A stretch of DNA of 64,000 bases from Minisyncoccota bacterium (GCA_036405415.1 DASWXP010000002.1:48097-112096); one strand, 5' to 3'; shown: positions 1-64,000, counted from the stretch's first letter. Program-made: numbers and translations. The notes: generated by a model not told the origin, from the sequence alone.

Positions 1-50
1 TTGCTGGAATTGGCTTTGGTAGTCGTTCGCTCATGAGTGCAAGTATACCG

Positions 51-929
51 CTAATCAAAAAGCTCTCCCAAATACCCGTCTATGACCCGCTGGTCGAGCT
101 CGTAGAACGCTTTCTTGTCGTCGTGGAGCCGCTCGGCCAGGTCCTTGCCAACGAACCGCCAGTGCCAAGGCTCGTATTGGTAGTATCCGTTGTTCTTCGG
201 ATAGGAGAGTATGAACCCGTAGCGCCATGCCCGGCTCTCAAGCCATTCGAACTCTTTCGTGCGGTCGAACCCTACGAACATACCGCCGATCGCAGGCGTC
301 GTGAAATCAACCGTGGTGCCAAGCTGATGCTCTGAATATCCCTGGTCCGCTGAGAAGGCGTTCGCTCCTGAGCCGTAGCGGACCTTGTATCCGGCCTTGA
401 GCGATGCCTGCGCATCGAAAGAGCGGTATCCGGACGCTACCTTTAGCGACAAGCCTTCTTCCTTCGCGTCCTTGAGCAGGTCCTCGAGGAAGGGAAGCAT
501 GCCCTCGTGCACTTCGTAGGTCCTGCCGCTCTCGAACCCGAACTCTTCCGGAATCGTAGAGAGCGACGGCGGCGCATAATTCTCGTTCAGGAAATAGACC
601 TTCGAGTACTTCACAAGCAGCTCAGGGTCCATGGACACCTGCTTCGTGAGCGTCTTCACCGTGTCCTTCGCGTCATCGAGATCGTCCTTAAGAGTCCCTG
701 CTTTCTGCTGCTCGCGCTCGAGCGCTTCCTTGAGGAGCGTACCCTCCTGCACCTTCGCACGAAGCTCCTCGGAGAGCGCGGCAAGCTCGGAAGCGTGCTC
801 CTGCTGGGCAGCGGCGAACGACGCGCGGAGCGCAGAAAGCTCTCTGGACAACGAGAGCGCCCAGACCCCGAGCGATAGGGAAAGGATCCCAAGCGCTACA
901 GAGACTCCGGCGAGTACCCGGACCCGCAT
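51..929 (-). CDS. D-alanyl-D-alanine carboxypeptidase, peptidase M15 (VanY-like), N-terminal TM plus coiled coil
   Basis: Motifs SGYRSFDAQ, SEHQLGTTVDF and EPWHWRF are typical of the VanY/M15B zinc carboxypeptidase. Hydrophobic N-terminus. Confidence 0.7.
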   Translation of the reverse strand: MRVRVLAGVSVALGILSLSLGVWALSLSRELSALRASFAAAQQEHASELAALSEELRAKVQEGTLLKEALEREQQKAGTLKDDLDDAKDTVKTLTKQVSMDPELLVKYSKVYFLNENYAPPSLSTIPEEFGFESGRTYEVHEGMLPFLEDLLKDAKEEGLSLKVASGYRSFDAQASLKAGYKVRYGSGANAFSADQGYSEHQLGTTVDFTTPAIGGMFVGFDRTKEFEWLESRAWRYGFILSYPKNNGYYQYEPWHWRFVGKDLAERLHDDKKAFYELDQRVIDGYLGELFD

Positions 930-932
930 ACG

Positions 933-1298
933 CTATGCAATCTCCGCGAGCACCGCCTCTATCTCCTTGAGGCCCGCAGGCTTCACGAGATGATGCGAGA
1001 ACCCGGCCTTCTCAGCTTTCCGGAGGTCCGATTCTTGGCCGTATCCCGTAAGCGCGATAAGCGACGCCTTCACGGACTCATCCGTCCGGATGGCGCGCGC
1101 CACGTCATAGCCTTCGATATCCGGGAGCCCGATATCGAGGATGATGGCTTTCGGCTGGAACAAGGGAGCTTCGCGGATAGCGGATTCTCCCGAATACGCC
1201 GTCTTCACGGTGTGGCCGCGCAGCGTAAGGAGCTTTGCGAGCGCGTCCGCTGCCGCGCGGTTGTCGTCAACGATGAGGATCCGCATGCCGCTTTCCAT
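933..1298 (-). CDS. single-domain response regulator (CheY-like receiver)
   Basis: MRILIVDDN...ILDIGLPDIEGY...LTGYG...LVKPAGL matches the receiver domain with its phospho-acceptor Asp. The C-terminal motif is almost identical to the receiver of the hybrid kinase at 4896-6947. Confidence 0.8.
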   Translation of the reverse strand: MESGMRILIVDDNRAAADALAKLLTLRGHTVKTAYSGESAIREAPLFQPKAIILDIGLPDIEGYDVARAIRTDESVKASLIALTGYGQESDLRKAEKAGFSHHLVKPAGLKEIEAVLAEIA

Positions 1299-1377
1299 GC
1301 CTCTATCATGCGCGCTTTAGGTTGAACGCGCAAACCGCTTGCGCGGGTGCCCGCTGGGGCCGTAGTATGGGGAAACT

Positions 1378-1788
1378 ATGCCTTCTTCCAAATTCACCCC
1401 GATTGCCGTGCCGCTTCACGTGAAGCGATCGAGCGCGGGACTCGGGCTCTTCGCGGGCGCGCCTATCAAGAAAGGTTCCTGCGTCATCGAGTACGTCGGC
1501 CGCGAGCTCTCCGAAGAGGAATCCACCACGAGCAAGAGCAAGTACCTTTTCGAGATATCAAAGAAGCGCACGATAGACGGGAAGCCGAAGATCAATAAGG
1601 CGGGCTACATCAACCACTCCTGCGAGCCTAACTGCGAGACGGAGATAAGCAAGGGCCGCGTGTTCGTGATGGCTATCAAGAACATCAAGGAAGGGGACGA
1701 GCTCACGTACGACTACGGCGAGGAGTACTGCCTCGAGCACTGCGTGCCGTGCCGCTGTAACGCGAAGAAGCACCTCTACAGCACGTAG
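1378..1788 (+). CDS. SET-domain protein (putative lysine methyltransferase)
   Basis: NHSCEPNC and ELTYDYG are SET-domain signature motifs. Cys-rich post-SET tail (CxxCxC). Confidence 0.7.
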   Translation: MPSSKFTPIAVPLHVKRSSAGLGLFAGAPIKKGSCVIEYVGRELSEEESTTSKSKYLFEISKKRTIDGKPKINKAGYINHSCEPNCETEISKGRVFVMAIKNIKEGDELTYDYGEEYCLEHCVPCRCNAKKHLYST

Positions 1789-1789
1789 C

Positions 1790-2332
1790 ATGACGACGCT
1801 CGACGCTCCTTCTAAGGTCTATATCGCTGATTCTTCGATCGCGGGAGCCGGGCGCGGGGTATTCGCAAAGGAGACCATCACGGAAGGCGAGCTCATTGAG
1901 GCGTGCCCGGTCGTGGCGCTCGAAGACCGGAAGGACCGCGATCGCCTCAGGAAGACGGGCCTCGTGAACTACTACTTCCTCTGGGGAGAGAAGCGGGATC
2001 ATGCGGCCGTATGCCTCGGGTGGGGCGCGGTATACAACCATTCCTTCTCGCCAAACGCGCGCTTCGAGAAGCACTTGGAGGACAATCGGATGGATTTCCA
2101 TGCGATCCGCGATATCGCTCCCGGAGAGGAGATCGTCGTGAACTACAACGGAGACCCGCGCAACACGAGCCCGCTCCTCATCCCAGGCATCCCAGCCGAA
2201 GCCGGCGGAATGCCCGAGTATAAGACCCCGCGCATTATCCGCGGCATCGTTCGCCGTGCACGCCTCGCGCTCTCATGGTTCGCGAAGCGTCCGGTCGGCT
2301 CGTTCGCGCTCGCGCTCGCGGCCGCCGCTTAG
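1790..2332 (+). CDS. SET-domain protein (second, tandem paralog)
   Basis: Motifs GRGVFA, NHSFSPNA and EEIVVNY. The start is 2 nt after the previous stop. Confidence 0.65.
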   Translation: MTTLDAPSKVYIADSSIAGAGRGVFAKETITEGELIEACPVVALEDRKDRDRLRKTGLVNYYFLWGEKRDHAAVCLGWGAVYNHSFSPNARFEKHLEDNRMDFHAIRDIAPGEEIVVNYNGDPRNTSPLLIPGIPAEAGGMPEYKTPRIIRGIVRRARLALSWFAKRPVGSFALALAAAA

Positions 2333-2778
2333 GTGTAGCGCCCGTTCCAGTACGGATCCGGATCGAACGTATTGTCCGCGTCGTTGCGATCGAGGTCCCG
2401 GAACCCGAAGAGTCCCTTGCGGACGCGCTTAGGCGCGAGGTGCACGTGGCCGCTCTCGCTGCGCGCGATCGGCGTGCCAACCGATACGCGCGCGCCGTCT
2501 TCGACGAGGGTCGCGGAGAGGTGCAGGAACGTGAGTTCTGCGTAGGCGCGCTTCCCGTCCGGGAAATCCGAGGGGGTAGCGGACACGATCGAGAGGAATA
2601 CGCCGGCGCTGCCTTTGTGATGTCCTGAGAACGTCACGATCCCCTCGATAGGGGAGCGTATCTCATGGTTCTCCGTGATCTCTATATCGATCCCGTTGTG
2701 CTTCTTGGAGCCGATCGCGCCCCATGCGCGCGATACGGCATGCGGACGGATCGGATAGTACAAGGATAGCTGCGCCAT
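2329..2778 (-). CDS. peptidase M23 (LytM-like) domain protein
   Basis: Motifs HNGIDI and GHVHL match M23 metallopeptidases (HxxxD ... HxH). Confidence 0.6.
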   Translation of the reverse strand: MAQLSLYYPIRPHAVSRAWGAIGSKKHNGIDIEITENHEIRSPIEGIVTFSGHHKGSAGVFLSIVSATPSDFPDGKRAYAELTFLHLSATLVEDGARVSVGTPIARSESGHVHLAPKRVRKGLFGFRDLDRNDADNTFDPDPYWNGRYT

Positions 2779-2855
2779 TGCCCCTATCGTACCGCATTCA
2801 TGATGTCTTCAGTAGCGAAGTGTCACGCTGTAGCAGTATTCAATAACCCGCACCT

Positions 2856-3209
2856 ATGCATCCGTACGTCGCTCCATCCACTAAGCCCCTCTATCGCGGC
2901 ACCCAGATCGTCTGGTACGTGCTCGGCGTGATCGAGGCGCTGCTCGCGTTCCGCTTCGTGCTCCGTCTTCTCGGCGCGAACCCGGACGCAGGATTCTCAT
3001 CCTTCATCTACGGGCTTTCGTTCCCGTTCACCTATCCGTTCTCCGCGGTATTCGGCTCCACCGTAGTATCTGGCAGCGTCTTCGAATGGACCACGCTGCT
3101 CGCTATGGCGGTGTACTGGCTCGTCGCCTTCGGCATCGTGAAGCTCCTCTCGATGAGCCGGGCCGTAACTACGCCCGAAGCGGCGCAGAAGCTCGAGTCG
3201 CAGGTATAG
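2856..3209 (+). CDS. YggT-family small membrane protein
   Basis: FRFVLRLLGANP repeat-like motif and two TM segments are typical of YggT/Ycf19. Confidence 0.55.
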   Translation: MHPYVAPSTKPLYRGTQIVWYVLGVIEALLAFRFVLRLLGANPDAGFSSFIYGLSFPFTYPFSAVFGSTVVSGSVFEWTTLLAMAVYWLVAFGIVKLLSMSRAVTTPEAAQKLESQV

Positions 3210-3210
3210 A

Positions 3211-3243
3211 AAAACGCCCCGGAGCTGTCCGGGGCGTTTTTCG
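3211..3243. terminator. bidirectional Rho-independent terminator
   Basis: Stem acgccccgga/tccggggcgt flanked by an A-run and a T-run. It sits between convergent genes. Confidence 0.75.
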
Positions 3244-3507
3244 TTAGCGGCTGCGCCAGGCGTCCTCGAAGGCTTTCTGCGCGTCCGCATCAGTCGCTCC
3301 CGGGTGCTGCTGCTTGTATTCCTCGAGCCAGCGCGCCATGGCGTCAAAGTTCCTATCGAACGCTTCCTTGTCAGGAGCCGCTTCGCGCGCCTCGATGTAG
3401 CGCTCGAAGTCCTCGTGGCGCTGGTTCATATGCGCGATGGCTAGGCCGGCGAAAAGGCCGATGATAGCGCCAAGGCCGATAAGGAGATAGGTGGTCTGCT
3501 TGTTCAT
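3244..3507 (-). CDS. small membrane protein, hypothetical
   Basis: A single TM (LLIGLGAIIGLFAGLAIA) followed by a charged tail. Confidence 0.4.
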   Translation of the reverse strand: MNKQTTYLLIGLGAIIGLFAGLAIAHMNQRHEDFERYIEAREAAPDKEAFDRNFDAMARWLEEYKQQHPGATDADAQKAFEDAWRSR

Positions 3508-3554
3508 GGGATGCATCATGCCCTAGCATTCATGAAGCGTGGCTGAAGCCTTCA

Positions 3555-4167
3555 TTATCGAGAAACCGTCTTTGCGATTGCGCGAATAGCATCCGCATCA
3601 GATTCCTCTACGCTCTTGTTGAGCGGCGCGTGTACGATGAGGACCTTGGTTGCGGTCGCGCCGGTCTCGAGCACGAACGCGTAGAACGGTCCGCGATCGA
3701 CTTCGGTAACGGTTCCGGAAGGGAGTTCTGTGAGCGCACCGGTGAGGTAGATCTCGAACCCTGGCATGCCAGAATTCGTCACGAACGGCACGGCGCTCTT
3801 CACGCCGGTGCAGGAGAACGAGCCGGTCGGGCCGTCCGCGGCGCAGAGGTTCGCGAGCTCTCTGGCTGCGGTGTCTTGAAGTGACTCACCAGGCTCCCCA
3901 ACGAGCACCATCGCGCGCACGTCAGCGACGCTGTCGATGCCGCCTTCGATAGGGGTACCTATGGACGCCATGTCATCCGTGTATTCGAGGATGGAAAGGT
4001 TCTCCGGATAGGAGAGGGAGAACCCGTGCGCGTCGCTAGTGTATGCGCTAGCTTCGGTCTGAGCCTCTGGGGCCGGAGTCGGCTGGTTCGGGGTTAGGAA
4101 ATAGAGGAAGCCCAGCACGCCTATAAGAAAGACGATGCCGATGAGGATGGTGAAGGTGCGGTTCATA
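3555..4167 (-). CDS. membrane-anchored secreted hypothetical protein
   Basis: Internal start MNRTFTILIGIVFLIGVLGF (signal anchor). The upstream extension in the ORF track is Arg/Ser-rich and probably not translated. Confidence 0.5.
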
Positions 4168-4215
4168 TGGGCCAGTATACCTAAGGGAATAGCGGCCGCC
4201 CAAGAAAGGCGGCCG

Positions 4216-4833
4216 CTATGTGTGATCGATCGCGACGATGTGGATCTCGACCCACGCGTTAGGGTCGCCATCGCTGTCCTCGTCATCTTTCCGAACCCGG
4301 TACATATCCTCAGCCATGAACTCTGTAATGGTCAGCTCGTACCAGTGTGACGTCGCCGAAGTGATGATTCCAGGATAGACGGACGAAGGGTAGTCCGGGT
4401 TCTTTCTCCCGATGGGGAGCGGCACCAGGACTGCTGAAGGCTCAGAGACACCGAAGTGATATCCGAGTTCTTTCGCGAGGCCGCGAACCGCGGCGTTGAA
4501 AGGTTCCTCCTGATACTTGCACGTCTCGCGGATGGCGTATTCCTGCTCCTTCGTGACGATGGTTCCGTTCGGATAACTGCGCGCGACCTCGACCCAGCTC
4601 CGGCCCCGTGCAGGGTCGACAATCACGATCTTCACGTTCGTGACGATCCGCTTGATGAATCCGTCCGTGTCGCGGACGAGCACTATCTCGCGTCGCGTCA
4701 CTTCCTTGTAGAGATCACGCAAGCCTTTCGGGCTCGTGTTGAATGCAGCAAGGTCGATTCCTCTCCCGTGCGCTATGAATGCGACCATCTCCTCAAACGA
4801 CGAGGAGGGGTCGAAGGTGAGCTTCTCGCCCAT
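4216..4833 (-). CDS. hypothetical protein (weak Nudix-box-like stretch REtckyqEE...LAKELGY)
   Basis: The ORF looks coding (balanced composition). Only a degenerate Nudix-like motif, so function not assignable. Confidence 0.45.
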   Translation of the reverse strand: MGEKLTFDPSSSFEEMVAFIAHGRGIDLAAFNTSPKGLRDLYKEVTRREIVLVRDTDGFIKRIVTNVKIVIVDPARGRSWVEVARSYPNGTIVTKEQEYAIRETCKYQEEPFNAAVRGLAKELGYHFGVSEPSAVLVPLPIGRKNPDYPSSVYPGIITSATSHWYELTITEFMAEDMYRVRKDDEDSDGDPNAWVEIHIVAIDHT

Positions 4834-4895
4834 GGACGCCTCCTCTTGCTAAGGTCCGGGTTGACTATACCTCAAAAAATAAGGGAAATCAAGCT

Positions 4896-6947
4896 CTACG
4901 CGATCTCAGGGATCGCTTCCATAAGCTCGGCGAGCCCAGCAGGCTTCACGAGGAACCCGTCGAATCCGGCCGCTTTTCCGCGGGCCTTCACGTCGTCCGT
5001 GCTGAATCCCGTGAGGGCGATGAGGCGGCCTGTGTAGCCTTGCGCGCGCAGGGTCTCAGCTACCGAATAGCCGTCGCGGTCCGGAAGCCCGAGATCAAGC
5101 AGCGCTATGTCAGGACGCTCGTTGAGCGCCTGTTCGATGGCCTGTCCCGCGTCATACGCGTAGGCGACGCGCGCGCCGCGCAGCGACAGAAGCTTCCCGA
5201 TGCCCCAGGCTGCCGCGTCATTATCATCGACGACGAGCACCGAAGGCCCGGAGTCTCGCGCCGCAGCCTTGATGCTGGTCTCGGTTCGGTCGGCCGTACC
5301 CGCCGCATGCTCGGTAAGCGGAAGGCGCACCACGAACCGGCTGCCGAGCCCTGCGCCGTCGCTCAGGACGCTGATGGAACCTTCGTGCGCGGTGACGAAG
5401 TTATGCACGAGCGCGAGCCCGATACCGAGCCCCTTGCGGGTGCGCGAGCCCTGCTCGATCTGCTGGAAGGGGAGGAATATCGTATCGAGCATCTCCGGAG
5501 GGATGCCGATCCCCGTATCCTTCACCGTTATCTCGGCAGAGTCGCCGTCCTTGCGCAGCGTAATATCGATCGGGTCCCCGGGGTCTGAATACTTCGAGGC
5601 GTTCGTTATGAGGTTCGTGAACACCTGCTCGAGGCGCACCGGATCTCCCATCACGTAGAGCGCTTCTTTGGGGGCTCGGATCGAGACGGTCTGGTGCCGG
5701 TCCTCGATGTAGGTCTCGGTTGAGACAATCGCCCTGCGCAGAATCGCGTTCAGTTCCGTAGGCTCCTTCTTGAGAGAGAGCTTGCCCTCGGAGATGCGGG
5801 AGATATCGAGGAGGTCATCGAGCAGATGGCGCACGGTCTGCATGCGCTCCTCCATCATGATGAGCGTCTCCTGGTCCTCGTGATCCTTGGCGCGCGTCTC
5901 CTTCATGAGCTCGATCGCGCTTACGACAGGCGCAAGCGGATTCCGGAGCTCGTGCGCGAGGATGGCGATGAAGTCGTTCTTCGCGCGGGACTCGGACGAG
6001 ATGCGCGAGACCGCGTTCTCCAAGGTCGCCATCTGCGAGCGGATGAGCCGTGTGGCGATGCGGCGGTCTTCCTGGAGCGAAGAGATGATGAGGAAGATGC
6101 CTGAGAGCACGATCATGAACGTTTCCACCTGGAAGATGCGATCGTTAAGTGGCTGCGGATCCGGCGTTATATAGAGGCTTGAAAGCGCCGCGAGCGCGAC
6201 CAGGATGAGCGCGAGCGTGGTGAAGCGCGGACGAAGACGGAGCGCTATCCAGAAGAGCGGGATGAAAAGGGTGTAGACGAGCGGGAACGGACCGATGGCG
6301 GTGATATCCGCGATGAATATCGCGTAGCATACGCTAAGAAGCCCGCCGAAAACGATGAGCGTCTCGAGCGTCTCAGGGAGGGATCGCGCGAACCGCGGCT
6401 TCGCGAACCAGCGCAAGATGAACGGGACGATAACCACGAAGCAGAACACCGTGCCCGTATACCAGTAGAGCCAGGACAGGCTCCCGAACGGCTCGCCCGT
6501 AACGAAAGTATTGAGCCAGCGCGTAAAGACGCCGAAAGTCGGCACTACCACCGACGAGATCATGGCTGCGGCGAGCGTGATCAAGATGTCGCGCGTGCGC
6601 CTGAATAAGGGGTCGACGCCGGCACGCCTGAGGATGGTCGCGCCGAACCCGGCCTGAAGCGCCTGGGCGAATGGCATGATAAGGAGGTACACGAGCGGAG
6701 ACCCGAGCACGAAGTTGCTGATCAGTGATGCGATGTACACCACGGGCCAGATGCGCGCGCCCGCGAAGAAGAGTACTGATACGGCGATCGCGGATGCAGG
6801 GAAGAGGATGGCTATGTTCGGCAGGAACATCGATGAAACCCAGAGCGCGCCGAGGTATAGGAAAAAGAGGAGGAGACCGATCTTCCAATGGCGACGTACC
6901 GCGCGAAGGAGGAAGGAAATCATCGAAGTCTTGGTCATGGCGGGCAC
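4896..6947 (-). CDS. hybrid sensor histidine kinase (multi-TM sensor, HisKA, HATPase_c, C-terminal receiver)
   Basis: About 8 N-terminal TM helices. H-box AHELRNPLAPV. G-boxes DTGIGIP and GLGIGL. Receiver VLVVDDN...LLDLGLPDRDGY...LVKPAGL. Confidence 0.85.
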   Translation of the reverse strand: MPAMTKTSMISFLLRAVRRHWKIGLLLFFLYLGALWVSSMFLPNIAILFPASAIAVSVLFFAGARIWPVVYIASLISNFVLGSPLVYLLIMPFAQALQAGFGATILRRAGVDPLFRRTRDILITLAAAMISSVVVPTFGVFTRWLNTFVTGEPFGSLSWLYWYTGTVFCFVVIVPFILRWFAKPRFARSLPETLETLIVFGGLLSVCYAIFIADITAIGPFPLVYTLFIPLFWIALRLRPRFTTLALILVALAALSSLYITPDPQPLNDRIFQVETFMIVLSGIFLIISSLQEDRRIATRLIRSQMATLENAVSRISSESRAKNDFIAILAHELRNPLAPVVSAIELMKETRAKDHEDQETLIMMEERMQTVRHLLDDLLDISRISEGKLSLKKEPTELNAILRRAIVSTETYIEDRHQTVSIRAPKEALYVMGDPVRLEQVFTNLITNASKYSDPGDPIDITLRKDGDSAEITVKDTGIGIPPEMLDTIFLPFQQIEQGSRTRKGLGIGLALVHNFVTAHEGSISVLSDGAGLGSRFVVRLPLTEHAAGTADRTETSIKAAARDSGPSVLVVDDNDAAAWGIGKLLSLRGARVAYAYDAGQAIEQALNERPDIALLDLGLPDRDGYSVAETLRAQGYTGRLIALTGFSTDDVKARGKAAGFDGFLVKPAGLAELMEAIPEIA

Positions 6948-7000
6948 TATCCGCTTTTATTCATGAAGTCTACATGAATAGGCTCTGATAGAGTACCTCC

Positions 7001-7642
7001 ATGCATCCCGAACTGCTGCTCGTAGACAAGCCTAAAGGCATCACCTCCTTCGGCGTAATCGCGCGCCTACGGAAAGCGCTCAATACGCGCAAGATGGGGC
7101 ATGCGGGCACGCTTGATCCGCTCGCGTCCGGTCTCATGCTCGTGGGCGTCGAGAAGGGAACCAAGAAGCTTGCGGAACTCATCAAGCTCCCGAAGACGTA
7201 TGAGGCAGAGATCGTGCTCGGAGAAAGGAGGAGCACGGGAGACATGGAAGGAACGATCCTGGAAGAATCGGTAGCAAGAAACATCTCTGAAGACCTGGTG
7301 CGAAAGGCGCTCTCAGACATGGAAGGCATCATCGAGCTCCCGGTGCCCGCGTTCTCTGCGCTCAAGAGAGACGGGAAGCCGCTCTATGTGCGTGCGCGCA
7401 GAGGCGAGATGGTGGAGACGCCCATTCGCGCCATGGAGGTTCGGAGCGCCGTGCTAGATCGTATCGAAACGCACGGAGACAGGACGCATGCATTTATTAC
7501 ATTCGATGTAGGAAGCGGCACGTATATCCGCTCGCTCGCAGAAGAGCTCGGGAGAAGGCTCGGGCATCCTGCGACACTCGGAAACCTGAGGCGCACGAGG
7601 ATAGGGGAATTCGATATCGAGGACGCGCAGGCATTGCCGTAG
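7001..7642 (+). CDS. truB: tRNA pseudouridine(55) synthase TruB
   Basis: LLVDKPKGITSF, HAGTLDPLASGLML and GSGTYIRSLAEELG. Confidence 0.9.
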   Translation: MHPELLLVDKPKGITSFGVIARLRKALNTRKMGHAGTLDPLASGLMLVGVEKGTKKLAELIKLPKTYEAEIVLGERRSTGDMEGTILEESVARNISEDLVRKALSDMEGIIELPVPAFSALKRDGKPLYVRARRGEMVETPIRAMEVRSAVLDRIETHGDRTHAFITFDVGSGTYIRSLAEELGRRLGHPATLGNLRRTRIGEFDIEDAQALP

Positions 7643-7838
7643 CGTTCATGCGCGCTACAGCACCCATGCGCTTTCATGAGCGCATATGAACAACGCACAA
7701 GGATACCCGCGGACCGGAACGCAGCTGCGAGAAGAAGCGAAGCGCAAGGAATCAGGGAAGGCAGGGCGCGTCGCACAGAAGGGCGGAGCGCCTACCTCGA
7801 ACAAGGCGAGAGGAGGGAAAGGCGCTCGCTAAAAGCAA

Positions 7839-7868
7839 AAGAGACCCTTGCAGGGTCTCTTTTATTTT
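7839..7868. terminator. Rho-independent terminator (downstream of tRNA-Asn on the minus strand; also T-run on plus)
   Basis: Stem aagagaccct/agggtctctt with loop tgc, then ttattttg. Confidence 0.7.
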
Positions 7869-7869
7869 G

Positions 7870-7942
7870 CTCCGCGGGCAGGATTCGAACCTGCGACCAA
7901 TCGATTAACAGTCGACCGCTCTACCGCTGAGCTACCGCGGAA
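7870..7942 (-). tRNA. tRNA-Asn (anticodon GUU)
   Basis: Cloverleaf with acceptor UCCGCGG/CCGCGGA, D-loop with GG, anticodon loop CUGUUAA, T-loop GGTTCGAATCC and discriminator G. Confidence 0.85.
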
Positions 7943-7975
7943 TGGTAGCTGCCCTCCGGGGGAGGGCTAAGGCAC

Positions 7976-8003
7976 ATAGTAGCGAAAATCCCCGATTCGG
8001 CAA
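7976..8003 (-). promoter_or_regulatory. sigma70-like promoter for tRNA-Asn (-35 TTGCCG, 16 nt, -10 TACTAT)
   Basis: Read on the minus strand: gTTGCCGaatcggggattttcgcTACTATgtgcc, about 30 nt upstream of the tRNA 5' end. Confidence 0.45.
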
Positions 8004-8027
8004 CAGAGGGCTTGGTATACTGGAAGC

Positions 8028-8267
8028 ATGATCCTCTATGTTAAGAGCGGCTGCCCGTTTAGCGCGAAGGTCCTCATCGAAGCCTCTCTTATCGGCGTAG
8101 AGCTCGAGGAGCGGAACATCAAGGACGAAGCCTTCAAGGAAGAGCTCCTCCAGAAGGGCGGAGAGCTCCAGACGCCGTATCTCGTGGACGAGGAACGCGG
8201 CGTCGCTATGTACGAATCAGACGCCATCGTCGACTACCTTCATGCGACCTTTACTGACGGTCCGTAA
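8028..8267 (+). CDS. glutaredoxin-family protein (CPFS active-site variant)
   Basis: MILYVKSGCPFSAKV has a thioredoxin-fold N-terminus. TPYLVDEE...DAIVDYL is typical of glutaredoxin. Confidence 0.65.
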   Translation: MILYVKSGCPFSAKVLIEASLIGVELEERNIKDEAFKEELLQKGGELQTPYLVDEERGVAMYESDAIVDYLHATFTDGP

Positions 8268-8305
8268 AGTAGAGGGATACCAGGTTCTCTAACTCCGAGA
8301 TTCCT

Positions 8306-8671
8306 ATGCAGATCCACTTCAAAGGTACGAATTATGAGCTTCCTAGCCGCATAACCGCGCTCGCGCGCAGGAAGGTGGAAGCGCTGGGGAAATACCTCGG
8401 AAGGGATCGCGAATACGCGAGAGCGTACATAGACCTCGGGAAGGAGAGCGAGGCGCACCAGAACGGCAAGTTCTGGAGGACTGACATCAATCTCGATGCG
8501 GACGGAAACCGCTTTTACGCCAAAGCGGTAGAAGAGAGCATCGAGAAGGCGATCGACAAGGCCGTGGCCGAGCTCGCAAGCGAGATCAAGACCGCGCGCA
8601 AGCGCCAGCAGAGCCTCGTCAGGAAAGGCGGCGGCGTGATCAAGTCGCTTATGCGCGGCTTCCAGGGATAA
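8306..8671 (+). CDS. hpf: ribosome hibernation promoting factor (HPF/RaiA, short form)
   Basis: MQIHFKGTNYELP...RITALARRKVEALGKY is the canonical HPF N-terminus. Confidence 0.8.
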   Translation: MQIHFKGTNYELPSRITALARRKVEALGKYLGRDREYARAYIDLGKESEAHQNGKFWRTDINLDADGNRFYAKAVEESIEKAIDKAVAELASEIKTARKRQQSLVRKGGGVIKSLMRGFQG

Positions 8672-9518
8672 AACCCTGCGCGAGGAGGTTCGCGTAGTCG
8701 GTCTCAGGCTTTCCTTCAGGCACCACTCGGAGCGGCACGAACGTGCCGCTTTCGAGTTTCGCTGAGCGCACCTTCACGCGCATGCGCACACCGTCCTTCT
8801 CCATGAAGAAGTACGTACCCGGAGATTCTGCATACGCGCGATACTTGCTCCAGTTCTCGGCACTGTCACCCAAAAGGGAAAGCTCTCCGGCTTCCTTCTT
8901 TATCTTCCGCGTATGCGTCGCGTGCGCATGGTGCTGAGGGACGCCCGGAAGCGCTCCTGATTCGAAGGCAGGAAGGATCTCTACGAGAAGCTCGTAACCG
9001 AGCGCGATGAGGCGGGGCCTGAGCTCGCGCGTTGTCTCCTCGGGTTGTATAGAAAGCGTCTTCGTGGCAAGCACGTCGCCCGCATCGAGCTCGTACACCA
9101 TTCTCTGGATGGAGACTCCAGTCTTAGTGTCGCCGTTCAGCAGCGCGGCCTCTACCGGCGAGGCGCCGCGATACTTCGGCAGGAGCGAGTAATGGACATT
9201 GAGGACGCCAAGCGGGAAGGAATCTATGAGCTTCTCGGGGAGTATCTTCCCGTATGCAACCACGATCGCGTACGCAGCATCGTACGCAGAAAGGGAATCG
9301 ATGAACGCGTCGTCGATGCGCTCCGGGGTAAGCACCTCGAGTCCTTGCTCAAGCGCGTACGCTTTCGTGTCGCAGGGCGTGAGCACATGGCCGCGGCCCT
9401 TGGGCGCGTCCGGACTCGTTATGACCGCTTCCGGGCGGTACCCTTTCAGAAGGAGGAACGCGAGCGTGTCGCGCGCGACGTAGGGAGTACCGAAGAAAAG
9501 GAAGGGCTTATGCGTCAT
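8649..9518 (-). CDS. fmt: methionyl-tRNA formyltransferase
   Basis: FFGTP, NVHYSLLPKYRGASPV and a C-terminal Fmt domain. It overlaps the def stop. Confidence 0.9.
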   Translation of the reverse strand: MTHKPFLFFGTPYVARDTLAFLLLKGYRPEAVITSPDAPKGRGHVLTPCDTKAYALEQGLEVLTPERIDDAFIDSLSAYDAAYAIVVAYGKILPEKLIDSFPLGVLNVHYSLLPKYRGASPVEAALLNGDTKTGVSIQRMVYELDAGDVLATKTLSIQPEETTRELRPRLIALGYELLVEILPAFESGALPGVPQHHAHATHTRKIKKEAGELSLLGDSAENWSKYRAYAESPGTYFFMEKDGVRMRVKVRSAKLESGTFVPLRVVPEGKPETDYANLLAQGFIPGSRA

Positions 9519-10026
9519 GGGATTCTTCGCGACGCACCTCTACCATGTCTTCTGCGTGGTCTATGAAGAGGATGCCGTTCAAGTGATCGGTCTCATGTTG
9601 GAATATCTGCGCGAGGATGCCGCCTCCGCCGCGCTCAAACGTGGAGCCGTCGAACGCGCGGGCGCGCACGGTCGCACGGTCATGCCGCATGGTCTTGCCG
9701 TAGATGCCGCGGACCGAGAGGCACCCTTCGTCCATGGAGACGCGCCGCTTCGAGCTCTTCGCGAACTCGGGGTTGATGTATACGCCTACGTCCGGAGGAA
9801 ATGGTAGGTCGCCGGGGGGCACGATGCGGTCGTTGCGGACGATGAAGATGCGCAGCGAGATGCCGATCTGCGGAGCCGCGAGCGCAACGCCGTCCGGCTG
9901 TGCGTCCAAGGACTCTTCCATATCCTTGAGTATCTTCGAAAGCTCCTCGGTACCGAAGAGTTCCTCTCGGACCGGCTCCGCTATCTTGCGGAGAACCGGC
10001 TCGCCGTCTTGGACGATTGGCGTCAT
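9508..10026 (-). CDS. def: peptide deformylase
   Basis: GVALAAPQIG, EGCLSV and QHETDHLNG. The start MTPIVQDGEPVLRK is chosen over the upstream in-frame extension, which would run through a terminator hairpin. Confidence 0.9.
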   Translation of the reverse strand: MTPIVQDGEPVLRKIAEPVREELFGTEELSKILKDMEESLDAQPDGVALAAPQIGISLRIFIVRNDRIVPPGDLPFPPDVGVYINPEFAKSSKRRVSMDEGCLSVRGIYGKTMRHDRATVRARAFDGSTFERGGGGILAQIFQHETDHLNGILFIDHAEDMVEVRREESHDA

Positions 10027-10043
10027 ATAGGGACTATATAGCA

Positions 10044-10090
10044 CAAAAACGAAAAACGCCGGTCTTGGGGTGAAGGCAAGACCGGCGTTT
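10044..10090 (-). terminator. strong Rho-independent terminator (minus strand)
   Basis: Stem acgccggtcttg ... caagaccggcgt (12 bp) followed on the minus strand by TTTTTCGTTTTT. It ends about 18 nt upstream of the def start. Confidence 0.8.
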
Positions 10091-10376
10091 CGAAAGATGC
10101 CGCGCAACGAGGCGCCGGACTGCGGATACGCATGCCTTCCAGGGGTTGGGTGACGACGCATCGTCAGGCAAAAATTCCGCTTCGTCGCTCACTGCCGTAG
10201 AGCAACATCTTCCTAGAGAAACCGGTCATTGTGCCGGCCTCTCATTAGTGTTCGTAAAGATCAGATGCGTCCCGAGAAACCTTCCAGTTGCTCATATCAT
10301 GCACAAGTCACTGGTAGGTCCCTCGGGAACGCCAAGCGGGCAACGCTTGAGCGCGGGGGAGACAGGCTCCGAGGCG
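10091..10376 (-). ncRNA. candidate non-coding RNA or structured leader (about 290 nt) between the promoter and the terminator upstream of def
   Basis: Perfect TTGACA-16-TATAAA promoter. No ORF above about 20 codons, GC-rich paired segments and an intrinsic terminator. The class is not recognised. Confidence 0.3.
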
Positions 10377-10383
10377 CGAGGTT

Positions 10384-10411
10384 TTTATATCAGAAATAGG
10401 AACTCTGTCAA
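10384..10411 (-). promoter_or_regulatory. sigma70 promoter (-35 TTGACA, 16 nt spacer, -10 TATAAA)
   Basis: Minus-strand sequence gaTTGACAgagttcctatttctgaTATAAAaacc, immediately after the stop of the 10419..10709 gene. Confidence 0.6.
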
Positions 10412-10418
10412 TCAGTCC

Positions 10419-10709
10419 CTAGAACGGCCTGTCCGGCTCCTTATGCTTTTCCGGGTCTATCTCCCACCAGAACTTCTTGCTGAAATTCTTCGCGCGGCTG
10501 CATACGGTCTTCAAGTAATAGAGGTCGTCCGTAGGAATGCCCTCGAGGATGCGGCCCATGCGCGCCATGGTGAGTTTCGGGAGTCCGTCCTCAGCGCGCG
10601 AGTAGTTGAGGTGCCGCACAAAAAAGCGCATCAGTTCGCCGCGCTCGGTCTTCCTGCTCGGCTTCTGGTCGCCGAAATCCTTAGGGAGGATGTCGCCGAT
10701 GCTCTTCAT
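10419..10709 (-). CDS. hypothetical small protein
   Basis: 96-aa ORF downstream of murA with coding-like composition. Confidence 0.45.
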   Translation of the reverse strand: MKSIGDILPKDFGDQKPSRKTERGELMRFFVRHLNYSRAEDGLPKLTMARMGRILEGIPTDDLYYLKTVCSRAKNFSKKFWWEIDPEKHKEPDRPF

Positions 10710-10731
10710 GGCGACAGTGTAGCAAACAGGG

Positions 10732-12042
10732 CTACGCGTGCTCTATCCGGGCACCGATAGACTGGAGGCGATTTACCAAGTCCTCGTATCCGCGATTGAT
10801 GCTATAGACGTTCCTAAGCGTCGAGCGCCCGTCTGCTGCGAGCATGCCGATGAGGAGGATGGTTGCGGGACGGAGCGCTGGAGGCGCCACGATCTCGGCG
10901 CCGCGCAAGTGTACCGGGCCATGGAGCTGGATGCGGTGCGGATCGAGGAGAAGCGTGTTCGCGCCAAGACGGTCGAGCTCGGTGTAGTAGATGGCGCGCT
11001 TCTCGTACACCCAGTCATGGATCAAGGTCTCGCCCTCGGCCTTCATGGCGATAACCGCGAAGAACGGCAGGTTATCGATGTTGAGGCCCGGGTACGGGCG
11101 TGCATGGATCTTCTCCGGGAACGCCGTGAGCTCTGAAGGCTCGATATGGATGTCGGCAAGTTTCGTGATGCCGTTGTCTGAAAGAGCGTGATCTGTAAGG
11201 GAGAAATTGAGCCCCATCTTTGCGAGCACTTCGAGCTCTACCTCAAGGAACTCGATCGGCGCGTTGCGGATGGTGAGTGCCGAGTTCGTGGTCGCGGCGA
11301 GTGCGATGAAGAACATCGCATCGATCGGGTCCTCGCCGATCGCGTAGGACACGTCTTTCCGGATCTCCCCGACGCCGGTCACGGTAAGGGTGGTCGTACC
11401 GAGCCCTTCGATCGTCACGCCGAGCTCCCTAAGGAACCCGCACACTTCCTGCACCTGGTAGTTTGCGCTCGCGTACTTGATAACGGTAGTGCCCTCGATG
11501 CGGGAAGCCGCAAGGAGCGCATTAATAGTCGCGGTATCGCTCGATTCGTAGAGCACGATCTCCGCAGGCGAGAGGCCGTCATGCGAGACCTGATAGTGGT
11601 CGGTAAGCGTCTCGATCGCGATGCCGAACTTCTCGAGCGCCCAGAGATGCGAGCGCACGGAACGCAGGCCTAAGGTGCAGCCCCCAGATTGTGGGATCTC
11701 GAAAGAAGTGAAGTGGTGCACGAGAGAACCAATGAACATAAGGATGGAGCGTGTGCGCACCGCGGCTGCGCGATCAATCTGATCGAGCGCGATCGTCTCA
11801 GGCGGCGTGATAACCACGTCCTTGCCCTGCCACTCGACAGACACGCCGATGGAGCGGAGCACCTCGATGAGGCGGTGCACCTCTTCTATCTTCGGGACCT
11901 TCCGGAGCGTGGTCGTGCCCTTATTCAGGAGGGACGCGGCGAGTATCGACACTGCCCCATTTTTGGAGCAGTTGGTGGTAATGGAGCCCGAGAGCGGGTG
12001 GCCGCCCTCTACGACGAAATTGTTCTCTCCAGATTGGGTCAT
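10732..12042 (-). CDS. murA: UDP-N-acetylglucosamine 1-carboxyvinyltransferase
   Basis: FVVEGGHPLSGSITTNCSKNGAVSILAASLL aligns with the MurA N-terminus, on an EPSP-synthase fold. The start was moved to MTQSGENNF. Confidence 0.9.
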   Translation of the reverse strand: MTQSGENNFVVEGGHPLSGSITTNCSKNGAVSILAASLLNKGTTTLRKVPKIEEVHRLIEVLRSIGVSVEWQGKDVVITPPETIALDQIDRAAAVRTRSILMFIGSLVHHFTSFEIPQSGGCTLGLRSVRSHLWALEKFGIAIETLTDHYQVSHDGLSPAEIVLYESSDTATINALLAASRIEGTTVIKYASANYQVQEVCGFLRELGVTIEGLGTTTLTVTGVGEIRKDVSYAIGEDPIDAMFFIALAATTNSALTIRNAPIEFLEVELEVLAKMGLNFSLTDHALSDNGITKLADIHIEPSELTAFPEKIHARPYPGLNIDNLPFFAVIAMKAEGETLIHDWVYEKRAIYYTELDRLGANTLLLDPHRIQLHGPVHLRGAEIVAPPALRPATILLIGMLAADGRSTLRNVYSINRGYEDLVNRLQSIGARIEHA

Positions 12043-12142
12043 GGCCGCTATTGTAACAGCCGAGACACGTTCCTGATATCTGCCTTTACAGCAACCCCAG
12101 GCAGGCGTAAGGTCCATGCAGACTCTTCTTTGGAGGAAGGTT

Positions 12143-12643
12143 ATGAATGCTTTCGAACCGTTCGCGACCCTGCGACTGGGGACGTGCCACTATCCCGAGA
12201 CGCTCGCGATGATTCTGCGAGAGCGCGGCTACAAGGACAGGCTCCTGAAGTGTGTACGCACCGGCGACATCGTAAATGCTCAGGAGGAGAGTGAGGTCGA
12301 CATTGTAGCCTGCATGTCAGAGCAACTCGGGATATCGTACATACCTACTGTGTACCATGAGGTCTGCGCACGCGGGGTGGCACTTGGACTCAGGCTGTGT
12401 CCTGGGGAGGCTTACCTGCAGCTCTTGCTGCAACATGAGGATTCTCTCCGGAACCTGAGTGCCCGATACAACAACAGCAGCGTAACTGTGGTGTCGAAAC
12501 TCATCCCTGACCATGACCTGAGTCCTTATGTCATGCGGTTCAGAGCCTATGAAGATAGGCTGCTACTCGAACCTCACTGGTGCCGGCACTACAAGGATGT
12601 CTGGGGAACGGGCCCGTATCTGTTCATACAGCCTCGCCAGTAA
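12143..12643 (+). CDS. hypothetical protein, possible papain-like (C39/BtrH-like) cysteine peptidase domain
   Basis: GGAGGA Shine-Dalgarno before the ATG at 12143. GTCHYPETLAMIL resembles the Cys motif of C39-like peptidases. Weak call. Confidence 0.4.
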   Translation: MNAFEPFATLRLGTCHYPETLAMILRERGYKDRLLKCVRTGDIVNAQEESEVDIVACMSEQLGISYIPTVYHEVCARGVALGLRLCPGEAYLQLLLQHEDSLRNLSARYNNSSVTVVSKLIPDHDLSPYVMRFRAYEDRLLLEPHWCRHYKDVWGTGPYLFIQPRQ

Positions 12644-12650
12644 GTCGCTG

Positions 12651-12687
12651 AAAAGCCCGTCCAGAACAATCTGGCCGGGCTTTTTTG
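12651..12687 (+). terminator. Rho-independent terminator
   Basis: agcccgtccaga / ctggccgggct followed by tttttt. Confidence 0.75.
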
Positions 12688-12721
12688 AAGCTTGTAAAAA
12701 GCAGGGTATGATGCGTCTCAC

Positions 12722-13732
12722 ATGCCTCTCTTCTCTCCGCGCATCGGGATAGACCTCGGAACCACGAACGTGCTGGTGTTCGTGCCAGGGAAGGGAGTAG
12801 TCCTCAACGAGCCGTCCGTGGTGGCGGTATCGACCGATACTAATAAGGTGCTCGCTATCGGCGCAGAAGCTAAGGCGATGGTGGGGCGCACCCCGGATTC
12901 CATCCAGGCATACCGCCCGATGAAGGACGGCGTGATCGCGGACTACCGCGTTACCGAAGCGATGCTCCGCTACTTCATCCGGAAGGCGCTCGGCCGCAAC
13001 CTCTTTAAGCCGACCGTGCTTGTGTCGGTGCCCGCGGGTGTGACCTCTACCGAGAAGCGCGCCGTTATCGAGGCTGCCGTGAAGGCGGGAGCGTCTGACG
13101 CGTACGTCGTCAAAGAGCCGATCCTCGCTGCCATCGGCGCAGGCATCCCGATCCAGGAAGCGCTCGGGCGCATGGTCGCGGACATCGGCGGCGGCACTAT
13201 CGACGTGGCCGTGATTTCGCTCGGCGGCATCGTAGCGTCCACGTCCGTGAAGGTCGCAGGCAACAAGCTCGACCGCGCGATCATCGACTACGTGAAGAAG
13301 CAGTACAACCTCTCCATCGGCGACAAGACCGCAGAGGAGATCAAGATCACGATCGGGTCTGCGGTTCCCGTGACCGAGGAGCTCGTCATGACGGTGAAGG
13401 GACGCGACCTCGTGTCGGGCCTCCCTCGCACCATAGAGCTCAAGACCAACGAGGTGGTGCAGGCGCTGAACCGCGAGCTCCGCGAGATGATGAACGCCGT
13501 CCGCAAGGTGCTCCAGGACACGCCACCCGAGCTCGCTTCCGACATCATCGACAACGGCATCATCCTTACGGGGGGAACGTCGCAGCTCCGGCACCTTCCG
13601 GAGCTCGTGTACCGCCGCACCGGCGTGCAGGCGAAGCTCGCCGACGACGCGTACTACTGCGTGGCGCGCGGCACCGGCATCGCGCTCAACCATCTCGATA
13701 CGTATCGGAAGAGCATCATCTCGAAGAAATAG
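12722..13732 (+). CDS. mreB: rod shape-determining protein MreB (paralog 1)
   Basis: IGIDLGTTNVLVFV, DIGGGT and GGIVLTGGTS are actin-fold ATPase motifs of MreB. Confidence 0.9.
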   Translation: MPLFSPRIGIDLGTTNVLVFVPGKGVVLNEPSVVAVSTDTNKVLAIGAEAKAMVGRTPDSIQAYRPMKDGVIADYRVTEAMLRYFIRKALGRNLFKPTVLVSVPAGVTSTEKRAVIEAAVKAGASDAYVVKEPILAAIGAGIPIQEALGRMVADIGGGTIDVAVISLGGIVASTSVKVAGNKLDRAIIDYVKKQYNLSIGDKTAEEIKITIGSAVPVTEELVMTVKGRDLVSGLPRTIELKTNEVVQALNRELREMMNAVRKVLQDTPPELASDIIDNGIILTGGTSQLRHLPELVYRRTGVQAKLADDAYYCVARGTGIALNHLDTYRKSIISKK

Positions 13733-13766
13733 AGAAAGGCCCCGGAGCAATCCGGGGCCTTTCTCC
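13733..13766 (+). terminator. hairpin terminator (weak T-tract)
   Basis: gaaaggccccgga gcaa tccggggcctttc. Confidence 0.45.
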
Positions 13767-13792
13767 TAATGCCGAGGCAACAGCAAGCCTAT

Positions 13793-13821
13793 TTGACAAT
13801 CATATATTCATATACTATAGT
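13793..13821 (+). promoter_or_regulatory. sigma70 promoter (-35 TTGACA, 17 nt, -10 TATAGT) in an AT-rich stretch
   Basis: atTTGACAatcatatattcatatacTATAGTat. GGAAGGA Shine-Dalgarno 8 nt before the ATG at 13862. Confidence 0.55.
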
Positions 13822-13861
13822 ATATCCAGTACCCACTCACTGAATTCGGAAGGAATTCCTG

Positions 13862-14506
13862 ATGCTGAAGGCTGTTCTTCTCGCTTCCTGCATGACCATC
13901 GTGTGCGCCGTCCCGGCAGCGGCCCAGACCGCGATGCCCGGATCCGGTGGCCAGACCACCGTCACCGTCTCTGCGCAGAACGACTACCGCTTCGAGCGCC
14001 TGGCCGAGACCATTCCCGGCGCGGTCGCGAACGTGGAACTGAACCATGACGTCGGCAACGGCATCTCGTTCAACGCGTGGGCCCAGGCGGGCGAGTCGAA
14101 GCTCGCGCACGAGCTCGATCTCACTGTCACCGGTACGAAGGCCTTCGGCATCGTCGAAGCGTCCCTGACGGCCGGCACCTATCTCGTCCGCGACACGGAG
14201 CCCATCTACGTCGTGACGGCCACGGCGAGCATTCCGATCTCCGAATCGGTGTCGCTCGACTACCAGGTCGATCACTTCGAAGGCGGCTTCGAGGAGACCA
14301 CGCACAGCGTGGCCGTCTCGGGCATCGTCGGGAACGCGTCGTTGTCGGCCGGCAAGGCGCACAACGCCCGGAGCGGGCTCGATCCGTGGTTCGCCACGGC
14401 GAGCGTGCCCATCTTCGGGGACTCGGGCTTCTCGCTCGAGCTGAAGGGCTACTGGGGCGCCGGCGACGACCAGGGCGTGACGCTCGGGATCTCCCGAACG
14501 TTCTAG
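13862..14506 (+). CDS. secreted hypothetical protein (signal peptide; C-terminus resembles an OMP beta-signal)
   Basis: Signal peptide MLKAVLLASCMTIVCAVPAAAQTA. Ser/Thr/Gly-rich and beta-strand-like. It ends VTLGISRTF, alternating hydrophobic residues with a terminal Phe. Confidence 0.55.
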   Translation: MLKAVLLASCMTIVCAVPAAAQTAMPGSGGQTTVTVSAQNDYRFERLAETIPGAVANVELNHDVGNGISFNAWAQAGESKLAHELDLTVTGTKAFGIVEASLTAGTYLVRDTEPIYVVTATASIPISESVSLDYQVDHFEGGFEETTHSVAVSGIVGNASLSAGKAHNARSGLDPWFATASVPIFGDSGFSLELKGYWGAGDDQGVTLGISRTF

Positions 14507-14568
14507 TTCATGCAGGAACCGAAAAGGGACCTGGACTCATCGAGCCCAGGTCCCAATTCATTTCTATG

Positions 14569-15027
14569 CTACCTGACCCTCGTGAACGAGAGGGTATTGC
14601 CGCGCGCGAGGTACGAGAGCTCGAGCTTCTCGTCCGTGAGCGTCACGACCGCGAAGTACAGCACCTCTTCCGGGAACTCAATCTTTATGGTGCGCATGCC
14701 GGAGAGCGTCGCGAACTCGGGCTGCTCGGCGTTCGCATCCTCGACCACGTTCCAGCGGCCTATAACCGTGGCGCTCTCTTCGCCTTCGTAATAATCGGTC
14801 ACGGACCCGTCTATAGCGAAGACGCGAATGAACCGGGGGTCCTGCGTGCTGCGCCAGGTCCCTGAAAGCGAGAACGGCTCTTCGGCGTTCGGGCTCGTCA
14901 CGTCCTCGGATACGGCCTCCGTATCAAGCGGCGTGCCTGACGCAGGCATCATGAACGCGAAGACCCACCAGCCGAGCACGGCGAGCGCGATCACGACAAC
15001 GATCCCTAAAACGACATTCCTATTCAT
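14569..15027 (-). CDS. membrane-anchored hypothetical protein
   Basis: MNRNVVLGIVVVIALAVLGWWVFAF TM followed by a soluble domain. Confidence 0.5.
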   Translation of the reverse strand: MNRNVVLGIVVVIALAVLGWWVFAFMMPASGTPLDTEAVSEDVTSPNAEEPFSLSGTWRSTQDPRFIRVFAIDGSVTDYYEGEESATVIGRWNVVEDANAEQPEFATLSGMRTIKIEFPEEVLYFAVVTLTDEKLELSYLARGNTLSFTRVR

Positions 15028-15083
15028 AGGCTCAAGGGCTAGCTCGTATGGAGTCCAGTCTAGCACCGGGGTAGACTACGGAC

Positions 15084-15773
15084 ATGGCGCATCATGCGTA
15101 TCTCTACGTAGGAGGTAAGGAGGACGGCATCGAGGCCGTCCGCGCGTACGCGGCGCGCGAACTTTCGCTTAAGGGCATCGAACATCCCGATATCGCGATC
15201 TTCTCCTATGACGGCCTGTTCTCCGTGGACGACGCGCGCGCGGTGAACCGGTTCGCGCTCCAGGCGCCGATCGCAGGCGATAAGAAGCTGGTCGCGATCG
15301 CTACCGGACGCATCTATCACGAGGCGCAGAACGCGCTCTTGAAGACGTTCGAAGAGCCGCAGGAGGGAACCACGCTCGTACTCATCGTGCCGACCGAAGG
15401 TATCGTGCTCCCGACGCTCCGCTCAAGGCTTCAACCGCTTCCGGGCGGGAAGCGCACGGTCCCAGCGGAAGCGCAGACATTCATCGTGGCTTCGAAGGCC
15501 GAGCGCGAGAAGTTCGTGACGAAGCTATTGGCGCGCGCGAAGTCCGACAAGGACCTCGAGAAGCAGGCCGCGCGCATGGAAGCGGCGCGCATCGTCGAAG
15601 GGCTTCTGGTTGCCGCGCATGCGGCACGTGCGGGGGCTGCAGCACAGAACGCCAAGGAGCTCGACCTCCTGCTCTCCGACCTCAGCCGCTTCATGCCGAT
15701 CATGCACCAGAGCTCCGCGCCTCTGAAGCTCATCTTCGAGCATCTCCTTCTCGTACTGCCCGCGAAACTCTAG
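15084..15773 (+). CDS. holB: DNA polymerase III delta' subunit-like (short HolB)
   Basis: HHAYL, HPD, NALLKTFEEP and TLRSRLQPL match delta' motifs (P-loop degenerate, SRC-like motif). Confidence 0.7.
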   Translation: MAHHAYLYVGGKEDGIEAVRAYAARELSLKGIEHPDIAIFSYDGLFSVDDARAVNRFALQAPIAGDKKLVAIATGRIYHEAQNALLKTFEEPQEGTTLVLIVPTEGIVLPTLRSRLQPLPGGKRTVPAEAQTFIVASKAEREKFVTKLLARAKSDKDLEKQAARMEAARIVEGLLVAAHAARAGAAAQNAKELDLLLSDLSRFMPIMHQSSAPLKLIFEHLLLVLPAKL

Positions 15774-15795
15774 AAGTGCTACACTTTGAGGCACT

Positions 15796-16350
15796 ATGGC
15801 ATCATTCGATTTCTCACCGCTCGACAAGAACATCAAGGAGACCGAGGAATGGCTCGTGCGCGAGCTCTCCACGATCCGCACCGGCCGCGCGACGCCGGCT
15901 ATCCTCGACAACGTGAAGCCTGAGGCGTACGGCGCGCGTCAGGCCGTGAACCAGATGGCAGCGATCACCATCGAGGACGCGCGGTCGCTCCGCATCGTCC
16001 CGTGGGACAAGTCGCTCACGAAGAACATCGAGCGCGCCATCCAGGACGCGGATCTGGGCGTGGGTCTTGCGACCGACGATCAGGGGCTCCGCGTCACGTT
16101 CCCAGAACTCACCGCAGAGCGCCGCGGCATGCTCGCGAAGGTGGCAGGAGAGAAGGTGGAGCAGGCTCGCATCACGCTCCGCGGGCATCGCACCGACGCG
16201 CTCAAGTCGCTCGATGCTGCCGAGAAGGAAGGCGGCATGAGCAAGGACGAGCTCGGACGCTTCAAGGACGAGGTGCAGAAGAAGATCGATGCCGGTAACG
16301 CGGCGCTCGAGGTGCTCGGCAAGAAGAAGGAAGCTGAGATCTCTATCTAG
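15796..16350 (+). CDS. frr: ribosome recycling factor
   Basis: Full-length RRF-like: LSTIRTGRATPAILDNV ... RITLRGHRTDA. Confidence 0.9.
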   Translation: MASFDFSPLDKNIKETEEWLVRELSTIRTGRATPAILDNVKPEAYGARQAVNQMAAITIEDARSLRIVPWDKSLTKNIERAIQDADLGVGLATDDQGLRVTFPELTAERRGMLAKVAGEKVEQARITLRGHRTDALKSLDAAEKEGGMSKDELGRFKDEVQKKIDAGNAALEVLGKKKEAEISI

Positions 16351-16353
16351 CAC

Positions 16354-17454
16354 ATGACTATCCTCATCTTCGCGCTCGTCCTCATCGCCCTCATCGTCGT
16401 GCATGAGTTCGGACACTTCGTTGCGGCGAAGTGGTCAAGCATGCGCGTGGACGAGTTCGGGCTCGGCTACCCCCCAAAGGCATACGGAAAGAAGATCGGA
16501 GAGACGGAATACACCCTTAACTGGCTCCCGTTCGGCGGCTTCGTGAAGATATTCGGAGAGGACCCGGTTCAGGGACAGGCTCCGGCACCGCGTTCCTTCA
16601 CTTCACGGCCGCGCATCCTCCAGGCGCTCGTGCTTGTTGCTGGCATCGCGATGAATCTCTTGTTCGCATACGTCCTCATAACCGTCACGCTCGGCATGGG
16701 CACTACTCGCGCGCTCACCGAAGAGGAAGCGCGCATGGTGCCTGATGCGCGCCTTGCGGTAGCGAGCGTGCTTCCGGAATCTCCGGCGGCCGAAGCAGGC
16801 TTCAAGCAGGGAGATCTCATCCTCGCTGCGTCAGCGGACGACGAGACCTTTAATGGCAACGACGCATCGGCGTTCACTGCGTTCGTAGCGGAAGAGGGCG
16901 CGGGCAGAGAGCTCTCATTCGTGGTCGAGGGTCAGGACGGTGCGCAGCGCACGCTTACAGCGACGCCTGAGGCCGGGGTCGTCGCGTCTGCTCCAGAGCG
17001 CGCAGCGCTCGGGGTAGGGCTTGCGGTTGTCGGCACGCACGCGACGCCGTGGTGGCAGGCGCCTATCGAAGGCGCGGTCCTCACCTGGGAGCTCACGAAG
17101 CAGACCGGAATCGCGCTCCTGCAGTTCTTTGGCAGCATCTTTACGCTCTCTGCGGACTTGGCGCAGGTCTCAGGTCCCGTCGGTATCGCAGGGGCGGTGG
17201 GGAACGCGTCAGAGGACGGGCTCGCATCGCTTCTCACCATCACCGCGCTCATATCCATAAATCTTGCGCTCATCAACCTGCTCCCGATCCCGGCGCTCGA
17301 CGGCGGACGCCTGCTGTTCGTCATCATCGAATCCATCATTCGCCGCCCGATCCCGCCGACGTTCGCGAACGCGGTTAACGGCATCGGGTTCCTCGCGCTC
17401 ATCCTCCTCATGTTGGTGGTTACGGCGAGCGATATCTTCAAGATCGTCGGATAA
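16354..17454 (+). CDS. rseP: RIP zinc metalloprotease RseP (site-2 protease, M50) with PDZ domain
   Basis: HEFGHFVAAK (HExxH), NWLPFGGFV, a PDZ-like middle region and a C-terminal LDGG motif. Confidence 0.85.
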   Translation: MTILIFALVLIALIVVHEFGHFVAAKWSSMRVDEFGLGYPPKAYGKKIGETEYTLNWLPFGGFVKIFGEDPVQGQAPAPRSFTSRPRILQALVLVAGIAMNLLFAYVLITVTLGMGTTRALTEEEARMVPDARLAVASVLPESPAAEAGFKQGDLILAASADDETFNGNDASAFTAFVAEEGAGRELSFVVEGQDGAQRTLTATPEAGVVASAPERAALGVGLAVVGTHATPWWQAPIEGAVLTWELTKQTGIALLQFFGSIFTLSADLAQVSGPVGIAGAVGNASEDGLASLLTITALISINLALINLLPIPALDGGRLLFVIIESIIRRPIPPTFANAVNGIGFLALILLMLVVTASDIFKIVG

Positions 17455-17467
17455 GAGAAAGGCCGCA

Positions 17468-17743
17468 CTAGGCGGCCAAGGGGAAGTCGAGCTGGGCAGG
17501 ATTCGTCTCCTGCTTTTCTGGAAGCTCTTCCGGGTCGTACGGGCAATACGGGTTCTGGTGTTCCTTGCGCACCCGTATGACCCGATAGCGTCCGAGTATG
17601 TGCAAGGACACGATCCTTGCATACTGGTCTCCGGGAAAGATCGGTTGATCACACAAGTCGCAGCAATGCCGGACTCGCGCGACATGCAAGTCATAAGCAA
17701 CCATCGGCATTGGCAAACTCCTGTGTACGCAATCACTGTACAA
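17468..17743 (-). CDS. small Cys-rich hypothetical protein (zinc-ribbon-like)
   Basis: CCDLCDQ ... CPYD spacing suggests metal binding. The start is uncertain. Confidence 0.35.
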   Translation of the reverse strand: MYSDCVHRSLPMPMVAYDLHVARVRHCCDLCDQPIFPGDQYARIVSLHILGRYRVIRVRKEHQNPYCPYDPEELPEKQETNPAQLDFPLAA

Positions 17744-17807
17744 TACTTATTAATTATTTCAAGTATGACTTCCCCCCGCGTAGTTGAAACCGTATACTGA
17801 AAGAACT

Positions 17808-19049
17808 ATGCGGCAATCCCAGCTTTTTACGAGAACCAGGCGCGAGGCTCCTAAGGACGAGGAAGCCAAGAACGCGCAGCTCCTCATCCGCGCCGGCTTC
17901 GTGCATAAGGAGCTTGCCGGCGTCTACACGTACCTGCCGCTCGGCCTCAAGACCCTTACCAACATCAACCGCATCATCCGCGAAGAGATGAACGCGATCG
18001 GCGGGCAGGAGATCGTGATGACGGCGCTCCAGGACAAGCAGGTCTGGGAGAAGACCGACCGCTGGGACGACGCGAAGGTCGACAACTGGTTCAAGACCGA
18101 ATTCAAATCAGGAGGCGAGACCGGCCTCGGCATCACGCACGAGGAGCCGATCACGCGGATGATGTCCGAGCATATCGCCTCGTACCGCGACCTCCCGGTA
18201 TACGCGTACCAGTTCCAGACGAAGTTCCGGAACGAGCTGCGCGCGAAGTCAGGCATCATGCGCGGCAAGGAATTCCTCATGAAGGACCTCTATTCGTTCT
18301 CGAAGGACGAGGAGGAGCATCAGGCATTCTTCGCGAAAGCGCGCGAAGCATACCTGAAGGTCTTCCAGCGCTGCGGCATCGGAGCAGAGACATACGTCAC
18401 GTTCGCGTCCGGCGGCATCTTCAGCGCGTTCTCGGAGGAGTTCCAGACGCTGTCGGACGCGGGAGAAGACACTATCTATGTAGATGAGGAGAAGCGGCTC
18501 GCCGTTAACAAGGAAGTCATGACGGACGAGAACCTCGCGACGCTCGGCCTCTCGCGCGAGAAGCTCGTAGAGAAGAAGGCCATCGAAGCCGGGAACATCT
18601 TCAGTCTCGGCACCCGGTTCTCCGAGCCGCTCGGCCTCACGTTCATGGATGAGAAGGGAGAGAACAAGCCGGTGGTGATGGGCAGCTACGGCATCGGGCC
18701 GACTCGCCTCATGGGCATCATCGCGGAGGCGCTCTCGGACGAGAAGGGCCTCGTATGGCCGGAAGAGGTCGCGCCGTTCACGTATCACCTCGTCTCGCTC
18801 GCAGGAAGCGACGGGGATCTCCAGAAGATCGCGGACGAGCTCTACGCCGACCTGGTGTCTGAGGGCAAGACCGTGCTCTACGACGATCGCGACGCGCGCG
18901 CAGGAGAGAAGTTCGCGGACGCGGACCTCATCGGCCTCCCGCACCGCATCGTGGTAGGGAAGGAGGCGCTCGCAAGCGGCAAGCTCGAGGTGGTGAATCG
19001 CAGGACCGGAGAGGTATCGATGGTCCTCAAGGAGGAACTCTTTAAATAG
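17808..19049 (+). CDS. proS: prolyl-tRNA synthetase (bacterial type lacking the INS editing domain)
   Basis: MRQSQLFTRTRREAP...AGFVHKELAGVYTYLPLG, class II motifs and a C-terminal anticodon-binding domain. Only about 414 aa. Confidence 0.9.
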   Translation: MRQSQLFTRTRREAPKDEEAKNAQLLIRAGFVHKELAGVYTYLPLGLKTLTNINRIIREEMNAIGGQEIVMTALQDKQVWEKTDRWDDAKVDNWFKTEFKSGGETGLGITHEEPITRMMSEHIASYRDLPVYAYQFQTKFRNELRAKSGIMRGKEFLMKDLYSFSKDEEEHQAFFAKAREAYLKVFQRCGIGAETYVTFASGGIFSAFSEEFQTLSDAGEDTIYVDEEKRLAVNKEVMTDENLATLGLSREKLVEKKAIEAGNIFSLGTRFSEPLGLTFMDEKGENKPVVMGSYGIGPTRLMGIIAEALSDEKGLVWPEEVAPFTYHLVSLAGSDGDLQKIADELYADLVSEGKTVLYDDRDARAGEKFADADLIGLPHRIVVGKEALASGKLEVVNRRTGEVSMVLKEELFK

Positions 19050-19051
19050 GT

Positions 19052-20113
19052 ATGGCAAAGAAGCAGCGATTCTCGAGGAACTCTCTCTTCTCGACCGATA
19101 TCGGTATCGACCTCGGTACCGGCAACACGCTCGTATACGTGCGTGGGCGGGGCATCGTGATCGCGGAGCCGTCGGTCGCGACCGTGAACGAGAAGACCGG
19201 ACAGCTGGTCGCGGTCGGAAAGGAAGCCAAGGCGATGCTCGGGAAGACGCCGCCGCATATCCGCGCGGTCCGTCCTCTCTCGCACGGCGTGATCTCTGAT
19301 TTTGAGGTTACGGAAGAGCTGCTCGCGTATTTCATAAACAAGGCGCAAGGCGGCCGCTCGCGCCTTTTCGGTCCGCGTGTGGTAGTGGGCGTGCCGACCG
19401 GCGTCACGAACGTTGAGAGTAGAGCGGTGCGCGACGCGGCGATGACGGCTGGCGCGCGCGAAGTATTCATACTCGAAGAGCCTATGGCCGGGGCTATCGG
19501 CGCGAAGCTCCCGGTCATGGAGGCGGTCGGCACCATGGTGCTCGATATCGGCGCCGGCACCACCGACATCGCGGTGATCGCGCTCGGTGGCTCGGTCGCC
19601 GGGAAGAGCTCGCAGGTAGCGGGCGACCGGTTCAACGACAACATCATCGACTACGTGAGGAGCGAGTTCCAGCTCGCCATCGGCGAGAAGACCGCCGAAG
19701 ACACGAAGGTGGCTGTCGGCGCGGTGCTCCCGCTCGCAGAATCGCTCGAGAAGGCGGTGCGCGGCCGCGACCTCGCTACGGGCCTGCCGCGCGAAATCAT
19801 CCTCACGGACTCTCATGTGCGCGAGGCGCTCGCGCCGTCCATGGAAGCCTTGATGGAAGCGATGAAGGAGGTCATCGAGAAGACGCCCCCGGAGCTTCTT
19901 TCGGACGTGCTTGAGCGCGGCGTAACGGTGTTCGGCGGAGGCGCCTTGCTGCGCGGCCTTCCGGAGCTCCTTGCGAAGATGCTCGGCGTGCCGGTGCATG
20001 TCGCGAGCGATCCGCTTACGGCCGTGGTGCGCGGCACGGGCGTGGTAACGGAAGACCCGCGTCCGTGGCAGGACGCATTCATGCATGAGGAAGCGATTCT
20101 CCCGAAGGCATAA
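19052..20113 (+). CDS. mreB: rod shape-determining protein MreB (paralog 2)
   Basis: IGIDLGTGNTLVYV, DIGAGTTD and VFGGGALLRGL. It heads the mreC-mreD-mrdA operon. Confidence 0.85.
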   Translation: MAKKQRFSRNSLFSTDIGIDLGTGNTLVYVRGRGIVIAEPSVATVNEKTGQLVAVGKEAKAMLGKTPPHIRAVRPLSHGVISDFEVTEELLAYFINKAQGGRSRLFGPRVVVGVPTGVTNVESRAVRDAAMTAGAREVFILEEPMAGAIGAKLPVMEAVGTMVLDIGAGTTDIAVIALGGSVAGKSSQVAGDRFNDNIIDYVRSEFQLAIGEKTAEDTKVAVGAVLPLAESLEKAVRGRDLATGLPREIILTDSHVREALAPSMEALMEAMKEVIEKTPPELLSDVLERGVTVFGGGALLRGLPELLAKMLGVPVHVASDPLTAVVRGTGVVTEDPRPWQDAFMHEEAILPKA

Positions 20114-20873
20114 TTCCATAGTAGGCGCGTACCCGTGGCTCGGGCCAGCGGCGCTCGCGCTGCTCGCACTTGTGCTGGTATTTGGCATGCTCCGGATATT
20201 GCTTCCAGGCGCGCTCGTGGCGCTAGCATCCCCGTTCTGGGCTACGGGGTCCGCGCTCTCAGCAGGCGTCGGGAACGCGAGCGGACTCTTCGCGGATAAG
20301 CCGTCCTTGCTTGAAGAGCGGGACCGTCTCCTGTCTGAGAACGCGGCTCTCTACGCGAAGAGCGCGACGCTCGAAGCACAGGTAGCGGACCTTGAGCGGC
20401 TTTTGGGAGACCGCACCGAAGCGGGAAGCGGCGTGCTCGCGGGCGTGCTCGCGCGCCCTCCGGTATCCCCGTACGACACGCTGATCGTGGATCAGGGCGA
20501 GCGCGCAGGCGTTTCAGTCGGAATGCGCGCAGAAGGACCGGGCGGCATGCCGCTCGGCACGGTTGAGAGCGTGTCAGGCGGGTCAGCACGCATCGTCCTC
20601 TACTCGGCTCCCGGCAAGGAGACTGAGAGCTGGATCGGGGAAGCGCGCATCCCGGTTACTGTACTAGGCGAAAGCGCAGGAGCGATGAGCGCGGTCGTGG
20701 CGCGCGAAGCAGGCATCGTCCCGGGAGACCTCGTCTACGTCGCAGGTTCCGGCGCGCGTCCGGTCGGGACGGTCGTCTCGGTCGCGAACGACCCCTCGCT
20801 GCCGCGCTCGCGCGTCGATATCCGCCCGCTTGCCAATCCCTTTTCGATCACATGGGTGACCCTCGTGCCGTAA
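20085..20873 (+). CDS. mreC: rod shape-determining protein MreC
   Basis: N-terminal TM, a coiled coil (LEAQVADLERLL), then SPYDTLIVDQG...IPVTVLGE beta domain. Confidence 0.75.
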   Translation: MRKRFSRRHNSIVGAYPWLGPAALALLALVLVFGMLRILLPGALVALASPFWATGSALSAGVGNASGLFADKPSLLEERDRLLSENAALYAKSATLEAQVADLERLLGDRTEAGSGVLAGVLARPPVSPYDTLIVDQGERAGVSVGMRAEGPGGMPLGTVESVSGGSARIVLYSAPGKETESWIGEARIPVTVLGESAGAMSAVVAREAGIVPGDLVYVAGSGARPVGTVVSVANDPSLPRSRVDIRPLANPFSITWVTLVP

Positions 20874-21124
20874 TGCGTGTCATGTCCATCATCCTCGCGC
20901 TTATCGCGCTCTTCATATTCCCGTGGCAGGTAGCGCTCATTGCTGTTTTTGGCGCCTCTCTCCTTACGCCGCTCTCGGGTATCGCGCTCGGCATCGTCGC
21001 TGACCTGGTGTACTTCGTTCCAGGAGCGGCATTCGTACCGTATTTCTCGCTCTTCGGACTTATCGCTACGGCAATCGGCTTTCTCGTGCAGCGTTTCGTG
21101 AAGACGCGTATCATAGGGGAATGA
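20873..21124 (+). CDS. mreD: MreD-like small membrane protein
   Basis: Two or three TM segments. The start overlaps the mreC stop (TAATG) and the stop overlaps the mrdA start. Confidence 0.5.
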   Translation: MRVMSIILALIALFIFPWQVALIAVFGASLLTPLSGIALGIVADLVYFVPGAAFVPYFSLFGLIATAIGFLVQRFVKTRIIGE

Positions 21125-22794
21125 TCTTCGGGCGATTCAGGAGACCTAGGCGCGGGCTTGAGCTCAACCCTGACGACATATTCCTCGACGCGTCGAACCT
21201 CTCAGGGTTCGACCAGAGCAGGCTTGAAGGACGTCTTGAGCGCCCGGTAGCGGAGCGCACCTTCGCGACGATCGGACTCGTCGTGGGCCTTCTCTTCATC
21301 GCCCTCATGGCGCAGGCAGCGAACCTGCAGATCATTAAGGGGAAGGAATACGCAGAGCGCTCTGAGCGCAACCGCCTGCGTCCTGAAGTGCTGTTCGCAG
21401 AGCGCGGTGCCATAGTCGACCGCAACGGCACTCCGCTCGTATATAACGAGCAGGGCGAGGACGGGTTCGTCCGGCGCGTATACGAATACCCGGGATTCTC
21501 GCATCTCCTCGGGTACGTGTCGTATCCGAAGAAGGATTCTTCCGGCAATTTCTACGAGACGGAGATAAAGGGACTGAACGGCGTGGAAGAAGCGATGGAT
21601 ACGGTCCTGGCAGGAGAGAACGGCACGTTGCTCGTCGAGGAGGACGCGCATGGCGATTTGCAGTCTTCCGGGACCGTGAAGCCTTCGCGCAAGGGCGAGA
21701 CGGTAACGCTCGCGATCGACGCGCGAGCGCAGCGCGCGTTCGCGAACGCAGTATCGGAACTCGCCGACCGCATCCCGTTCATGGGAGGCTCGGCGATCCT
21801 CATGGACGTGAACACCGGAGAGGTGCATGCGCTCGTGTCCTATCCCGAGTACGATCCGAACGTGCTTTCTTCGGGAGGGCCTTCGGACGTGATCGCGTCG
21901 TACCAGACGAACTCGCGCCGCGTCTATCTTGATCGTGCGGTGTCGGGTCTCTACACGCCAGGCTCCATCATAAAGCCGATGGAAGCGGCAGGAGCGATCT
22001 CGGACGGCGTAGTCTCGCCGTCCTGGGGCATCGTCTCGACCGGCTCCATCTCGATCCCGAACCCGTACGATCCGTCCCGACCATCGATCTTCAAGGACTG
22101 GAAGGCGCATGGGTATGTCGATGCGCGTCGCGCTATCGCCGTGTCTTCGGACGTGTACTTCTACGCGGTCGGCGGCGGGTACGGCGACGTGAAAGGGCTC
22201 GGCATAGAGCGTCTCAAGTACTGGTATGACGCGTTCGGCTTCACGAGTCCTACTGGCATAGAGCTTTCAGGCGAAGCGTCCGGCTTCGTGCCGACGCCTG
22301 CATGGAAGCAAGAGAAGTTCGGGGACCCTTGGCGTCTCGGCGACACGTACAACACGTCGATTGGACAGTACGCGATGCAGGTGACACCGCTCGAGGCCGC
22401 ACGGGCCGTTGCCGCGATTGCGAACGGCGGCATGCTGGTGAAGCCAACCCTTATCAAAGATGCGCCCTTGCAGGGACAGACCATCCAGATTAGCAAAGAT
22501 GCGATACGGGTCGCGCAGGAGGGCATGCGCATGGGAACAACCGAAGGAACTTCCATCGGACTGAATGCGCTCCCGTTCGTGAAGGTTGCCGGCAAGACCG
22601 GTACGGCGCAGCTCGGGGTTAACAACGAGTTCTATAACTCGTGGTCCGTAGGGTACTTCCCGTACGACAAGCCGAAATACGTGTGGGTGGTAGTGATGGA
22701 GCGCGGTCCGTCTACGAACGCTATCGGCGGCATCTTCGCTACCTATCAGGCGCTCTCGGAACTGCACCGCACCGCGCCTGAGTATTTCGAATAG
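21121..22794 (+). CDS. mrdA: penicillin-binding protein 2 (elongasome transpeptidase)
   Basis: N-terminal TM and dimerisation domain. SIIKP (SxxK) and KTGTAQ motifs. Confidence 0.85.
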   Translation: MIFGRFRRPRRGLELNPDDIFLDASNLSGFDQSRLEGRLERPVAERTFATIGLVVGLLFIALMAQAANLQIIKGKEYAERSERNRLRPEVLFAERGAIVDRNGTPLVYNEQGEDGFVRRVYEYPGFSHLLGYVSYPKKDSSGNFYETEIKGLNGVEEAMDTVLAGENGTLLVEEDAHGDLQSSGTVKPSRKGETVTLAIDARAQRAFANAVSELADRIPFMGGSAILMDVNTGEVHALVSYPEYDPNVLSSGGPSDVIASYQTNSRRVYLDRAVSGLYTPGSIIKPMEAAGAISDGVVSPSWGIVSTGSISIPNPYDPSRPSIFKDWKAHGYVDARRAIAVSSDVYFYAVGGGYGDVKGLGIERLKYWYDAFGFTSPTGIELSGEASGFVPTPAWKQEKFGDPWRLGDTYNTSIGQYAMQVTPLEAARAVAAIANGGMLVKPTLIKDAPLQGQTIQISKDAIRVAQEGMRMGTTEGTSIGLNALPFVKVAGKTGTAQLGVNNEFYNSWSVGYFPYDKPKYVWVVVMERGPSTNAIGGIFATYQALSELHRTAPEYFE

Positions 22795-22863
22795 ATTGAC
22801 GCCCGGTAGGGGTCCCGTACAATACCCCTAACCAACAGCGTTCATATTTCATTCATTACACCC

Positions 22864-23334
22864 ATGACCGAGCAGGAGACTGTCGTAAGCCAGGAAAAGT
22901 TCGACGAGATGATCAAGGAGCTCGAGCACCTCAAGACCGTCCGTCGTACCGAGATCGCGGAGAACCTCGAGTACGCTCGCTCGCTCGGGGACCTTTCTGA
23001 GAACGCTGAATACCAGGAGGCACGTGAGCTTCAGGCCGCTACCGAAGAGCGCATCAGGAAGCTCGAGGAGCTCGTGAAGCGCGCGAAGATCGTGACTGAC
23101 GGCAAGAAGAAGGACGTCGTAGGATTCGGCTCCACCGTCACCATCAAGAAGGACGGGGCAGGCGAGGCGCATGAGTACACTATCGTCGGCTCGGAAGAGG
23201 CGGACATGCGCGTACACAAGCTCTCGCATGTCTCTCCGCTTGGCGCGGCGCTCATGGGCAAGAAGAAGGGGGACGTCTTCACCTTCGAGACGCCTAACGG
23301 GAAGCAGACCTACACCGTAGAGAAGGTTGCATAG
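22864..23334 (+). CDS. greA: transcription elongation factor GreA
   Basis: An N-terminal coiled coil carries the conserved acidic residues (SENAEYQEA). C-terminal FKBP-like domain. Confidence 0.9.
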   Translation: MTEQETVVSQEKFDEMIKELEHLKTVRRTEIAENLEYARSLGDLSENAEYQEARELQAATEERIRKLEELVKRAKIVTDGKKKDVVGFGSTVTIKKDGAGEAHEYTIVGSEEADMRVHKLSHVSPLGAALMGKKKGDVFTFETPNGKQTYTVEKVA

Positions 23335-23336
23335 CT

Positions 23337-23364
23337 GAAAGGCGGCCCGAGGGCCGCCTTTTGC
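23337..23364 (+). terminator. Rho-independent terminator after greA
   Basis: ggcggccc ga gggccgcc followed by ttttg. Confidence 0.75.
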
Positions 23365-23376
23365 GTTTGCTGCATT

Positions 23377-23877
23377 CTACAGCGCCGTGCCGGGACTGTA
23401 CCCGCACGATCCGACGAAGTGGCCCCGGTCTCGGTGATGTCGTGCCGCGTTGCGAGCGGCCCTCCACTGTCCGTTGCTCGTTCTCCGGGGAACCTTAAGC
23501 GCACCCTTCAGGGAATCAGTGAAGCGCGCAAGCGGCTTCCCGGAATAGACCCCTGAATCGCTGCGTGCCCGCTTCACCAGAACCAGACGCGGATGATGCG
23601 CGAGCCCAGGATCGATCTCGACGCCGCGCTGGGCGAGGTCTTGTTCGCGCGCTCCTGCTTCGCTGCGCAGGGTACAGGCAAAGTTGCCCTTGATAGGGGT
23701 GTCTCTCGAACAGGAGACGAGCACGATCGCGTCGTGGGGCACAGGATTCCCGTGCTCCACGAAGCGCGGCTCCCACCGAGCGCTCGAGAATGAACGGATG
23801 GTTGCGCTGAGCTGACTCAGCACGGCACCCTCCATGCCGACCAGGACGATGGGTTGGATACGAGCCAATGTATGCAC
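23377..23877 (-). CDS. doubtful hypothetical ORF
   Basis: The N-terminal half looks protein-like and the C-terminal half is Arg-rich. A plus-strand terminator lies downstream in the same intergenic space. Possibly not coding. Confidence 0.25.
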   Translation of the reverse strand: MHTLARIQPIVLVGMEGAVLSQLSATIRSFSSARWEPRFVEHGNPVPHDAIVLVSCSRDTPIKGNFACTLRSEAGAREQDLAQRGVEIDPGLAHHPRLVLVKRARSDSGVYSGKPLARFTDSLKGALKVPRRTSNGQWRAARNAARHHRDRGHFVGSCGYSPGTAL

Positions 23878-23947
23878 GGGTTGCTTCCTCTTGCTTTGGG
23901 AACTAGGCGGTTCCCGGTTGAAAGATCTGTACTTCGCTTGCCTGTAA

Positions 23948-24010
23948 CGAAGGAGCCCCCGTCCGTTTCCGGTCGGGGGCTCGTTTCAAGTTTCTTCGTT
24001 TACTTTTTCG
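23948..24010 (+). terminator. strong hairpin with a T-rich tail on the plus strand, no obvious upstream plus-strand CDS
   Basis: gagcccccgtccg tttc cggtcgggggctc, then gtttcaagtttcttcgtttactttttcg. Confidence 0.4.
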
Positions 24011-24171
24011 TAGAAACCTCAAGCGAAACCCCGACCGGACGAATGAGTCCGACGTAGACGAGGGCGGTAAAGACGAAGTTGCAGATCGCTTGATTCATTG
24101 CCGTATGAGCATAGCTTGAATCCGCGATTGCTCCAAATGCCGGTTATACACAACTTCCTGTACGGAACGTG

Positions 24172-24230
24172 AAGGGAAGTGGGGCGTAGTGTCATATAAT
24201 TGTGTATACGTGGGATGAAGTGGGAACAGG
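24172..24230 (+). promoter_or_regulatory. mraZ promoter (-10 TATAAT at 24195-24200) with TGGGG/TGGGA direct repeats (candidate MraZ operator)
   Basis: The repeats are GTGGGG at 24179, then GTGGGA at 24210 and 24220 (10-bp phasing). They lie just downstream of the -10, about 30-45 nt before the mraZ ATG. Confidence 0.5.
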
Positions 24231-24257
24231 TTCCCTTCATCCTCCGCCGAAACTTCC

Positions 24258-24692
24258 ATGCTCATCGGAGAATACCGCCACACCCTCGACGCGAAGAACC
24301 GGCTTTCCTTGCCGGCGAAGTTCCGTAAGGAGCTCGGCGCATCGGTCATCGTGACGCGCGGCCTCGATCACTGCCTCTTCGTATACCCGAAGGCGGCCTG
24401 GAAGAAGGAAGCGCAGAAGTTCTCGGCGCACTCCTCAGGCACCGCAGCGGGCCGTGCGTTCGCGCGCCTCATGCTTGCAGGCGCTTCCGAAGCGGACGTC
24501 GACAGCGCCGGCCGCATCCTCGTGCCTGATTACCTGAAGTCCTACGCTACCCTCTCGGGGAAGTGCGTGGTTGCCGGCGTCTCGGACCGTGTCGAGCTCT
24601 GGGACGAAGCGGCATGGGAGAGCTACACCAAGGATATCGAGCGGGATGCGGACTCGTTCGCTGAAGCTCTCGGCGCTAAGGCGCTCCAATAG
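24258..24692 (+). CDS. mraZ: transcriptional regulator MraZ
   Basis: MLIGEYRHTLDAKNRLSLPAKFR, and the second half repeats ...GRILVP.. Confidence 0.9.
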   Translation: MLIGEYRHTLDAKNRLSLPAKFRKELGASVIVTRGLDHCLFVYPKAAWKKEAQKFSAHSSGTAAGRAFARLMLAGASEADVDSAGRILVPDYLKSYATLSGKCVVAGVSDRVELWDEAAWESYTKDIERDADSFAEALGAKALQ

Positions 24693-24695
24693 CAT

Positions 24696-25646
24696 ATGGA
24701 AGGCCGTCACGACACCGTTCTCCTCGAAGAAGCCGTCGATGTGCTCGACGTACAGGCAACGGACGCTGTCGTGGATGCGACCTTGGGCGGCGCAGGGCAT
24801 TTCGCGCTCCTTCTCGGGAAGCTCGGGAAGAACGGCGCGCTCATGGGAATCGATGCCGATGAGGACGCTATCGCGCGCGCAAACAAGGTAGTTGCTGAAG
24901 TCTCAGAAGCGGATCGACCTAAGGTATCCCTCATGCACGGGAACTTCCGCGAGCTTGCGACCATGCTCGACGAAGCAGGCATGACGCCGGACAAGGTACT
25001 CTTTGACCTCGGATGGAGCGGCTTCCACCTCACGCGCGGCCGCGGCTTCTCCTTCAAGGCGGATGAGCCGCTTCACATGACCTACGGGGACCCGGCTCAG
25101 GGCACTACCGCCGCAGATCTCGTGAACCATCTTTCCGAGGCGTCGCTCGCGGACATGCTGTGGTCCTTGGGCGAGGAGCGCTTCGCGCGCTCGATCGCGC
25201 GCTCGATCGTCGCAGCCCGTGAGAACAGGCCGCTTGAGACGACGAGCGACCTCGTAGCGGCTATCGAGCAGGGCGTCCCGTCCTGGTACCGGCATCGCCG
25301 CATCCATCCGGCAACGAAGACCTTCCAGGCGCTGCGCATCGCGGTTAACGACGAGCTCGGCGCGCTGCGCGAGGGCCTTGCGGCAGCCCTCGAGCGCGTC
25401 CCTGCCGGCGGACGCATTGCGGTCATAACCTTCCACAGCATCGAAGACAGGATCGTAAAGACCCTGTTCCGCGAGGCGGTGGAAGCCGGGAAGGGAAGCC
25501 TGCTTACGAGAAAGCCCTTAGCCCCGTCGGTCCAAGAGACCGTACGGAATCCGCGAGCCAGATCCGCGAAGCTCCGCACGTTCGTCTCGGGCCCTCAAGA
25601 AATTAAGAAACGCATCAATCTAACCTCGTTCCCCGCTTATGCCTAG
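24696..25646 (+). CDS. rsmH: 16S rRNA (cytosine1402-N4)-methyltransferase RsmH
   Basis: VDATLGGAGH, FDLGWSG and ITFHSIEDRIVK. Confidence 0.9.
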   Translation: MEGRHDTVLLEEAVDVLDVQATDAVVDATLGGAGHFALLLGKLGKNGALMGIDADEDAIARANKVVAEVSEADRPKVSLMHGNFRELATMLDEAGMTPDKVLFDLGWSGFHLTRGRGFSFKADEPLHMTYGDPAQGTTAADLVNHLSEASLADMLWSLGEERFARSIARSIVAARENRPLETTSDLVAAIEQGVPSWYRHRRIHPATKTFQALRIAVNDELGALREGLAAALERVPAGGRIAVITFHSIEDRIVKTLFREAVEAGKGSLLTRKPLAPSVQETVRNPRARSAKLRTFVSGPQEIKKRINLTSFPAYA

Positions 25647-25917
25647 CAAGACCATCCCGTATCTCGGATACACCGCAGCCGCGCTCGTCGCTGCGTACCT
25701 TATGCTGGTTGCCGTCACGGTCTCCATGGCAGCGTGGAAGACAAGCCTTTCGATCGAGGTGCATGAGACCGAGCAGGACATCGCGCGCCTCGAGGGCCGA
25801 TTCTACGCAATGGTTTCCGACATCGATAGGGCGGACCCGGGAAGCCGAGGACTCGAGAAGCCGAAGAGCGTGACCTACGCGACGACTCAGGCAGCACCGA
25901 CCGTCTCCATCCGCTAG
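25639..25917 (+). CDS. FtsL-like cell-division membrane protein
   Basis: A single TM plus a short coiled coil at the ftsL position between rsmH and ftsI. It overlaps the rsmH stop by 8 nt. Confidence 0.55.
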   Translation: MPSKTIPYLGYTAAALVAAYLMLVAVTVSMAAWKTSLSIEVHETEQDIARLEGRFYAMVSDIDRADPGSRGLEKPKSVTYATTQAAPTVSIR

Positions 25918-25921
25918 CGGT

Positions 25922-27652
25922 ATGCGCAGGGCGATACGGCTCAGACTCCGGCTCCTCACCTTCGGGCTCGCGGCCGTCGCGCTCCTTCTTGTTACGCGTC
26001 TCTATTTCGTGCAGGTAGTGCATGGCGGGGAGTTCGGTTTGCGGGCCGAACGCCAGTACATGTCCGCGAGCCAGGAGCTCTTTGATCGCGGCTCCATCTA
26101 CTTCACCAGGAAGGACGGGAGTATGCTTTCGGCTGCGACCCTGGTTACGGGCTTCACGGTTGCGATGAGCCCGAAGCTGGTCGAAGATCCGGAAGCCGCG
26201 TACGTCGCTATCAATGCTATCTTCCCGATCGAGCGGGAGCCGTTCTTCCAGTCGGTCGCGCGCAAGGAGGACCCGTACGAGGTTGTCGCCAAGCGCGTGC
26301 CGGAAGACGAGGGGCGCGCTATCGAGGCGCTCGGACTCGAGGGAATTTCTGTGTCCCGGGAGCGCTGGCGCGCGTACCCGGGCGAGACCCGCGCCGCGCA
26401 GTCTATCGGGTTCGTCGCGTTCGACGACGACGACACGATCGCGGGACGTTTCGGGCTTGAGCGCTACTACGAGGACGTGCTCTCGCGCGGCTCCACCGGC
26501 GTGTTCGGGAACTTCTTCGCGGAGCTTTTCGCGAACATCGACAACGCGGTCGCGGACGGCCGCGGCGCGCGCGAGGGCGACCTCGTGACCAGTATCGAGC
26601 CGATGGTGCAGGAGAAGCTCGATCAGGTGCTCCTTTCCATAAACGCGCAGTACGGGAGCCGCGAGACCGGCGGCATCATCATGGACCCCAAGACCGGCGC
26701 CATCATCGCGCTCGATACCGCGCCGTCTTTTAACCTGAACGATTTCCAGAATGGGGACTCGACGCACTTCGGGAATCCGCTCGTGGAGCACCGGTACGAG
26801 TTTGGCTCCATCGTGAAGGCGCTTACCATGGCCGCGGGCCTCGATTCGGGTGCTGTAGGGCCTACCTCGACCTACAACGATACGGGCTGTACCACGCTCA
26901 ACAACAAGACGTTCTGCAATTACGACCTCAAGGCGCGCGGCGGCGGGACACCGATGCAGGAAGTGCTCTCGCAGTCCCTTAACATGGGTGCCGCATATAT
27001 AGCGCTCCAGGTAGGGCACGAGCGCTTCCGCGGATACTTCAAGGATCTCGGCATGAACACGGAGACCGGCATCGACCTGCCGAGCGAGATCCGCGGGGAC
27101 CTCGCGAACATCGAGACGAGTCCGCGCGATATCGAGTACGCGACCGCGTCTTACGGACAGGGTATCGCGCAGACGCCTATCGCCATGATCCGGGCGCTTG
27201 GCGCGCTCGCGAATGACGGGCAGATCGTCACGCCGCACCTGGTATCGAAGGTGCGTCTCGAGTCAGGGATCGAGAAGCAGCTTTCCTGGGGCATGCCGGA
27301 GCGCGTGTTCAGCTCGAAGGCAGCGGAAGACACGACGCGCATGCTGGTCGAGGTGGTGGACGCGAAGCTCGCCGGAGGGACCGTCAAGATCCCGGAGATG
27401 AGCGTCGCCGCGAAGACCGGTACCGCGCAGATCGCAGGCCCGGGCGGCAAGTACGCAGAAGGCAAGTACTTCCACTCCTTCTTCGGGTACTTCCCGGCGT
27501 ACGAGCCCCGGTTCATCATCCTGCTGTACACGAGGGAGCCGGGAGGGGTACAGTACGCTTCCGAGACCCTCACGCACCCCTTCATGGAGCTCACACATTT
27601 CCTGATCAATTATTACGAGATCCCGCCTGACCGGGCAGACTATCCTTCGTAA
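25922..27652 (+). CDS. ftsI: penicillin-binding protein (FtsI/PBP3-like transpeptidase)
   Basis: N-terminal TM, SIVK (SxxK), SQSLN (SxN) and KTGTAQ. Confidence 0.85.
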   Translation: MRRAIRLRLRLLTFGLAAVALLLVTRLYFVQVVHGGEFGLRAERQYMSASQELFDRGSIYFTRKDGSMLSAATLVTGFTVAMSPKLVEDPEAAYVAINAIFPIEREPFFQSVARKEDPYEVVAKRVPEDEGRAIEALGLEGISVSRERWRAYPGETRAAQSIGFVAFDDDDTIAGRFGLERYYEDVLSRGSTGVFGNFFAELFANIDNAVADGRGAREGDLVTSIEPMVQEKLDQVLLSINAQYGSRETGGIIMDPKTGAIIALDTAPSFNLNDFQNGDSTHFGNPLVEHRYEFGSIVKALTMAAGLDSGAVGPTSTYNDTGCTTLNNKTFCNYDLKARGGGTPMQEVLSQSLNMGAAYIALQVGHERFRGYFKDLGMNTETGIDLPSEIRGDLANIETSPRDIEYATASYGQGIAQTPIAMIRALGALANDGQIVTPHLVSKVRLESGIEKQLSWGMPERVFSSKAAEDTTRMLVEVVDAKLAGGTVKIPEMSVAAKTGTAQIAGPGGKYAEGKYFHSFFGYFPAYEPRFIILLYTREPGGVQYASETLTHPFMELTHFLINYYEIPPDRADYPS

Positions 27653-27654
27653 TC

Positions 27655-28938
27655 ATGAAAGCACTCATAAAGATGCTCGTAGCGTGGTACCTCGCCGTCC
27701 TGGCGCGAGCCATCCTCAAGAAGTACCGTCCCTTGGTAGTCATGGTCACGGGAAGCGTCGGCAAGACCTCGACCAAGGACGCTACCGCAGCGGTCCTGGC
27801 AAATCGCTTCAACCTGCGTGCGAGCGAGAAGAGCTATAACAGCGAGTTCGGCGTCCCGCTCACCATCATCGGCGCGAAGAACCCGTGGGAGAACCCGGTC
27901 GCATGGATACGCGTATTCCAAGAGGCGCTTGCGCTCATTCTCCTCCCGAACCATTACCCGAAGCTTCTCGTGCTCGAGGTTGGGGCAGACCGCCCAGGAG
28001 ACCTCGCTAAGATTCTCCGGTTCGCGGACCCTGACGCGGTTGTCGTTACCCGGCTTCCGGAGGTGCCGGTGCACGTAGAAGCGTATGCGAGCCCGCAGGC
28101 GGTGCGCGAGGAAGAATTTGCGCCTGCGTATGCGCTTACGCCCGGAGAGCCCCTTATCATCTCCGCGGACGATCCGTATGCGGTATCCATGAGCGGCAGG
28201 CTCCCGGCAAAGCTCTCTACCTTCGGGTTCGCGGACGGCGCAACGGTCCGTCTCTCTGGCTATTCGTTCTACGAAGAAGACGAGGAATGCGGTATGGAAG
28301 CGGCGCTCGAGATAGGAGGAAGGTCCTTCGTGCTCCGAGTGAAAGACGCGCTCGGCCGCTCGCAGTTGTATGCGCCCGCTGCCGGAATCGCGTGCGCACT
28401 CGCGCTCGGCATGTCTGCCGAAGACGCGCTCGAGGGTGCAAGCAATTACGTCTCTCCTGCAGGGCGCGGCCGAATCCTCCGCGGGAAAGATGGCGCCCTT
28501 ATAATCGACGACTCGTATAACGCTTCGCCTGCTGCCGTAGAGGAAGCGCTCGCTGCGCTTTCGCTCATCCAGGGAGGGTCGCGCAGGATAGCAGTCCTTG
28601 GCGACATGCTCGAGCTCGGACGGTATTCCGCAGAAGAGCATCGGCGCATCGGAACGCTTGCCGCTGCGGGCGCAGACGTTGTTGTCGCGGTAGGCATGCG
28701 TGCTCGCGCCATAGCAGAAGCCGCACGCGAAGCGGGGCTTGCCGGAGACAAGGTGCTTTCCTTTGACTCCTCTATGGACGCTGCTGAGGCGCTCGCGGGA
28801 ATGGTGGGGAAGGGAGACGTCGTCCTCGTGAAGGGTTCGCAAGGCATCCGCACCGAGCGGGTCGCAGCCGCGCTCCTTAAGGACGAGGCGGATCGCGCGA
28901 AGCTGGTGCGCCAGGAGCGCGAGTGGCAGCGCCGCTAG
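27655..28938 (+). CDS. murF: Mur ligase, MurF-like (UDP-MurNAc-pentapeptide synthetase)
   Basis: VTGSVGKTSTKD P-loop with the Mur ligase middle and C-terminal domains. It is the only Mur ligase in this reduced dcw cluster, so MurF versus MurE is uncertain. Confidence 0.6.
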   Translation: MKALIKMLVAWYLAVLARAILKKYRPLVVMVTGSVGKTSTKDATAAVLANRFNLRASEKSYNSEFGVPLTIIGAKNPWENPVAWIRVFQEALALILLPNHYPKLLVLEVGADRPGDLAKILRFADPDAVVVTRLPEVPVHVEAYASPQAVREEEFAPAYALTPGEPLIISADDPYAVSMSGRLPAKLSTFGFADGATVRLSGYSFYEEDEECGMEAALEIGGRSFVLRVKDALGRSQLYAPAAGIACALALGMSAEDALEGASNYVSPAGRGRILRGKDGALIIDDSYNASPAAVEEALAALSLIQGGSRRIAVLGDMLELGRYSAEEHRRIGTLAAAGADVVVAVGMRARAIAEAAREAGLAGDKVLSFDSSMDAAEALAGMVGKGDVVLVKGSQGIRTERVAAALLKDEADRAKLVRQEREWQRR

Positions 28939-28980
28939 CCCTGGCGTCACGCGCGGCTTTCTGGTATAAAAGTCCTGACC

Positions 28981-29052
28981 GGCCTCATCGTCTAACGGCT
29001 AGGACAGATCCCTCTCACGGATCAAATCGGGGTTCGATTCCCCGTGAGGTCA
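28981..29052 (+). tRNA. tRNA-Glu (anticodon CUC)
   Basis: Acceptor GGCCUCA/UGAGGUC, anticodon loop CUCUCAC, T-loop GGTTCGATTCC and discriminator A. Confidence 0.85.
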
Positions 29053-29060
29053 CACGAGCA

Positions 29061-29085
29061 AAAACCGCCCAAGGGCGGTTTTTGC
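29061..29085. terminator. bidirectional Rho-independent terminator
   Basis: aaaaccgcc caag ggcggttttt. Confidence 0.75.
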
Positions 29086-29107
29086 GTCACAGAACGAAAC
29101 GAGCCGC

Positions 29108-29326
29108 CTAGGGTGGCGGCTCTTCGAAGTCCTGGATGACGGCTTCCATGTCTACGGAACTGGTGAATCTGACATCGCCGTCTTCCTCGACCTCGAATCC
29201 CATGAATTCGCAGTGCTTCGGGATAGGCTCTCCCTTAGCCACCGCTGTGACGCAGACGCCTACGAGAAGCGCTGCTTTCCGCATCCGAGGTTGGCTCAGG
29301 TACCTCTCCCTTTCGTGTTCTGCCAT
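29108..29326 (-). CDS. hypothetical small protein
   Basis: 72-aa ORF. Confidence 0.35.
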   Translation of the reverse strand: MAEHERERYLSQPRMRKAALLVGVCVTAVAKGEPIPKHCEFMGFEVEEDGDVRFTSSVDMEAVIQDFEEPPP

Positions 29327-29373
29327 AACGCCCTCCTTCTGGCTCTGAAAATGAGCATAGCAGGAGTTAGGAG

Positions 29374-30192
29374 CTATCGGAACTCCCGGGTCCAGAGCCT
29401 GAGCAGTCTCGAGAATCTGCCGATGCGCGTCCTTCGAATGGAGAGCGCCATGCCGGTTGTCCCGAGCGCGCGCCCGATGCGGGACGCGAGGGTCCTCATA
29501 TAGGTGCCTGAAGCGCAGGTAACGCGAAGGCGCAGAACAAAGAACGAGCGGTCAGGCAGCGCGTCGAACAGCTCGTCCCAGGCAGCACGTATCCTGTCTT
29601 GCCGGAAGTCCTCGCCGAGCCTCTTTGAAGGCGAATCGGTGCGCGGCGCCAGCGAAAGCATTGTTTGAATACGCTTGTTGAGCGCTTCCTTCGAGAGCTC
29701 AACGCATGCGAGCTCTTTGATCCTGTAGATAGTCTCTTCATGCGAAGGAATCTCAATCGAATCTAGTTTCCCTTCAAGCGAATACTGGAAGAGCGGCTTG
29801 CCGGCGACCGTCTTTGAGGAGAAGGCAGGATAGGGAACGGCATGAGTTCCGGTCTGTGCGCGAAGAGCCTTTGCGCTCGCGTCTGCTTTCGGAACGGTCT
29901 TGATTTCTGCGTATGTAGGAACGCCAAGCGCGTCGCCGGTGTCGCTTGAAAGGTCGAGCAGCACTTCAATCTCGTATTCCTTATCAAGATTCCGGTACCG
30001 GTCCTGACGCTTGCATTCGTCTCCGAGCAGGACAAGAAGTGCCCCTTCGGCCATAGGGTCGAGCCTGCCTGCGTAGGTAGCAGGAACAGAAGTGTATGCG
30101 GAATCAGTCGTTCTCCAGGTATCTATTGCTTGAAGAGGCGTCTGGCCGATCTTTTTATGGAGAAGCACATACCGGATGCTCATTACGGCCAT
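29374..30192 (-). CDS. TruB-family pseudouridine synthase paralog
   Basis: GRLDPMAEGALLV carries the catalytic Asp motif. GTYMRTLASRIG parallels GTYIRSLAEELG of TruB at 7001. Confidence 0.6.
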   Translation of the reverse strand: MAVMSIRYVLLHKKIGQTPLQAIDTWRTTDSAYTSVPATYAGRLDPMAEGALLVLLGDECKRQDRYRNLDKEYEIEVLLDLSSDTGDALGVPTYAEIKTVPKADASAKALRAQTGTHAVPYPAFSSKTVAGKPLFQYSLEGKLDSIEIPSHEETIYRIKELACVELSKEALNKRIQTMLSLAPRTDSPSKRLGEDFRQDRIRAAWDELFDALPDRSFFVLRLRVTCASGTYMRTLASRIGRALGTTGMALSIRRTRIGRFSRLLRLWTREFR

Positions 30193-30256
30193 CGTATCAA
30201 ATGAAAAACCGCCCGGCGCATTCTGCGTCCAGGGCGATTCTGTTCATGCGCACCTC

Positions 30257-30541
30257 CTAGTGCATGGTGACTTCGTCGGGAGCGAAATACTCCTTCATGT
30301 CAGCGACGAGGTTGGCCCCGTGCCGGCGGATCCCGTCATACGAAGCCACGCGAACCGATCGCTCGATGACGACCCAAGAGTCTTCCCGGTCGATCTTGTC
30401 GTCCTTGCAGTCCTTCGCGAAGAGCAGGAGGCGGACTTCATCCACTTCAGATGCTCGGATGAAGCCCTTAACGGTTACGACCTTGCCGTCCTGACCAAGA
30501 AAGCCCGGATTCGGCAAGGCGACGAACGCGTGTGAACACAT
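30257..30541 (-). CDS. hypothetical protein
   Basis: 94-aa ORF. Confidence 0.35.
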   Translation of the reverse strand: MCSHAFVALPNPGFLGQDGKVVTVKGFIRASEVDEVRLLLFAKDCKDDKIDREDSWVVIERSVRVASYDGIRRHGANLVADMKEYFAPDEVTMH

Positions 30542-30652
30542 TGTGGTAACTCCTCATTTCTCGAGAATGAATAAGTCACCATCACCAAACTCCAAGCGGA
30601 GGATAGCATTTATGCAATAAATTGGAAGCATTGTCTTCATGAAGAAGGCGGC

Positions 30653-30901
30653 CTACAAGTGGCCGCCAAATTCATAGTCATCTCCTTTCTCTGCGTGTGC
30701 TTCGGGTCGCAACTTGGAGCGTTTGATAGTTTTGTCCTTGAGGATCTGCTCGTAGAGCTCGTCCTCGTTGTCTGTTTTCTTGATCGCTTGTCGCTTTGCT
30801 GCCGCCGCTTGTCCGCCGCGACGAGCATATGCCCGCACGAGATCCATGTCGTCCCGGGCAAGTGCTTCAGCGATGAACGCAGGCCTTGACCGCTTCGTCA
30901 T
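30653..30901 (-). CDS. hypothetical small basic/acidic protein
   Basis: 82-aa ORF. Confidence 0.3.
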   Translation of the reverse strand: MTKRSRPAFIAEALARDDMDLVRAYARRGGQAAAAKRQAIKKTDNEDELYEQILKDKTIKRSKLRPEAHAEKGDDYEFGGHL

Positions 30902-30958
30902 CCTTGCTCTCCAGACTGAACTGTCTGAAGGTATTCTAGCTAAAAGACGCCGAAAGAA

Positions 30959-31414
30959 TCAAGCGAGAAGCGAATCCACGGCTGCCTTCACGTCGCCACC
31001 GTCCGCGCGGCCCTTGAACTCCTGCATGAGAGAGCCCATGAATCGCCCTGCGTCCTTCTTGTCGGTTATACCGGCTTCAGTAAGCTTCGCCTTCACGATC
31101 GCCTCAATCTCCTCGCGGCTCATTTGTTCCGGAAGGAACGACTCTATGACCGCAAGCTCAGCGATCTCGGGTTCTGCAAGCTCGGGACGGCCGCCTGCGG
31201 TGAACTGCTCGATAGAGTCCTTGCGCTGGTTGGCTGCGCGCTTTAGTACCGCGAGCGCCTCCTCGTCCGTAAGGAACTCGTCAGGCTTTCGCTTCTTGGC
31301 GACAACCTCGTTGGTCATAAGCGTCACAACGGAACGGAGGGTGCGCAGGCGGACTTCGTCCTTGGCGCGCATGGCGTCAGGGATACCGGCCTTCAGGGTC
31401 TCATGTATGGTCAT
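30959..31414 (-). CDS. GatB/YqeY domain protein
   Basis: LKAGIPDAMRAKDEVRLRTLRSV ... has the YqeY family architecture. Confidence 0.8.
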   Translation of the reverse strand: MTIHETLKAGIPDAMRAKDEVRLRTLRSVVTLMTNEVVAKKRKPDEFLTDEEALAVLKRAANQRKDSIEQFTAGGRPELAEPEIAELAVIESFLPEQMSREEIEAIVKAKLTEAGITDKKDAGRFMGSLMQEFKGRADGGDVKAAVDSLLA

Positions 31415-31416
31415 GG

Positions 31417-31713
31417 CTAGAATCGTACCATCTTCCGGGTCGAGTAGGTACGAGGCGCTTTGCTCTCCTTGAGCTGATAATGCTCATGTAGATGGATGAG
31501 ATCCTTGCGCACCGAAGCCGCAAAATCCGCCTTCGTCTTGTTATCCGGGTCGCCGGTGCAGGCCCTCGCGGCCTCTTCGAGGAATCCGATCACGCTCGCA
31601 AGGAAGGGGAAGTAGTCTCCTTGCTCGATATGGAACCTGAGGCGCTTCAGGCGCTCGTCGTCGCTCTCGTCACGCAAGAGCCAGGATATGGGAATGAGCG
31701 AATACGTTCGCAT
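31417..31713 (-). CDS. hypothetical protein
   Basis: 98-aa ORF abutting the YqeY gene. Confidence 0.4.
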   Translation of the reverse strand: MRTYSLIPISWLLRDESDDERLKRLRFHIEQGDYFPFLASVIGFLEEAARACTGDPDNKTKADFAASVRKDLIHLHEHYQLKESKAPRTYSTRKMVRF

Positions 31714-31715
31714 GG

Positions 31716-32486
31716 CTAGCGATACTTCGCAGGAACGCTCGTATAGCCGTTCTTGGTGACGATGACGTGATCCACGAGCTCGATCCCGAGGAGACGGCCC
31801 GCATCGACGAGCTGCGCGGTTACGGTCTTGTCCGCGGCGGAAGGCTCAAGCACGCCCGATGGATGGTTGTGCACAAGGATCACTGCCGCGGCTGCGTAAT
31901 CGAGGGCAGGACGGAATACCTCGCGCGGATGCACTATGTTTGAATCAATGGTCCCGATCGAGATCACCTCGTCGCGCACCACCTTGTAGTGGCCGTTCAG
32001 GTAGAGCCCTCGGAGCTGCTCCTTGGGAAGGGTCCGCATCTCGACGACATAGTCGTACACGTCTCGCGCGGTGCGCAGCACCGGAGCGGCGATCTCGTTC
32101 TTCGCGAAGAACCGGCGTCCGAGCTCGGCTGCGGCGACCACTTGCATCGCCTTGCCCTGCGGCAGGCCTATCTCGCGGGCGAGCCGCGCAGGATCGGTCT
32201 CCTGCATGAACGTGCGCTCGCCGTACTCCTTCACGATCCTCGAGGCCATGGAGAGCACGTCTTCTTTGGCGGTTCCAACCGAAAGGAGGATGGCGATGAG
32301 TTCGGTTGTGGAAAGCGCAGCAGGTCCATTAGCGAGCAGCCGCTCGCGCGGGCGATCCGTGTCCGGAAGGTCATGGATGGTGAGCGTGTAGGTGCGGTCG
32401 GTCGCTTCGACAAGAGGAATGTCTGGTGACAGGGAATACTGAGTCATAGTTCGCATCATAGCTGCGGGTAGCGTGTGCGTGCGCAC
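31716..32486 (-). CDS. radC: RadC-like JAB/MPN domain protein
   Basis: HNHPSG and a helix-hairpin-helix N-terminal region. Confidence 0.8.
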   Translation of the reverse strand: MRTHTLPAAMMRTMTQYSLSPDIPLVEATDRTYTLTIHDLPDTDRPRERLLANGPAALSTTELIAILLSVGTAKEDVLSMASRIVKEYGERTFMQETDPARLAREIGLPQGKAMQVVAAAELGRRFFAKNEIAAPVLRTARDVYDYVVEMRTLPKEQLRGLYLNGHYKVVRDEVISIGTIDSNIVHPREVFRPALDYAAAAVILVHNHPSGVLEPSAADKTVTAQLVDAGRLLGIELVDHVIVTKNGYTSVPAKYR

Positions 32487-32643
32487 TAGAAATCCCCAGA
32501 AGATTTCAGGTTTTCTTTATATTTCTGATACTCAGGTATACACAAGATTCATTGTGGCCCATGTGCTGCCTAACAAAATGGATTTCTAGATTGCACGGTC
32601 AGCAGATCATTAGAAAGATCTGTTCAGGTATACTTCAAGGACG

Positions 32644-35309
<2,666 letters not shown>

Positions 35310-35313
<4 letters not shown>

Positions 35314-36368
35314 ACGCTATAACCATCGTCATCATCGTCGCGGTCGTGATGCTCCTGCAGGGCATCGGTCTCTATATCGTGCTCAGGCGCCGCGAGAGTG
35401 ATGCTCCTAAGGACGACGGTCAAGGGCTCATGCTCCTCCAGAACCAGATGGAGAAGCTCGAGCGCTCTCTCGATGCGCGCATGCACGAGTCTTCACGAGA
35501 GATGCACGAGACGGTACGCTCGCAGCTCGGGGAATCCTCGCGCCTCATTCGCGAGATTACGCAGGAAATTACATCTGTTAAGGAAATCGGCCGGGAGACC
35601 GGCAGGTTCGCCGAGCAGCTGAAGTCGCTCCAGGACATCCTGAAGAACCCGAAGCAGCGCGGCATCCTCGGCGAGTATTATCTCGAGACCGTGCTTAAGA
35701 ACGTGCTTCCGCCAGGCATGTACAAGATGCAGCACATGTTCGAGAACGGGGAGATCGTGGACGCGGCCGTCTACGTGAACGACAAGCTCGTGCCGATCGA
35801 TTCGAAGTTCTCGCTCGACAATTACAACCGCTACGTGCACGCCGAAGGCGCTGAGCGTGTGACGCTCGAGAAGGCATTCGTGAACGACCTTAAGAACCGC
35901 ATCACGGAGACGGCAAAGTACATCCGTCCTGAGGAAGGAACCATGGACTTCGCGTTCATGTTCATCCCTTCGGAAGGCATCTATTACGATCTCCTCACGA
36001 ATCAGGTGGGCGCAGGCGAGGACGAGAACCTTATCCAGAGGGCGGCAGGGAAGTACAAGGTCATCATCGTCTCTCCGACGTCGTTCCTCGCGTACCTCCA
36101 GACCGTCCTCCAGGGACTGAAGGCGCTCCAGATCGAGAAGCAGGCAGAGGAGATCCAAAAGCGCGTAGGCGAGCTCGGGAAGCACCTGTCCGCGTATGAG
36201 ACCTATTACCAGAAGCTCGGTACTGCGCTTGGCACCGCCGTCTCCCATTACAACAGTGGGTACAAGGAGCTCGGGAAGGTCGAGAAGGACGTGTACCGCA
36301 TCGCGAAGGAGAAGATAGGACTCGAGGTCGAGCTGCTCGAGAAGCCGGGAACGCAGGAGATTGACTAA
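35310..36368 (+). CDS. rmuC: DNA recombination protein RmuC
   Basis: N-terminal TM, a long coiled coil and GILGEYYLETVL...FMFIPSEGIYYD. Confidence 0.85.
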
Positions 36369-36436
36369 ATAAAGTTTTTTCAGTATAAGTTCCGAAGAGG
36401 CATCCGGATATCCTGGATGCGTGTGTAGGTTGAACC

Positions 36437-36835
36437 ATGCAATTCGTGCGAAGGATCCTCGGGGCGGCAATGGCCGGATGGAGCATCGTTTTCATCGTCA
36501 TGTCGGTCTGGACCATGATCATCTCGATCAGGGCAGCGGGCGAGGCGGCTCTGCCCGTCACCATGCTCCCGGAGTACTTCTCCGTGCTGGCCATGCTCTG
36601 CCTGGTATGGGTCGTAACGACCATCATCCCGGGTATCCTGATGGCCAACAGCGGCAAGCCGCAGCGCGGCTGGAGCCTGGTTTCCCTGGCGAGCTTCGCG
36701 GCCATGATGGGCTTCGCCTGGCTGGTCAGGGGGCACGGGGGAGACGGCGTCACGCCGCCGGCCTGGCTCCTGTTCGGGATCCCGTTCCTGTCCTTTCTGG
36801 ACATCGTGCTGCCGCCCTGGAAGTCCAAGACCTAG
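36437..36835 (+). CDS. hypothetical membrane protein (4 TM)
   Basis: Hydrophobic segments throughout. Confidence 0.5.
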   Translation: MQFVRRILGAAMAGWSIVFIVMSVWTMIISIRAAGEAALPVTMLPEYFSVLAMLCLVWVVTTIIPGILMANSGKPQRGWSLVSLASFAAMMGFAWLVRGHGGDGVTPPAWLLFGIPFLSFLDIVLPPWKSKT

Positions 36836-36848
36836 GAACGGCGCCTTT

Positions 36849-36883
36849 GGGCCGCTCGGGAAACCGAGCGGCCTTGCCTTTTA
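36849..36883 (+). terminator. Rho-independent terminator
   Basis: gggccgctcgg gaaa ccgagcggcc followed by ttgcctttt. Confidence 0.75.
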
Positions 36884-36911
36884 GGGCCTATTTCGGTACT
36901 ATAGCGGGACT

Positions 36912-37241
36912 ATGGAACTCGCAGTAATCAAGACCGGAGGCAAGCAGTACGTTGTCTCCCCGGGCGCAACCGTCACGATCGAGAAGCTCGGTCGCGGTGC
37001 CGCTACCCAGGACGTGAAGAAGGGCGACACTGTCACCTTCGACCAGGTCCTCATGACTGATAACGGAACCCTCTCGCTCGGCACCCCGACCCTTTCCGGG
37101 AAGACCGTGACCGGCACCGTGCAGTCGGTAGGACGCGCGAAGAAGGTAGAGGTGGTCAAGTACAAGGCCAAGAGCAACTACTTGAAGCGCCGCGGACACC
37201 GCCAGCCGCAGATCAAGGTGAAGATCGACAAGATCGCCTAA
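36912..37241 (+). CDS. rplU: 50S ribosomal protein L21
   Basis: MELAVIKTGGKQY...VKYKAKSNYLKRRGHRQ. Confidence 0.9.
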   Translation: MELAVIKTGGKQYVVSPGATVTIEKLGRGAATQDVKKGDTVTFDQVLMTDNGTLSLGTPTLSGKTVTGTVQSVGRAKKVEVVKYKAKSNYLKRRGHRQPQIKVKIDKIA

Positions 37242-37245
37242 CGAG

Positions 37246-37272
37246 AAACCGCCCCTCCGGGCGGTTCTTGCG
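37246..37272 (+). terminator. Rho-independent terminator after rplU
   Basis: aaccgcccctccgggcggtt followed by cttg. Confidence 0.6.
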
Positions 37273-37331
37273 TTACGTACAGCAACTCGGTATGTTCTAA
37301 TCTGAGCCATACCGCAGCAGAGGAGTTTCCG

Positions 37332-37610
37332 GTGTCGCAGGTTCTTTTACGGGTATTTCCGGACCGCCCACGCAAAGGGGTGTCCGGGATGCAGAAGGGC
37401 ATCGAGCTCGAGGACGAATACAAGGACGGGGATCCGTTCCATCTGCATGAGCTCGCTCATGAATTTCCGGTCGAGAAGCGTCCCAAAGTGATCCCGGAAG
37501 GGTATGACTACGCTCTTCACTTCATCGTGCCTGCTCACGTCATGGGCAGGTTTACCGAGGAAGCGGGTTGGGCCGAGATCACAGGATGCGCTACCTGTCC
37601 TCGTGAGTAA
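37332..37610 (+). CDS. doubtful hypothetical ORF
   Basis: It overlaps the next ORF in another frame. Confidence 0.25.
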   Translation: MSQVLLRVFPDRPRKGVSGMQKGIELEDEYKDGDPFHLHELAHEFPVEKRPKVIPEGYDYALHFIVPAHVMGRFTEEAGWAEITGCATCPRE

Positions 37611-37650
37611 CAAACGTTTTCCATATTCGCAGACATACAGGGAGAGAAAA

Positions 37651-37914
37651 ATGATGCGATGGATTATGACGAGTGCGGATCCGGAACGACGCGTCGCGGT
37701 ATCCAAGGATTGGCTCCTCAAGGAGCCGCTCACGGAAGGTGCGAAGATCTGGGTTCCCGAGCTCAATCGGCAAGTGAGGGTCGATCGGCTCTATGACCAT
37801 GAGTTCCATACGGTCGTGAGCGCCGGCGACGTGGACACTATTCTGAAGGCGCCGGGCACGACCTGGGTGGACCACAAGGACTATGTCGACGAGATGGCAA
37901 GAAACGCCGCTTAA
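37651..37914 (+). CDS. hypothetical small protein
   Basis: GGGAGAG Shine-Dalgarno before ATGATG at 37651. 87 aa. Confidence 0.4.
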   Translation: MMRWIMTSADPERRVAVSKDWLLKEPLTEGAKIWVPELNRQVRVDRLYDHEFHTVVSAGDVDTILKAPGTTWVDHKDYVDEMARNAA

Positions 37915-37932
37915 GAGGGAACGTCAGACAGA

Positions 37933-37965
37933 AGGGCCCGCGCGCAGTACGCCGCGGGCCTTTTC
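37933..37965. terminator. Rho-independent terminator between convergent genes
   Basis: ggcccgcg cgcagtacgc cgcgggcc followed by tttt. Confidence 0.7.
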
Positions 37966-37966
37966 G

Positions 37967-38572
37967 CTATGCCTCCTTTCGGTTCTGAAGCGCGGCCGAA
38001 AGGGTAGCAGAGTCCGCGTACTCGAGCTCGCTTCCGGTCGCGAGCCCGCGTCCGAGCTCAGAGAGGGTAATGGGACCGCGCAGCGGCGCAAGGAGCTCGC
38101 GCACCCTGTCTGCGGTGTGTTCGCCCTCGGACGTCGCTGAGAGCGCAAGCACGATCTCTCGGAGCCCGTGCTTCGCGCGTATCTCTACGACGCGTACGAG
38201 GTCCCGTTCGCGTATCGCGCCCTTGCCGGAAAGGGTTATGACGCCACCAAGCACGAAGTAGCGTCCCCGGTACGTGCCGGCGCGCTCGACCGCCTGAAGG
38301 TCCTGGTCCTTCTCGAGCACCATGAGAATGGAGTCATCCCGGTTCACGTCCGCGCAGTAGTTGCAGAGGTTCTCGTGGTTGGTCGGTGCAAAGCGCATGC
38401 AGAGTCCGCATTGCCGAACGTCAGCGGCAAGGTTCTGTATCAGATCCGCAAGATGAGTGCGGTCTCCCTGAGGCACGGAAAGAAGATGATATACGAAGCG
38501 CTTCGCCTGCCTGGGGCCTATGCCCGGGAAGCGGTTGAACGCGCTTGCAAGTTCGTCGATGCGGTCGCGCAT
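37967..38572 (-). CDS. recR: recombination protein RecR
   Basis: Helix-hairpin-helix GIGPRQA, a C4 zinc finger CGLC...CNYC and a Toprim domain. Confidence 0.9.
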   Translation of the reverse strand: MRDRIDELASAFNRFPGIGPRQAKRFVYHLLSVPQGDRTHLADLIQNLAADVRQCGLCMRFAPTNHENLCNYCADVNRDDSILMVLEKDQDLQAVERAGTYRGRYFVLGGVITLSGKGAIRERDLVRVVEIRAKHGLREIVLALSATSEGEHTADRVRELLAPLRGPITLSELGRGLATGSELEYADSATLSAALQNRKEA

Positions 38573-38575
38573 AGG

Positions 38576-39940
38576 CTAGAACTCGTCGGCGAACTCTCCG
38601 TACCCGGTCTTGTCCATCGGCATGAAGCTCGTGCGCTTCTCGTCGAAGTAGAGCTCGACCTTGCCCGTGGGGCCGTTACGATGCTTCTCGATGAGTATCT
38701 CAGCGATGTTCGGGCGATCGCTTTCCTTGTTCTGCTTGTCCTCGCGATGGATGAACATGACCACGTCCGCGTCCTGCTCGATGGAACCCGAGTCGCGGAG
38801 GTCCGAGAGGCGCGGCTTGCCGCCGCGCTGCTCCACGGCGCGCGAGAGCTGCGAGAGCGCGATAACCGGCACTTCGATCTCGCGGGCGAGCTGCTTCAGG
38901 GAGCGGGAGATCTCCGTGACCTGCTGCACCATGGAATCGGATGCCTTGGTATTGGTCGGGGCCATGAGCTGGAGGTAGTCCACCACGATGAGCCCGATGC
39001 CGCGCTCGCGCTTCAGGCGGCGCGCAACCGCGCGCATGGAAAGGATGTTCTGTGCGGGCTTGTCGTCTATGTAGATAGGGGCTTTCGACAGGGTTTCGAG
39101 CGCGTCGCGGATCTTTCCGAAATCCTCCTCCGCATGGATCGCGCCCGTGCGCATCTTCCACGAGTTCACGAACGACTCAGCGGAGAGCATGCGGTCTACG
39201 AGCTGCTCGGAGCTCATCTCGAGCGAGAAGATGCCCACCGGCGTGTCGTGCTTCACGGCAACGTTGCGCGCGATATCGAGCGCGAGCGACGTCTTACCCA
39301 TGGACGGACGGGCCGCGAGGATGATGAGGTCGGACTTATGGAGGCCCGAGAGGAGATTGTCGAGGTCCGGGAAACCGGTAGGAACGCCGCGCACGCTGCC
39401 GCCGTTCTTCGAGAGGGTTTCGATGCGCTCCCATGCGCCGTCCACCTTGTCCTTGATCGCGATGAACTTATGCGTGGCCGATGCGTTTCCGATCGCATAG
39501 ATAGACTTCTCTGCGTGGTCGAGCACATGCGCCGTATCGCCTGCGTCGTCGTACGCGGCTTCCGTGATCTCGTGCGCCACGTCGATAAGGGAGCGCATGA
39601 CATGCTTCTTCGCGACAAGTTCCGCGTAGTGCGCGTAGTTGCCCGGAGTGGGAGACGAGCTCGCGAGCTCCGCGATATACGCGCGCCCGCCAGCGCGCTC
39701 AAGCACGCCTTTCGCGTTAAGGCGCTCGCCGAGGGAGAGGATGTCGATCGGGTCGCCGCGCTCCGTGAGCTCGCGCATGCACTCGAATATGTGGCGGTGC
39801 TTCTCTGCATAGAAGGAGTCGGCGCGGATGAGGTCCGAGACGTCGTGTATGGCGTCAGGCTTCAAGAGGAGGGAACCGAGCAGGGCGCGCTCAGAGTCCA
39901 TGCTCTGAGGCGGTACGCGGAGAGTCGGGTCAGCAGCCAT
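38576..39940 (-). CDS. dnaB: replicative DNA helicase DnaB (no intein)
   Basis: N-terminal DnaB domain. Walker A GKTSLAL in ARPSMGKTS, a Walker B motif and ILIEKHRNGPTG. Confidence 0.9.
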   Translation of the reverse strand: MAADPTLRVPPQSMDSERALLGSLLLKPDAIHDVSDLIRADSFYAEKHRHIFECMRELTERGDPIDILSLGERLNAKGVLERAGGRAYIAELASSSPTPGNYAHYAELVAKKHVMRSLIDVAHEITEAAYDDAGDTAHVLDHAEKSIYAIGNASATHKFIAIKDKVDGAWERIETLSKNGGSVRGVPTGFPDLDNLLSGLHKSDLIILAARPSMGKTSLALDIARNVAVKHDTPVGIFSLEMSSEQLVDRMLSAESFVNSWKMRTGAIHAEEDFGKIRDALETLSKAPIYIDDKPAQNILSMRAVARRLKRERGIGLIVVDYLQLMAPTNTKASDSMVQQVTEISRSLKQLAREIEVPVIALSQLSRAVEQRGGKPRLSDLRDSGSIEQDADVVMFIHREDKQNKESDRPNIAEILIEKHRNGPTGKVELYFDEKRTSFMPMDKTGYGEFADEF

Positions 39941-39953
39941 CCCCTCTATTCTA

Positions 39954-41414
39954 TCAACCGGCCTTCGGGGTGACTACGGGTCCGGAAGGCCCGTCCTCAA
40001 CAGCATATCCACTGCTCTCGATGTGGATACGCAGCGTATCGGCCTTCGCGAAATCGCGTGCGGTACGCGCCGCTTCGCGCTCAGAGACCAGGGCGAGAAT
40101 GTGCGGCGGGACCTCTGCGCGCGCGGCAGAAAGGAGTCCGAGGCCAAGAACACGGTCTGCGGCTTCGATGGCGCCGAGCTGCTCCTCGCGGGTAAGGTCT
40201 TCGTCCTTCACCGCTTCCCATAGGAGCGCGAGCGCCTGCGGGGTCGAGAGGTCGTCCCTGAGAAGCGCTATGATGCGACGGCTCCATTCAGATGGGCGGG
40301 TACGGCCCTCGGCTTCGCCGCGTATGGTCTGTGCAAGACGGGTAAGGCGCTTCAATGCCGCGTCCGCGGCCTCGAGCGATTCCCAGGAGAAGGAAAGCGG
40401 AGATGCGTAGTGCGCCTGGAGGAAGAGATAGCGGAGTGCAAGGGGAGAGAAGCCGCGTTCTGTGATGTCTGATACGTACACGTCGTCCCCGGCAGATTTC
40501 GATATCTTCCGGTTCTCGATTGTAAGGAACGCGTTGTGCATCCAGAAGCGAGCAAGCGGCTTCCCGTACGCAGCTTCGGACTGCGCGATCTCGTTGGTGT
40601 GATGCACAGGAATGTGATCGATGCCGCCCGTATGGATATCGAACGGCTGCCCAAGAAGCGCCCGGCTCATCGCGGAACACTCGATGTGCCACCCTGGGAA
40701 CCCGCGGCCCCACGGGCTGTTCCATTCCTGCTGGCGCCGGGACCCTGGGGGAGAGAATTTCCAGAGGGCGAAATCCGCAGGGTGCCGCTTCTCATCGTTC
40801 GCGGCGATGCGGCGGCCGATCTCCGAGAACGCCTCCTCGCGGAGCTTGTCTCCTCCATGGTCGAGCGTGCCGTAATTTGGGAATGCGCGGGTATCGAAAT
40901 AGATGCCGTCCTTGATGCGATACGTATACCCCTTCTCTTCGAGGATCTTGATTATGTCGATCTGCTCCTCGATGTAGTCGGTTGCGCGCGGGAAGCTGAT
41001 ATTGTCCGCGTCCACACCAAGCACCCGGATGTCCTCGATGAAGAGCCTGGTGTAGCGCGCGGCGATATCGGAGGCGCTCATGCCCGCTTCGCGTGCTCCT
41101 TTCTCCATCTTGTCTTCGCCCGAGTCCGCGTCGTCGGTGAGGTGCCCGACGTCCGTGATGTTTATGACCCTCCTCGCCTGATACCCGGCCTGCGAAAGCA
41201 TACGCGCGAGCGCGTCAGCGAACACGTAGGAACGGAGGTTCCCGATATGCGCGCGGCTGTATACGGTAGGGCCGCAGGAATACATCGCGACGATGCCCGC
41301 CTTAATGGGAGAGAAGACCTCCTTCCGGCCTGAGAGGGTGTTCTCGAGCAGGACCGGCGCGTCGCTCGTCACGGGCTCGCTCTTAGGCGAGAAGAGAGAG
41401 GTGAGCCATTTCAT
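39954..41414 (-). CDS. cysS: cysteinyl-tRNA synthetase
   Basis: CGPTVYSRAHIGN (HIGH region) and KISKSAG (KMSKS). Confidence 0.9.
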   Translation of the reverse strand: MKWLTSLFSPKSEPVTSDAPVLLENTLSGRKEVFSPIKAGIVAMYSCGPTVYSRAHIGNLRSYVFADALARMLSQAGYQARRVINITDVGHLTDDADSGEDKMEKGAREAGMSASDIAARYTRLFIEDIRVLGVDADNISFPRATDYIEEQIDIIKILEEKGYTYRIKDGIYFDTRAFPNYGTLDHGGDKLREEAFSEIGRRIAANDEKRHPADFALWKFSPPGSRRQQEWNSPWGRGFPGWHIECSAMSRALLGQPFDIHTGGIDHIPVHHTNEIAQSEAAYGKPLARFWMHNAFLTIENRKISKSAGDDVYVSDITERGFSPLALRYLFLQAHYASPLSFSWESLEAADAALKRLTRLAQTIRGEAEGRTRPSEWSRRIIALLRDDLSTPQALALLWEAVKDEDLTREEQLGAIEAADRVLGLGLLSAARAEVPPHILALVSEREAARTARDFAKADTLRIHIESSGYAVEDGPSGPVVTPKAG

Positions 41415-41429
41415 ACGCCCTATTCTACC

Positions 41430-42347
41430 CTAGAGCCACTTCTTGAGCCGGAAATACGTGAAGAGAGACAGTCCGGCGAAGACCATAAGCCCGAGCACCA
41501 GCCAGAAGCCGTGCTCCAGGTGTACGATCGGCATGTTCTCCGCGTTCATGCCGAAGATGGACGCGATAAGGGTGAGCGGAAGCGCTACGAACGCCATGAC
41601 CGTGAGCGTCTTTGTCACCTGGTTCTGGCTCGCGGTGAGCAGGGAGTCGTTCGTGATGCGGAGCTCCTGCGCGACGGCACGAAGCGAAGACACGAGGGAT
41701 GCCGCGTGGATGCGCCTCGCCTCGATGTGCGCCGTATGCTCTTCGAACGAGGAGCCGAAGAACTGGGGGGTGGCGAGCGCCGCGAGGAAGTCCGCGAGCG
41801 GCTCCTTGTGCCGGGCGAGCGCGGTCTCAAAGCGCAGCAGGACGCGCCCTGCTTCTGATATCGTGCGCACCGCATGCTGCTCGCGTCCGGAGAAGATATC
41901 GCGCTCGATGCGCTCGAGGCGCTTTCCCACCTGTTCGATCTCCGTGCTGATGGACGCGTAGAGGCGGCTTATGACGCGCTCGAGGAAGGCTCCGGTCTTC
42001 ACGGTATGTTCCGGGATATTAAGTAGCTCCTCGGCTTCGAGGATGCGGTGCAGGTTATGGAGCGACTCAACCGGCTCGTATCGGGCGGTTATGAGGAACT
42101 GCTTCCCGACGATGAAGTCAACCTCCTGCGAGCGGGTGCCGTCTTCGGACCCCGCTACCGGGAAATGGAGGATGAGGTAGGTATAGCCCCCGAACGGGAT
42201 GGTGAGCGGGTAGGGGGTAGGGGTCGCGATCTCCTCGTGGATACGCTCGTCGATATCGAACTCGCGCATCACGAGCGCGAGCTCCTCTTCCGTCGGGGAT
42301 TCGAGGTCTACCCAGACGGTCTTGCCGCGCATGTGCCTCGTTATCAT
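41430..42347 (-). CDS. corA: CorA-family magnesium/cobalt transporter
   Basis: GMN motif (IFGMNAENMP) and two C-terminal TM. Confidence 0.85.
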   Translation of the reverse strand: MITRHMRGKTVWVDLESPTEEELALVMREFDIDERIHEEIATPTPYPLTIPFGGYTYLILHFPVAGSEDGTRSQEVDFIVGKQFLITARYEPVESLHNLHRILEAEELLNIPEHTVKTGAFLERVISRLYASISTEIEQVGKRLERIERDIFSGREQHAVRTISEAGRVLLRFETALARHKEPLADFLAALATPQFFGSSFEEHTAHIEARRIHAASLVSSLRAVAQELRITNDSLLTASQNQVTKTLTVMAFVALPLTLIASIFGMNAENMPIVHLEHGFWLVLGLMVFAGLSLFTYFRLKKWL

Positions 42348-42367
42348 CGCTATTCAGTATACGGCGC

Positions 42368-43678
42368 ATGCGCGCCATGAGCGCTTCATCAGCCGTGGAT
42401 AGAATGTGCGTGATAGAATGCACGCATATGCAAGAAGAAGAGGTACAGGCTTCGAAGCCTGCATTTGCCAGGATCGCAAAGCTCGGCATCGCGTTCGCGC
42501 TCGTGCTCGCCATCGGCTTTGCCGGAGGTGTCGCTGCAGGCGCGGAAGGGAAGAGCGTATTCTCCAATCTCCCGATCCTCGGAGACGGACTCGACGCCAC
42601 TCCCGATTCAGAAGCGGACCTCACTGATTTCTGGAAAGCATGGAACGCGCTCGATCAGCGATTCGTAGAGACTCATGCGACGGGCACGCCGCCATCGATC
42701 AAGGAGAAGCTCTGGGGCGCTATCCAGGGCCTTGCGGCGTCCTACGGGGACCCATATACGGTATTCATGCCGCCGAGCGAAGCCAAGCAGTTCAAGGACG
42801 ACATCAGCGGCAACTTCGAAGGCGTGGGCATGGAGGTGGGCGTGAAGGACGGCGTGCTTACCGTCATCTCGCCGCTCAAGGGAACGCCGGCTGAGCGCGC
42901 GGGCCTGCGCTCAGGGGACGCGATCCTTACGATCGACGGCACCTCGACTGACGGGCTCTCGACCGACCAGGCCGTTAAGCTCATCCGCGGCAAGAAGGGA
43001 ACGACGGTCGTGTTCAATATCCTGCGCGAAGGCTCGGTATCCGAGATCTCCGTGGTGCGCGATACCATCGCGGTCCCGACCATCGAGACGTCTGAGGAGA
43101 GCGGAGTGTTCATCATCTCCTTCTACAGCTTCACCGCCAACTCCGCGCAGCTCTTCTCGAAGGCGGTGGCAGAGTTCCGTGCGTCCGGCTCGAAGTCCCT
43201 CATCGTAGACCTCCGCGGCAATCCTGGCGGATACCTCGAGGCCGCGGTCTCGATCTCGAGCCACTTCCTTCCGAAGGGCGCGGTCGTGGTAACCGAGGAC
43301 TTCAAAGGAAAGCAGGAGAACGTCGTGCACCGCAGTCGCGGCATCGGCGGGCTTCCGGAGGGCACGAGGGTAGCGATCCTCATCGACCAGGGATCCGCAT
43401 CAGCCTCTGAGATCATGGCCGGCGCGCTCCAGGACGGGGACGCGGCTACCCTCATCGGCGCCAAGTCCTTCGGAAAGGGCTCGGTGCAAGAGCTCGTCGA
43501 GATCAACGGCGGGGCGCTCAAGGTTACGATCGCACGCTGGCTCACGCCAGCAGGGCAGTCCATCTCGGACGGCGGCCTTACGCCGGACATCGAGGTCAAG
43601 CGCACCCGTGAGGACGCTGAGGCCGGAAGGGACCCCCAGAAGGCTCGCGCTATCGAGTTCCTCACGACCGGGCGCTAG
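42368..43678 (+). CDS. ctpA: carboxyl-terminal processing protease (S41, PDZ)
   Basis: PDZ domain (GLRSGDAILTIDG), LIVDLRGNPGGYL and DQGSASASEI. Confidence 0.85.
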   Translation: MRAMSASSAVDRMCVIECTHMQEEEVQASKPAFARIAKLGIAFALVLAIGFAGGVAAGAEGKSVFSNLPILGDGLDATPDSEADLTDFWKAWNALDQRFVETHATGTPPSIKEKLWGAIQGLAASYGDPYTVFMPPSEAKQFKDDISGNFEGVGMEVGVKDGVLTVISPLKGTPAERAGLRSGDAILTIDGTSTDGLSTDQAVKLIRGKKGTTVVFNILREGSVSEISVVRDTIAVPTIETSEESGVFIISFYSFTANSAQLFSKAVAEFRASGSKSLIVDLRGNPGGYLEAAVSISSHFLPKGAVVVTEDFKGKQENVVHRSRGIGGLPEGTRVAILIDQGSASASEIMAGALQDGDAATLIGAKSFGKGSVQELVEINGGALKVTIARWLTPAGQSISDGGLTPDIEVKRTREDAEAGRDPQKARAIEFLTTGR

Positions 43679-43693
43679 ATAGTTCTGAAATGC

Positions 43694-43728
43694 GAAACGC
43701 CGGGATCAAGAGATCCCGGCGTTCTTCG
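43694..43728. terminator. bidirectional Rho-independent terminator
   Basis: aacgccgggatc aaga gatcccggcgtt. Confidence 0.75.
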
Positions 43729-43730
43729 TC

Positions 43731-44126
43731 TCAGCCGTACGGATAGCCGTCATACGGCGGCACGGGCCTTCCGGTGAGGATTGCCGTCAGAGCCGTGTGG
43801 GCGGACTGTTCGAGCCAGGGCTCAGAGACCCGGTTGGCAAACCGGATCGCTCCTTTCATCTGGTTGAGAGGGAAGAGCTTCGGATAGACGTACGGCATCT
43901 TTACGGCACGTCTTCCAGAAGGCCCGATGATGCGTGCCTCGGTCGAGACCGCCCATGCACCGATGAATGGAAGGTAGTGCAAACGAACGGGTCCATGCGT
44001 TTTCGTCGTGCGGACGGTCCAGCTCGAAAGATTGCCTCGTTCATCCAAAACCGCCCTGTAGGCATCGAGCTTTTCGAGGACCGCTTTATCCAGAGGAAAT
44101 AGCGGGTACTGTATAACTTCAGACAT
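43731..44126 (-). CDS. hypothetical protein
   Basis: GGAGA Shine-Dalgarno 5 nt before the ATG (MSEVIQYPLF). The ORF-track N-terminal extension is rejected. Confidence 0.45.
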   Translation of the reverse strand: MSEVIQYPLFPLDKAVLEKLDAYRAVLDERGNLSSWTVRTTKTHGPVRLHYLPFIGAWAVSTEARIIGPSGRRAVKMPYVYPKLFPLNQMKGAIRFANRVSEPWLEQSAHTALTAILTGRPVPPYDGYPYG

Positions 44127-44220
44127 CGCTGTCTCCTGTTCAGGTCTAGGATGAATTAACCACCAAAGCTGCTTGTGGTCAATTTGCTGTATCATCGTCC
44201 GCCCGGTACGATGCCTATAT

Positions 44221-44646
44221 ATGAAAGTCGTACTACTCAAAGACGTTAAGAACACGGGACGTGCTGGCGCGGTTATCGAGTGCTCGGACGGTCATGCCCT
44301 CAACTTCCTTATCCCTCGCAAGCTCGCTGCTCCGGCAACCGCAGCGAACGTAAAGCAGGCAGAGCTCCGTGCGCAGCAGGACAAGGACCGCCGCGCGCTC
44401 GATGTGAAGCTCGTCGAGGAGCGTATAGCGTCTCTCGCAGAGGAGCGCATCGTCATCAAGAAGAAGGCGAACGAGAAGGGTCACCTGTACGACGCGGTCG
44501 ATGCCGCTGACATCGCGAAGGCAACGGATCTTCCGGCAGACGCGATTCGTATCGAGAAGCCGTTCAAGGAGACCGGAACATTTGATGTGCCGGTTGCGGC
44601 AGGGGAGGGCTTCGGAAAGATTTCCATCGTTATCGAGGCTGAGTAA
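44221..44646 (+). CDS. rplI: 50S ribosomal protein L9
   Basis: MKVVLLKDVKNTGRAGAVIECSDGHALNFLIP. Confidence 0.85.
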   Translation: MKVVLLKDVKNTGRAGAVIECSDGHALNFLIPRKLAAPATAANVKQAELRAQQDKDRRALDVKLVEERIASLAEERIVIKKKANEKGHLYDAVDAADIAKATDLPADAIRIEKPFKETGTFDVPVAAGEGFGKISIVIEAE

Positions 44647-44667
44647 CCTTGAGTGCACAGAAACCAA

Positions 44668-44697
44668 AAGCGGCGCGTCCTTTCGGGCGCGCCGCTT
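44668..44697 (-). terminator. Rho-independent terminator (T-run on the minus strand)
   Basis: aagcggcgcg tcctttcggg cgcgccgctt. On the minus strand it is followed by ttttggtttctg. Confidence 0.7.
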
Positions 44698-44703
44698 GCG
44701 TCG

Positions 44704-45270
44704 TCAACGAAGAAACGACCTGTTCGGAAGAACAAATGACCAGATTCTTGACCAGATGGATTTCCGGAACGTGTGAACACGCCTCTTCCTAAACATTCTG
44801 CCTAAGAAGCGTGCGGTCTGCTTGCCGAAGAGTCCCCAATACAGGATTCCGGTAACAAGGAACCCGATCATACAGAATATGATCACGATGTCGCCTGGAT
44901 AGCGTCGGATATATCCGGTCATGCTGTCTTCTTGCGCGCCCAGATAGAACTCCGTGTACACCCTATGCTTATTAGCCTGGGTTTCCAGAGATCCCGTCAG
45001 AGTCGCGATCTGCTCGTCCTTTTGTGCGAGCACGGCCTTGTTGCTGACTTCCCGCTCACAGAGGTATTCGACAGTCATGCCCTCAAAGACCGGCTCCCCG
45101 AACACGATGGTCCCGATCCGGAGGCTTTCCGGATCGATTCTCGGTCCGGCCGGGTCGTGCATGAGGTATTCCTTGCAGGACTCGAGAGTCATGGATTCTT
45201 GCGCGACCGCTGGAGCGGCAATAAGCAGCAGCACGGTCGCTGCGCCCACTGCCGTAGCTTTTTTGTGCAT
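44704..45270 (-). CDS. secreted/membrane hypothetical protein
   Basis: Signal peptide MHKKATAVGAATVLLLIAAPAVAQ and a C-terminal TM. GGGGG Shine-Dalgarno. Confidence 0.5.
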   Translation of the reverse strand: MHKKATAVGAATVLLLIAAPAVAQESMTLESCKEYLMHDPAGPRIDPESLRIGTIVFGEPVFEGMTVEYLCEREVSNKAVLAQKDEQIATLTGSLETQANKHRVYTEFYLGAQEDSMTGYIRRYPGDIVIIFCMIGFLVTGILYWGLFGKQTARFLGRMFRKRRVHTFRKSIWSRIWSFVLPNRSFLR

Positions 45271-45370
45271 ATGTTCCCCCTAAAGAACAAAAGGGACTCG
45301 ACGTCCCGTGATTGAAAACTTGGAGCAGTATGCAATGAAATTAGTGCTGGTGCAACGAAATGCTTCATAA

Positions 45371-45402
45371 ACGTGAAAAGGCCGCCCTGGTGGGACGGCC
45401 TT
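45371..45402 (-). terminator. Rho-independent terminator
   Basis: aaggccgccc tggtg ggacggcctt. On the minus strand it is followed by ttttcacgttt. Confidence 0.6.
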
Positions 45403-45522
45403 CGAAATGTTCTATCGCAAGACTGCTTATGCTGGACCTCTGCCAACTCCTCTCCGTCGTTGCCTTCGGAAGAACGCACCCTTTCAGGTACGTAGCGCGG
45501 ATCGGCGGCCCGGAGCCCTGAA

Positions 45523-46131
45523 TCATTCAGGGGGCGGACGCGAAGCTTGCGGAGACGAATCTTTGAAAGGGCTTACCAGCGGATACTCGCGATGCGAACC
45601 GCGGAGCACGCGCTTCGCTTCATAGCGTTGTGCGGACTTCTTGCTCTGGCGGTAGAGCCAGAAGATGAACAGGGCGAATGCCACGAGAGTTATCAGTGTG
45701 TACGCCAGGACTTCACTCATCCGACCGCTCTTCTCATCCAGCGATTCCTTTTCATATTTCTCGTGGTCGGCCACGTCTCCTGAGGCAGTAGTGCCTATTG
45801 GGCTCGGCGCCGGATGCGTTTCCGTCTTGGGCGTAGCAGCTGCTGCTGCCTGCTCCTCGAGATGCTTCCGGCACACGTTCCAGACGATGTCGCCTTTCGT
45901 GAAGGTATGGGACTTGCCGCAGACCATGAGGGTCGTCGGCGGGTCGATGCTGATCTGACGCTCGTAGACGAGGATCTCGGCGGCGTCGAGGCGGTTGGCG
46001 GTCGCATACGCGGCGCGCCATTCGTTGACGCCGTCGAGCACGTCGGCGTTAGTGACCTTCGCGTGGGCTTGGGGAGCCCAGACGAAGAACAGAAGGGCGA
46101 AGAACGCCCCGATATAAGCCTTGAAGGACAT
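45523..46131 (-). CDS. secreted hypothetical protein with C-terminal TM and Pro-rich tail
   Basis: Signal peptide MSFKAYIGAFFALLFFVWAPQAHA. Confidence 0.5.
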   Translation of the reverse strand: MSFKAYIGAFFALLFFVWAPQAHAKVTNADVLDGVNEWRAAYATANRLDAAEILVYERQISIDPPTTLMVCGKSHTFTKGDIVWNVCRKHLEEQAAAAATPKTETHPAPSPIGTTASGDVADHEKYEKESLDEKSGRMSEVLAYTLITLVAFALFIFWLYRQSKKSAQRYEAKRVLRGSHREYPLVSPFKDSSPQASRPPPE

Positions 46132-46278
46132 GACTGTCCCTTTCTTGCGATAGTGTGAATGATCAAGGGTCCCGTGTGGCAGCAATCCCTGCGCCACTCG
46201 ACCCAGGCTCATATAATACAACTTTTATGGAATAAAAGCAAATCGCCGCGAGAGCGGCGATTTGGGAAGGAGAGTGGC

Positions 46279-46557
46279 TTATGCCGGGACGACGTCTACG
46301 ACCTTCTTCGTGACAACGCGGCCGTCGAAGTTGGTCTTGCGGCGGTTGCGGAAGGCGACCTTGCCTACGACCATCGAGTAGAGGGTGTGGTCATGACCGA
46401 CCTTCACGTTCTTGCCGGCCTCGATCTTCGTGCCGCGCTGACGGACGATGATCATTCCTGGGCGGGCTGCCTGGCCGTCAGCGAGCTTAACACCGAGGTA
46501 TTTCGGGTTTGAGTCGTTGAGGTTTTTTGCTGATCCACCAGCTTTAGTACTTGCCAT
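46279..46557 (-). CDS. rpmA: 50S ribosomal protein L27
   Basis: GGSAKNLNDSNPKYLGVK...IIVRQRGTK...GHDHTLYS. Confidence 0.9.
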   Translation of the reverse strand: MASTKAGGSAKNLNDSNPKYLGVKLADGQAARPGMIIVRQRGTKIEAGKNVKVGHDHTLYSMVVGKVAFRNRRKTNFDGRVVTKKVVDVVPA

Positions 46558-46580
46558 ACGGTATAATCTTTACGTTGTTT

Positions 46581-46991
46581 ATGACTATAGCAGAGCTCCT
46601 GGGGAGAGGCAAGGCTCTACTAGGCCGTATTCCGGCTGATGCGCTGGTCCTCGTAGCCCTCATTCTCGCCTCCACGCTCTCGTTCGGAGCCGGGATACTG
46701 GTGGGGAAGGATCTGGAGCGGGAGAAGGCAGGGAACTGGTTCTGGATCGAGCAGCTGCCAGAGGGGACGCTCGGTCCTGCCGCCGCTATCGAGGCGCTTC
46801 CGAAGAAGGAAGCGGTATCGGTTGGATCCTCGTCCGGGACCTATGTGGCCTCGAAGAACGGCACGAAGTACTACCTCCCGAGCTGCGGGAGCTCTAAGCG
46901 TATAAAGGAGGAGAATAAGGTGTGGTTTAAGACGAAGGAGGAGGCAGAAGCGGCTGGGTACGGTCCGGCCGCGAACTGCCCGGGGCTCTAG
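46581..46991 (+). CDS. membrane-anchored protein with Ada-like metal-binding-domain-like C-terminus
   Basis: N-terminal TM. YYLPSCGSSKRIKEENKVWFKTKEEAEAAGYGPAANC resembles the Ada Zn-binding motif (Y..P.C...KRI..N.V.F...EEA.AAGY.P...C). Confidence 0.45.
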   Translation: MTIAELLGRGKALLGRIPADALVLVALILASTLSFGAGILVGKDLEREKAGNWFWIEQLPEGTLGPAAAIEALPKKEAVSVGSSSGTYVASKNGTKYYLPSCGSSKRIKEENKVWFKTKEEAEAAGYGPAANCPGL

Positions 46992-47003
46992 TACAATAGA
47001 GGT

Positions 47004-47609
47004 ATGATCGTCCTTGATGTTGAGACCACGGGTCTCGTGCCAGAAAAGCACTCCATCCTCTCCTTAGGTGCGGTGGATCTCGACGAGCCTACCAACCAGT
47101 TCTACGAAGAATGTCAGGTATGGGAGGGTGCAGATATCTCTGATGAGGCACTTGCAATCAACGGGTTTACGCGGGAGGAAGTAGTAGGACAGGGACGCGC
47201 GAAGCAGTCCGAGGCAGCGCTCATCGCTTCGTTCGTCGCGTGGGCTACCGACCGGCCGAAGGACCGTACGCTCGCCGCGCAGAACGTATCGTTCGATCTC
47301 GAGTTCGTTCAGGCAGCGTGCAAGCGCGCAGGTATCGAAAGTCCCTTTGGTAAGCGCACGCTCGACGTGCATACGCTCACCTGGCTCCATATGACTTCGC
47401 GCGGGATCGTGCCGCCTGTCGCGAAGCATCACTCCGCCATCAATCTCGATGCCGCGCTCGTGTACTGCGGCCTTCCAGGGGAACCGAAGCCGCATAACGC
47501 GCTTACGGGAGCGCTCTGTCACGCAGAGGTGATCGCGCGCATAGCGTATACTAAGAACCTACTACCAGACTTCAGTACCTTTCCGATTCCATGGGAGACG
47601 AGCCGATAA
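47004..47609 (+). CDS. DEDDh 3'-5' exonuclease (DnaQ-like)
   Basis: VLDVETTG, a second motif with QNVSFDLEF, and H...D in the third. Confidence 0.8.
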   Translation: MIVLDVETTGLVPEKHSILSLGAVDLDEPTNQFYEECQVWEGADISDEALAINGFTREEVVGQGRAKQSEAALIASFVAWATDRPKDRTLAAQNVSFDLEFVQAACKRAGIESPFGKRTLDVHTLTWLHMTSRGIVPPVAKHHSAINLDAALVYCGLPGEPKPHNALTGALCHAEVIARIAYTKNLLPDFSTFPIPWETSR

Positions 47610-48385
47610 TCACCACACCGACTACCAGCCTCTACACGCCGGACGAAGGAAAGCCGGAGCCTGCGCGCGATCGCGAGATGGGCAACATGCTCGTGCGCGC
47701 GATCGAGGAAGGGAAGCAGGTGGTCCCGGAGAACCCGGCGCCCTTGGTATGCAAGCCGCAGCAGCTTGAGAGCTGGCGGGTGTTCAAGATCATGGCCGAG
47801 TTCGTGGACGGCTTCGACCTCCTGAAGAAGTACGGCCTCACCGCCACCTTCTTCGGAAGCGTGCGCACGCAGCCGGGAGAGCCGGCATATGAGGCGGCGC
47901 GCGAGCTTGCGGGACGCCTCGCGAAGGCAGGGTACGCGATCGTAACCGGCGGGTCTGCCGGCATCATGGAAGCGGGGAATCGCGGCGCTCATGAGGCAGG
48001 GGGCGCATCTGTCGGCCTCAATATCCGCCTCGCGGACAATCAGGCGAATAACGAGTACCTTACAGACAACTTCATCTTCGATCACTTCTTCGTGCGCAAG
48101 GTGATGCTCGCGTTCGCGTCCGAAGTCTACGTGTACTTCCAGGGAGGATACGGGACGCTCGACGAGTTCTCTGAGATCGTCACCTTGGTACAGACGAAGA
48201 AGATCAAGCCGGTGCCGATCGTGCTCTACGGCAAGGAATTCTGGGATCCGATCGTGACCCTCTTCAGGGAGCACCTGCTCGGGAAGTACGGCACCATCAG
48301 CGAAGAGGATCTCGCGCTCTTCCAGGTGGTAGATTCGGTCGACGAGGCGTTCGAATACATCAAGAAGACCGTCACGGCCTGCTAG
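47591..48385 (+). CDS. LOG-family protein (TIGR00730, cytokinin riboside 5'-monophosphate phosphoribohydrolase-like)
   Basis: VFGSVRT, TGGSAGIMEA and GGYGTLDEF. Confidence 0.8.
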   Translation: MGDEPIITTPTTSLYTPDEGKPEPARDREMGNMLVRAIEEGKQVVPENPAPLVCKPQQLESWRVFKIMAEFVDGFDLLKKYGLTATFFGSVRTQPGEPAYEAARELAGRLAKAGYAIVTGGSAGIMEAGNRGAHEAGGASVGLNIRLADNQANNEYLTDNFIFDHFFVRKVMLAFASEVYVYFQGGYGTLDEFSEIVTLVQTKKIKPVPIVLYGKEFWDPIVTLFREHLLGKYGTISEEDLALFQVVDSVDEAFEYIKKTVTAC

Positions 48386-48388
48386 CCT

Positions 48389-48547
48389 ATGGGACTCGAC
48401 TACAGCCAGAAGCGCCTCGTGTCGATGGCTCGGCACACGAAAGGGAACAGTAAGCACGCGAAGCGTCTCAGGCTCTATGCCTTCCTTACGGGCATCATGG
48501 GTCTTCTGATATCCCTCGTGCAGCTCTATGTCGTTGCCACGCGCTAG
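48389..48547 (+). CDS. small single-TM protein (52 aa), paralog A
   Basis: A basic N-terminus (KRL...KHAKRLRLYAF) then LTGIMGLLISLVQLYVV. Absent from the track because it is under 60 aa. Confidence 0.4.
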   Translation: MGLDYSQKRLVSMARHTKGNSKHAKRLRLYAFLTGIMGLLISLVQLYVVATR

Positions 48548-48569
48548 CGCGTGGTATCCTCTTAGGCAT

Positions 48570-48695
48570 ATGGCACGGAGCAGGAAGCGCGCTAAGAAAG
48601 GAAAGTTCGAGCTCGAGGTCTACGCGTTCTGGACCGGATTCGCGAGCACGCTCATAAGCCTTCTTCACGTCATCCTCATGGCGACAAAGGGATAG
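48570..48695 (+). CDS. small single-TM protein (41 aa), paralog B
   Basis: MARSRKRAKKGKFELEVYAFWTGFASTLISLLHVILM shares the pattern of paralog A. Confidence 0.4.
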   Translation: MARSRKRAKKGKFELEVYAFWTGFASTLISLLHVILMATKG

Positions 48696-48698
48696 TAG

Positions 48699-48911
48699 AT
48701 GCGACGCATGAAGCATCTCTACAGCATCACGAAACCGCAGCTTATTACGCTATGGGTGTTCGGTGGCGTGGCTACGTTGTGGGCGATTGATAAGGCGACG
48801 TACCTGCCGTACTCGTCATCGTTCACGTTCACCGAGTTTGTCGGTTGGGTTACGCCGCTCATACTTTTCCTCTATACGTTCGGATGGTGGGAGAAGCAGA
48901 AGAAGAAATAG
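48699..48911 (+). CDS. small membrane protein (2 TM, 70 aa)
   Basis: It starts right after the double stop TAGTAG of the previous small ORF. Confidence 0.45.
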   Translation: MRRMKHLYSITKPQLITLWVFGGVATLWAIDKATYLPYSSSFTFTEFVGWVTPLILFLYTFGWWEKQKKK

Positions 48912-48913
48912 GA

Positions 48914-48940
48914 AAGGGCCGGAGATTTCCTCCGGCCCTT
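48914..48940. terminator. bidirectional Rho-independent terminator
   Basis: aagggccggag atttc ctccggccctt with T-runs on both strands. Confidence 0.75.
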
Positions 48941-48955
48941 GTCGTTGTCCGTATT

Positions 48956-49126
48956 CTACGGGCGTCTGGATGCGCCGGTGACGAAGTCACACAGCTCCAT
49001 CACCAGGAAGATGATGCCGAGGATGACAAGCACCAGAAGACCCGGAGGATCGCTTTCGTTGTCCAGCGTCTCTTCGGCACCAGCAGGCGGTCCTTGAAGG
49101 GTAGTGGGGTCATACTCTGCTGTCAT
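48956..49126 (-). CDS. small membrane protein (56 aa)
   Basis: AGGGAGA Shine-Dalgarno. Acidic N-terminus then LLVLVILGIIFLVMEL TM. Confidence 0.4.
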   Translation of the reverse strand: MTAEYDPTTLQGPPAGAEETLDNESDPPGLLVLVILGIIFLVMELCDFVTGASRRP

Positions 49127-49138
49127 GAGCTTCTCCCT

Positions 49139-49363
49139 CTACGAGACCGTTGCGCTGCGATACAGGCGCCGACCGATTTCTCCTGCAGCAATGCAGAGGA
49201 GCGCGGGGAAACCTGCTGTCCGGGCTGGAAGCCCGAGCCACAGGAAGCCGATGGCGAGGGCCGCAAGACCCGCGCCTGCGAGAATCATGAGGATGACGCC
49301 TCCAAATAGCCGGGCCGTCATGAGATGCATCTCACTGGTTTCAGACTCGGGGTTCATGTGCAC
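49139..49363 (-). CDS. small membrane protein (74 aa, 2 TM)
   Basis: LFGGVILMILAGAGLAALAIGFLWLGL. Confidence 0.45.
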   Translation of the reverse strand: MHMNPESETSEMHLMTARLFGGVILMILAGAGLAALAIGFLWLGLPARTAGFPALLCIAAGEIGRRLYRSATVS

Positions 49364-49506
49364 GCTCCAATGTTCAGATGAATACTGTGTGGATTATACC
49401 ATGAGAAATTACGATTAGGAAGTATGTGATTAGACAACATAAGTTAAGGGGTGGGGAAGCGAGGACTTTATTTTGTCTTTATTACTGTGAGGTAGGATTT
49501 GGGTAT

Positions 49507-50115
49507 ATGGAACTAGACCCACCAGTAATCCAGGCGCTCATTATAGCGACCACCACTTCTACTAACGATCTGCAAGTTCAAACGGCACTTTTGACCGGTT
49601 CATTTATAGTGCTCGGCGCTGCGGTTTCAGCACTTGCCACGTATTTAACGATGAAGCATCAGCAAGTTGCTGCAAACAAAGCTGCATCAGATCAACGTCT
49701 TTTTGATGCGCGTCGTATCGCGTACGGAGATGCGTTCTCGGTGATCAGTTTTTCAATCAATGAGCGGAATAACGGTCGAAGATATCCTGAACGTTCTACT
49801 GACCCAAGCAATAGAGAAGCAAATGATCTGATGGCACGACTATCCCTTCTATCATCTCAAGAAATGTCAGAACCATTAAGGCTTATGTTTGGTTACTTAG
49901 CCAGTCTAATTCCAGATACTGATGAAGCTAAAAAGCAAGACATGATTCAAGGGACTCTTTTATGGCAGAATCTGTTGTATGCCATGCGAGAAGATTTGCA
50001 TGGAGACGGCACTTTTTTACCAAATATTGTCCCTACTCCAGAGGGAGAGACCGTAAGGGAGACTGAAGACTCTACGGTGGTAACTGAGTCGTCGAGTCGA
50101 GATACCGGCCATTAA
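49507..50115 (+). CDS. membrane-anchored hypothetical protein (first gene of the AT-richer island)
   Basis: Its composition drops relative to the flanks. A TM (LLTGSFIVLGAAVSALATYL) is followed by a soluble domain. Confidence 0.45.
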   Translation: MELDPPVIQALIIATTTSTNDLQVQTALLTGSFIVLGAAVSALATYLTMKHQQVAANKAASDQRLFDARRIAYGDAFSVISFSINERNNGRRYPERSTDPSNREANDLMARLSLLSSQEMSEPLRLMFGYLASLIPDTDEAKKQDMIQGTLLWQNLLYAMREDLHGDGTFLPNIVPTPEGETVRETEDSTVVTESSSRDTGH

Positions 50116-50144
50116 AAATTCCCAATCTTTCCAAATTGTAGACA

Positions 50145-50654
50145 GGGAAGTGGCCTCTCCGGAGGCTTCTTCCTTTACCTCTAAAAGCACTCCCCCGGAC
50201 TCAATTTCGGGATTTCGGGGAAGTGGTCCGAAATGCTCTATTTCGCGCGCACGAAACTTTCGCAGGAGAAATCCCAGAGAGCCGGCCGGTGAGAGATTCC
50301 TATAAAAGAGTCTAAAGGGAAGTAGAGGAGTCTATGAATCGGAAGCCTTAAATGAACATTTTCAGCATTCCCGGATTCTATAGAAGTACTTCGTACAATA
50401 TATCTTTTACGCAGCACTTCTACAATACAGCGAGAAAGTGGGCCGTATTCGTTCTCGTGATGATCTCGGTCTCCGCTCGTCTAAGTAGATATATGTTCCG
50501 TACAAATGTCATTCAACCTATATGGAATCACATCTATCTACTCCTAAATCATCATCTAAAATATCCTCAGTGACACTTCCCCGATTACTGATAATGAGCC
50601 GGGGGAGTTATCTGTAAAAGAGAAAGAGTAGCCCCTCCCAGAAGTTACTTCCCT
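50145..50654. repeat. quartet of GGGAAGT(G) motifs: two direct (50145, 50217) and two inverted (50574, 50647), spaced about 72 nt within each pair
   Basis: agGGAAGTGGcc and gGGGAAGTGGtcc on plus. cACTTCCCCg and tACTTCCCTg are their reverse complements. They enclose an AT-rich 350-nt core. Confidence 0.5.
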
Positions 50655-50671
50655 GCCAAATCAAGCATTGA

Positions 50672-50818
50672 AGTCTTTGTAGTTCAGTCTCCCCAGGTCT
50701 TTCAGACTCTTGAACTGGTCCTTGAGAATAACGGTGAGGAATCTATTGAATCTTAGGTAGAAGCACAGTAGGATCCTGAGCAGCTTCTTAGGGATGCTCT
50801 TGCCTTATCGCAGCACCG
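50672..50818 (-). pseudogene. possible transposase C-terminal remnant (no start codon)
   Basis: The open frame GKSIPKKLLRILLCFYLRFNRFLTVILKDQFKSLKDLGRLNYKDFNA* resembles the R...(I/V)(E/I)..F..LK...GL C-terminal motif of IS4/IS5 DDE transposases. Weak call. Confidence 0.25.
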
Positions 50819-50853
50819 GGGCGCCCCATACAGAGAGCACTTCACCCAAGAAG

Positions 50854-51159
50854 ATGCGCATCGAGAATCGTGCCCAGAAGAAGCGCATTGCCAAGTTAGA
50901 AGACTACAGATGTCAGATCTGTAACTGGTCTATGACCTGGACTAACAAGAAAGGAAAAAGCTTCCAGCGTATAGACGTGGATCACATTATCGATAAATCC
51001 AAAGGCGGTGGAGAAGAAGCTTCCAACCTATGGGTGCTCTGCCCTAATTGCCACGTAAAGAAGACACTCGGTGTTATTACGATTGATCCAAAGAAGAAAT
51101 TGATTCAGGAGAATGGCCAGAAGATTGAGCTGCACCATGACTCTCATTTGGGGTGGTAG
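50854..51159 (+). CDS. HNH endonuclease
   Basis: CQICNW...DVDHIIDKSKGG...NLWVLCPNCH matches the HNH motif with a Zn-binding CxxC pair. Confidence 0.75.
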   Translation: MRIENRAQKKRIAKLEDYRCQICNWSMTWTNKKGKSFQRIDVDHIIDKSKGGGEEASNLWVLCPNCHVKKTLGVITIDPKKKLIQENGQKIELHHDSHLGW

Positions 51160-51493
51160 TCTTTGGCCACTTTCGTTTAATAGTCTCCTTGCCAAGTTTC
51201 CATAAATCCAATAGCAACGCGCCACTCCAGCCAAGTAATATTCCAATTAAAACCAAAGCCGGAGTTCCTATCATTGGTAGGTAAAGTACCTTTTCAAGTT
51301 GTTCAGGTCTGTCCTCCTTTACCATCTCAACAAAAATCATAAAAACAGGTATTCCCCAAATGGCACTGAATGCTGCATATTCAAACTCTCCAATTTTTTC
51401 TTCGCGCTTTCCTGCAAAGAATCTGTAACTGCAAACAACGCTAAAACCTCCCAAAACTATAAGAAAGTAGTTTAGGACATTTGGGTCGATCAT
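51077..51493 (-). CDS. hypothetical membrane protein (4 TM)
   Basis: Its 3' end overlaps the HNH gene convergently. The exact end is uncertain. Confidence 0.4.
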   Translation of the reverse strand: MIDPNVLNYFLIVLGGFSVVCSYRFFAGKREEKIGEFEYAAFSAIWGIPVFMIFVEMVKEDRPEQLEKVLYLPMIGTPALVLIGILLGWSGALLLDLWKLGKETIKRKWPKTTTPNESHGAAQSSGHSPESISSLDQS

Positions 51494-51494
51494 A

Positions 51495-52094
51495 TTACCT
51501 GTTGGTTGAGAAGTTGGTCACATTTATATCGTGACCCAACTTATTCTTTTTAGATAGCAGGTACTTCTCAATTTCTGGTGAGATTTCTAGATTGAGTTGA
51601 ATTCTCTCACTTACTTCAAAACCCTCATCAGTAAGCTGCTTTAGCTTCCTGGGGTTGTTGCTAATTAATCTAACTGGACTCGCCAAATGTAATTCTTTAA
51701 GGGCATTAATTGCTCCTGAGTAATCTCGAGGATCAAGATCCAAGCCCAACAACTCAAAAGCATCATGCGTATCGATGTCATGTATTCGTTGCACTTCCAT
51801 TGCTTCAATCTTCCTTTCAATACCGTGACCTCTCCCTTCCTGATACAGGTACACCAGAGCACCGCCCTGTTCAGACATTGATTTTAGGCTTTCTTGTAGC
51901 TGGAGATTGCAATCGCAGTCAACAGAACCAAGACTCTCGCTAAATATGCAGGACGAGTGGAGTCGCACCAGTGGATTAGCTACTTTCTCAACGCCCTCTG
52001 TCCAAAGGAGTAAGCCATGGGAATTAGTATCTCCCCAAGACCGGACCATAAAGCTGCCATACTTTGTAGCCAACGTAGTTTGAGGGTTAGTCAT
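51495..52094 (-). CDS. GTP cyclohydrolase II (RibA-like)
   Basis: VRLHSSCIFSESLGSVDCDCNLQL...GGALVYLYQEGRGHGI...RDYSGA...RLISNNPRK aligns with the RibA zinc-binding (CxC) and catalytic motifs. Confidence 0.75.
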   Translation of the reverse strand: MTNPQTTLATKYGSFMVRSWGDTNSHGLLLWTEGVEKVANPLVRLHSSCIFSESLGSVDCDCNLQLQESLKSMSEQGGALVYLYQEGRGHGIERKIEAMEVQRIHDIDTHDAFELLGLDLDPRDYSGAINALKELHLASPVRLISNNPRKLKQLTDEGFEVSERIQLNLEISPEIEKYLLSKKNKLGHDINVTNFSTNR

Positions 52095-52109
52095 GCTGCA
52101 GATTGGAAA

Positions 52110-52877
52110 CTAGCGTTTCTTCCACGTAATTACATCCCCAACTTTAATACCAAGGTTTCGTGCGCCGAGGGCACGTGCCTGACCTATCTCAAAAAGCCCA
52201 AATGAACTTCCAGGAAACATAGCCCACGCTCCTGTATCAAGAGACATCAATCGAGGTTCATACACTACCTCAAGAGCGTTTCCATTAATGGTGACATCAA
52301 ACACATCGCCAACCTCAACAGGTCCTGGGTCTCCGACAAACTTCATCATGCCAAAGTTATCGATGTGAACTATCGTTCCTTCTGCAAGGTCCATTCGCAC
52401 GATGTCTTTAGGATCAATTGCCTTTCCAAGCTCTGAAAGCGGTACGCCGCGTGCGGCGGCGGCGGCCAGTTTCGCCGTCGTGTACTTTCCAGCGAAGGAA
52501 ATAAAGCCTGCCTTATTATGCTCGGTCAGATCATACAGCTCTGAACATCCGTAGTCTCGTGTGAGCCAATCAAAACTTCCCATATTGCGACCTATGAACA
52601 CGATGCCACCTTTCTCTGTGCGGCCAATCACATTCATGGGCCGAACCTTCTCTGCATTGATGGTCGTCATCAAAACACTATTTTCAGGATACGAATCTGC
52701 CATCAATCGAACAGCAAAGTTTGTATTGATTACTGAGAATTCAGGCTGAATAGGAACAATAGGAGGGACAACGACGTTATCCATGCCTGCCACCTCACGA
52801 ATTAGGACCGCGTAGAGCTCATGTGCGGCTATGTCTATACAGTCCGTAATGTTAACCAGGTATTTGGTGTCAGTCAT
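52110..52877 (-). CDS. SAM hydroxide adenosyltransferase-like protein (DUF62; fluorinase/chlorinase superfamily)
   Basis: VHIDNFGMMKFV and GAWAMFPGSSFGLFEIGQARALGARNLGIKVGDVI match conserved C-terminal DUF62 blocks. The N-terminal motif has TDC in place of TDFG. Confidence 0.65.
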   Translation of the reverse strand: MTDTKYLVNITDCIDIAAHELYAVLIREVAGMDNVVVPPIVPIQPEFSVINTNFAVRLMADSYPENSVLMTTINAEKVRPMNVIGRTEKGGIVFIGRNMGSFDWLTRDYGCSELYDLTEHNKAGFISFAGKYTTAKLAAAAARGVPLSELGKAIDPKDIVRMDLAEGTIVHIDNFGMMKFVGDPGPVEVGDVFDVTINGNALEVVYEPRLMSLDTGAWAMFPGSSFGLFEIGQARALGARNLGIKVGDVITWKKR

Positions 52878-52934
52878 TGCCTTAAGAGTAGGCCGGACTT
52901 ATGCATTGTCAACCAAACCCTAGGAATAAGACCG

Positions 52935-53783
52935 CTACTTGCTAAGGGGTCTGGCTATGAACCCAAACTCAAGATTGAATTTTTCGGAAGGATTGCCATC
53001 AAAAAATAGTCTATGCATTTTGCGCGGCTCACTACTATCAAATGACGTGCGTGCATGCAGAGTACGCAAGTTGTCAGTAATAAGTACCTGCCCATGAGTA
53101 AGCCTAAAAGACATGCTGTTCGCACAGTTTTCGAGATAAGTACTAATCTTTTTCATCCCCTCTCGCACCAGCGCATCTTCAGAAGGAATACTTGTTTCGT
53201 CAGATCTGTATCGTATTGATATCCGGTCTCCAACTCTTTGAAGCAGAGCCTGGCACGAATCTTTCCCTGCTCTACTCACACGCAAAGCATTGGGTGCAAA
53301 GAGAGCCCTGGCTACTTCAGCATTATCCTTGACTAGATACTGGTAGATGTCATCACCACTTGCAAGTCGAGTGATGCCACCCTCTGCAGCCGGGGTGTCA
53401 CAGCGAAGCGCTACAGCACGAGGAGGAGTCTGCGCATATGCACCATCTGTATGAAATGAGTGTTCAAGGTTTGAAGTGCCCAAGTAGCCTTGGAAGTCTT
53501 CTGACACTGCGATTTCAGCAATATCATCTTCGTTTGCTCGATCATGCGGCATAGAATTACCGAAAATTTCTTTGAAGCAGAGCAGTTGTTCTCGAGGACT
53601 TTCATCTTGCGAAAACTCTACAACAACGGCCCCGTACCTATTAAAAAGCGTAACGATTTCCTTTGCAGCAGACGGCACGTCTTGAGAAGAACCAACCTTA
53701 ACGAGAATGGATCTCAAGAGAGTGGCTGAATTAAGCACTCCTTGAGTTGGATCTAATTCTCTTTTGCGGCTATTCCAGAACAT
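52935..53783 (-). CDS. TauD/TfdA-family Fe(II)/2-oxoglutarate-dependent dioxygenase
   Basis: HTDGAY (HxD facial-triad motif) and a distal His/Arg (RKMHRLFF) in a jelly-roll fold. Confidence 0.65.
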   Translation of the reverse strand: MFWNSRKRELDPTQGVLNSATLLRSILVKVGSSQDVPSAAKEIVTLFNRYGAVVVEFSQDESPREQLLCFKEIFGNSMPHDRANEDDIAEIAVSEDFQGYLGTSNLEHSFHTDGAYAQTPPRAVALRCDTPAAEGGITRLASGDDIYQYLVKDNAEVARALFAPNALRVSRAGKDSCQALLQRVGDRISIRYRSDETSIPSEDALVREGMKKISTYLENCANSMSFRLTHGQVLITDNLRTLHARTSFDSSEPRKMHRLFFDGNPSEKFNLEFGFIARPLSK

Positions 53784-53880
53784 GATTAACCCATCCTAGC
53801 TCTGCATTACATAAAAAGGAAATAGTCTTAATTTTACAAACCCCTTTTTCGCAGTTACGCTTACGTACACCAATATCGCC

Positions 53881-54873
53881 ATGACCTATAAACACCCTTC
53901 TCAACCTAGACTTAAAGAAGGTGATCTAGTCCGTGTAGTTTCATTTGGGCTTAGTACCAGGGGTATTACTCCTACCCAGCGAGAACTCTGCATTTCAAAT
54001 CTTGCAAGACTAGGACTGCGTGTTTCCTTTGGAAAGCATGTTGACGAGAGTGATGAATTTGACTCTTCGAGTGTTGAGAGTCGCATAGAAGATTTGCACG
54101 ATGCGCTGATTGATCCTGAAGTGAAGTTAGTACTCTCAAGTCTTGGGGGCATGAATGCTGCTCAAATACTGACTTATGTAGACTGGGAACTACTACGTGC
54201 GAATCCAAAGATGTTTTGTGGGTTTTCAGATATGGCGGCGCTCGTAAACGCAATTCACTCTAAAACAGGACTCGTCACCTATAACGGTCCCTTCTTTGGT
54301 ACATTTGGAATGAAGCAAGGACTGGAATACACACTTGAATCATTTGAGAAATGTCTCTTCACCTCTTCTGTATACCCACTTGAGCCGACAGAAACTTGGA
54401 GTGATGACGCGTGGTGGGCAGACCAAGAAAACAGGACATTTAATAATAATCCTGGCCCTACAGTTCTCAGTGAAGGAGAGGCTTCGGGTCGATTAATCGG
54501 AGGTCACCTTACTTCATTTGCTACCCTTTTTGGAACAGAATTTGCTCCAGATTTCTCTGACTCCATAGTAGCTATCGAAGAAAACTCAGAAATTAACCCA
54601 CGATCTTTCGATAGATTATTGCAAAACCTTGTACACCAAAAGGGCTTCAAAGAGGTCAAGGGCCTTCTTATAGGTAGATTTACTTCTCAGAGTGGAGTTA
54701 CTGACGAGATGCTTACTCGAATAGTTAGAACTTATCCTGAGCTTTCAAGTATTCCGGTAATAGTTAATCTCAGTTTCGGACATACCTACCCTCAGGCAAC
54801 TCTACCAATCGGCGGCAAAGTCCATATGGTTGCTAAAGGAGAGCAGCCTTTAGTAAATATCGTTAGCCATTAG
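53881..54873 (+). CDS. LD-carboxypeptidase, peptidase S66 (LdcA / microcin C immunity MccF-like)
   Basis: GFSDMAAL (nucleophile Ser in GxSD), LSFGHTYP (catalytic His) and the conserved Glu region. Confidence 0.7.
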   Translation: MTYKHPSQPRLKEGDLVRVVSFGLSTRGITPTQRELCISNLARLGLRVSFGKHVDESDEFDSSSVESRIEDLHDALIDPEVKLVLSSLGGMNAAQILTYVDWELLRANPKMFCGFSDMAALVNAIHSKTGLVTYNGPFFGTFGMKQGLEYTLESFEKCLFTSSVYPLEPTETWSDDAWWADQENRTFNNNPGPTVLSEGEASGRLIGGHLTSFATLFGTEFAPDFSDSIVAIEENSEINPRSFDRLLQNLVHQKGFKEVKGLLIGRFTSQSGVTDEMLTRIVRTYPELSSIPVIVNLSFGHTYPQATLPIGGKVHMVAKGEQPLVNIVSH

Positions 54874-54887
54874 AGTAAGGAAATCAC

Positions 54888-55277
54888 TTACTCCCCCTTC
54901 ATCCTCGATTCCCTTTTAATCTGCCAATACACTTCCTCGGACCCCGCATCTGTTCCTTCTTCCCTATTCTTAAAAACTTCAGCAGGATACTTGTCACGAA
55001 TCTTCTGGAGTTTTTTCTCGATAATCTCTGCGGTATCAAGTCCAAGCAATACGCTCATATCAAGGCAATAGATTAGGACGTCTGCCAACTCCTTCTTAAT
55101 GGCCTCGATTTTTTCCGTGTCCTCCTTAACTTCTTCAAGACTCGGGTTGGTCCACTGGAACAGTTCCAAAAGCTCGGACGCTTCTATTGAAATAGACTTT
55201 GCGAGATCTCCAGGACGGAGCTGGTCCCAGCCGCGCTCCACAAGATATTGCTTAATTGCGTCCTCCTGTTCCTTCAT
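54888..55277 (-). CDS. MazG-like nucleotide pyrophosphohydrolase
   Basis: EASELLELFQW and ELADVLIYCLDMS, with the EExxE/D metal-binding helices of MazG/dCTPase-like all-alpha NTP-PPases. Confidence 0.8.
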   Translation of the reverse strand: MKEQEDAIKQYLVERGWDQLRPGDLAKSISIEASELLELFQWTNPSLEEVKEDTEKIEAIKKELADVLIYCLDMSVLLGLDTAEIIEKKLQKIRDKYPAEVFKNREEGTDAGSEEVYWQIKRESRMKGE

Positions 55278-55312
55278 ACATACAGCATAGCAAATAGGTA
55301 CAAGGCGGTCTT

Positions 55313-55573
55313 TTAGTCCCGCCTTGCTAGTAGCTCCTTCGCTTCTTCTTCGGTTATGAACTCAAACACCGTGCAGCGGTCAGCCTCCTCGGGAGCACAG
55401 CACCCGCAGGAATAATCGTCTTCCCAAAGGATGTACTCCCCATGATTGTTTCGGAAAAGGTGTTTGCCGTCAGTGTGAAATTCGTACCTCAGGCAATCAC
55501 CACTTTCTGATCCAAGTCTGAACGCGGGATCGTTCCTGCGAGGAACGATAATTCCACAAGTTCCAACTCTCAT
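55313..55573 (-). CDS. hypothetical Cys-rich small protein
   Basis: SCGCC and CT motifs. 86 aa. Confidence 0.35.
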   Translation of the reverse strand: MRVGTCGIIVPRRNDPAFRLGSESGDCLRYEFHTDGKHLFRNNHGEYILWEDDYSCGCCAPEEADRCTVFEFITEEEAKELLARRD

Positions 55574-55584
55574 GTCCTTGCTCT

Positions 55585-55830
55585 CTAATGCACCGAAGGG
55601 ATAGGGAGATTCACATCTCCAGTTTCTCCATCGTGTTCCTCGTCATCAAGATCTGGAACAAAACCCTCGGAGATTTCAGGTTCATGATTAAGCGGCACGA
55701 TAACTGCCACCGAATCTTGCCCACGATCTATCTCGGGTTCGTCATCTGAATGCTCGAGGTCTGGCAGAAAAGGTCTATTCCCCACCTCGGGCTTTGGGGG
55801 CCTTTTTCGTATCTCAGTCTGATACGGCAT
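55585..55830 (-). CDS. hypothetical acidic small protein
   Basis: 81 aa, rich in Asp/Glu/Pro. Confidence 0.3.
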   Translation of the reverse strand: MPYQTEIRKRPPKPEVGNRPFLPDLEHSDDEPEIDRGQDSVAVIVPLNHEPEISEGFVPDLDDEEHDGETGDVNLPIPSVH

Positions 55831-55952
55831 GATCCTGGCTCCGTGTTGATGGGATCTTCCTGCAGCTTACGGTATTAGAATCCTTCTGCAATATGTGCTA
55901 GCGTCTGTCCAGATATGCGGCCAATTGCCGTGACCGTTCTTGGAGGTGGCTC

Positions 55953-56528
55953 ATGCCAACCGTCATTCACACCCTGGACGAGGATCGTGGAGACATGGAA
56001 TTCCTCACGTTCAGATTCCAGCTGCCCTATCTTGAGGGCGAGTGCTATGCATTCGCCATCGCGTTAAACCAGGGTCTTGGCTGGCCTCTGGTTGGACTTA
56101 TGAAGGGCGATGAGATCTGGCACGCAGGCGTTCGCGCGCCTAACGGCAAGATCTACGACGCTCGGGGTCCCCTCACGGAAGAAGCGTTCGGTGGCCACTT
56201 CATGCCGCCGCCGCACGTCATTCGCGAGGTCACCGAGGCCGAGCTGCGTGCTACCCGGCCAATTGCTGACTTCTCGGTCCAGCAAGCGCGGCAGTTCGCT
56301 GAAGTAAACTGGCCTGCGCTGCCCTGGCAGGAAAGCCTGGCTTCAAGAATCGAGGCCTTCGCAAGCGATCTGGAGGTCCTTTCTCGGAAGCATGGCTTCT
56401 GGATTGACGGACCCGTTCCTGCCAGTCTGCCGCTCATCATTCCTGGCGAGGGCGATGAAGGAGGCTACGAGCTTCGGCTCACGGTCGACGGCATGAAGTA
56501 CACCATCAATCGCTACCTGCTCAGGTAA
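55953..56528 (+). CDS. hypothetical protein
   Basis: 191-aa ORF followed by a strong terminator. Confidence 0.45.
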   Translation: MPTVIHTLDEDRGDMEFLTFRFQLPYLEGECYAFAIALNQGLGWPLVGLMKGDEIWHAGVRAPNGKIYDARGPLTEEAFGGHFMPPPHVIREVTEAELRATRPIADFSVQQARQFAEVNWPALPWQESLASRIEAFASDLEVLSRKHGFWIDGPVPASLPLIIPGEGDEGGYELRLTVDGMKYTINRYLLR

Positions 56529-56543
56529 TTCCCTGAGCAAACC

Positions 56544-56577
56544 AAGCCCCCGATTGCGGTCGGGGGCTTGCTCTTTA
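56544..56577. terminator. bidirectional Rho-independent terminator
   Basis: caagcccccga ttgcgg tcgggggcttg followed by ctcttt. Confidence 0.75.
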
Positions 56578-57036
56578 AAAGATCGCGACGGTTTCGTATC
56601 CCGTTACGGGAGGATTGTAGTCAGGCGATGCCTCTTCAAACACTCTGCGCTGCACTAGGTACGCCCCATTTGAAGCCACAACCTTATAGTACCTGCCTAG
56701 CCCTGCGTAATAGCAGATGATCATGGTCGAGTCCGGATACACGTCTGAATCTGGCGGCGTGTACTCGTTACAGCTTCCCTCGACGACGTCCACAATCTTT
56801 CGGGCAGTAGATCCGTCAGAATAGTTCGCGGCGATCGCTATCGCTGTCTGAGGGATACCGTCTTTCTCAGAGGCTGTGTAGTCCCACGAGAATCTCGGAT
56901 TGCCTCTGGGAGCAGTCTCCTCAGCAGGACTCTCTTGGACGGTCTCGACCCGAGATTGGTTTATAAGTCCTATCGCAAACGTGATGAGCGCGATGCCAAG
57001 CACGAGCGCAACAAGTATGCCGAGTATCTTTCCCAT
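56575..57036 (-). CDS. membrane-anchored hypothetical protein
   Basis: MGKILGILVALVLGIALITFAIGL signal anchor. Confidence 0.5.
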   Translation of the reverse strand: MGKILGILVALVLGIALITFAIGLINQSRVETVQESPAEETAPRGNPRFSWDYTASEKDGIPQTAIAIAANYSDGSTARKIVDVVEGSCNEYTPPDSDVYPDSTMIICYYAGLGRYYKVVASNGAYLVQRRVFEEASPDYNPPVTGYETVAIF

Positions 57037-57038
57037 GA

Positions 57039-57941
57039 CTAGTTCTTGTACGCTTCCTCAAGCGTAGCGATATCAATACGCTTCATAGGGAGCATCGCCT
57101 GCGTGATGCGATCGATCTGCTCTTGGGTGCCTTCACGCATCATCTCTTCCATGCGCATCGGAGACGCCTGCCAGGACACGCCGAACTCATCCTTCATCCA
57201 GCCGCATTGCTCAGCCTCAGGTACTGCGGAGAGCTTGTTCATGTAGTAGTCGAGCTCTTCCTGGGAATCGCAGCGGATCAGGAACGAGATGCCTTCCGTA
57301 AAGCCGAACTCGTGCTTGTGTGCACTATCCATCGCGACGAACCACTGCCCTTCGAGCATGAAGTCACTGAACATAACCGTACCTTCCTTGTCCGGCTCCA
57401 TGCCTGCCGGATACCGTGAGATGGCACCCCGCTTCGCGTTCTTAAATACGGATACGTACAGGTCTCCTGCCACTTCTGCTTTGCCGCATACGTCTCCAAC
57501 GAACAGCATGGACGGAATGATGAACGGACGCTCCTCGCCGTCTGGGCTTGTGAGGATGAGCTGCCACGACACGCCAAACTTGTCCTCGATCCATCCGTAC
57601 CATTTGCTGAACGGATATTCGCCGAGCGGCATGAGCGCCTTTCCTCCTTCTGAGAGTTTTGCCCAGAGCGCGTCCAGGTTCGCTTTCGCGTTCGGGTCTC
57701 GGGATGGATCGAAGTTAACCATGAACGAGATGGACGGATTCGTCTTGAAGTACGGTCCTGCGCTTATAGCCATGAACTCGTATCCGGAAAGCGAGAACGT
57801 CAGGAACTCAGCGTCGCTAGACGGCGTGTTGTGGAGCGTCGTTACGTTTGTAATCTTCGAATCAGGAAAGGCTGATACATAGAATTCGGCGGCTTCCTTA
57901 GCCTCTTTATCGAACCAGAGATGCGGGACGATCTTTTGCAT
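57039..57941 (-). CDS. VOC-superfamily protein with tandem PhnB-like (3-demethylubiquinone-9 3-methyltransferase family) domains
   Basis: MQKIVPHLWFDKEAKEAAEFYVSAF is the typical PhnB N-terminus. The second copy is FIIPSMLFVGDVCGKAEVAGDLYVSVF. Confidence 0.7.
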   Translation of the reverse strand: MQKIVPHLWFDKEAKEAAEFYVSAFPDSKITNVTTLHNTPSSDAEFLTFSLSGYEFMAISAGPYFKTNPSISFMVNFDPSRDPNAKANLDALWAKLSEGGKALMPLGEYPFSKWYGWIEDKFGVSWQLILTSPDGEERPFIIPSMLFVGDVCGKAEVAGDLYVSVFKNAKRGAISRYPAGMEPDKEGTVMFSDFMLEGQWFVAMDSAHKHEFGFTEGISFLIRCDSQEELDYYMNKLSAVPEAEQCGWMKDEFGVSWQASPMRMEEMMREGTQEQIDRITQAMLPMKRIDIATLEEAYKN

Positions 57942-58226
57942 GGTATTCAGGATTACTTCCTTCTAGGATACCGCATCGAGCTGAGTTCCGAATGAAGCAA
58001 TATATGCGAAATGCTGTATACTTTAGGGTAGTGGGACCTGAGTATCCCCATCGGCTATTGCAGCCATGCATCCTCGCAAGAGCTGCAGCTTCCTCCATCT
58101 TCGGTAGTTGTCAACGAGGTTAAAGTGACAGCTACTCACGGACCGCTGGTTTCGGCTGGCGGTTTCGCGTTTCTATAGGAAGTAGCGTACTCTATACCCA
58201 TACCCCAGAACGAATCTAATACTCTT

Positions 58227-58340
58227 ATGGTAAAGAACAGCCACGGCGTCAGCTCGAAGAACAATCCGAAGAAGACGCCAAAGACCAAGAAGCGCCTTGC
58301 CGCCAAGCAGGCTCGCAAGGAGGCGCAGCGCGCAAAGTAA
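58227..58340 (+). CDS. candidate 37-aa highly basic small protein
   Basis: MVKNSHGVSSKNNPKKTPKTKKRLAAKQARKEAQRAK ends at a strong terminator. No clear Shine-Dalgarno. Confidence 0.3.
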   Translation: MVKNSHGVSSKNNPKKTPKTKKRLAAKQARKEAQRAK

Positions 58341-58378
58341 AGAAAAAAGCGTCCGGATGTCCGGACGCTCTTTTCTTT
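58341..58378. terminator. bidirectional Rho-independent terminator
   Basis: aaaaaagcgtccgg atgt ccggacgctcttttcttt. Confidence 0.85.
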
Positions 58379-58387
58379 ATGTACCTC

Positions 58388-58870
58388 TTACTTCTTCTTC
58401 GCAGCAGCCTTCTTCGCAGGCACTTTCTTAGCAGCAGCCTTCGCGGCTACCTTCTTCGCAGGCTTCTTCTCTGCGGAAGCCGTGAGTATGGACGAGTACG
58501 CGGCACTCTCAAGCTTCTCGATGAGCGTATCAAGCTTCCCATGCACCTCGGCGAGCTCGCGCTGGAGCGCGCTAATGCGCGGATCGCTTACTGGAGCCTC
58601 TGGCTTCTGGGAGAACGAGCGCTGAGGAGCGAAGCTGCGCTTCTCGAACGGGCGAGACTCGCGGGAATCGTCACGGACGAAGCAGTCCTTGCAGTACACC
58701 GGCTTCTTGCCGTTAGGACGGAATGGCACGCTGCAGCGCGTACCGCACTTGTTGCACTGCGCATCGAACAGCTCCTTCGAATCACCGTTGCGAGAATCGA
58801 ACGGGCGACCCCCGGACTTGGTAAAAGGACGGCGTGGGCCGTTCGAGTAGTTCTTCTTGAAATCAGGCAT
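58388..58870 (-). CDS. zinc-ribbon protein with histone H1-like Lys/Ala-rich C-terminal tail
   Basis: CNKCGTRCSVPF...PVYCKDCF (CxxC...CxxC), a coiled-coil middle and a tail KKPAKKVAAKAAAKKVPAKKAAAKKK. Confidence 0.55.
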   Translation of the reverse strand: MPDFKKNYSNGPRRPFTKSGGRPFDSRNGDSKELFDAQCNKCGTRCSVPFRPNGKKPVYCKDCFVRDDSRESRPFEKRSFAPQRSFSQKPEAPVSDPRISALQRELAEVHGKLDTLIEKLESAAYSSILTASAEKKPAKKVAAKAAAKKVPAKKAAAKKK

Positions 58871-59045
58871 GAGTATTGGTTATATCTCCCGCCCGCGATC
58901 CATAAGATGATGTATTTGCGGCTTCGTTGTGAAATGGTCGGCACGAATGCCGGATAAGCCGCAAATAGCTCATCTCATGGAGACAAACCAAAGATACGTT
59001 TAAAATACTATAACTGGGAGCAAAAGTCAAATACACCCAGCGTTC

Positions 59046-60038
59046 TTACTCAACGGATGCTTCCTCGTCTTCCGGAGCTACGCCGATACCGAGATCGCGA
59101 TCCGCCTCCACAAGCGTCTGGAGCTTCGAGAGGCGCTGGTCGGCTTCAGTGTAGAGAAGGAGCGCGCCTTTGCGGTCCCCTGCCTCGCGCGCCTCCCATG
59201 CTTCGGCGATGATAACGTTGATCTCAGAAAGCTCCGCGGTGATGGTCTCACGATCGTCTGTGCTGATAGCGGCGGACTGGGTCTCGAGTTCCGTAAGGAG
59301 CGCAGAGATAGATACCTGCGTCTCGGTCGCCTGTTCTGCTACTGAAGTATCGTCCGTAAGCGCAGGCGCGAGCGCATCCACGATCTCCTGCTCGATGTTC
59401 TCGGTCGTAGCGATTCCGGCGTCCACCGATGCGGCGATAGCCGTGAGGTCATCCTTGGTCTCAGGCTTCTGCTCGCCCAAGGTGTCGAGCACGACGCTAT
59501 GCGCCTCAAGCACGGACTGGAGATCCGCGTTCGCCTTGAGCGCGCTGTCCGCGCTTCCGGTCTCGGTGTAATCCCGAACGTCTCCGGATACTTCGGCGAT
59601 GCTCTCAGAGAGCGAGGAAGCGATGAGCGCGGTGGTCTCAGGGTTTGCTTCTTCGCTCGACGCGTACGCGGCGAATTCCTTGAGCCTGCGGTCGGTGCGC
59701 TCGATAGCGAACGCTGTCTTCTCCTCAGGATCGAATGTAAGCGCTGCGCGAGCCGGCTCCGTGATGCGGATCTTCGTACCATAGAGCACATCACCCGGCT
59801 TTGCGGTGTCAGCTGAGACTACTCCCCCGCCACCTACCATTACGAGGACCGCGAGTGCGGTAGCGTAGCGCGCTCCCGGAGCCATGAGCCATGCGTATGG
59901 AGAGCGGACCGGAAGCGGGTTCTTCTCCATGAACGCGAGCACCGTATCGCGGCCCGCTGCCTTCTCGTCGGCACGGAGCGACGTCACCTCAGAGAGGCGC
60001 TCGAGCGAGTCTTCGATGTGGTGGTTGGTGTTGGTCAT
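59046..60038 (-). CDS. putative anti-sigma factor (single TM, acidic extracytoplasmic domain)
   Basis: Immediately downstream of the ECF sigma gene and overlapping it (4-nt ATGA). A short cytoplasmic N-terminus, then the TM ATALAVLVMVGGGGVV. Confidence 0.5.
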   Translation of the reverse strand: MTNTNHHIEDSLERLSEVTSLRADEKAAGRDTVLAFMEKNPLPVRSPYAWLMAPGARYATALAVLVMVGGGGVVSADTAKPGDVLYGTKIRITEPARAALTFDPEEKTAFAIERTDRRLKEFAAYASSEEANPETTALIASSLSESIAEVSGDVRDYTETGSADSALKANADLQSVLEAHSVVLDTLGEQKPETKDDLTAIAASVDAGIATTENIEQEIVDALAPALTDDTSVAEQATETQVSISALLTELETQSAAISTDDRETITAELSEINVIIAEAWEAREAGDRKGALLLYTEADQRLSKLQTLVEADRDLGIGVAPEDEEASVE

Positions 60039-60541
60039 GGTGTGTTTGGTTGCATCTTGTCTTTGAGTTCCTGGATGGCTCGGTGGATGCGTACCGAGAC
60101 CGTATTTGGCATGAGCCCGAGTATCTCTGCTACCTCCTTAACGGCAAGTCCGTTCGTGTAGCGGAGCGTAAGGAGCTCCTGATCTTCGGGACTGAGGTCC
60201 GCGAGGTATCTCATGAGGAGCGATGCTTCCGCAAGGCGCTCAGGGCCCTCGCTCTCGGTATCCTCAGGCTCGAACCCGGATACCGAAAGCTCTTCAAGGG
60301 AAAGAGTCTTCGATCGCACCGCCTCGTTTACGGAAAGATTGCGTGCGGTCTTGTAGAGGAACGCCTTGAGGTTCTCTATCTCGTTCCCGCCGGCGATGTA
60401 TGCCCAGGTCCTCATGAAGGTGTCCTGCATCAGGTCTTTGGCACGCTCGCGGTCCTTTATGCGGAAGACGCAGAAGCGGAATATCTCGTCCGCCAGCTCG
60501 TCATACGCTCGTATGAATGCCTTTTCAGAGATCCTTCCCAT
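60035..60541 (-). CDS. ECF (sigma-24 type) RNA polymerase sigma factor
   Basis: Region 2 DLMQDTFMRTW and region 4 LSPEDQELLTLRYTNGLAVKEVAEILGLMPNTVSVRIHRA. Confidence 0.85.
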   Translation of the reverse strand: MGRISEKAFIRAYDELADEIFRFCVFRIKDRERAKDLMQDTFMRTWAYIAGGNEIENLKAFLYKTARNLSVNEAVRSKTLSLEELSVSGFEPEDTESEGPERLAEASLLMRYLADLSPEDQELLTLRYTNGLAVKEVAEILGLMPNTVSVRIHRAIQELKDKMQPNTP

Positions 60542-60699
60542 AGTTAAGGACCGGTGAAGCGGCACTTTGTTACACGCCGGCATCGGTAAGATTTCCGGCA
60601 CCCGCCTGTCCTATTCCTGTCCCCGGTAGCGCACGGGCTGCCAGGCTGGACGGAAATACAGCTAAAACCGTGCATTACCAAGAATCCTACCAGAAATTT

Positions 60700-62499
60700 A
60701 TGATTACTAAGAACACAAAGCTTGCGCAGGCGACCACCGTCGGTCTCATGGCTACCATGGTCCTTTCGGGCACCGGTGCCGCGCTCGCACAGCCGTCCGT
60801 AGCGTCCGCACAGGCCGCAACGGCAACGAGCGTCACGTTTACGCGTGACCTCACGATTGGTTCTTCGGGTGCCGATGTTATCGCGCTCCAGAACTGGCTT
60901 ATCAGCAAGGGCTTTACGATCGCCGCAGGCGCGACTGGCTACTTCGGTGGTCAGACCCAGGCAGCGCTCGCGCGCTACCAGGCATCCGCAGGCATCGCGC
61001 CGGCAGCCGGTTACTTCGGCCCGGTTACCCGTGCCAAGGTGAACGCAGGCACCCCGACTACGCCGACCACCCCTTCCAATCCGGATAACGGTGGCGCGCT
61101 CAAGGGTGACGAGGCAGACCTCAGAGACTTCGACTTCCGCCGCGAGCAGTCCTTGGGCAACGAGGGCGAGGAGGAGGTTGAGATCGCAACCGCAGAGTTC
61201 GACGTCGAGGATGGCGACATCCGCGTCGAGCGTATGGAGATCCTTGTCGAGGGTGCGAACTCCTCCCTTAACATGCAGCCATGGAGGTACTTCGATCGCA
61301 TCGCGGTGCTTGCTGACGGCAAGGAGGTAGCGGATCAGGATGTAGACTCCCGCTCTGACTGGAGCAAGTCCGGCAACGGCTACCGCCTCAACCTTACGGG
61401 CATGAAGCACATCGTCCGCGAGGGCGACACGGCAGAGCTCACGATTGTCGCAGACATCTCTGACAACATCGACACCGCAGACCTCGCGCAGACCTTCACC
61501 TTCCGCATCGCTGATAACGGCATCCGTGCCGTCGATGCAAAGGGCATCCAGCAGTACGTTGGCGAGGATAGCGAGACCGTGTCCTTCGGCTTCGGCGCAG
61601 AGGAGAACGGAGACCTCCGCATCTCCCGCGCAAGCGACAACCCGAAGGCATCGATCCTCGTATCTGACGAGGACCGCGAGTCTGGCGAGTACGAGGTATT
61701 CGTATTCGACATCGAGAACCGCGACGACGTTGATTCTCTCATCACGGATCTTACGATCAACGTGACGGGCATGAACGGCGGCGTGAACGCATCCGATGTT
61801 ATCCGCCGCGCATCCCTTGAGATCGGTCGCGATACCTTCGATGGCGACGTGAACGCATCCACCATCGAGTTCGAGGACATGGATCTCGAGATCGGTGGCG
61901 ACGATGAGGAGACGGCAACGCTTATCGTCCGCCTTGCGCGCTCTGCAACCAGCACCCCGATCGCCTTCTCTGTCGGCGACATCGAGGCTGAGGGCGTAGA
62001 GAGCGGCAACAGCGCAACGGTTGACGGTTCCGCTTCGAGCGAGACCCACACCATCGCTTCTACCGGCGTAGCCCTCGAGTCCGTATCGACCTCGCAGTCG
62101 GTCGTGACCCCGGGTGACGACGCTTCGGCGACCTACGGCACCTTCACCATCAAGTTCGATGTGACGGCGCTCGAGGATGATGCATACATCGCTTCCTCGA
62201 CCGCAGCTACGGGAACCGTAGGCGCGCTCTACGAGATCGGCGCAACCGCCTTCTCGGGCAGCGAGTCTGCAGTCCTCACGTCGACTGCACGCATGGAGAA
62301 CGGCTACTACCTCGTCCGCGAGGGCAGGACCGAGACCTTCACCCTCACGGTGACCCTCAATCCTGACGCAGCTGGTACGTTCGATGTCCGCCTTAAGGAG
62401 GTTCGCTTCAACGATGAGGCTTCCCTCTCAGGCTCGACGACCTTCACGGTCGCAAACGACAGCGACTACCGCACCAACCCGGTCTACATCGCAAACTAG
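60700..62499 (+). CDS. secreted protein with peptidoglycan-binding (PG_binding_1-like) domain and large acidic C-terminal region
   Basis: Signal peptide, then LTIGSSGADVIALQNWLISKGF...GYFGGQTQAALARYQ, a Pro/Thr linker and a D/E-rich domain of about 450 aa. Confidence 0.6.
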   Translation: MITKNTKLAQATTVGLMATMVLSGTGAALAQPSVASAQAATATSVTFTRDLTIGSSGADVIALQNWLISKGFTIAAGATGYFGGQTQAALARYQASAGIAPAAGYFGPVTRAKVNAGTPTTPTTPSNPDNGGALKGDEADLRDFDFRREQSLGNEGEEEVEIATAEFDVEDGDIRVERMEILVEGANSSLNMQPWRYFDRIAVLADGKEVADQDVDSRSDWSKSGNGYRLNLTGMKHIVREGDTAELTIVADISDNIDTADLAQTFTFRIADNGIRAVDAKGIQQYVGEDSETVSFGFGAEENGDLRISRASDNPKASILVSDEDRESGEYEVFVFDIENRDDVDSLITDLTINVTGMNGGVNASDVIRRASLEIGRDTFDGDVNASTIEFEDMDLEIGGDDEETATLIVRLARSATSTPIAFSVGDIEAEGVESGNSATVDGSASSETHTIASTGVALESVSTSQSVVTPGDDASATYGTFTIKFDVTALEDDAYIASSTAATGTVGALYEIGATAFSGSESAVLTSTARMENGYYLVREGRTETFTLTVTLNPDAAGTFDVRLKEVRFNDEASLSGSTTFTVANDSDYRTNPVYIAN

Positions 62500-62512
62500 C
62501 ATCTGCTAGATA

Positions 62513-62546
62513 GCAAAAAGCCCCGCTTCTGCGGGGCTTTTTGCTA
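62513..62546. terminator. bidirectional Rho-independent terminator
   Basis: gcaaaaagccccgc ttct gcggggctttttgc. Confidence 0.85.
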
Positions 62547-63233
62547 TGTGTACTCCGTGTAGTACTCGACTTTGATATCATCCACCCATTCGGTGCCCGG
62601 GATAATCGAGATGACCTTTCCGAACACACGAGAATCTTCCTCACGCACGATGATGGGCTTGTACGTGCCGTAGTGATTCTCTGGGTTGAGGTACACCACT
62701 TCATCCACCTTCGTGAAGCGCTTGATTACGGCCATGTTGCCAAGGATCGCGACTACCTTGTCTCCGTCGGTGACGTTCTCCGTCACCTCGACGATCACGT
62801 AATCGCCATTGCGGATACCGGCGTCGATCATGCTGTCTCCAACCGCGCGCACTGCCACGATATTTGTCGCGTTCTTGCGCGCGCCGATCAGGCTCCGGTC
62901 TACGACGATGTACTCCCCAAAGCTCTGCTCCGCGTATACGTCCAAAGCGTCGCATCCCGCAGAAGCGATAACCGGTACCTCGATGAGGTCAGAGGACATC
63001 TGGGACTCCACCCCTTCGATGATCGCGATGCTGCGGTGGCGGAACCGGTCGCGCTTGATAAGTCCCTTGCGCTCGAGCGCCTCGAGCCGCTGCGTCACGC
63101 TTCGGAGCGACTTGAGCGAGAACCGAGCACCGAGCTCGGTAATGGTCGGCGCCTTGCCGTGCTCATGCACGTACTCCTGGATGAACGAGAGCGTTTCCTT
63201 CTGAGCCGGGGTGAGCGCAACGAGCCGAGTCAT
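62544..63233 (-). CDS. lexA: LexA repressor (S24 peptidase)
   Basis: Winged-helix N-terminus, ASAG cleavage site, GDSM catalytic Ser and VIKRF Lys. Confidence 0.9.
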   Translation of the reverse strand: MTRLVALTPAQKETLSFIQEYVHEHGKAPTITELGARFSLKSLRSVTQRLEALERKGLIKRDRFRHRSIAIIEGVESQMSSDLIEVPVIASAGCDALDVYAEQSFGEYIVVDRSLIGARKNATNIVAVRAVGDSMIDAGIRNGDYVIVEVTENVTDGDKVVAILGNMAVIKRFTKVDEVVYLNPENHYGTYKPIIVREEDSRVFGKVISIIPGTEWVDDIKVEYYTEYT

Positions 63234-63267
63234 ACGTACATGCTACATCCCGAGCGTGCATGCGTGA

Positions 63268-63335
63268 ATACACAACCTGTGTCTTTTTCCACACAACATA
63301 CACAACTTTGGGATTTTCGATACAATAGAGAAAGC
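63268..63335. promoter_or_regulatory. lexA / exonuclease divergent control region: TGTGT-N8-ACACA palindrome, ATACACAAC direct repeats and a -10 TACAAT
   Basis: cTGTGTctttttccACACAa at 63277-63296. ATACACAAC at 63268 and 63298. TACAAT at 63321-63326, 10 nt before the ATG at 63336. Confidence 0.45.
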
Positions 63336-64000
63336 ATGGCTCGTTCCCTCACCACAACGCAATCAATTGAATGTCTTGCAGAAGGCACGTATGCATTCGT
63401 GGACGTCGAGACTACGGGCACGAGCGCCAAGTTTGGACAGATCATCGAGATCGGCATCTTGCGCGTCGAGAACGGTGCCGTTACGGATATGTATCAGACG
63501 CTCCTCAAGCCCGCGCGCCCCCTGCCGCCCATCATCACCTCCATAACCGGCATAACGGACCAGGACCTCGAGGATGCGCCGCCCTTCGAATCTGTGGCAG
63601 GACGTATTGAGGAGCTCCTTCAGGGTGCGGTATTCGTGGCGCACAACGCCGCTTTCGACTATTCCTTCGTGAAGCAGGAGTTCTCGCGCCTCGGGATCCG
63701 CTTCAACGCGAAGACGCTCTGCACCGTAAAGGTATCCCGCATGCTCTACGCTTCCGAAGAGCGGCATAACCTGGACGCGCTCATCGCCAGGCATAGCCTT
63801 GCCATGGAGAATCGCCATCGCGCCTATGACGACGCAGCCGCGCTGATCGAATTCCTGAAGGTCGCAACCAAGGAGCACGGGACAGAAGCTGTACAGGCTG
63901 CTATCGCACGTGCCTTAGGATCTGCCTCTCTCCCTACGACGCTCGACCCAAAGATCGTGAAGGATCTCCCGCACGCGCCCGGCGTCTACATCTTCTACGG
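63336..64000 (+). CDS. DnaQ-like 3'-5' exonuclease fused to GIY-YIG nuclease domain (Cho/Rv2191-like), 3'-truncated by the window end
   Basis: FVDVETTG, HNAAFDYSF and HRAYDDAAAL give the DEDDh motifs. It then reads LPHAPGVYIFYG, the start of a UvrC-type GIY-YIG. It is not in the ORF track because no stop falls inside the window. Confidence 0.7.
   Translation, partial: MARSLTTTQSIECLAEGTYAFVDVETTGTSAKFGQIIEIGILRVENGAVTDMYQTLLKPARPLPPIITSITGITDQDLEDAPPFESVAGRIEELLQGAVFVAHNAAFDYSFVKQEFSRLGIRFNAKTLCTVKVSRMLYASEERHNLDALIARHSLAMENRHRAYDDAAALIEFLKVATKEHGTEAVQAAIARALGSASLPTTLDPKIVKDLPHAPGVYIFY

Follow-up and report, generated by a model that had tools for sequence, protein, structure and literature searches.

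In Escherichia coli the SOS box has the form CTGT-N8-ACAG (consensus TACTGTATATATATACAGTA), and its half-site, CTGTATAT, resembles the repeat units TTGTGTAT and TGTATATA that we describe here from Patescibacterial lexA promoters. Unlike in the E. coli box, the units at our locus are arranged head-to-tail, and the inverted pairing that the locus does contain is not conserved. A head-to-tail arrangement is known from Alphaproteobacteria, where the LexA box is a direct repeat, GTTC-N7-GTTC, and not a palindrome (PMC8565304); our locus, at which LexA binding is predicted, shares this geometry but differs in the sequence of the unit and in the register, which is 9 bp here and 11 bp there. A LexA-binding motif for Patescibacteria was published in 2017 (Sanchez-Osuna, Barbe, Erill; Environ Microbiol 19:3465, PMID 28618189) and is counted among 17 distinct LexA motifs in the account given by PMC8565304. 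By that account, the 2017 study of the SOS regulon and LexA motif dealt with the superphylum and the regulator of the present locus.

The gene that faces lexA at our locus also has described relatives. E. coli cho is LexA-regulated and has a known SOS box (PMC6590174, Table 1), and Rv2191 of Mycobacterium tuberculosis joins a DnaQ domain to a UvrC-like endonuclease region (PMC11348249). Our nuclease resembles E. coli Cho (ydjQ), an SOS-inducible UvrC homologue, in its GIY-YIG 3'-incision module and Cho-type C-terminus, and its gene resembles cho in standing behind a predicted LexA-type operator; unlike Cho it carries an N-terminal DEDDh exonuclease domain, and the sequence and architecture of the operator differ from those at cho. 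With the Rv2191 type (PRK07883) it shares the domain order, in which a DnaQ-like exonuclease precedes a UvrC-like endonuclease region, but it has 478 aa against 563–642 profile positions, scores below the cut-off of every PRK07883 sub-model and belongs to another phylum.

The lexA gene and its divergent nuclease neighbour

We analyzed a stretch of 64,000 nucleotides (hereafter, the window), the end of which carries lexA and, on the opposite strand, the beginning of the nuclease gene (Table 1). The 229-aa lexA product combines an N-terminal winged-HTH domain with a C-terminal S24 autopeptidase domain, the two domains of a LexA repressor (Pfam LexA_DNA_bind PF01726, 2.5e-17; Peptidase_S24 PF00717, 2.5e-21), and scores 143 bits against TIGR00498, where the cut-off is 111. 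The Ala-Gly cleavage site A92-G93 (VIASAGCDA) and the catalytic dyad S134 (GDSM) and K171 (VIKR), which we take to be the counterparts of E. coli A84-G85, S119 and K156, showed no variation in an alignment of 18 homologues. Judged by its sequence, this LexA is cleavage-competent. An exact look-up of the protein returned nine places. Named relatives of the protein, and likewise the genome records carrying them, are annotated as Paceibacterota, Parcubacteria or Patescibacteria, and the host of the locus is a Patescibacterium (Paceibacterota/Parcubacteria; candidate phyla radiation).

The original prediction had placed at the window end a plus-strand gene with a complete DEDDh exonuclease domain followed by the start of a GIY-YIG domain, had described it as a Cho/Rv2191-like fusion and had noted its transcription away from lexA; each of these points is borne out. 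The open reading frame is missing from the ORF list because it runs past the end of the window. It starts at 63336 (not 63337), and 221 residues, MARSL...DLPHAPGVYIFY, lie inside the window. Residues 21–172 match RNase_T (E = 4.9e-34; profile positions 2–162 of 164), with the exonuclease motifs DxE, D and H-x4-D present as FVDVETTG, HNAAFD and HRAYDDA, while the GIY-YIG part within the window is limited to PGVYIFY. Among the NCBIfam models it matches PRK07883 ("DEDD exonuclease domain-containing protein") best, over profile positions 3–221 of 563.

A Logan assembly of SRR11449183 (L002) that is 100% identical to window positions 60877–64000 (3,124-bp overlap) continues 2.6 kb further and provided the contig extension that the original prediction had called for. 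In it the complete nuclease has 478 aa, identical to the window's 221 residues, and contains RNase_T and GIY-YIG (PF01541, 2.6e-7), with no additional Pfam domain, together with precomputed matches to UvrC_M and Cho_C. Because L002 supplies the full GIY-YIG domain, including the catalytic residues Tyr, Tyr, Arg, Glu and Asn, a downstream sequence lacking the rest of that domain, the outcome that was to count against the prediction, is not what we found. The Y, Y, K, R, E and N of this domain align one-to-one with Thermotoga maritima UvrC (1ycz), where their counterparts are the catalytic Y19, Y29, K32, R39, E76 and N88.

Residues 206–467 match the NCBIfam model of excinuclease Cho, NF007833 (E = 1.5e-54; profile positions 26–280 of 289), so that the match to the Cho-type C-terminal region reaches residue 467 of 478, and the EndoV-like/HhH half of UvrC is absent; residues 14–390 match PRK07883 with 260 bits. 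Neither equivalog cut-off was reached (Cho, 185 bits against 367; best PRK07883 sub-model, 260 against 495), and the protein is related in architecture to the Cho and PRK07883 models while being an equivalog of neither. By these alignments it has the Rv2191/Cho architecture, with a DnaQ-type exonuclease, a GIY-YIG domain whose catalytic residues are intact, and a C-terminus like that of Cho. At E ≤ 1e-20 a search for the exonuclease-Cho fusion returned 1,688 relatives; in the best 120 of these, those that carry a name are Patescibacteria, and the fusion is widespread in this group.

Table 1 Positions of the genes, repeats and predicted promoter elements at the window end
Feature	Position	Strand	Description
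lexA CDS	62544..63233	-	winged-HTH and S24 domains; Ala92-Gly93 cleavage site, Ser134, Lys171
lexA-nuclease spacer	63234..63335		102 bp
lexA -10-like hexamer TAGCAT	63240..63245	-	ends 6 nt before ATG
unit 3, single TTGTGTAT	63268..63275	-	-42 to -35 from lexA ATG; abuts predicted lexA -35
direct repeat ATACACAAC, two copies	63268..63276 and 63298..63306
TGTGT-N8-ACACA palindrome, TGTGTCTTTTTCCACACA	63278..63295		18-bp inverted repeat; right arm ACACA 63291..63295
TGTGT, left arm of the palindrome	63278..63282	+	weakly conserved; may be a degenerate inverted unit TGTGTCT
DnaA-box-like 9-mer TTTTCCACA	63285..63293	+	relaxed DnaA-box consensus TTWTNCACA; overlaps tandem unit 2
tandem TTGTGTATGTTGTGT, units 1 and 2	63291..63305	-	predicted core LexA operator; covers the -35 of the nuclease promoter
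third direct repeat, ACACAAC	63291..63297
nuclease promoter, sigma-70-type	63299..63326	+	predicted; -35 TACACA 63299-63304, 16-nt spacer, -10 TACAAT 63321-63326
nuclease, first 221 of 478 codons	63336..64000	+	DnaQ-type 3'-5' exonuclease/GIY-YIG Cho-like fusion, cut at the window end

Several features elsewhere in the window were recorded in passing. G+C content is about 60%, apart from an island at 50000–56000 (0.44–0.47 against ~0.60 elsewhere) that encodes GTP cyclohydrolase II, a SAM hydroxide adenosyltransferase-like protein, a TauD-family dioxygenase and an S66 LD-carboxypeptidase and may have been horizontally acquired. Two MreB paralogues (12722–13732 and 19052–20113) lie 5 kb apart and a PBP2-type transpeptidase is encoded at 21121–22794; such MreB/PBP2-type rod-shape machinery is noteworthy for a Patescibacterium with a small genome. 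After greA, about 650 bp (23335–24000) have no convincing ORF or Rfam match and close with a G+C-rich hairpin and, behind it, a T-rich tract (GAGCCCCCG...CGGGGGCTCGTTTC, ~23953–23990); this stretch might represent a long 3' UTR or an RNA not yet described. An Rfam scan of the window returned two tRNAs only.

Repeats in the spacer between the genes

The original prediction had described a spacer of about 100 bp with an 18-bp inverted repeat and direct repeats, all of which are present, and had proposed the palindrome TGTGT-N8-ACACA as the LexA operator. That part does not hold up against the related loci. We collected 79 lexA loci from distinct genomes and aligned the DNA upstream of each lexA start, assessing conservation among 46 species, those in which LexA shares at least 56% identity with the protein of the window. 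The conserved element, read on the lexA strand, is AAsTTGTGTATrTTGTGT, which consists of two head-to-tail units in a 9-bp register. Its core TTGTGTATrTTGTGT is exact in 35 of the 46 species, with alignment columns near 2 bits each, and lies mostly ~70–73 nt upstream of the lexA ATG (50–84 overall) regardless of the upstream gene, which is co-directional in 23 of the 39 scorable loci. Because this tandem is present whatever lies upstream, it belongs to lexA. It is thus the tandem that has the two properties asked of an SOS box, a place in the lexA promoter and conservation in orthologous promoters. Between the window and its relative L001 the core of the spacer is invariant, while the flanking coding DNA has diverged by about 10%. 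A further single unit, unit 3, is conserved in the clade with 73–86% LexA identity; in the closest clade its distance downstream from the first unit is 31 nt, and at the corresponding position the clade with 62–67% identity has TTGTGGATAAC.

The palindrome by itself is not beyond chance. Allowing up to one mismatch it occurs once in the window, shuffled sequences gave 0.40 copies per window (35 of 100 shuffles had at least one), and by our own arithmetic about 0.7 inverted repeats of the 5+5 type with spacing 4–12 are expected in any 102-bp stretch. That a LexA dimer nevertheless binds these 18 bp in the manner of the E. coli box seems improbable to us. The geometry is E. coli-like, the TGTGT arm is kept at four or more of its five positions in 8 of the 9 loci with a divergent nuclease, and distant relatives have inverted pairs of units near promoters, such as CTTGTGTAT-CTC-ATACACAAG at L050. 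Among the 35 species that keep the tandem exactly, however, the arm is perfect in only five and matches at four or more positions in only eight, though most of these LexA proteins share the helix SLRSVTQR, and it varies even among the nine divergent loci. The conserved ACACA arm is fully accounted for as part of tandem unit 2. Because one arm belongs to the tandem and the other is rarely kept, we do not regard the palindrome as the operator; at most, the TGTGT arm is a fourth unit, inverted and degenerate, that the nearest relatives have retained. What stands of the original reading is that the spacer very probably carries a LexA operator, and what changes is its form, the conserved element being an array of direct repeats.

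In ~700 kb of fetched loci together with the window, exact copies of the tandem are almost confined to lexA promoters. The only other exact sites that we encountered lie at L034, L159 and L095. In L034 (Parcubacteria bacterium C7867-008) a second exact copy, TTGTGTATATTGTGT (1768–1782, minus strand), lies 2.1 kb from lexA and just upstream of a small ORF of ~116 aa without a Pfam match. L159, a metagenomic Patescibacterial contig, has the tandem twice (1997–2011 and 6685–6699), before a C5 cytosine DNA methylase gene (2079–3188) and before lexA; both copies share a -10-like box, TGTGYTAAAY, and the methylase may belong to an element, mobile or of the restriction-modification type, that LexA controls. 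In L095 the tandem precedes a non-lexA gene. A scan of metagenome contigs for TTGTGTATRTTGTGT gave, among the 80 loci listed, two (L095 and L159) in which a DnaA-box-like sequence accompanies the tandem, and only L159 among these 80 encodes a LexA relative; the remaining matches look like chance or low-complexity TG-rich sequence, and we rejected them as regulon sites. Within the window no second tandem was found at up to three mismatches, and recA, uvrA and dinB are not among its genes; recA was also not found in the fetched loci with an E. coli RecA query.

Single units also occur elsewhere in the window, where the octamer TTGTGTAT appears five times against 0.43 expected. One copy (32538–32545) lies ~52 nt upstream of the putative start of radC (31716–32486, minus strand; RadC JAB domain and UPF0758_N). 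Two more (24146–24153 and 24200–24207) lie in the 380-bp intergenic region upstream of mraZ-rsmH (24258–25646), the start of a cell-division (dcw) cluster; within the stretch 24146–24257, just upstream of mraZ, stand the GTGGG repeats AAGTGGGG, ACGTGGGA and AAGTGGGA, which look like MraZ boxes. We did not accept the radC and mraZ copies as operators: each is a lone unit, which speaks only weakly for LexA control, the intergenic DNA around it is richer in A+T, and the copy at 24200 overlaps a TATAAT-like box.

The repeat units change together with LexA. In the clade with the recognition helix SL/IRSV/L (mostly SLRSVTQR), TGTGTAT units are present in 46 of 46 promoters, whereas the SPR[S/A]VTQY clade, with 39–48% LexA identity, lacks TGTGTAT units and has mostly TGTATAT, arranged in a tandem of the same kind, as in TGTATATAATGTATATA. 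The motif thus varies with the DNA-binding domain of LexA, as expected of an SOS box. The LexA of L159 combines a QY helix with G-type units and is a residue-level exception, so that the co-variation is not attributable to a single residue. Because lexA is the only gene common to all fetched loci, because the unit co-varies with the LexA clade and because the unit resembles the E. coli half-site, these comparisons point to LexA as the protein that would bind the repeats.

The original prediction had also expected the operator to define the SOS box of this lineage, which was an overstatement, since a Patescibacterial motif had been published earlier. Our literature search found no open paper stating that motif; the forms to set beside it are TGTATATAnTGTATATA and TTGTGTATrTTGTGT.

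Predicted promoters and proposed control of the gene pair

A consensus scan of the spacer returned one promoter, TACACA-16-TACAAT, which is directed toward the nuclease gene and ends 9 nt before its ATG. In all nine divergent loci (seven species) the predicted -35 lies within unit 1, 16–17 nt from a TAnAnT -10. Because the -35 is inside unit 1, LexA bound to the tandem would block this promoter. On the other strand, a TAnn[AC]T hexamer starts 10–16 nt (usually 12) before the lexA start codon in 36 of the 46 loci, and we infer from a -10-like element so near the ATG that the lexA mRNA is leaderless or nearly so. Spanning -72 to -58 relative to the lexA ATG, the tandem would be far upstream for a repressor of such a promoter, so that autorepression would have to use the proximal unit or cooperativity.

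On this evidence we think it likely that the end of the window is an SOS control locus at which LexA represses both lexA and the divergent nuclease gene through the TTGTGTAT array. LexA would bind the array in the 102-bp spacer, with the tandem as its core, and repress its own leaderless promoter as well as that of the 478-aa nuclease. Unit 1 would hold the nuclease -35 and unit 3 would abut the lexA -35, with autorepression acting through unit 3 and helped by the tandem. Upon DNA damage, RecA-stimulated self-cleavage of LexA would release both promoters, and the nuclease, with a DEDDh 3'-5' exonuclease and a Cho-type GIY-YIG 3'-incision module, would act as a back-up excision nuclease, as has been suggested for Cho of E. 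coli and for the Rv2191 type of mycobacteria.

The nuclease might instead be a chance neighbour in one sub-lineage that is not damage-inducible, with the tandem autoregulating lexA only. The constant distance of the tandem from lexA, kept where the upstream gene is co-directional or unrelated, would fit this view, as would the distribution of the nuclease gene: it adjoins lexA only in the nearest relatives, and in five more distant genomes (L091, L092, L214, L215 and L216) the tandem was not found upstream of Cho-like genes that are not adjacent to lexA. Because these genes lack it, LexA control may be limited to the divergent arrangement. We nevertheless consider a mere chance neighbourhood unlikely. 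In the nine divergent loci the sole good nuclease promoter has its -35 in unit 1 at a conserved spacing, and E. coli cho belongs to the SOS genes (PMC6590174). In another lineage, at L213 (1405–1501), moreover, a Cho-like exonuclease/GIY-YIG gene faces an operon of an S24 peptidase and a Y-family polymerase (IMS) across a spacer that contains no tandem but TGAACTATGGTTCA, a GAAC-N4-GTTC palindrome of the Gram-positive SOS-box type; this is an independent hint that the exonuclease-Cho gene type is recruited to SOS control by differing operators. Control of the nuclease by LexA is therefore plausible for the window locus, as judged from promoter and repeat placement.

A DnaA-box-like 9-mer and the meaning of the locus

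The "T-rich centre" noted in the original prediction forms, together with the ACACA arm, the conserved TTTTCCACA, a DnaA-box-like 9-mer. In 38 of 76 Patescibacterial loci the 130 nt before lexA contain the exact 9-mer TTATCCACA, and in 57 of the 76 they contain an exact or relaxed form, including that of the window, which fits the relaxed consensus only. The exact 9-mer reaches 3.85 copies per kb in lexA upstream regions and 0.013 per kb in the rest of these loci, a roughly 300-fold enrichment. By eye, in the upstream sequences, it adjoins the LexA units in either orientation, and its sequence is kept even as the LexA unit changes from clade to clade. Copies also flank the tandem at two non-lexA promoters, in L159 (1983–1996) and L095. 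The sequence TGTGGATAA is one base apart from the unit TGTGTATAA, and in the 62–67% clade the 9-mer occupies the promoter-proximal position held here by unit 3.

The 9-mer could be a real DnaA box, through which the replication initiator would co-regulate lexA, or a special LexA unit, and its place at the position of unit 3 in the 62–67% clade favours the latter. Tentatively, and with less confidence than we place in LexA control itself, the Patescibacterial lexA promoter may be composite, joining a LexA tandem operator to a true DnaA box. Expression of lexA and, at this locus, of the divergent Cho-like nuclease would in that case be set by the replication initiator together with the SOS repressor.

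Another reading gives the conserved elements to a factor other than LexA, such as DnaA, and makes the whole array a sensor of replication status. The enrichment of TTATCCACA upstream of lexA and the single-base difference between 9-mer and unit speak for it, but the TGTGTAT/TGTATAT units change with the LexA clade and the 9-mer does not. Furthermore, all loci share lexA and no other gene, and LexA proteins generally autoregulate. We regard this reading as very improbable and retain LexA as the predicted binder of the units.

With LexA as the predicted repressor of both genes, the locus is an ordinary, well-formed Patescibacterial SOS control locus of a kind already known. The general picture of the SOS response is unchanged by it, the possible partnership with a DnaA box being the only element that might alter that picture. 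The analysis of the spacer corrects a tempting misreading of the site as an E. coli-style palindrome and offers a concrete, testable operator for a Paceibacterota lineage, made of TTGTGTAT units in a 9-bp head-to-tail register. In one sub-lineage an exonuclease-Cho gene appears to have been wired to the lexA promoter, and the shift from TGTGTAT to TGTATAT along with the LexA helix provides a compact natural system in which drift in LexA specificity could be followed.
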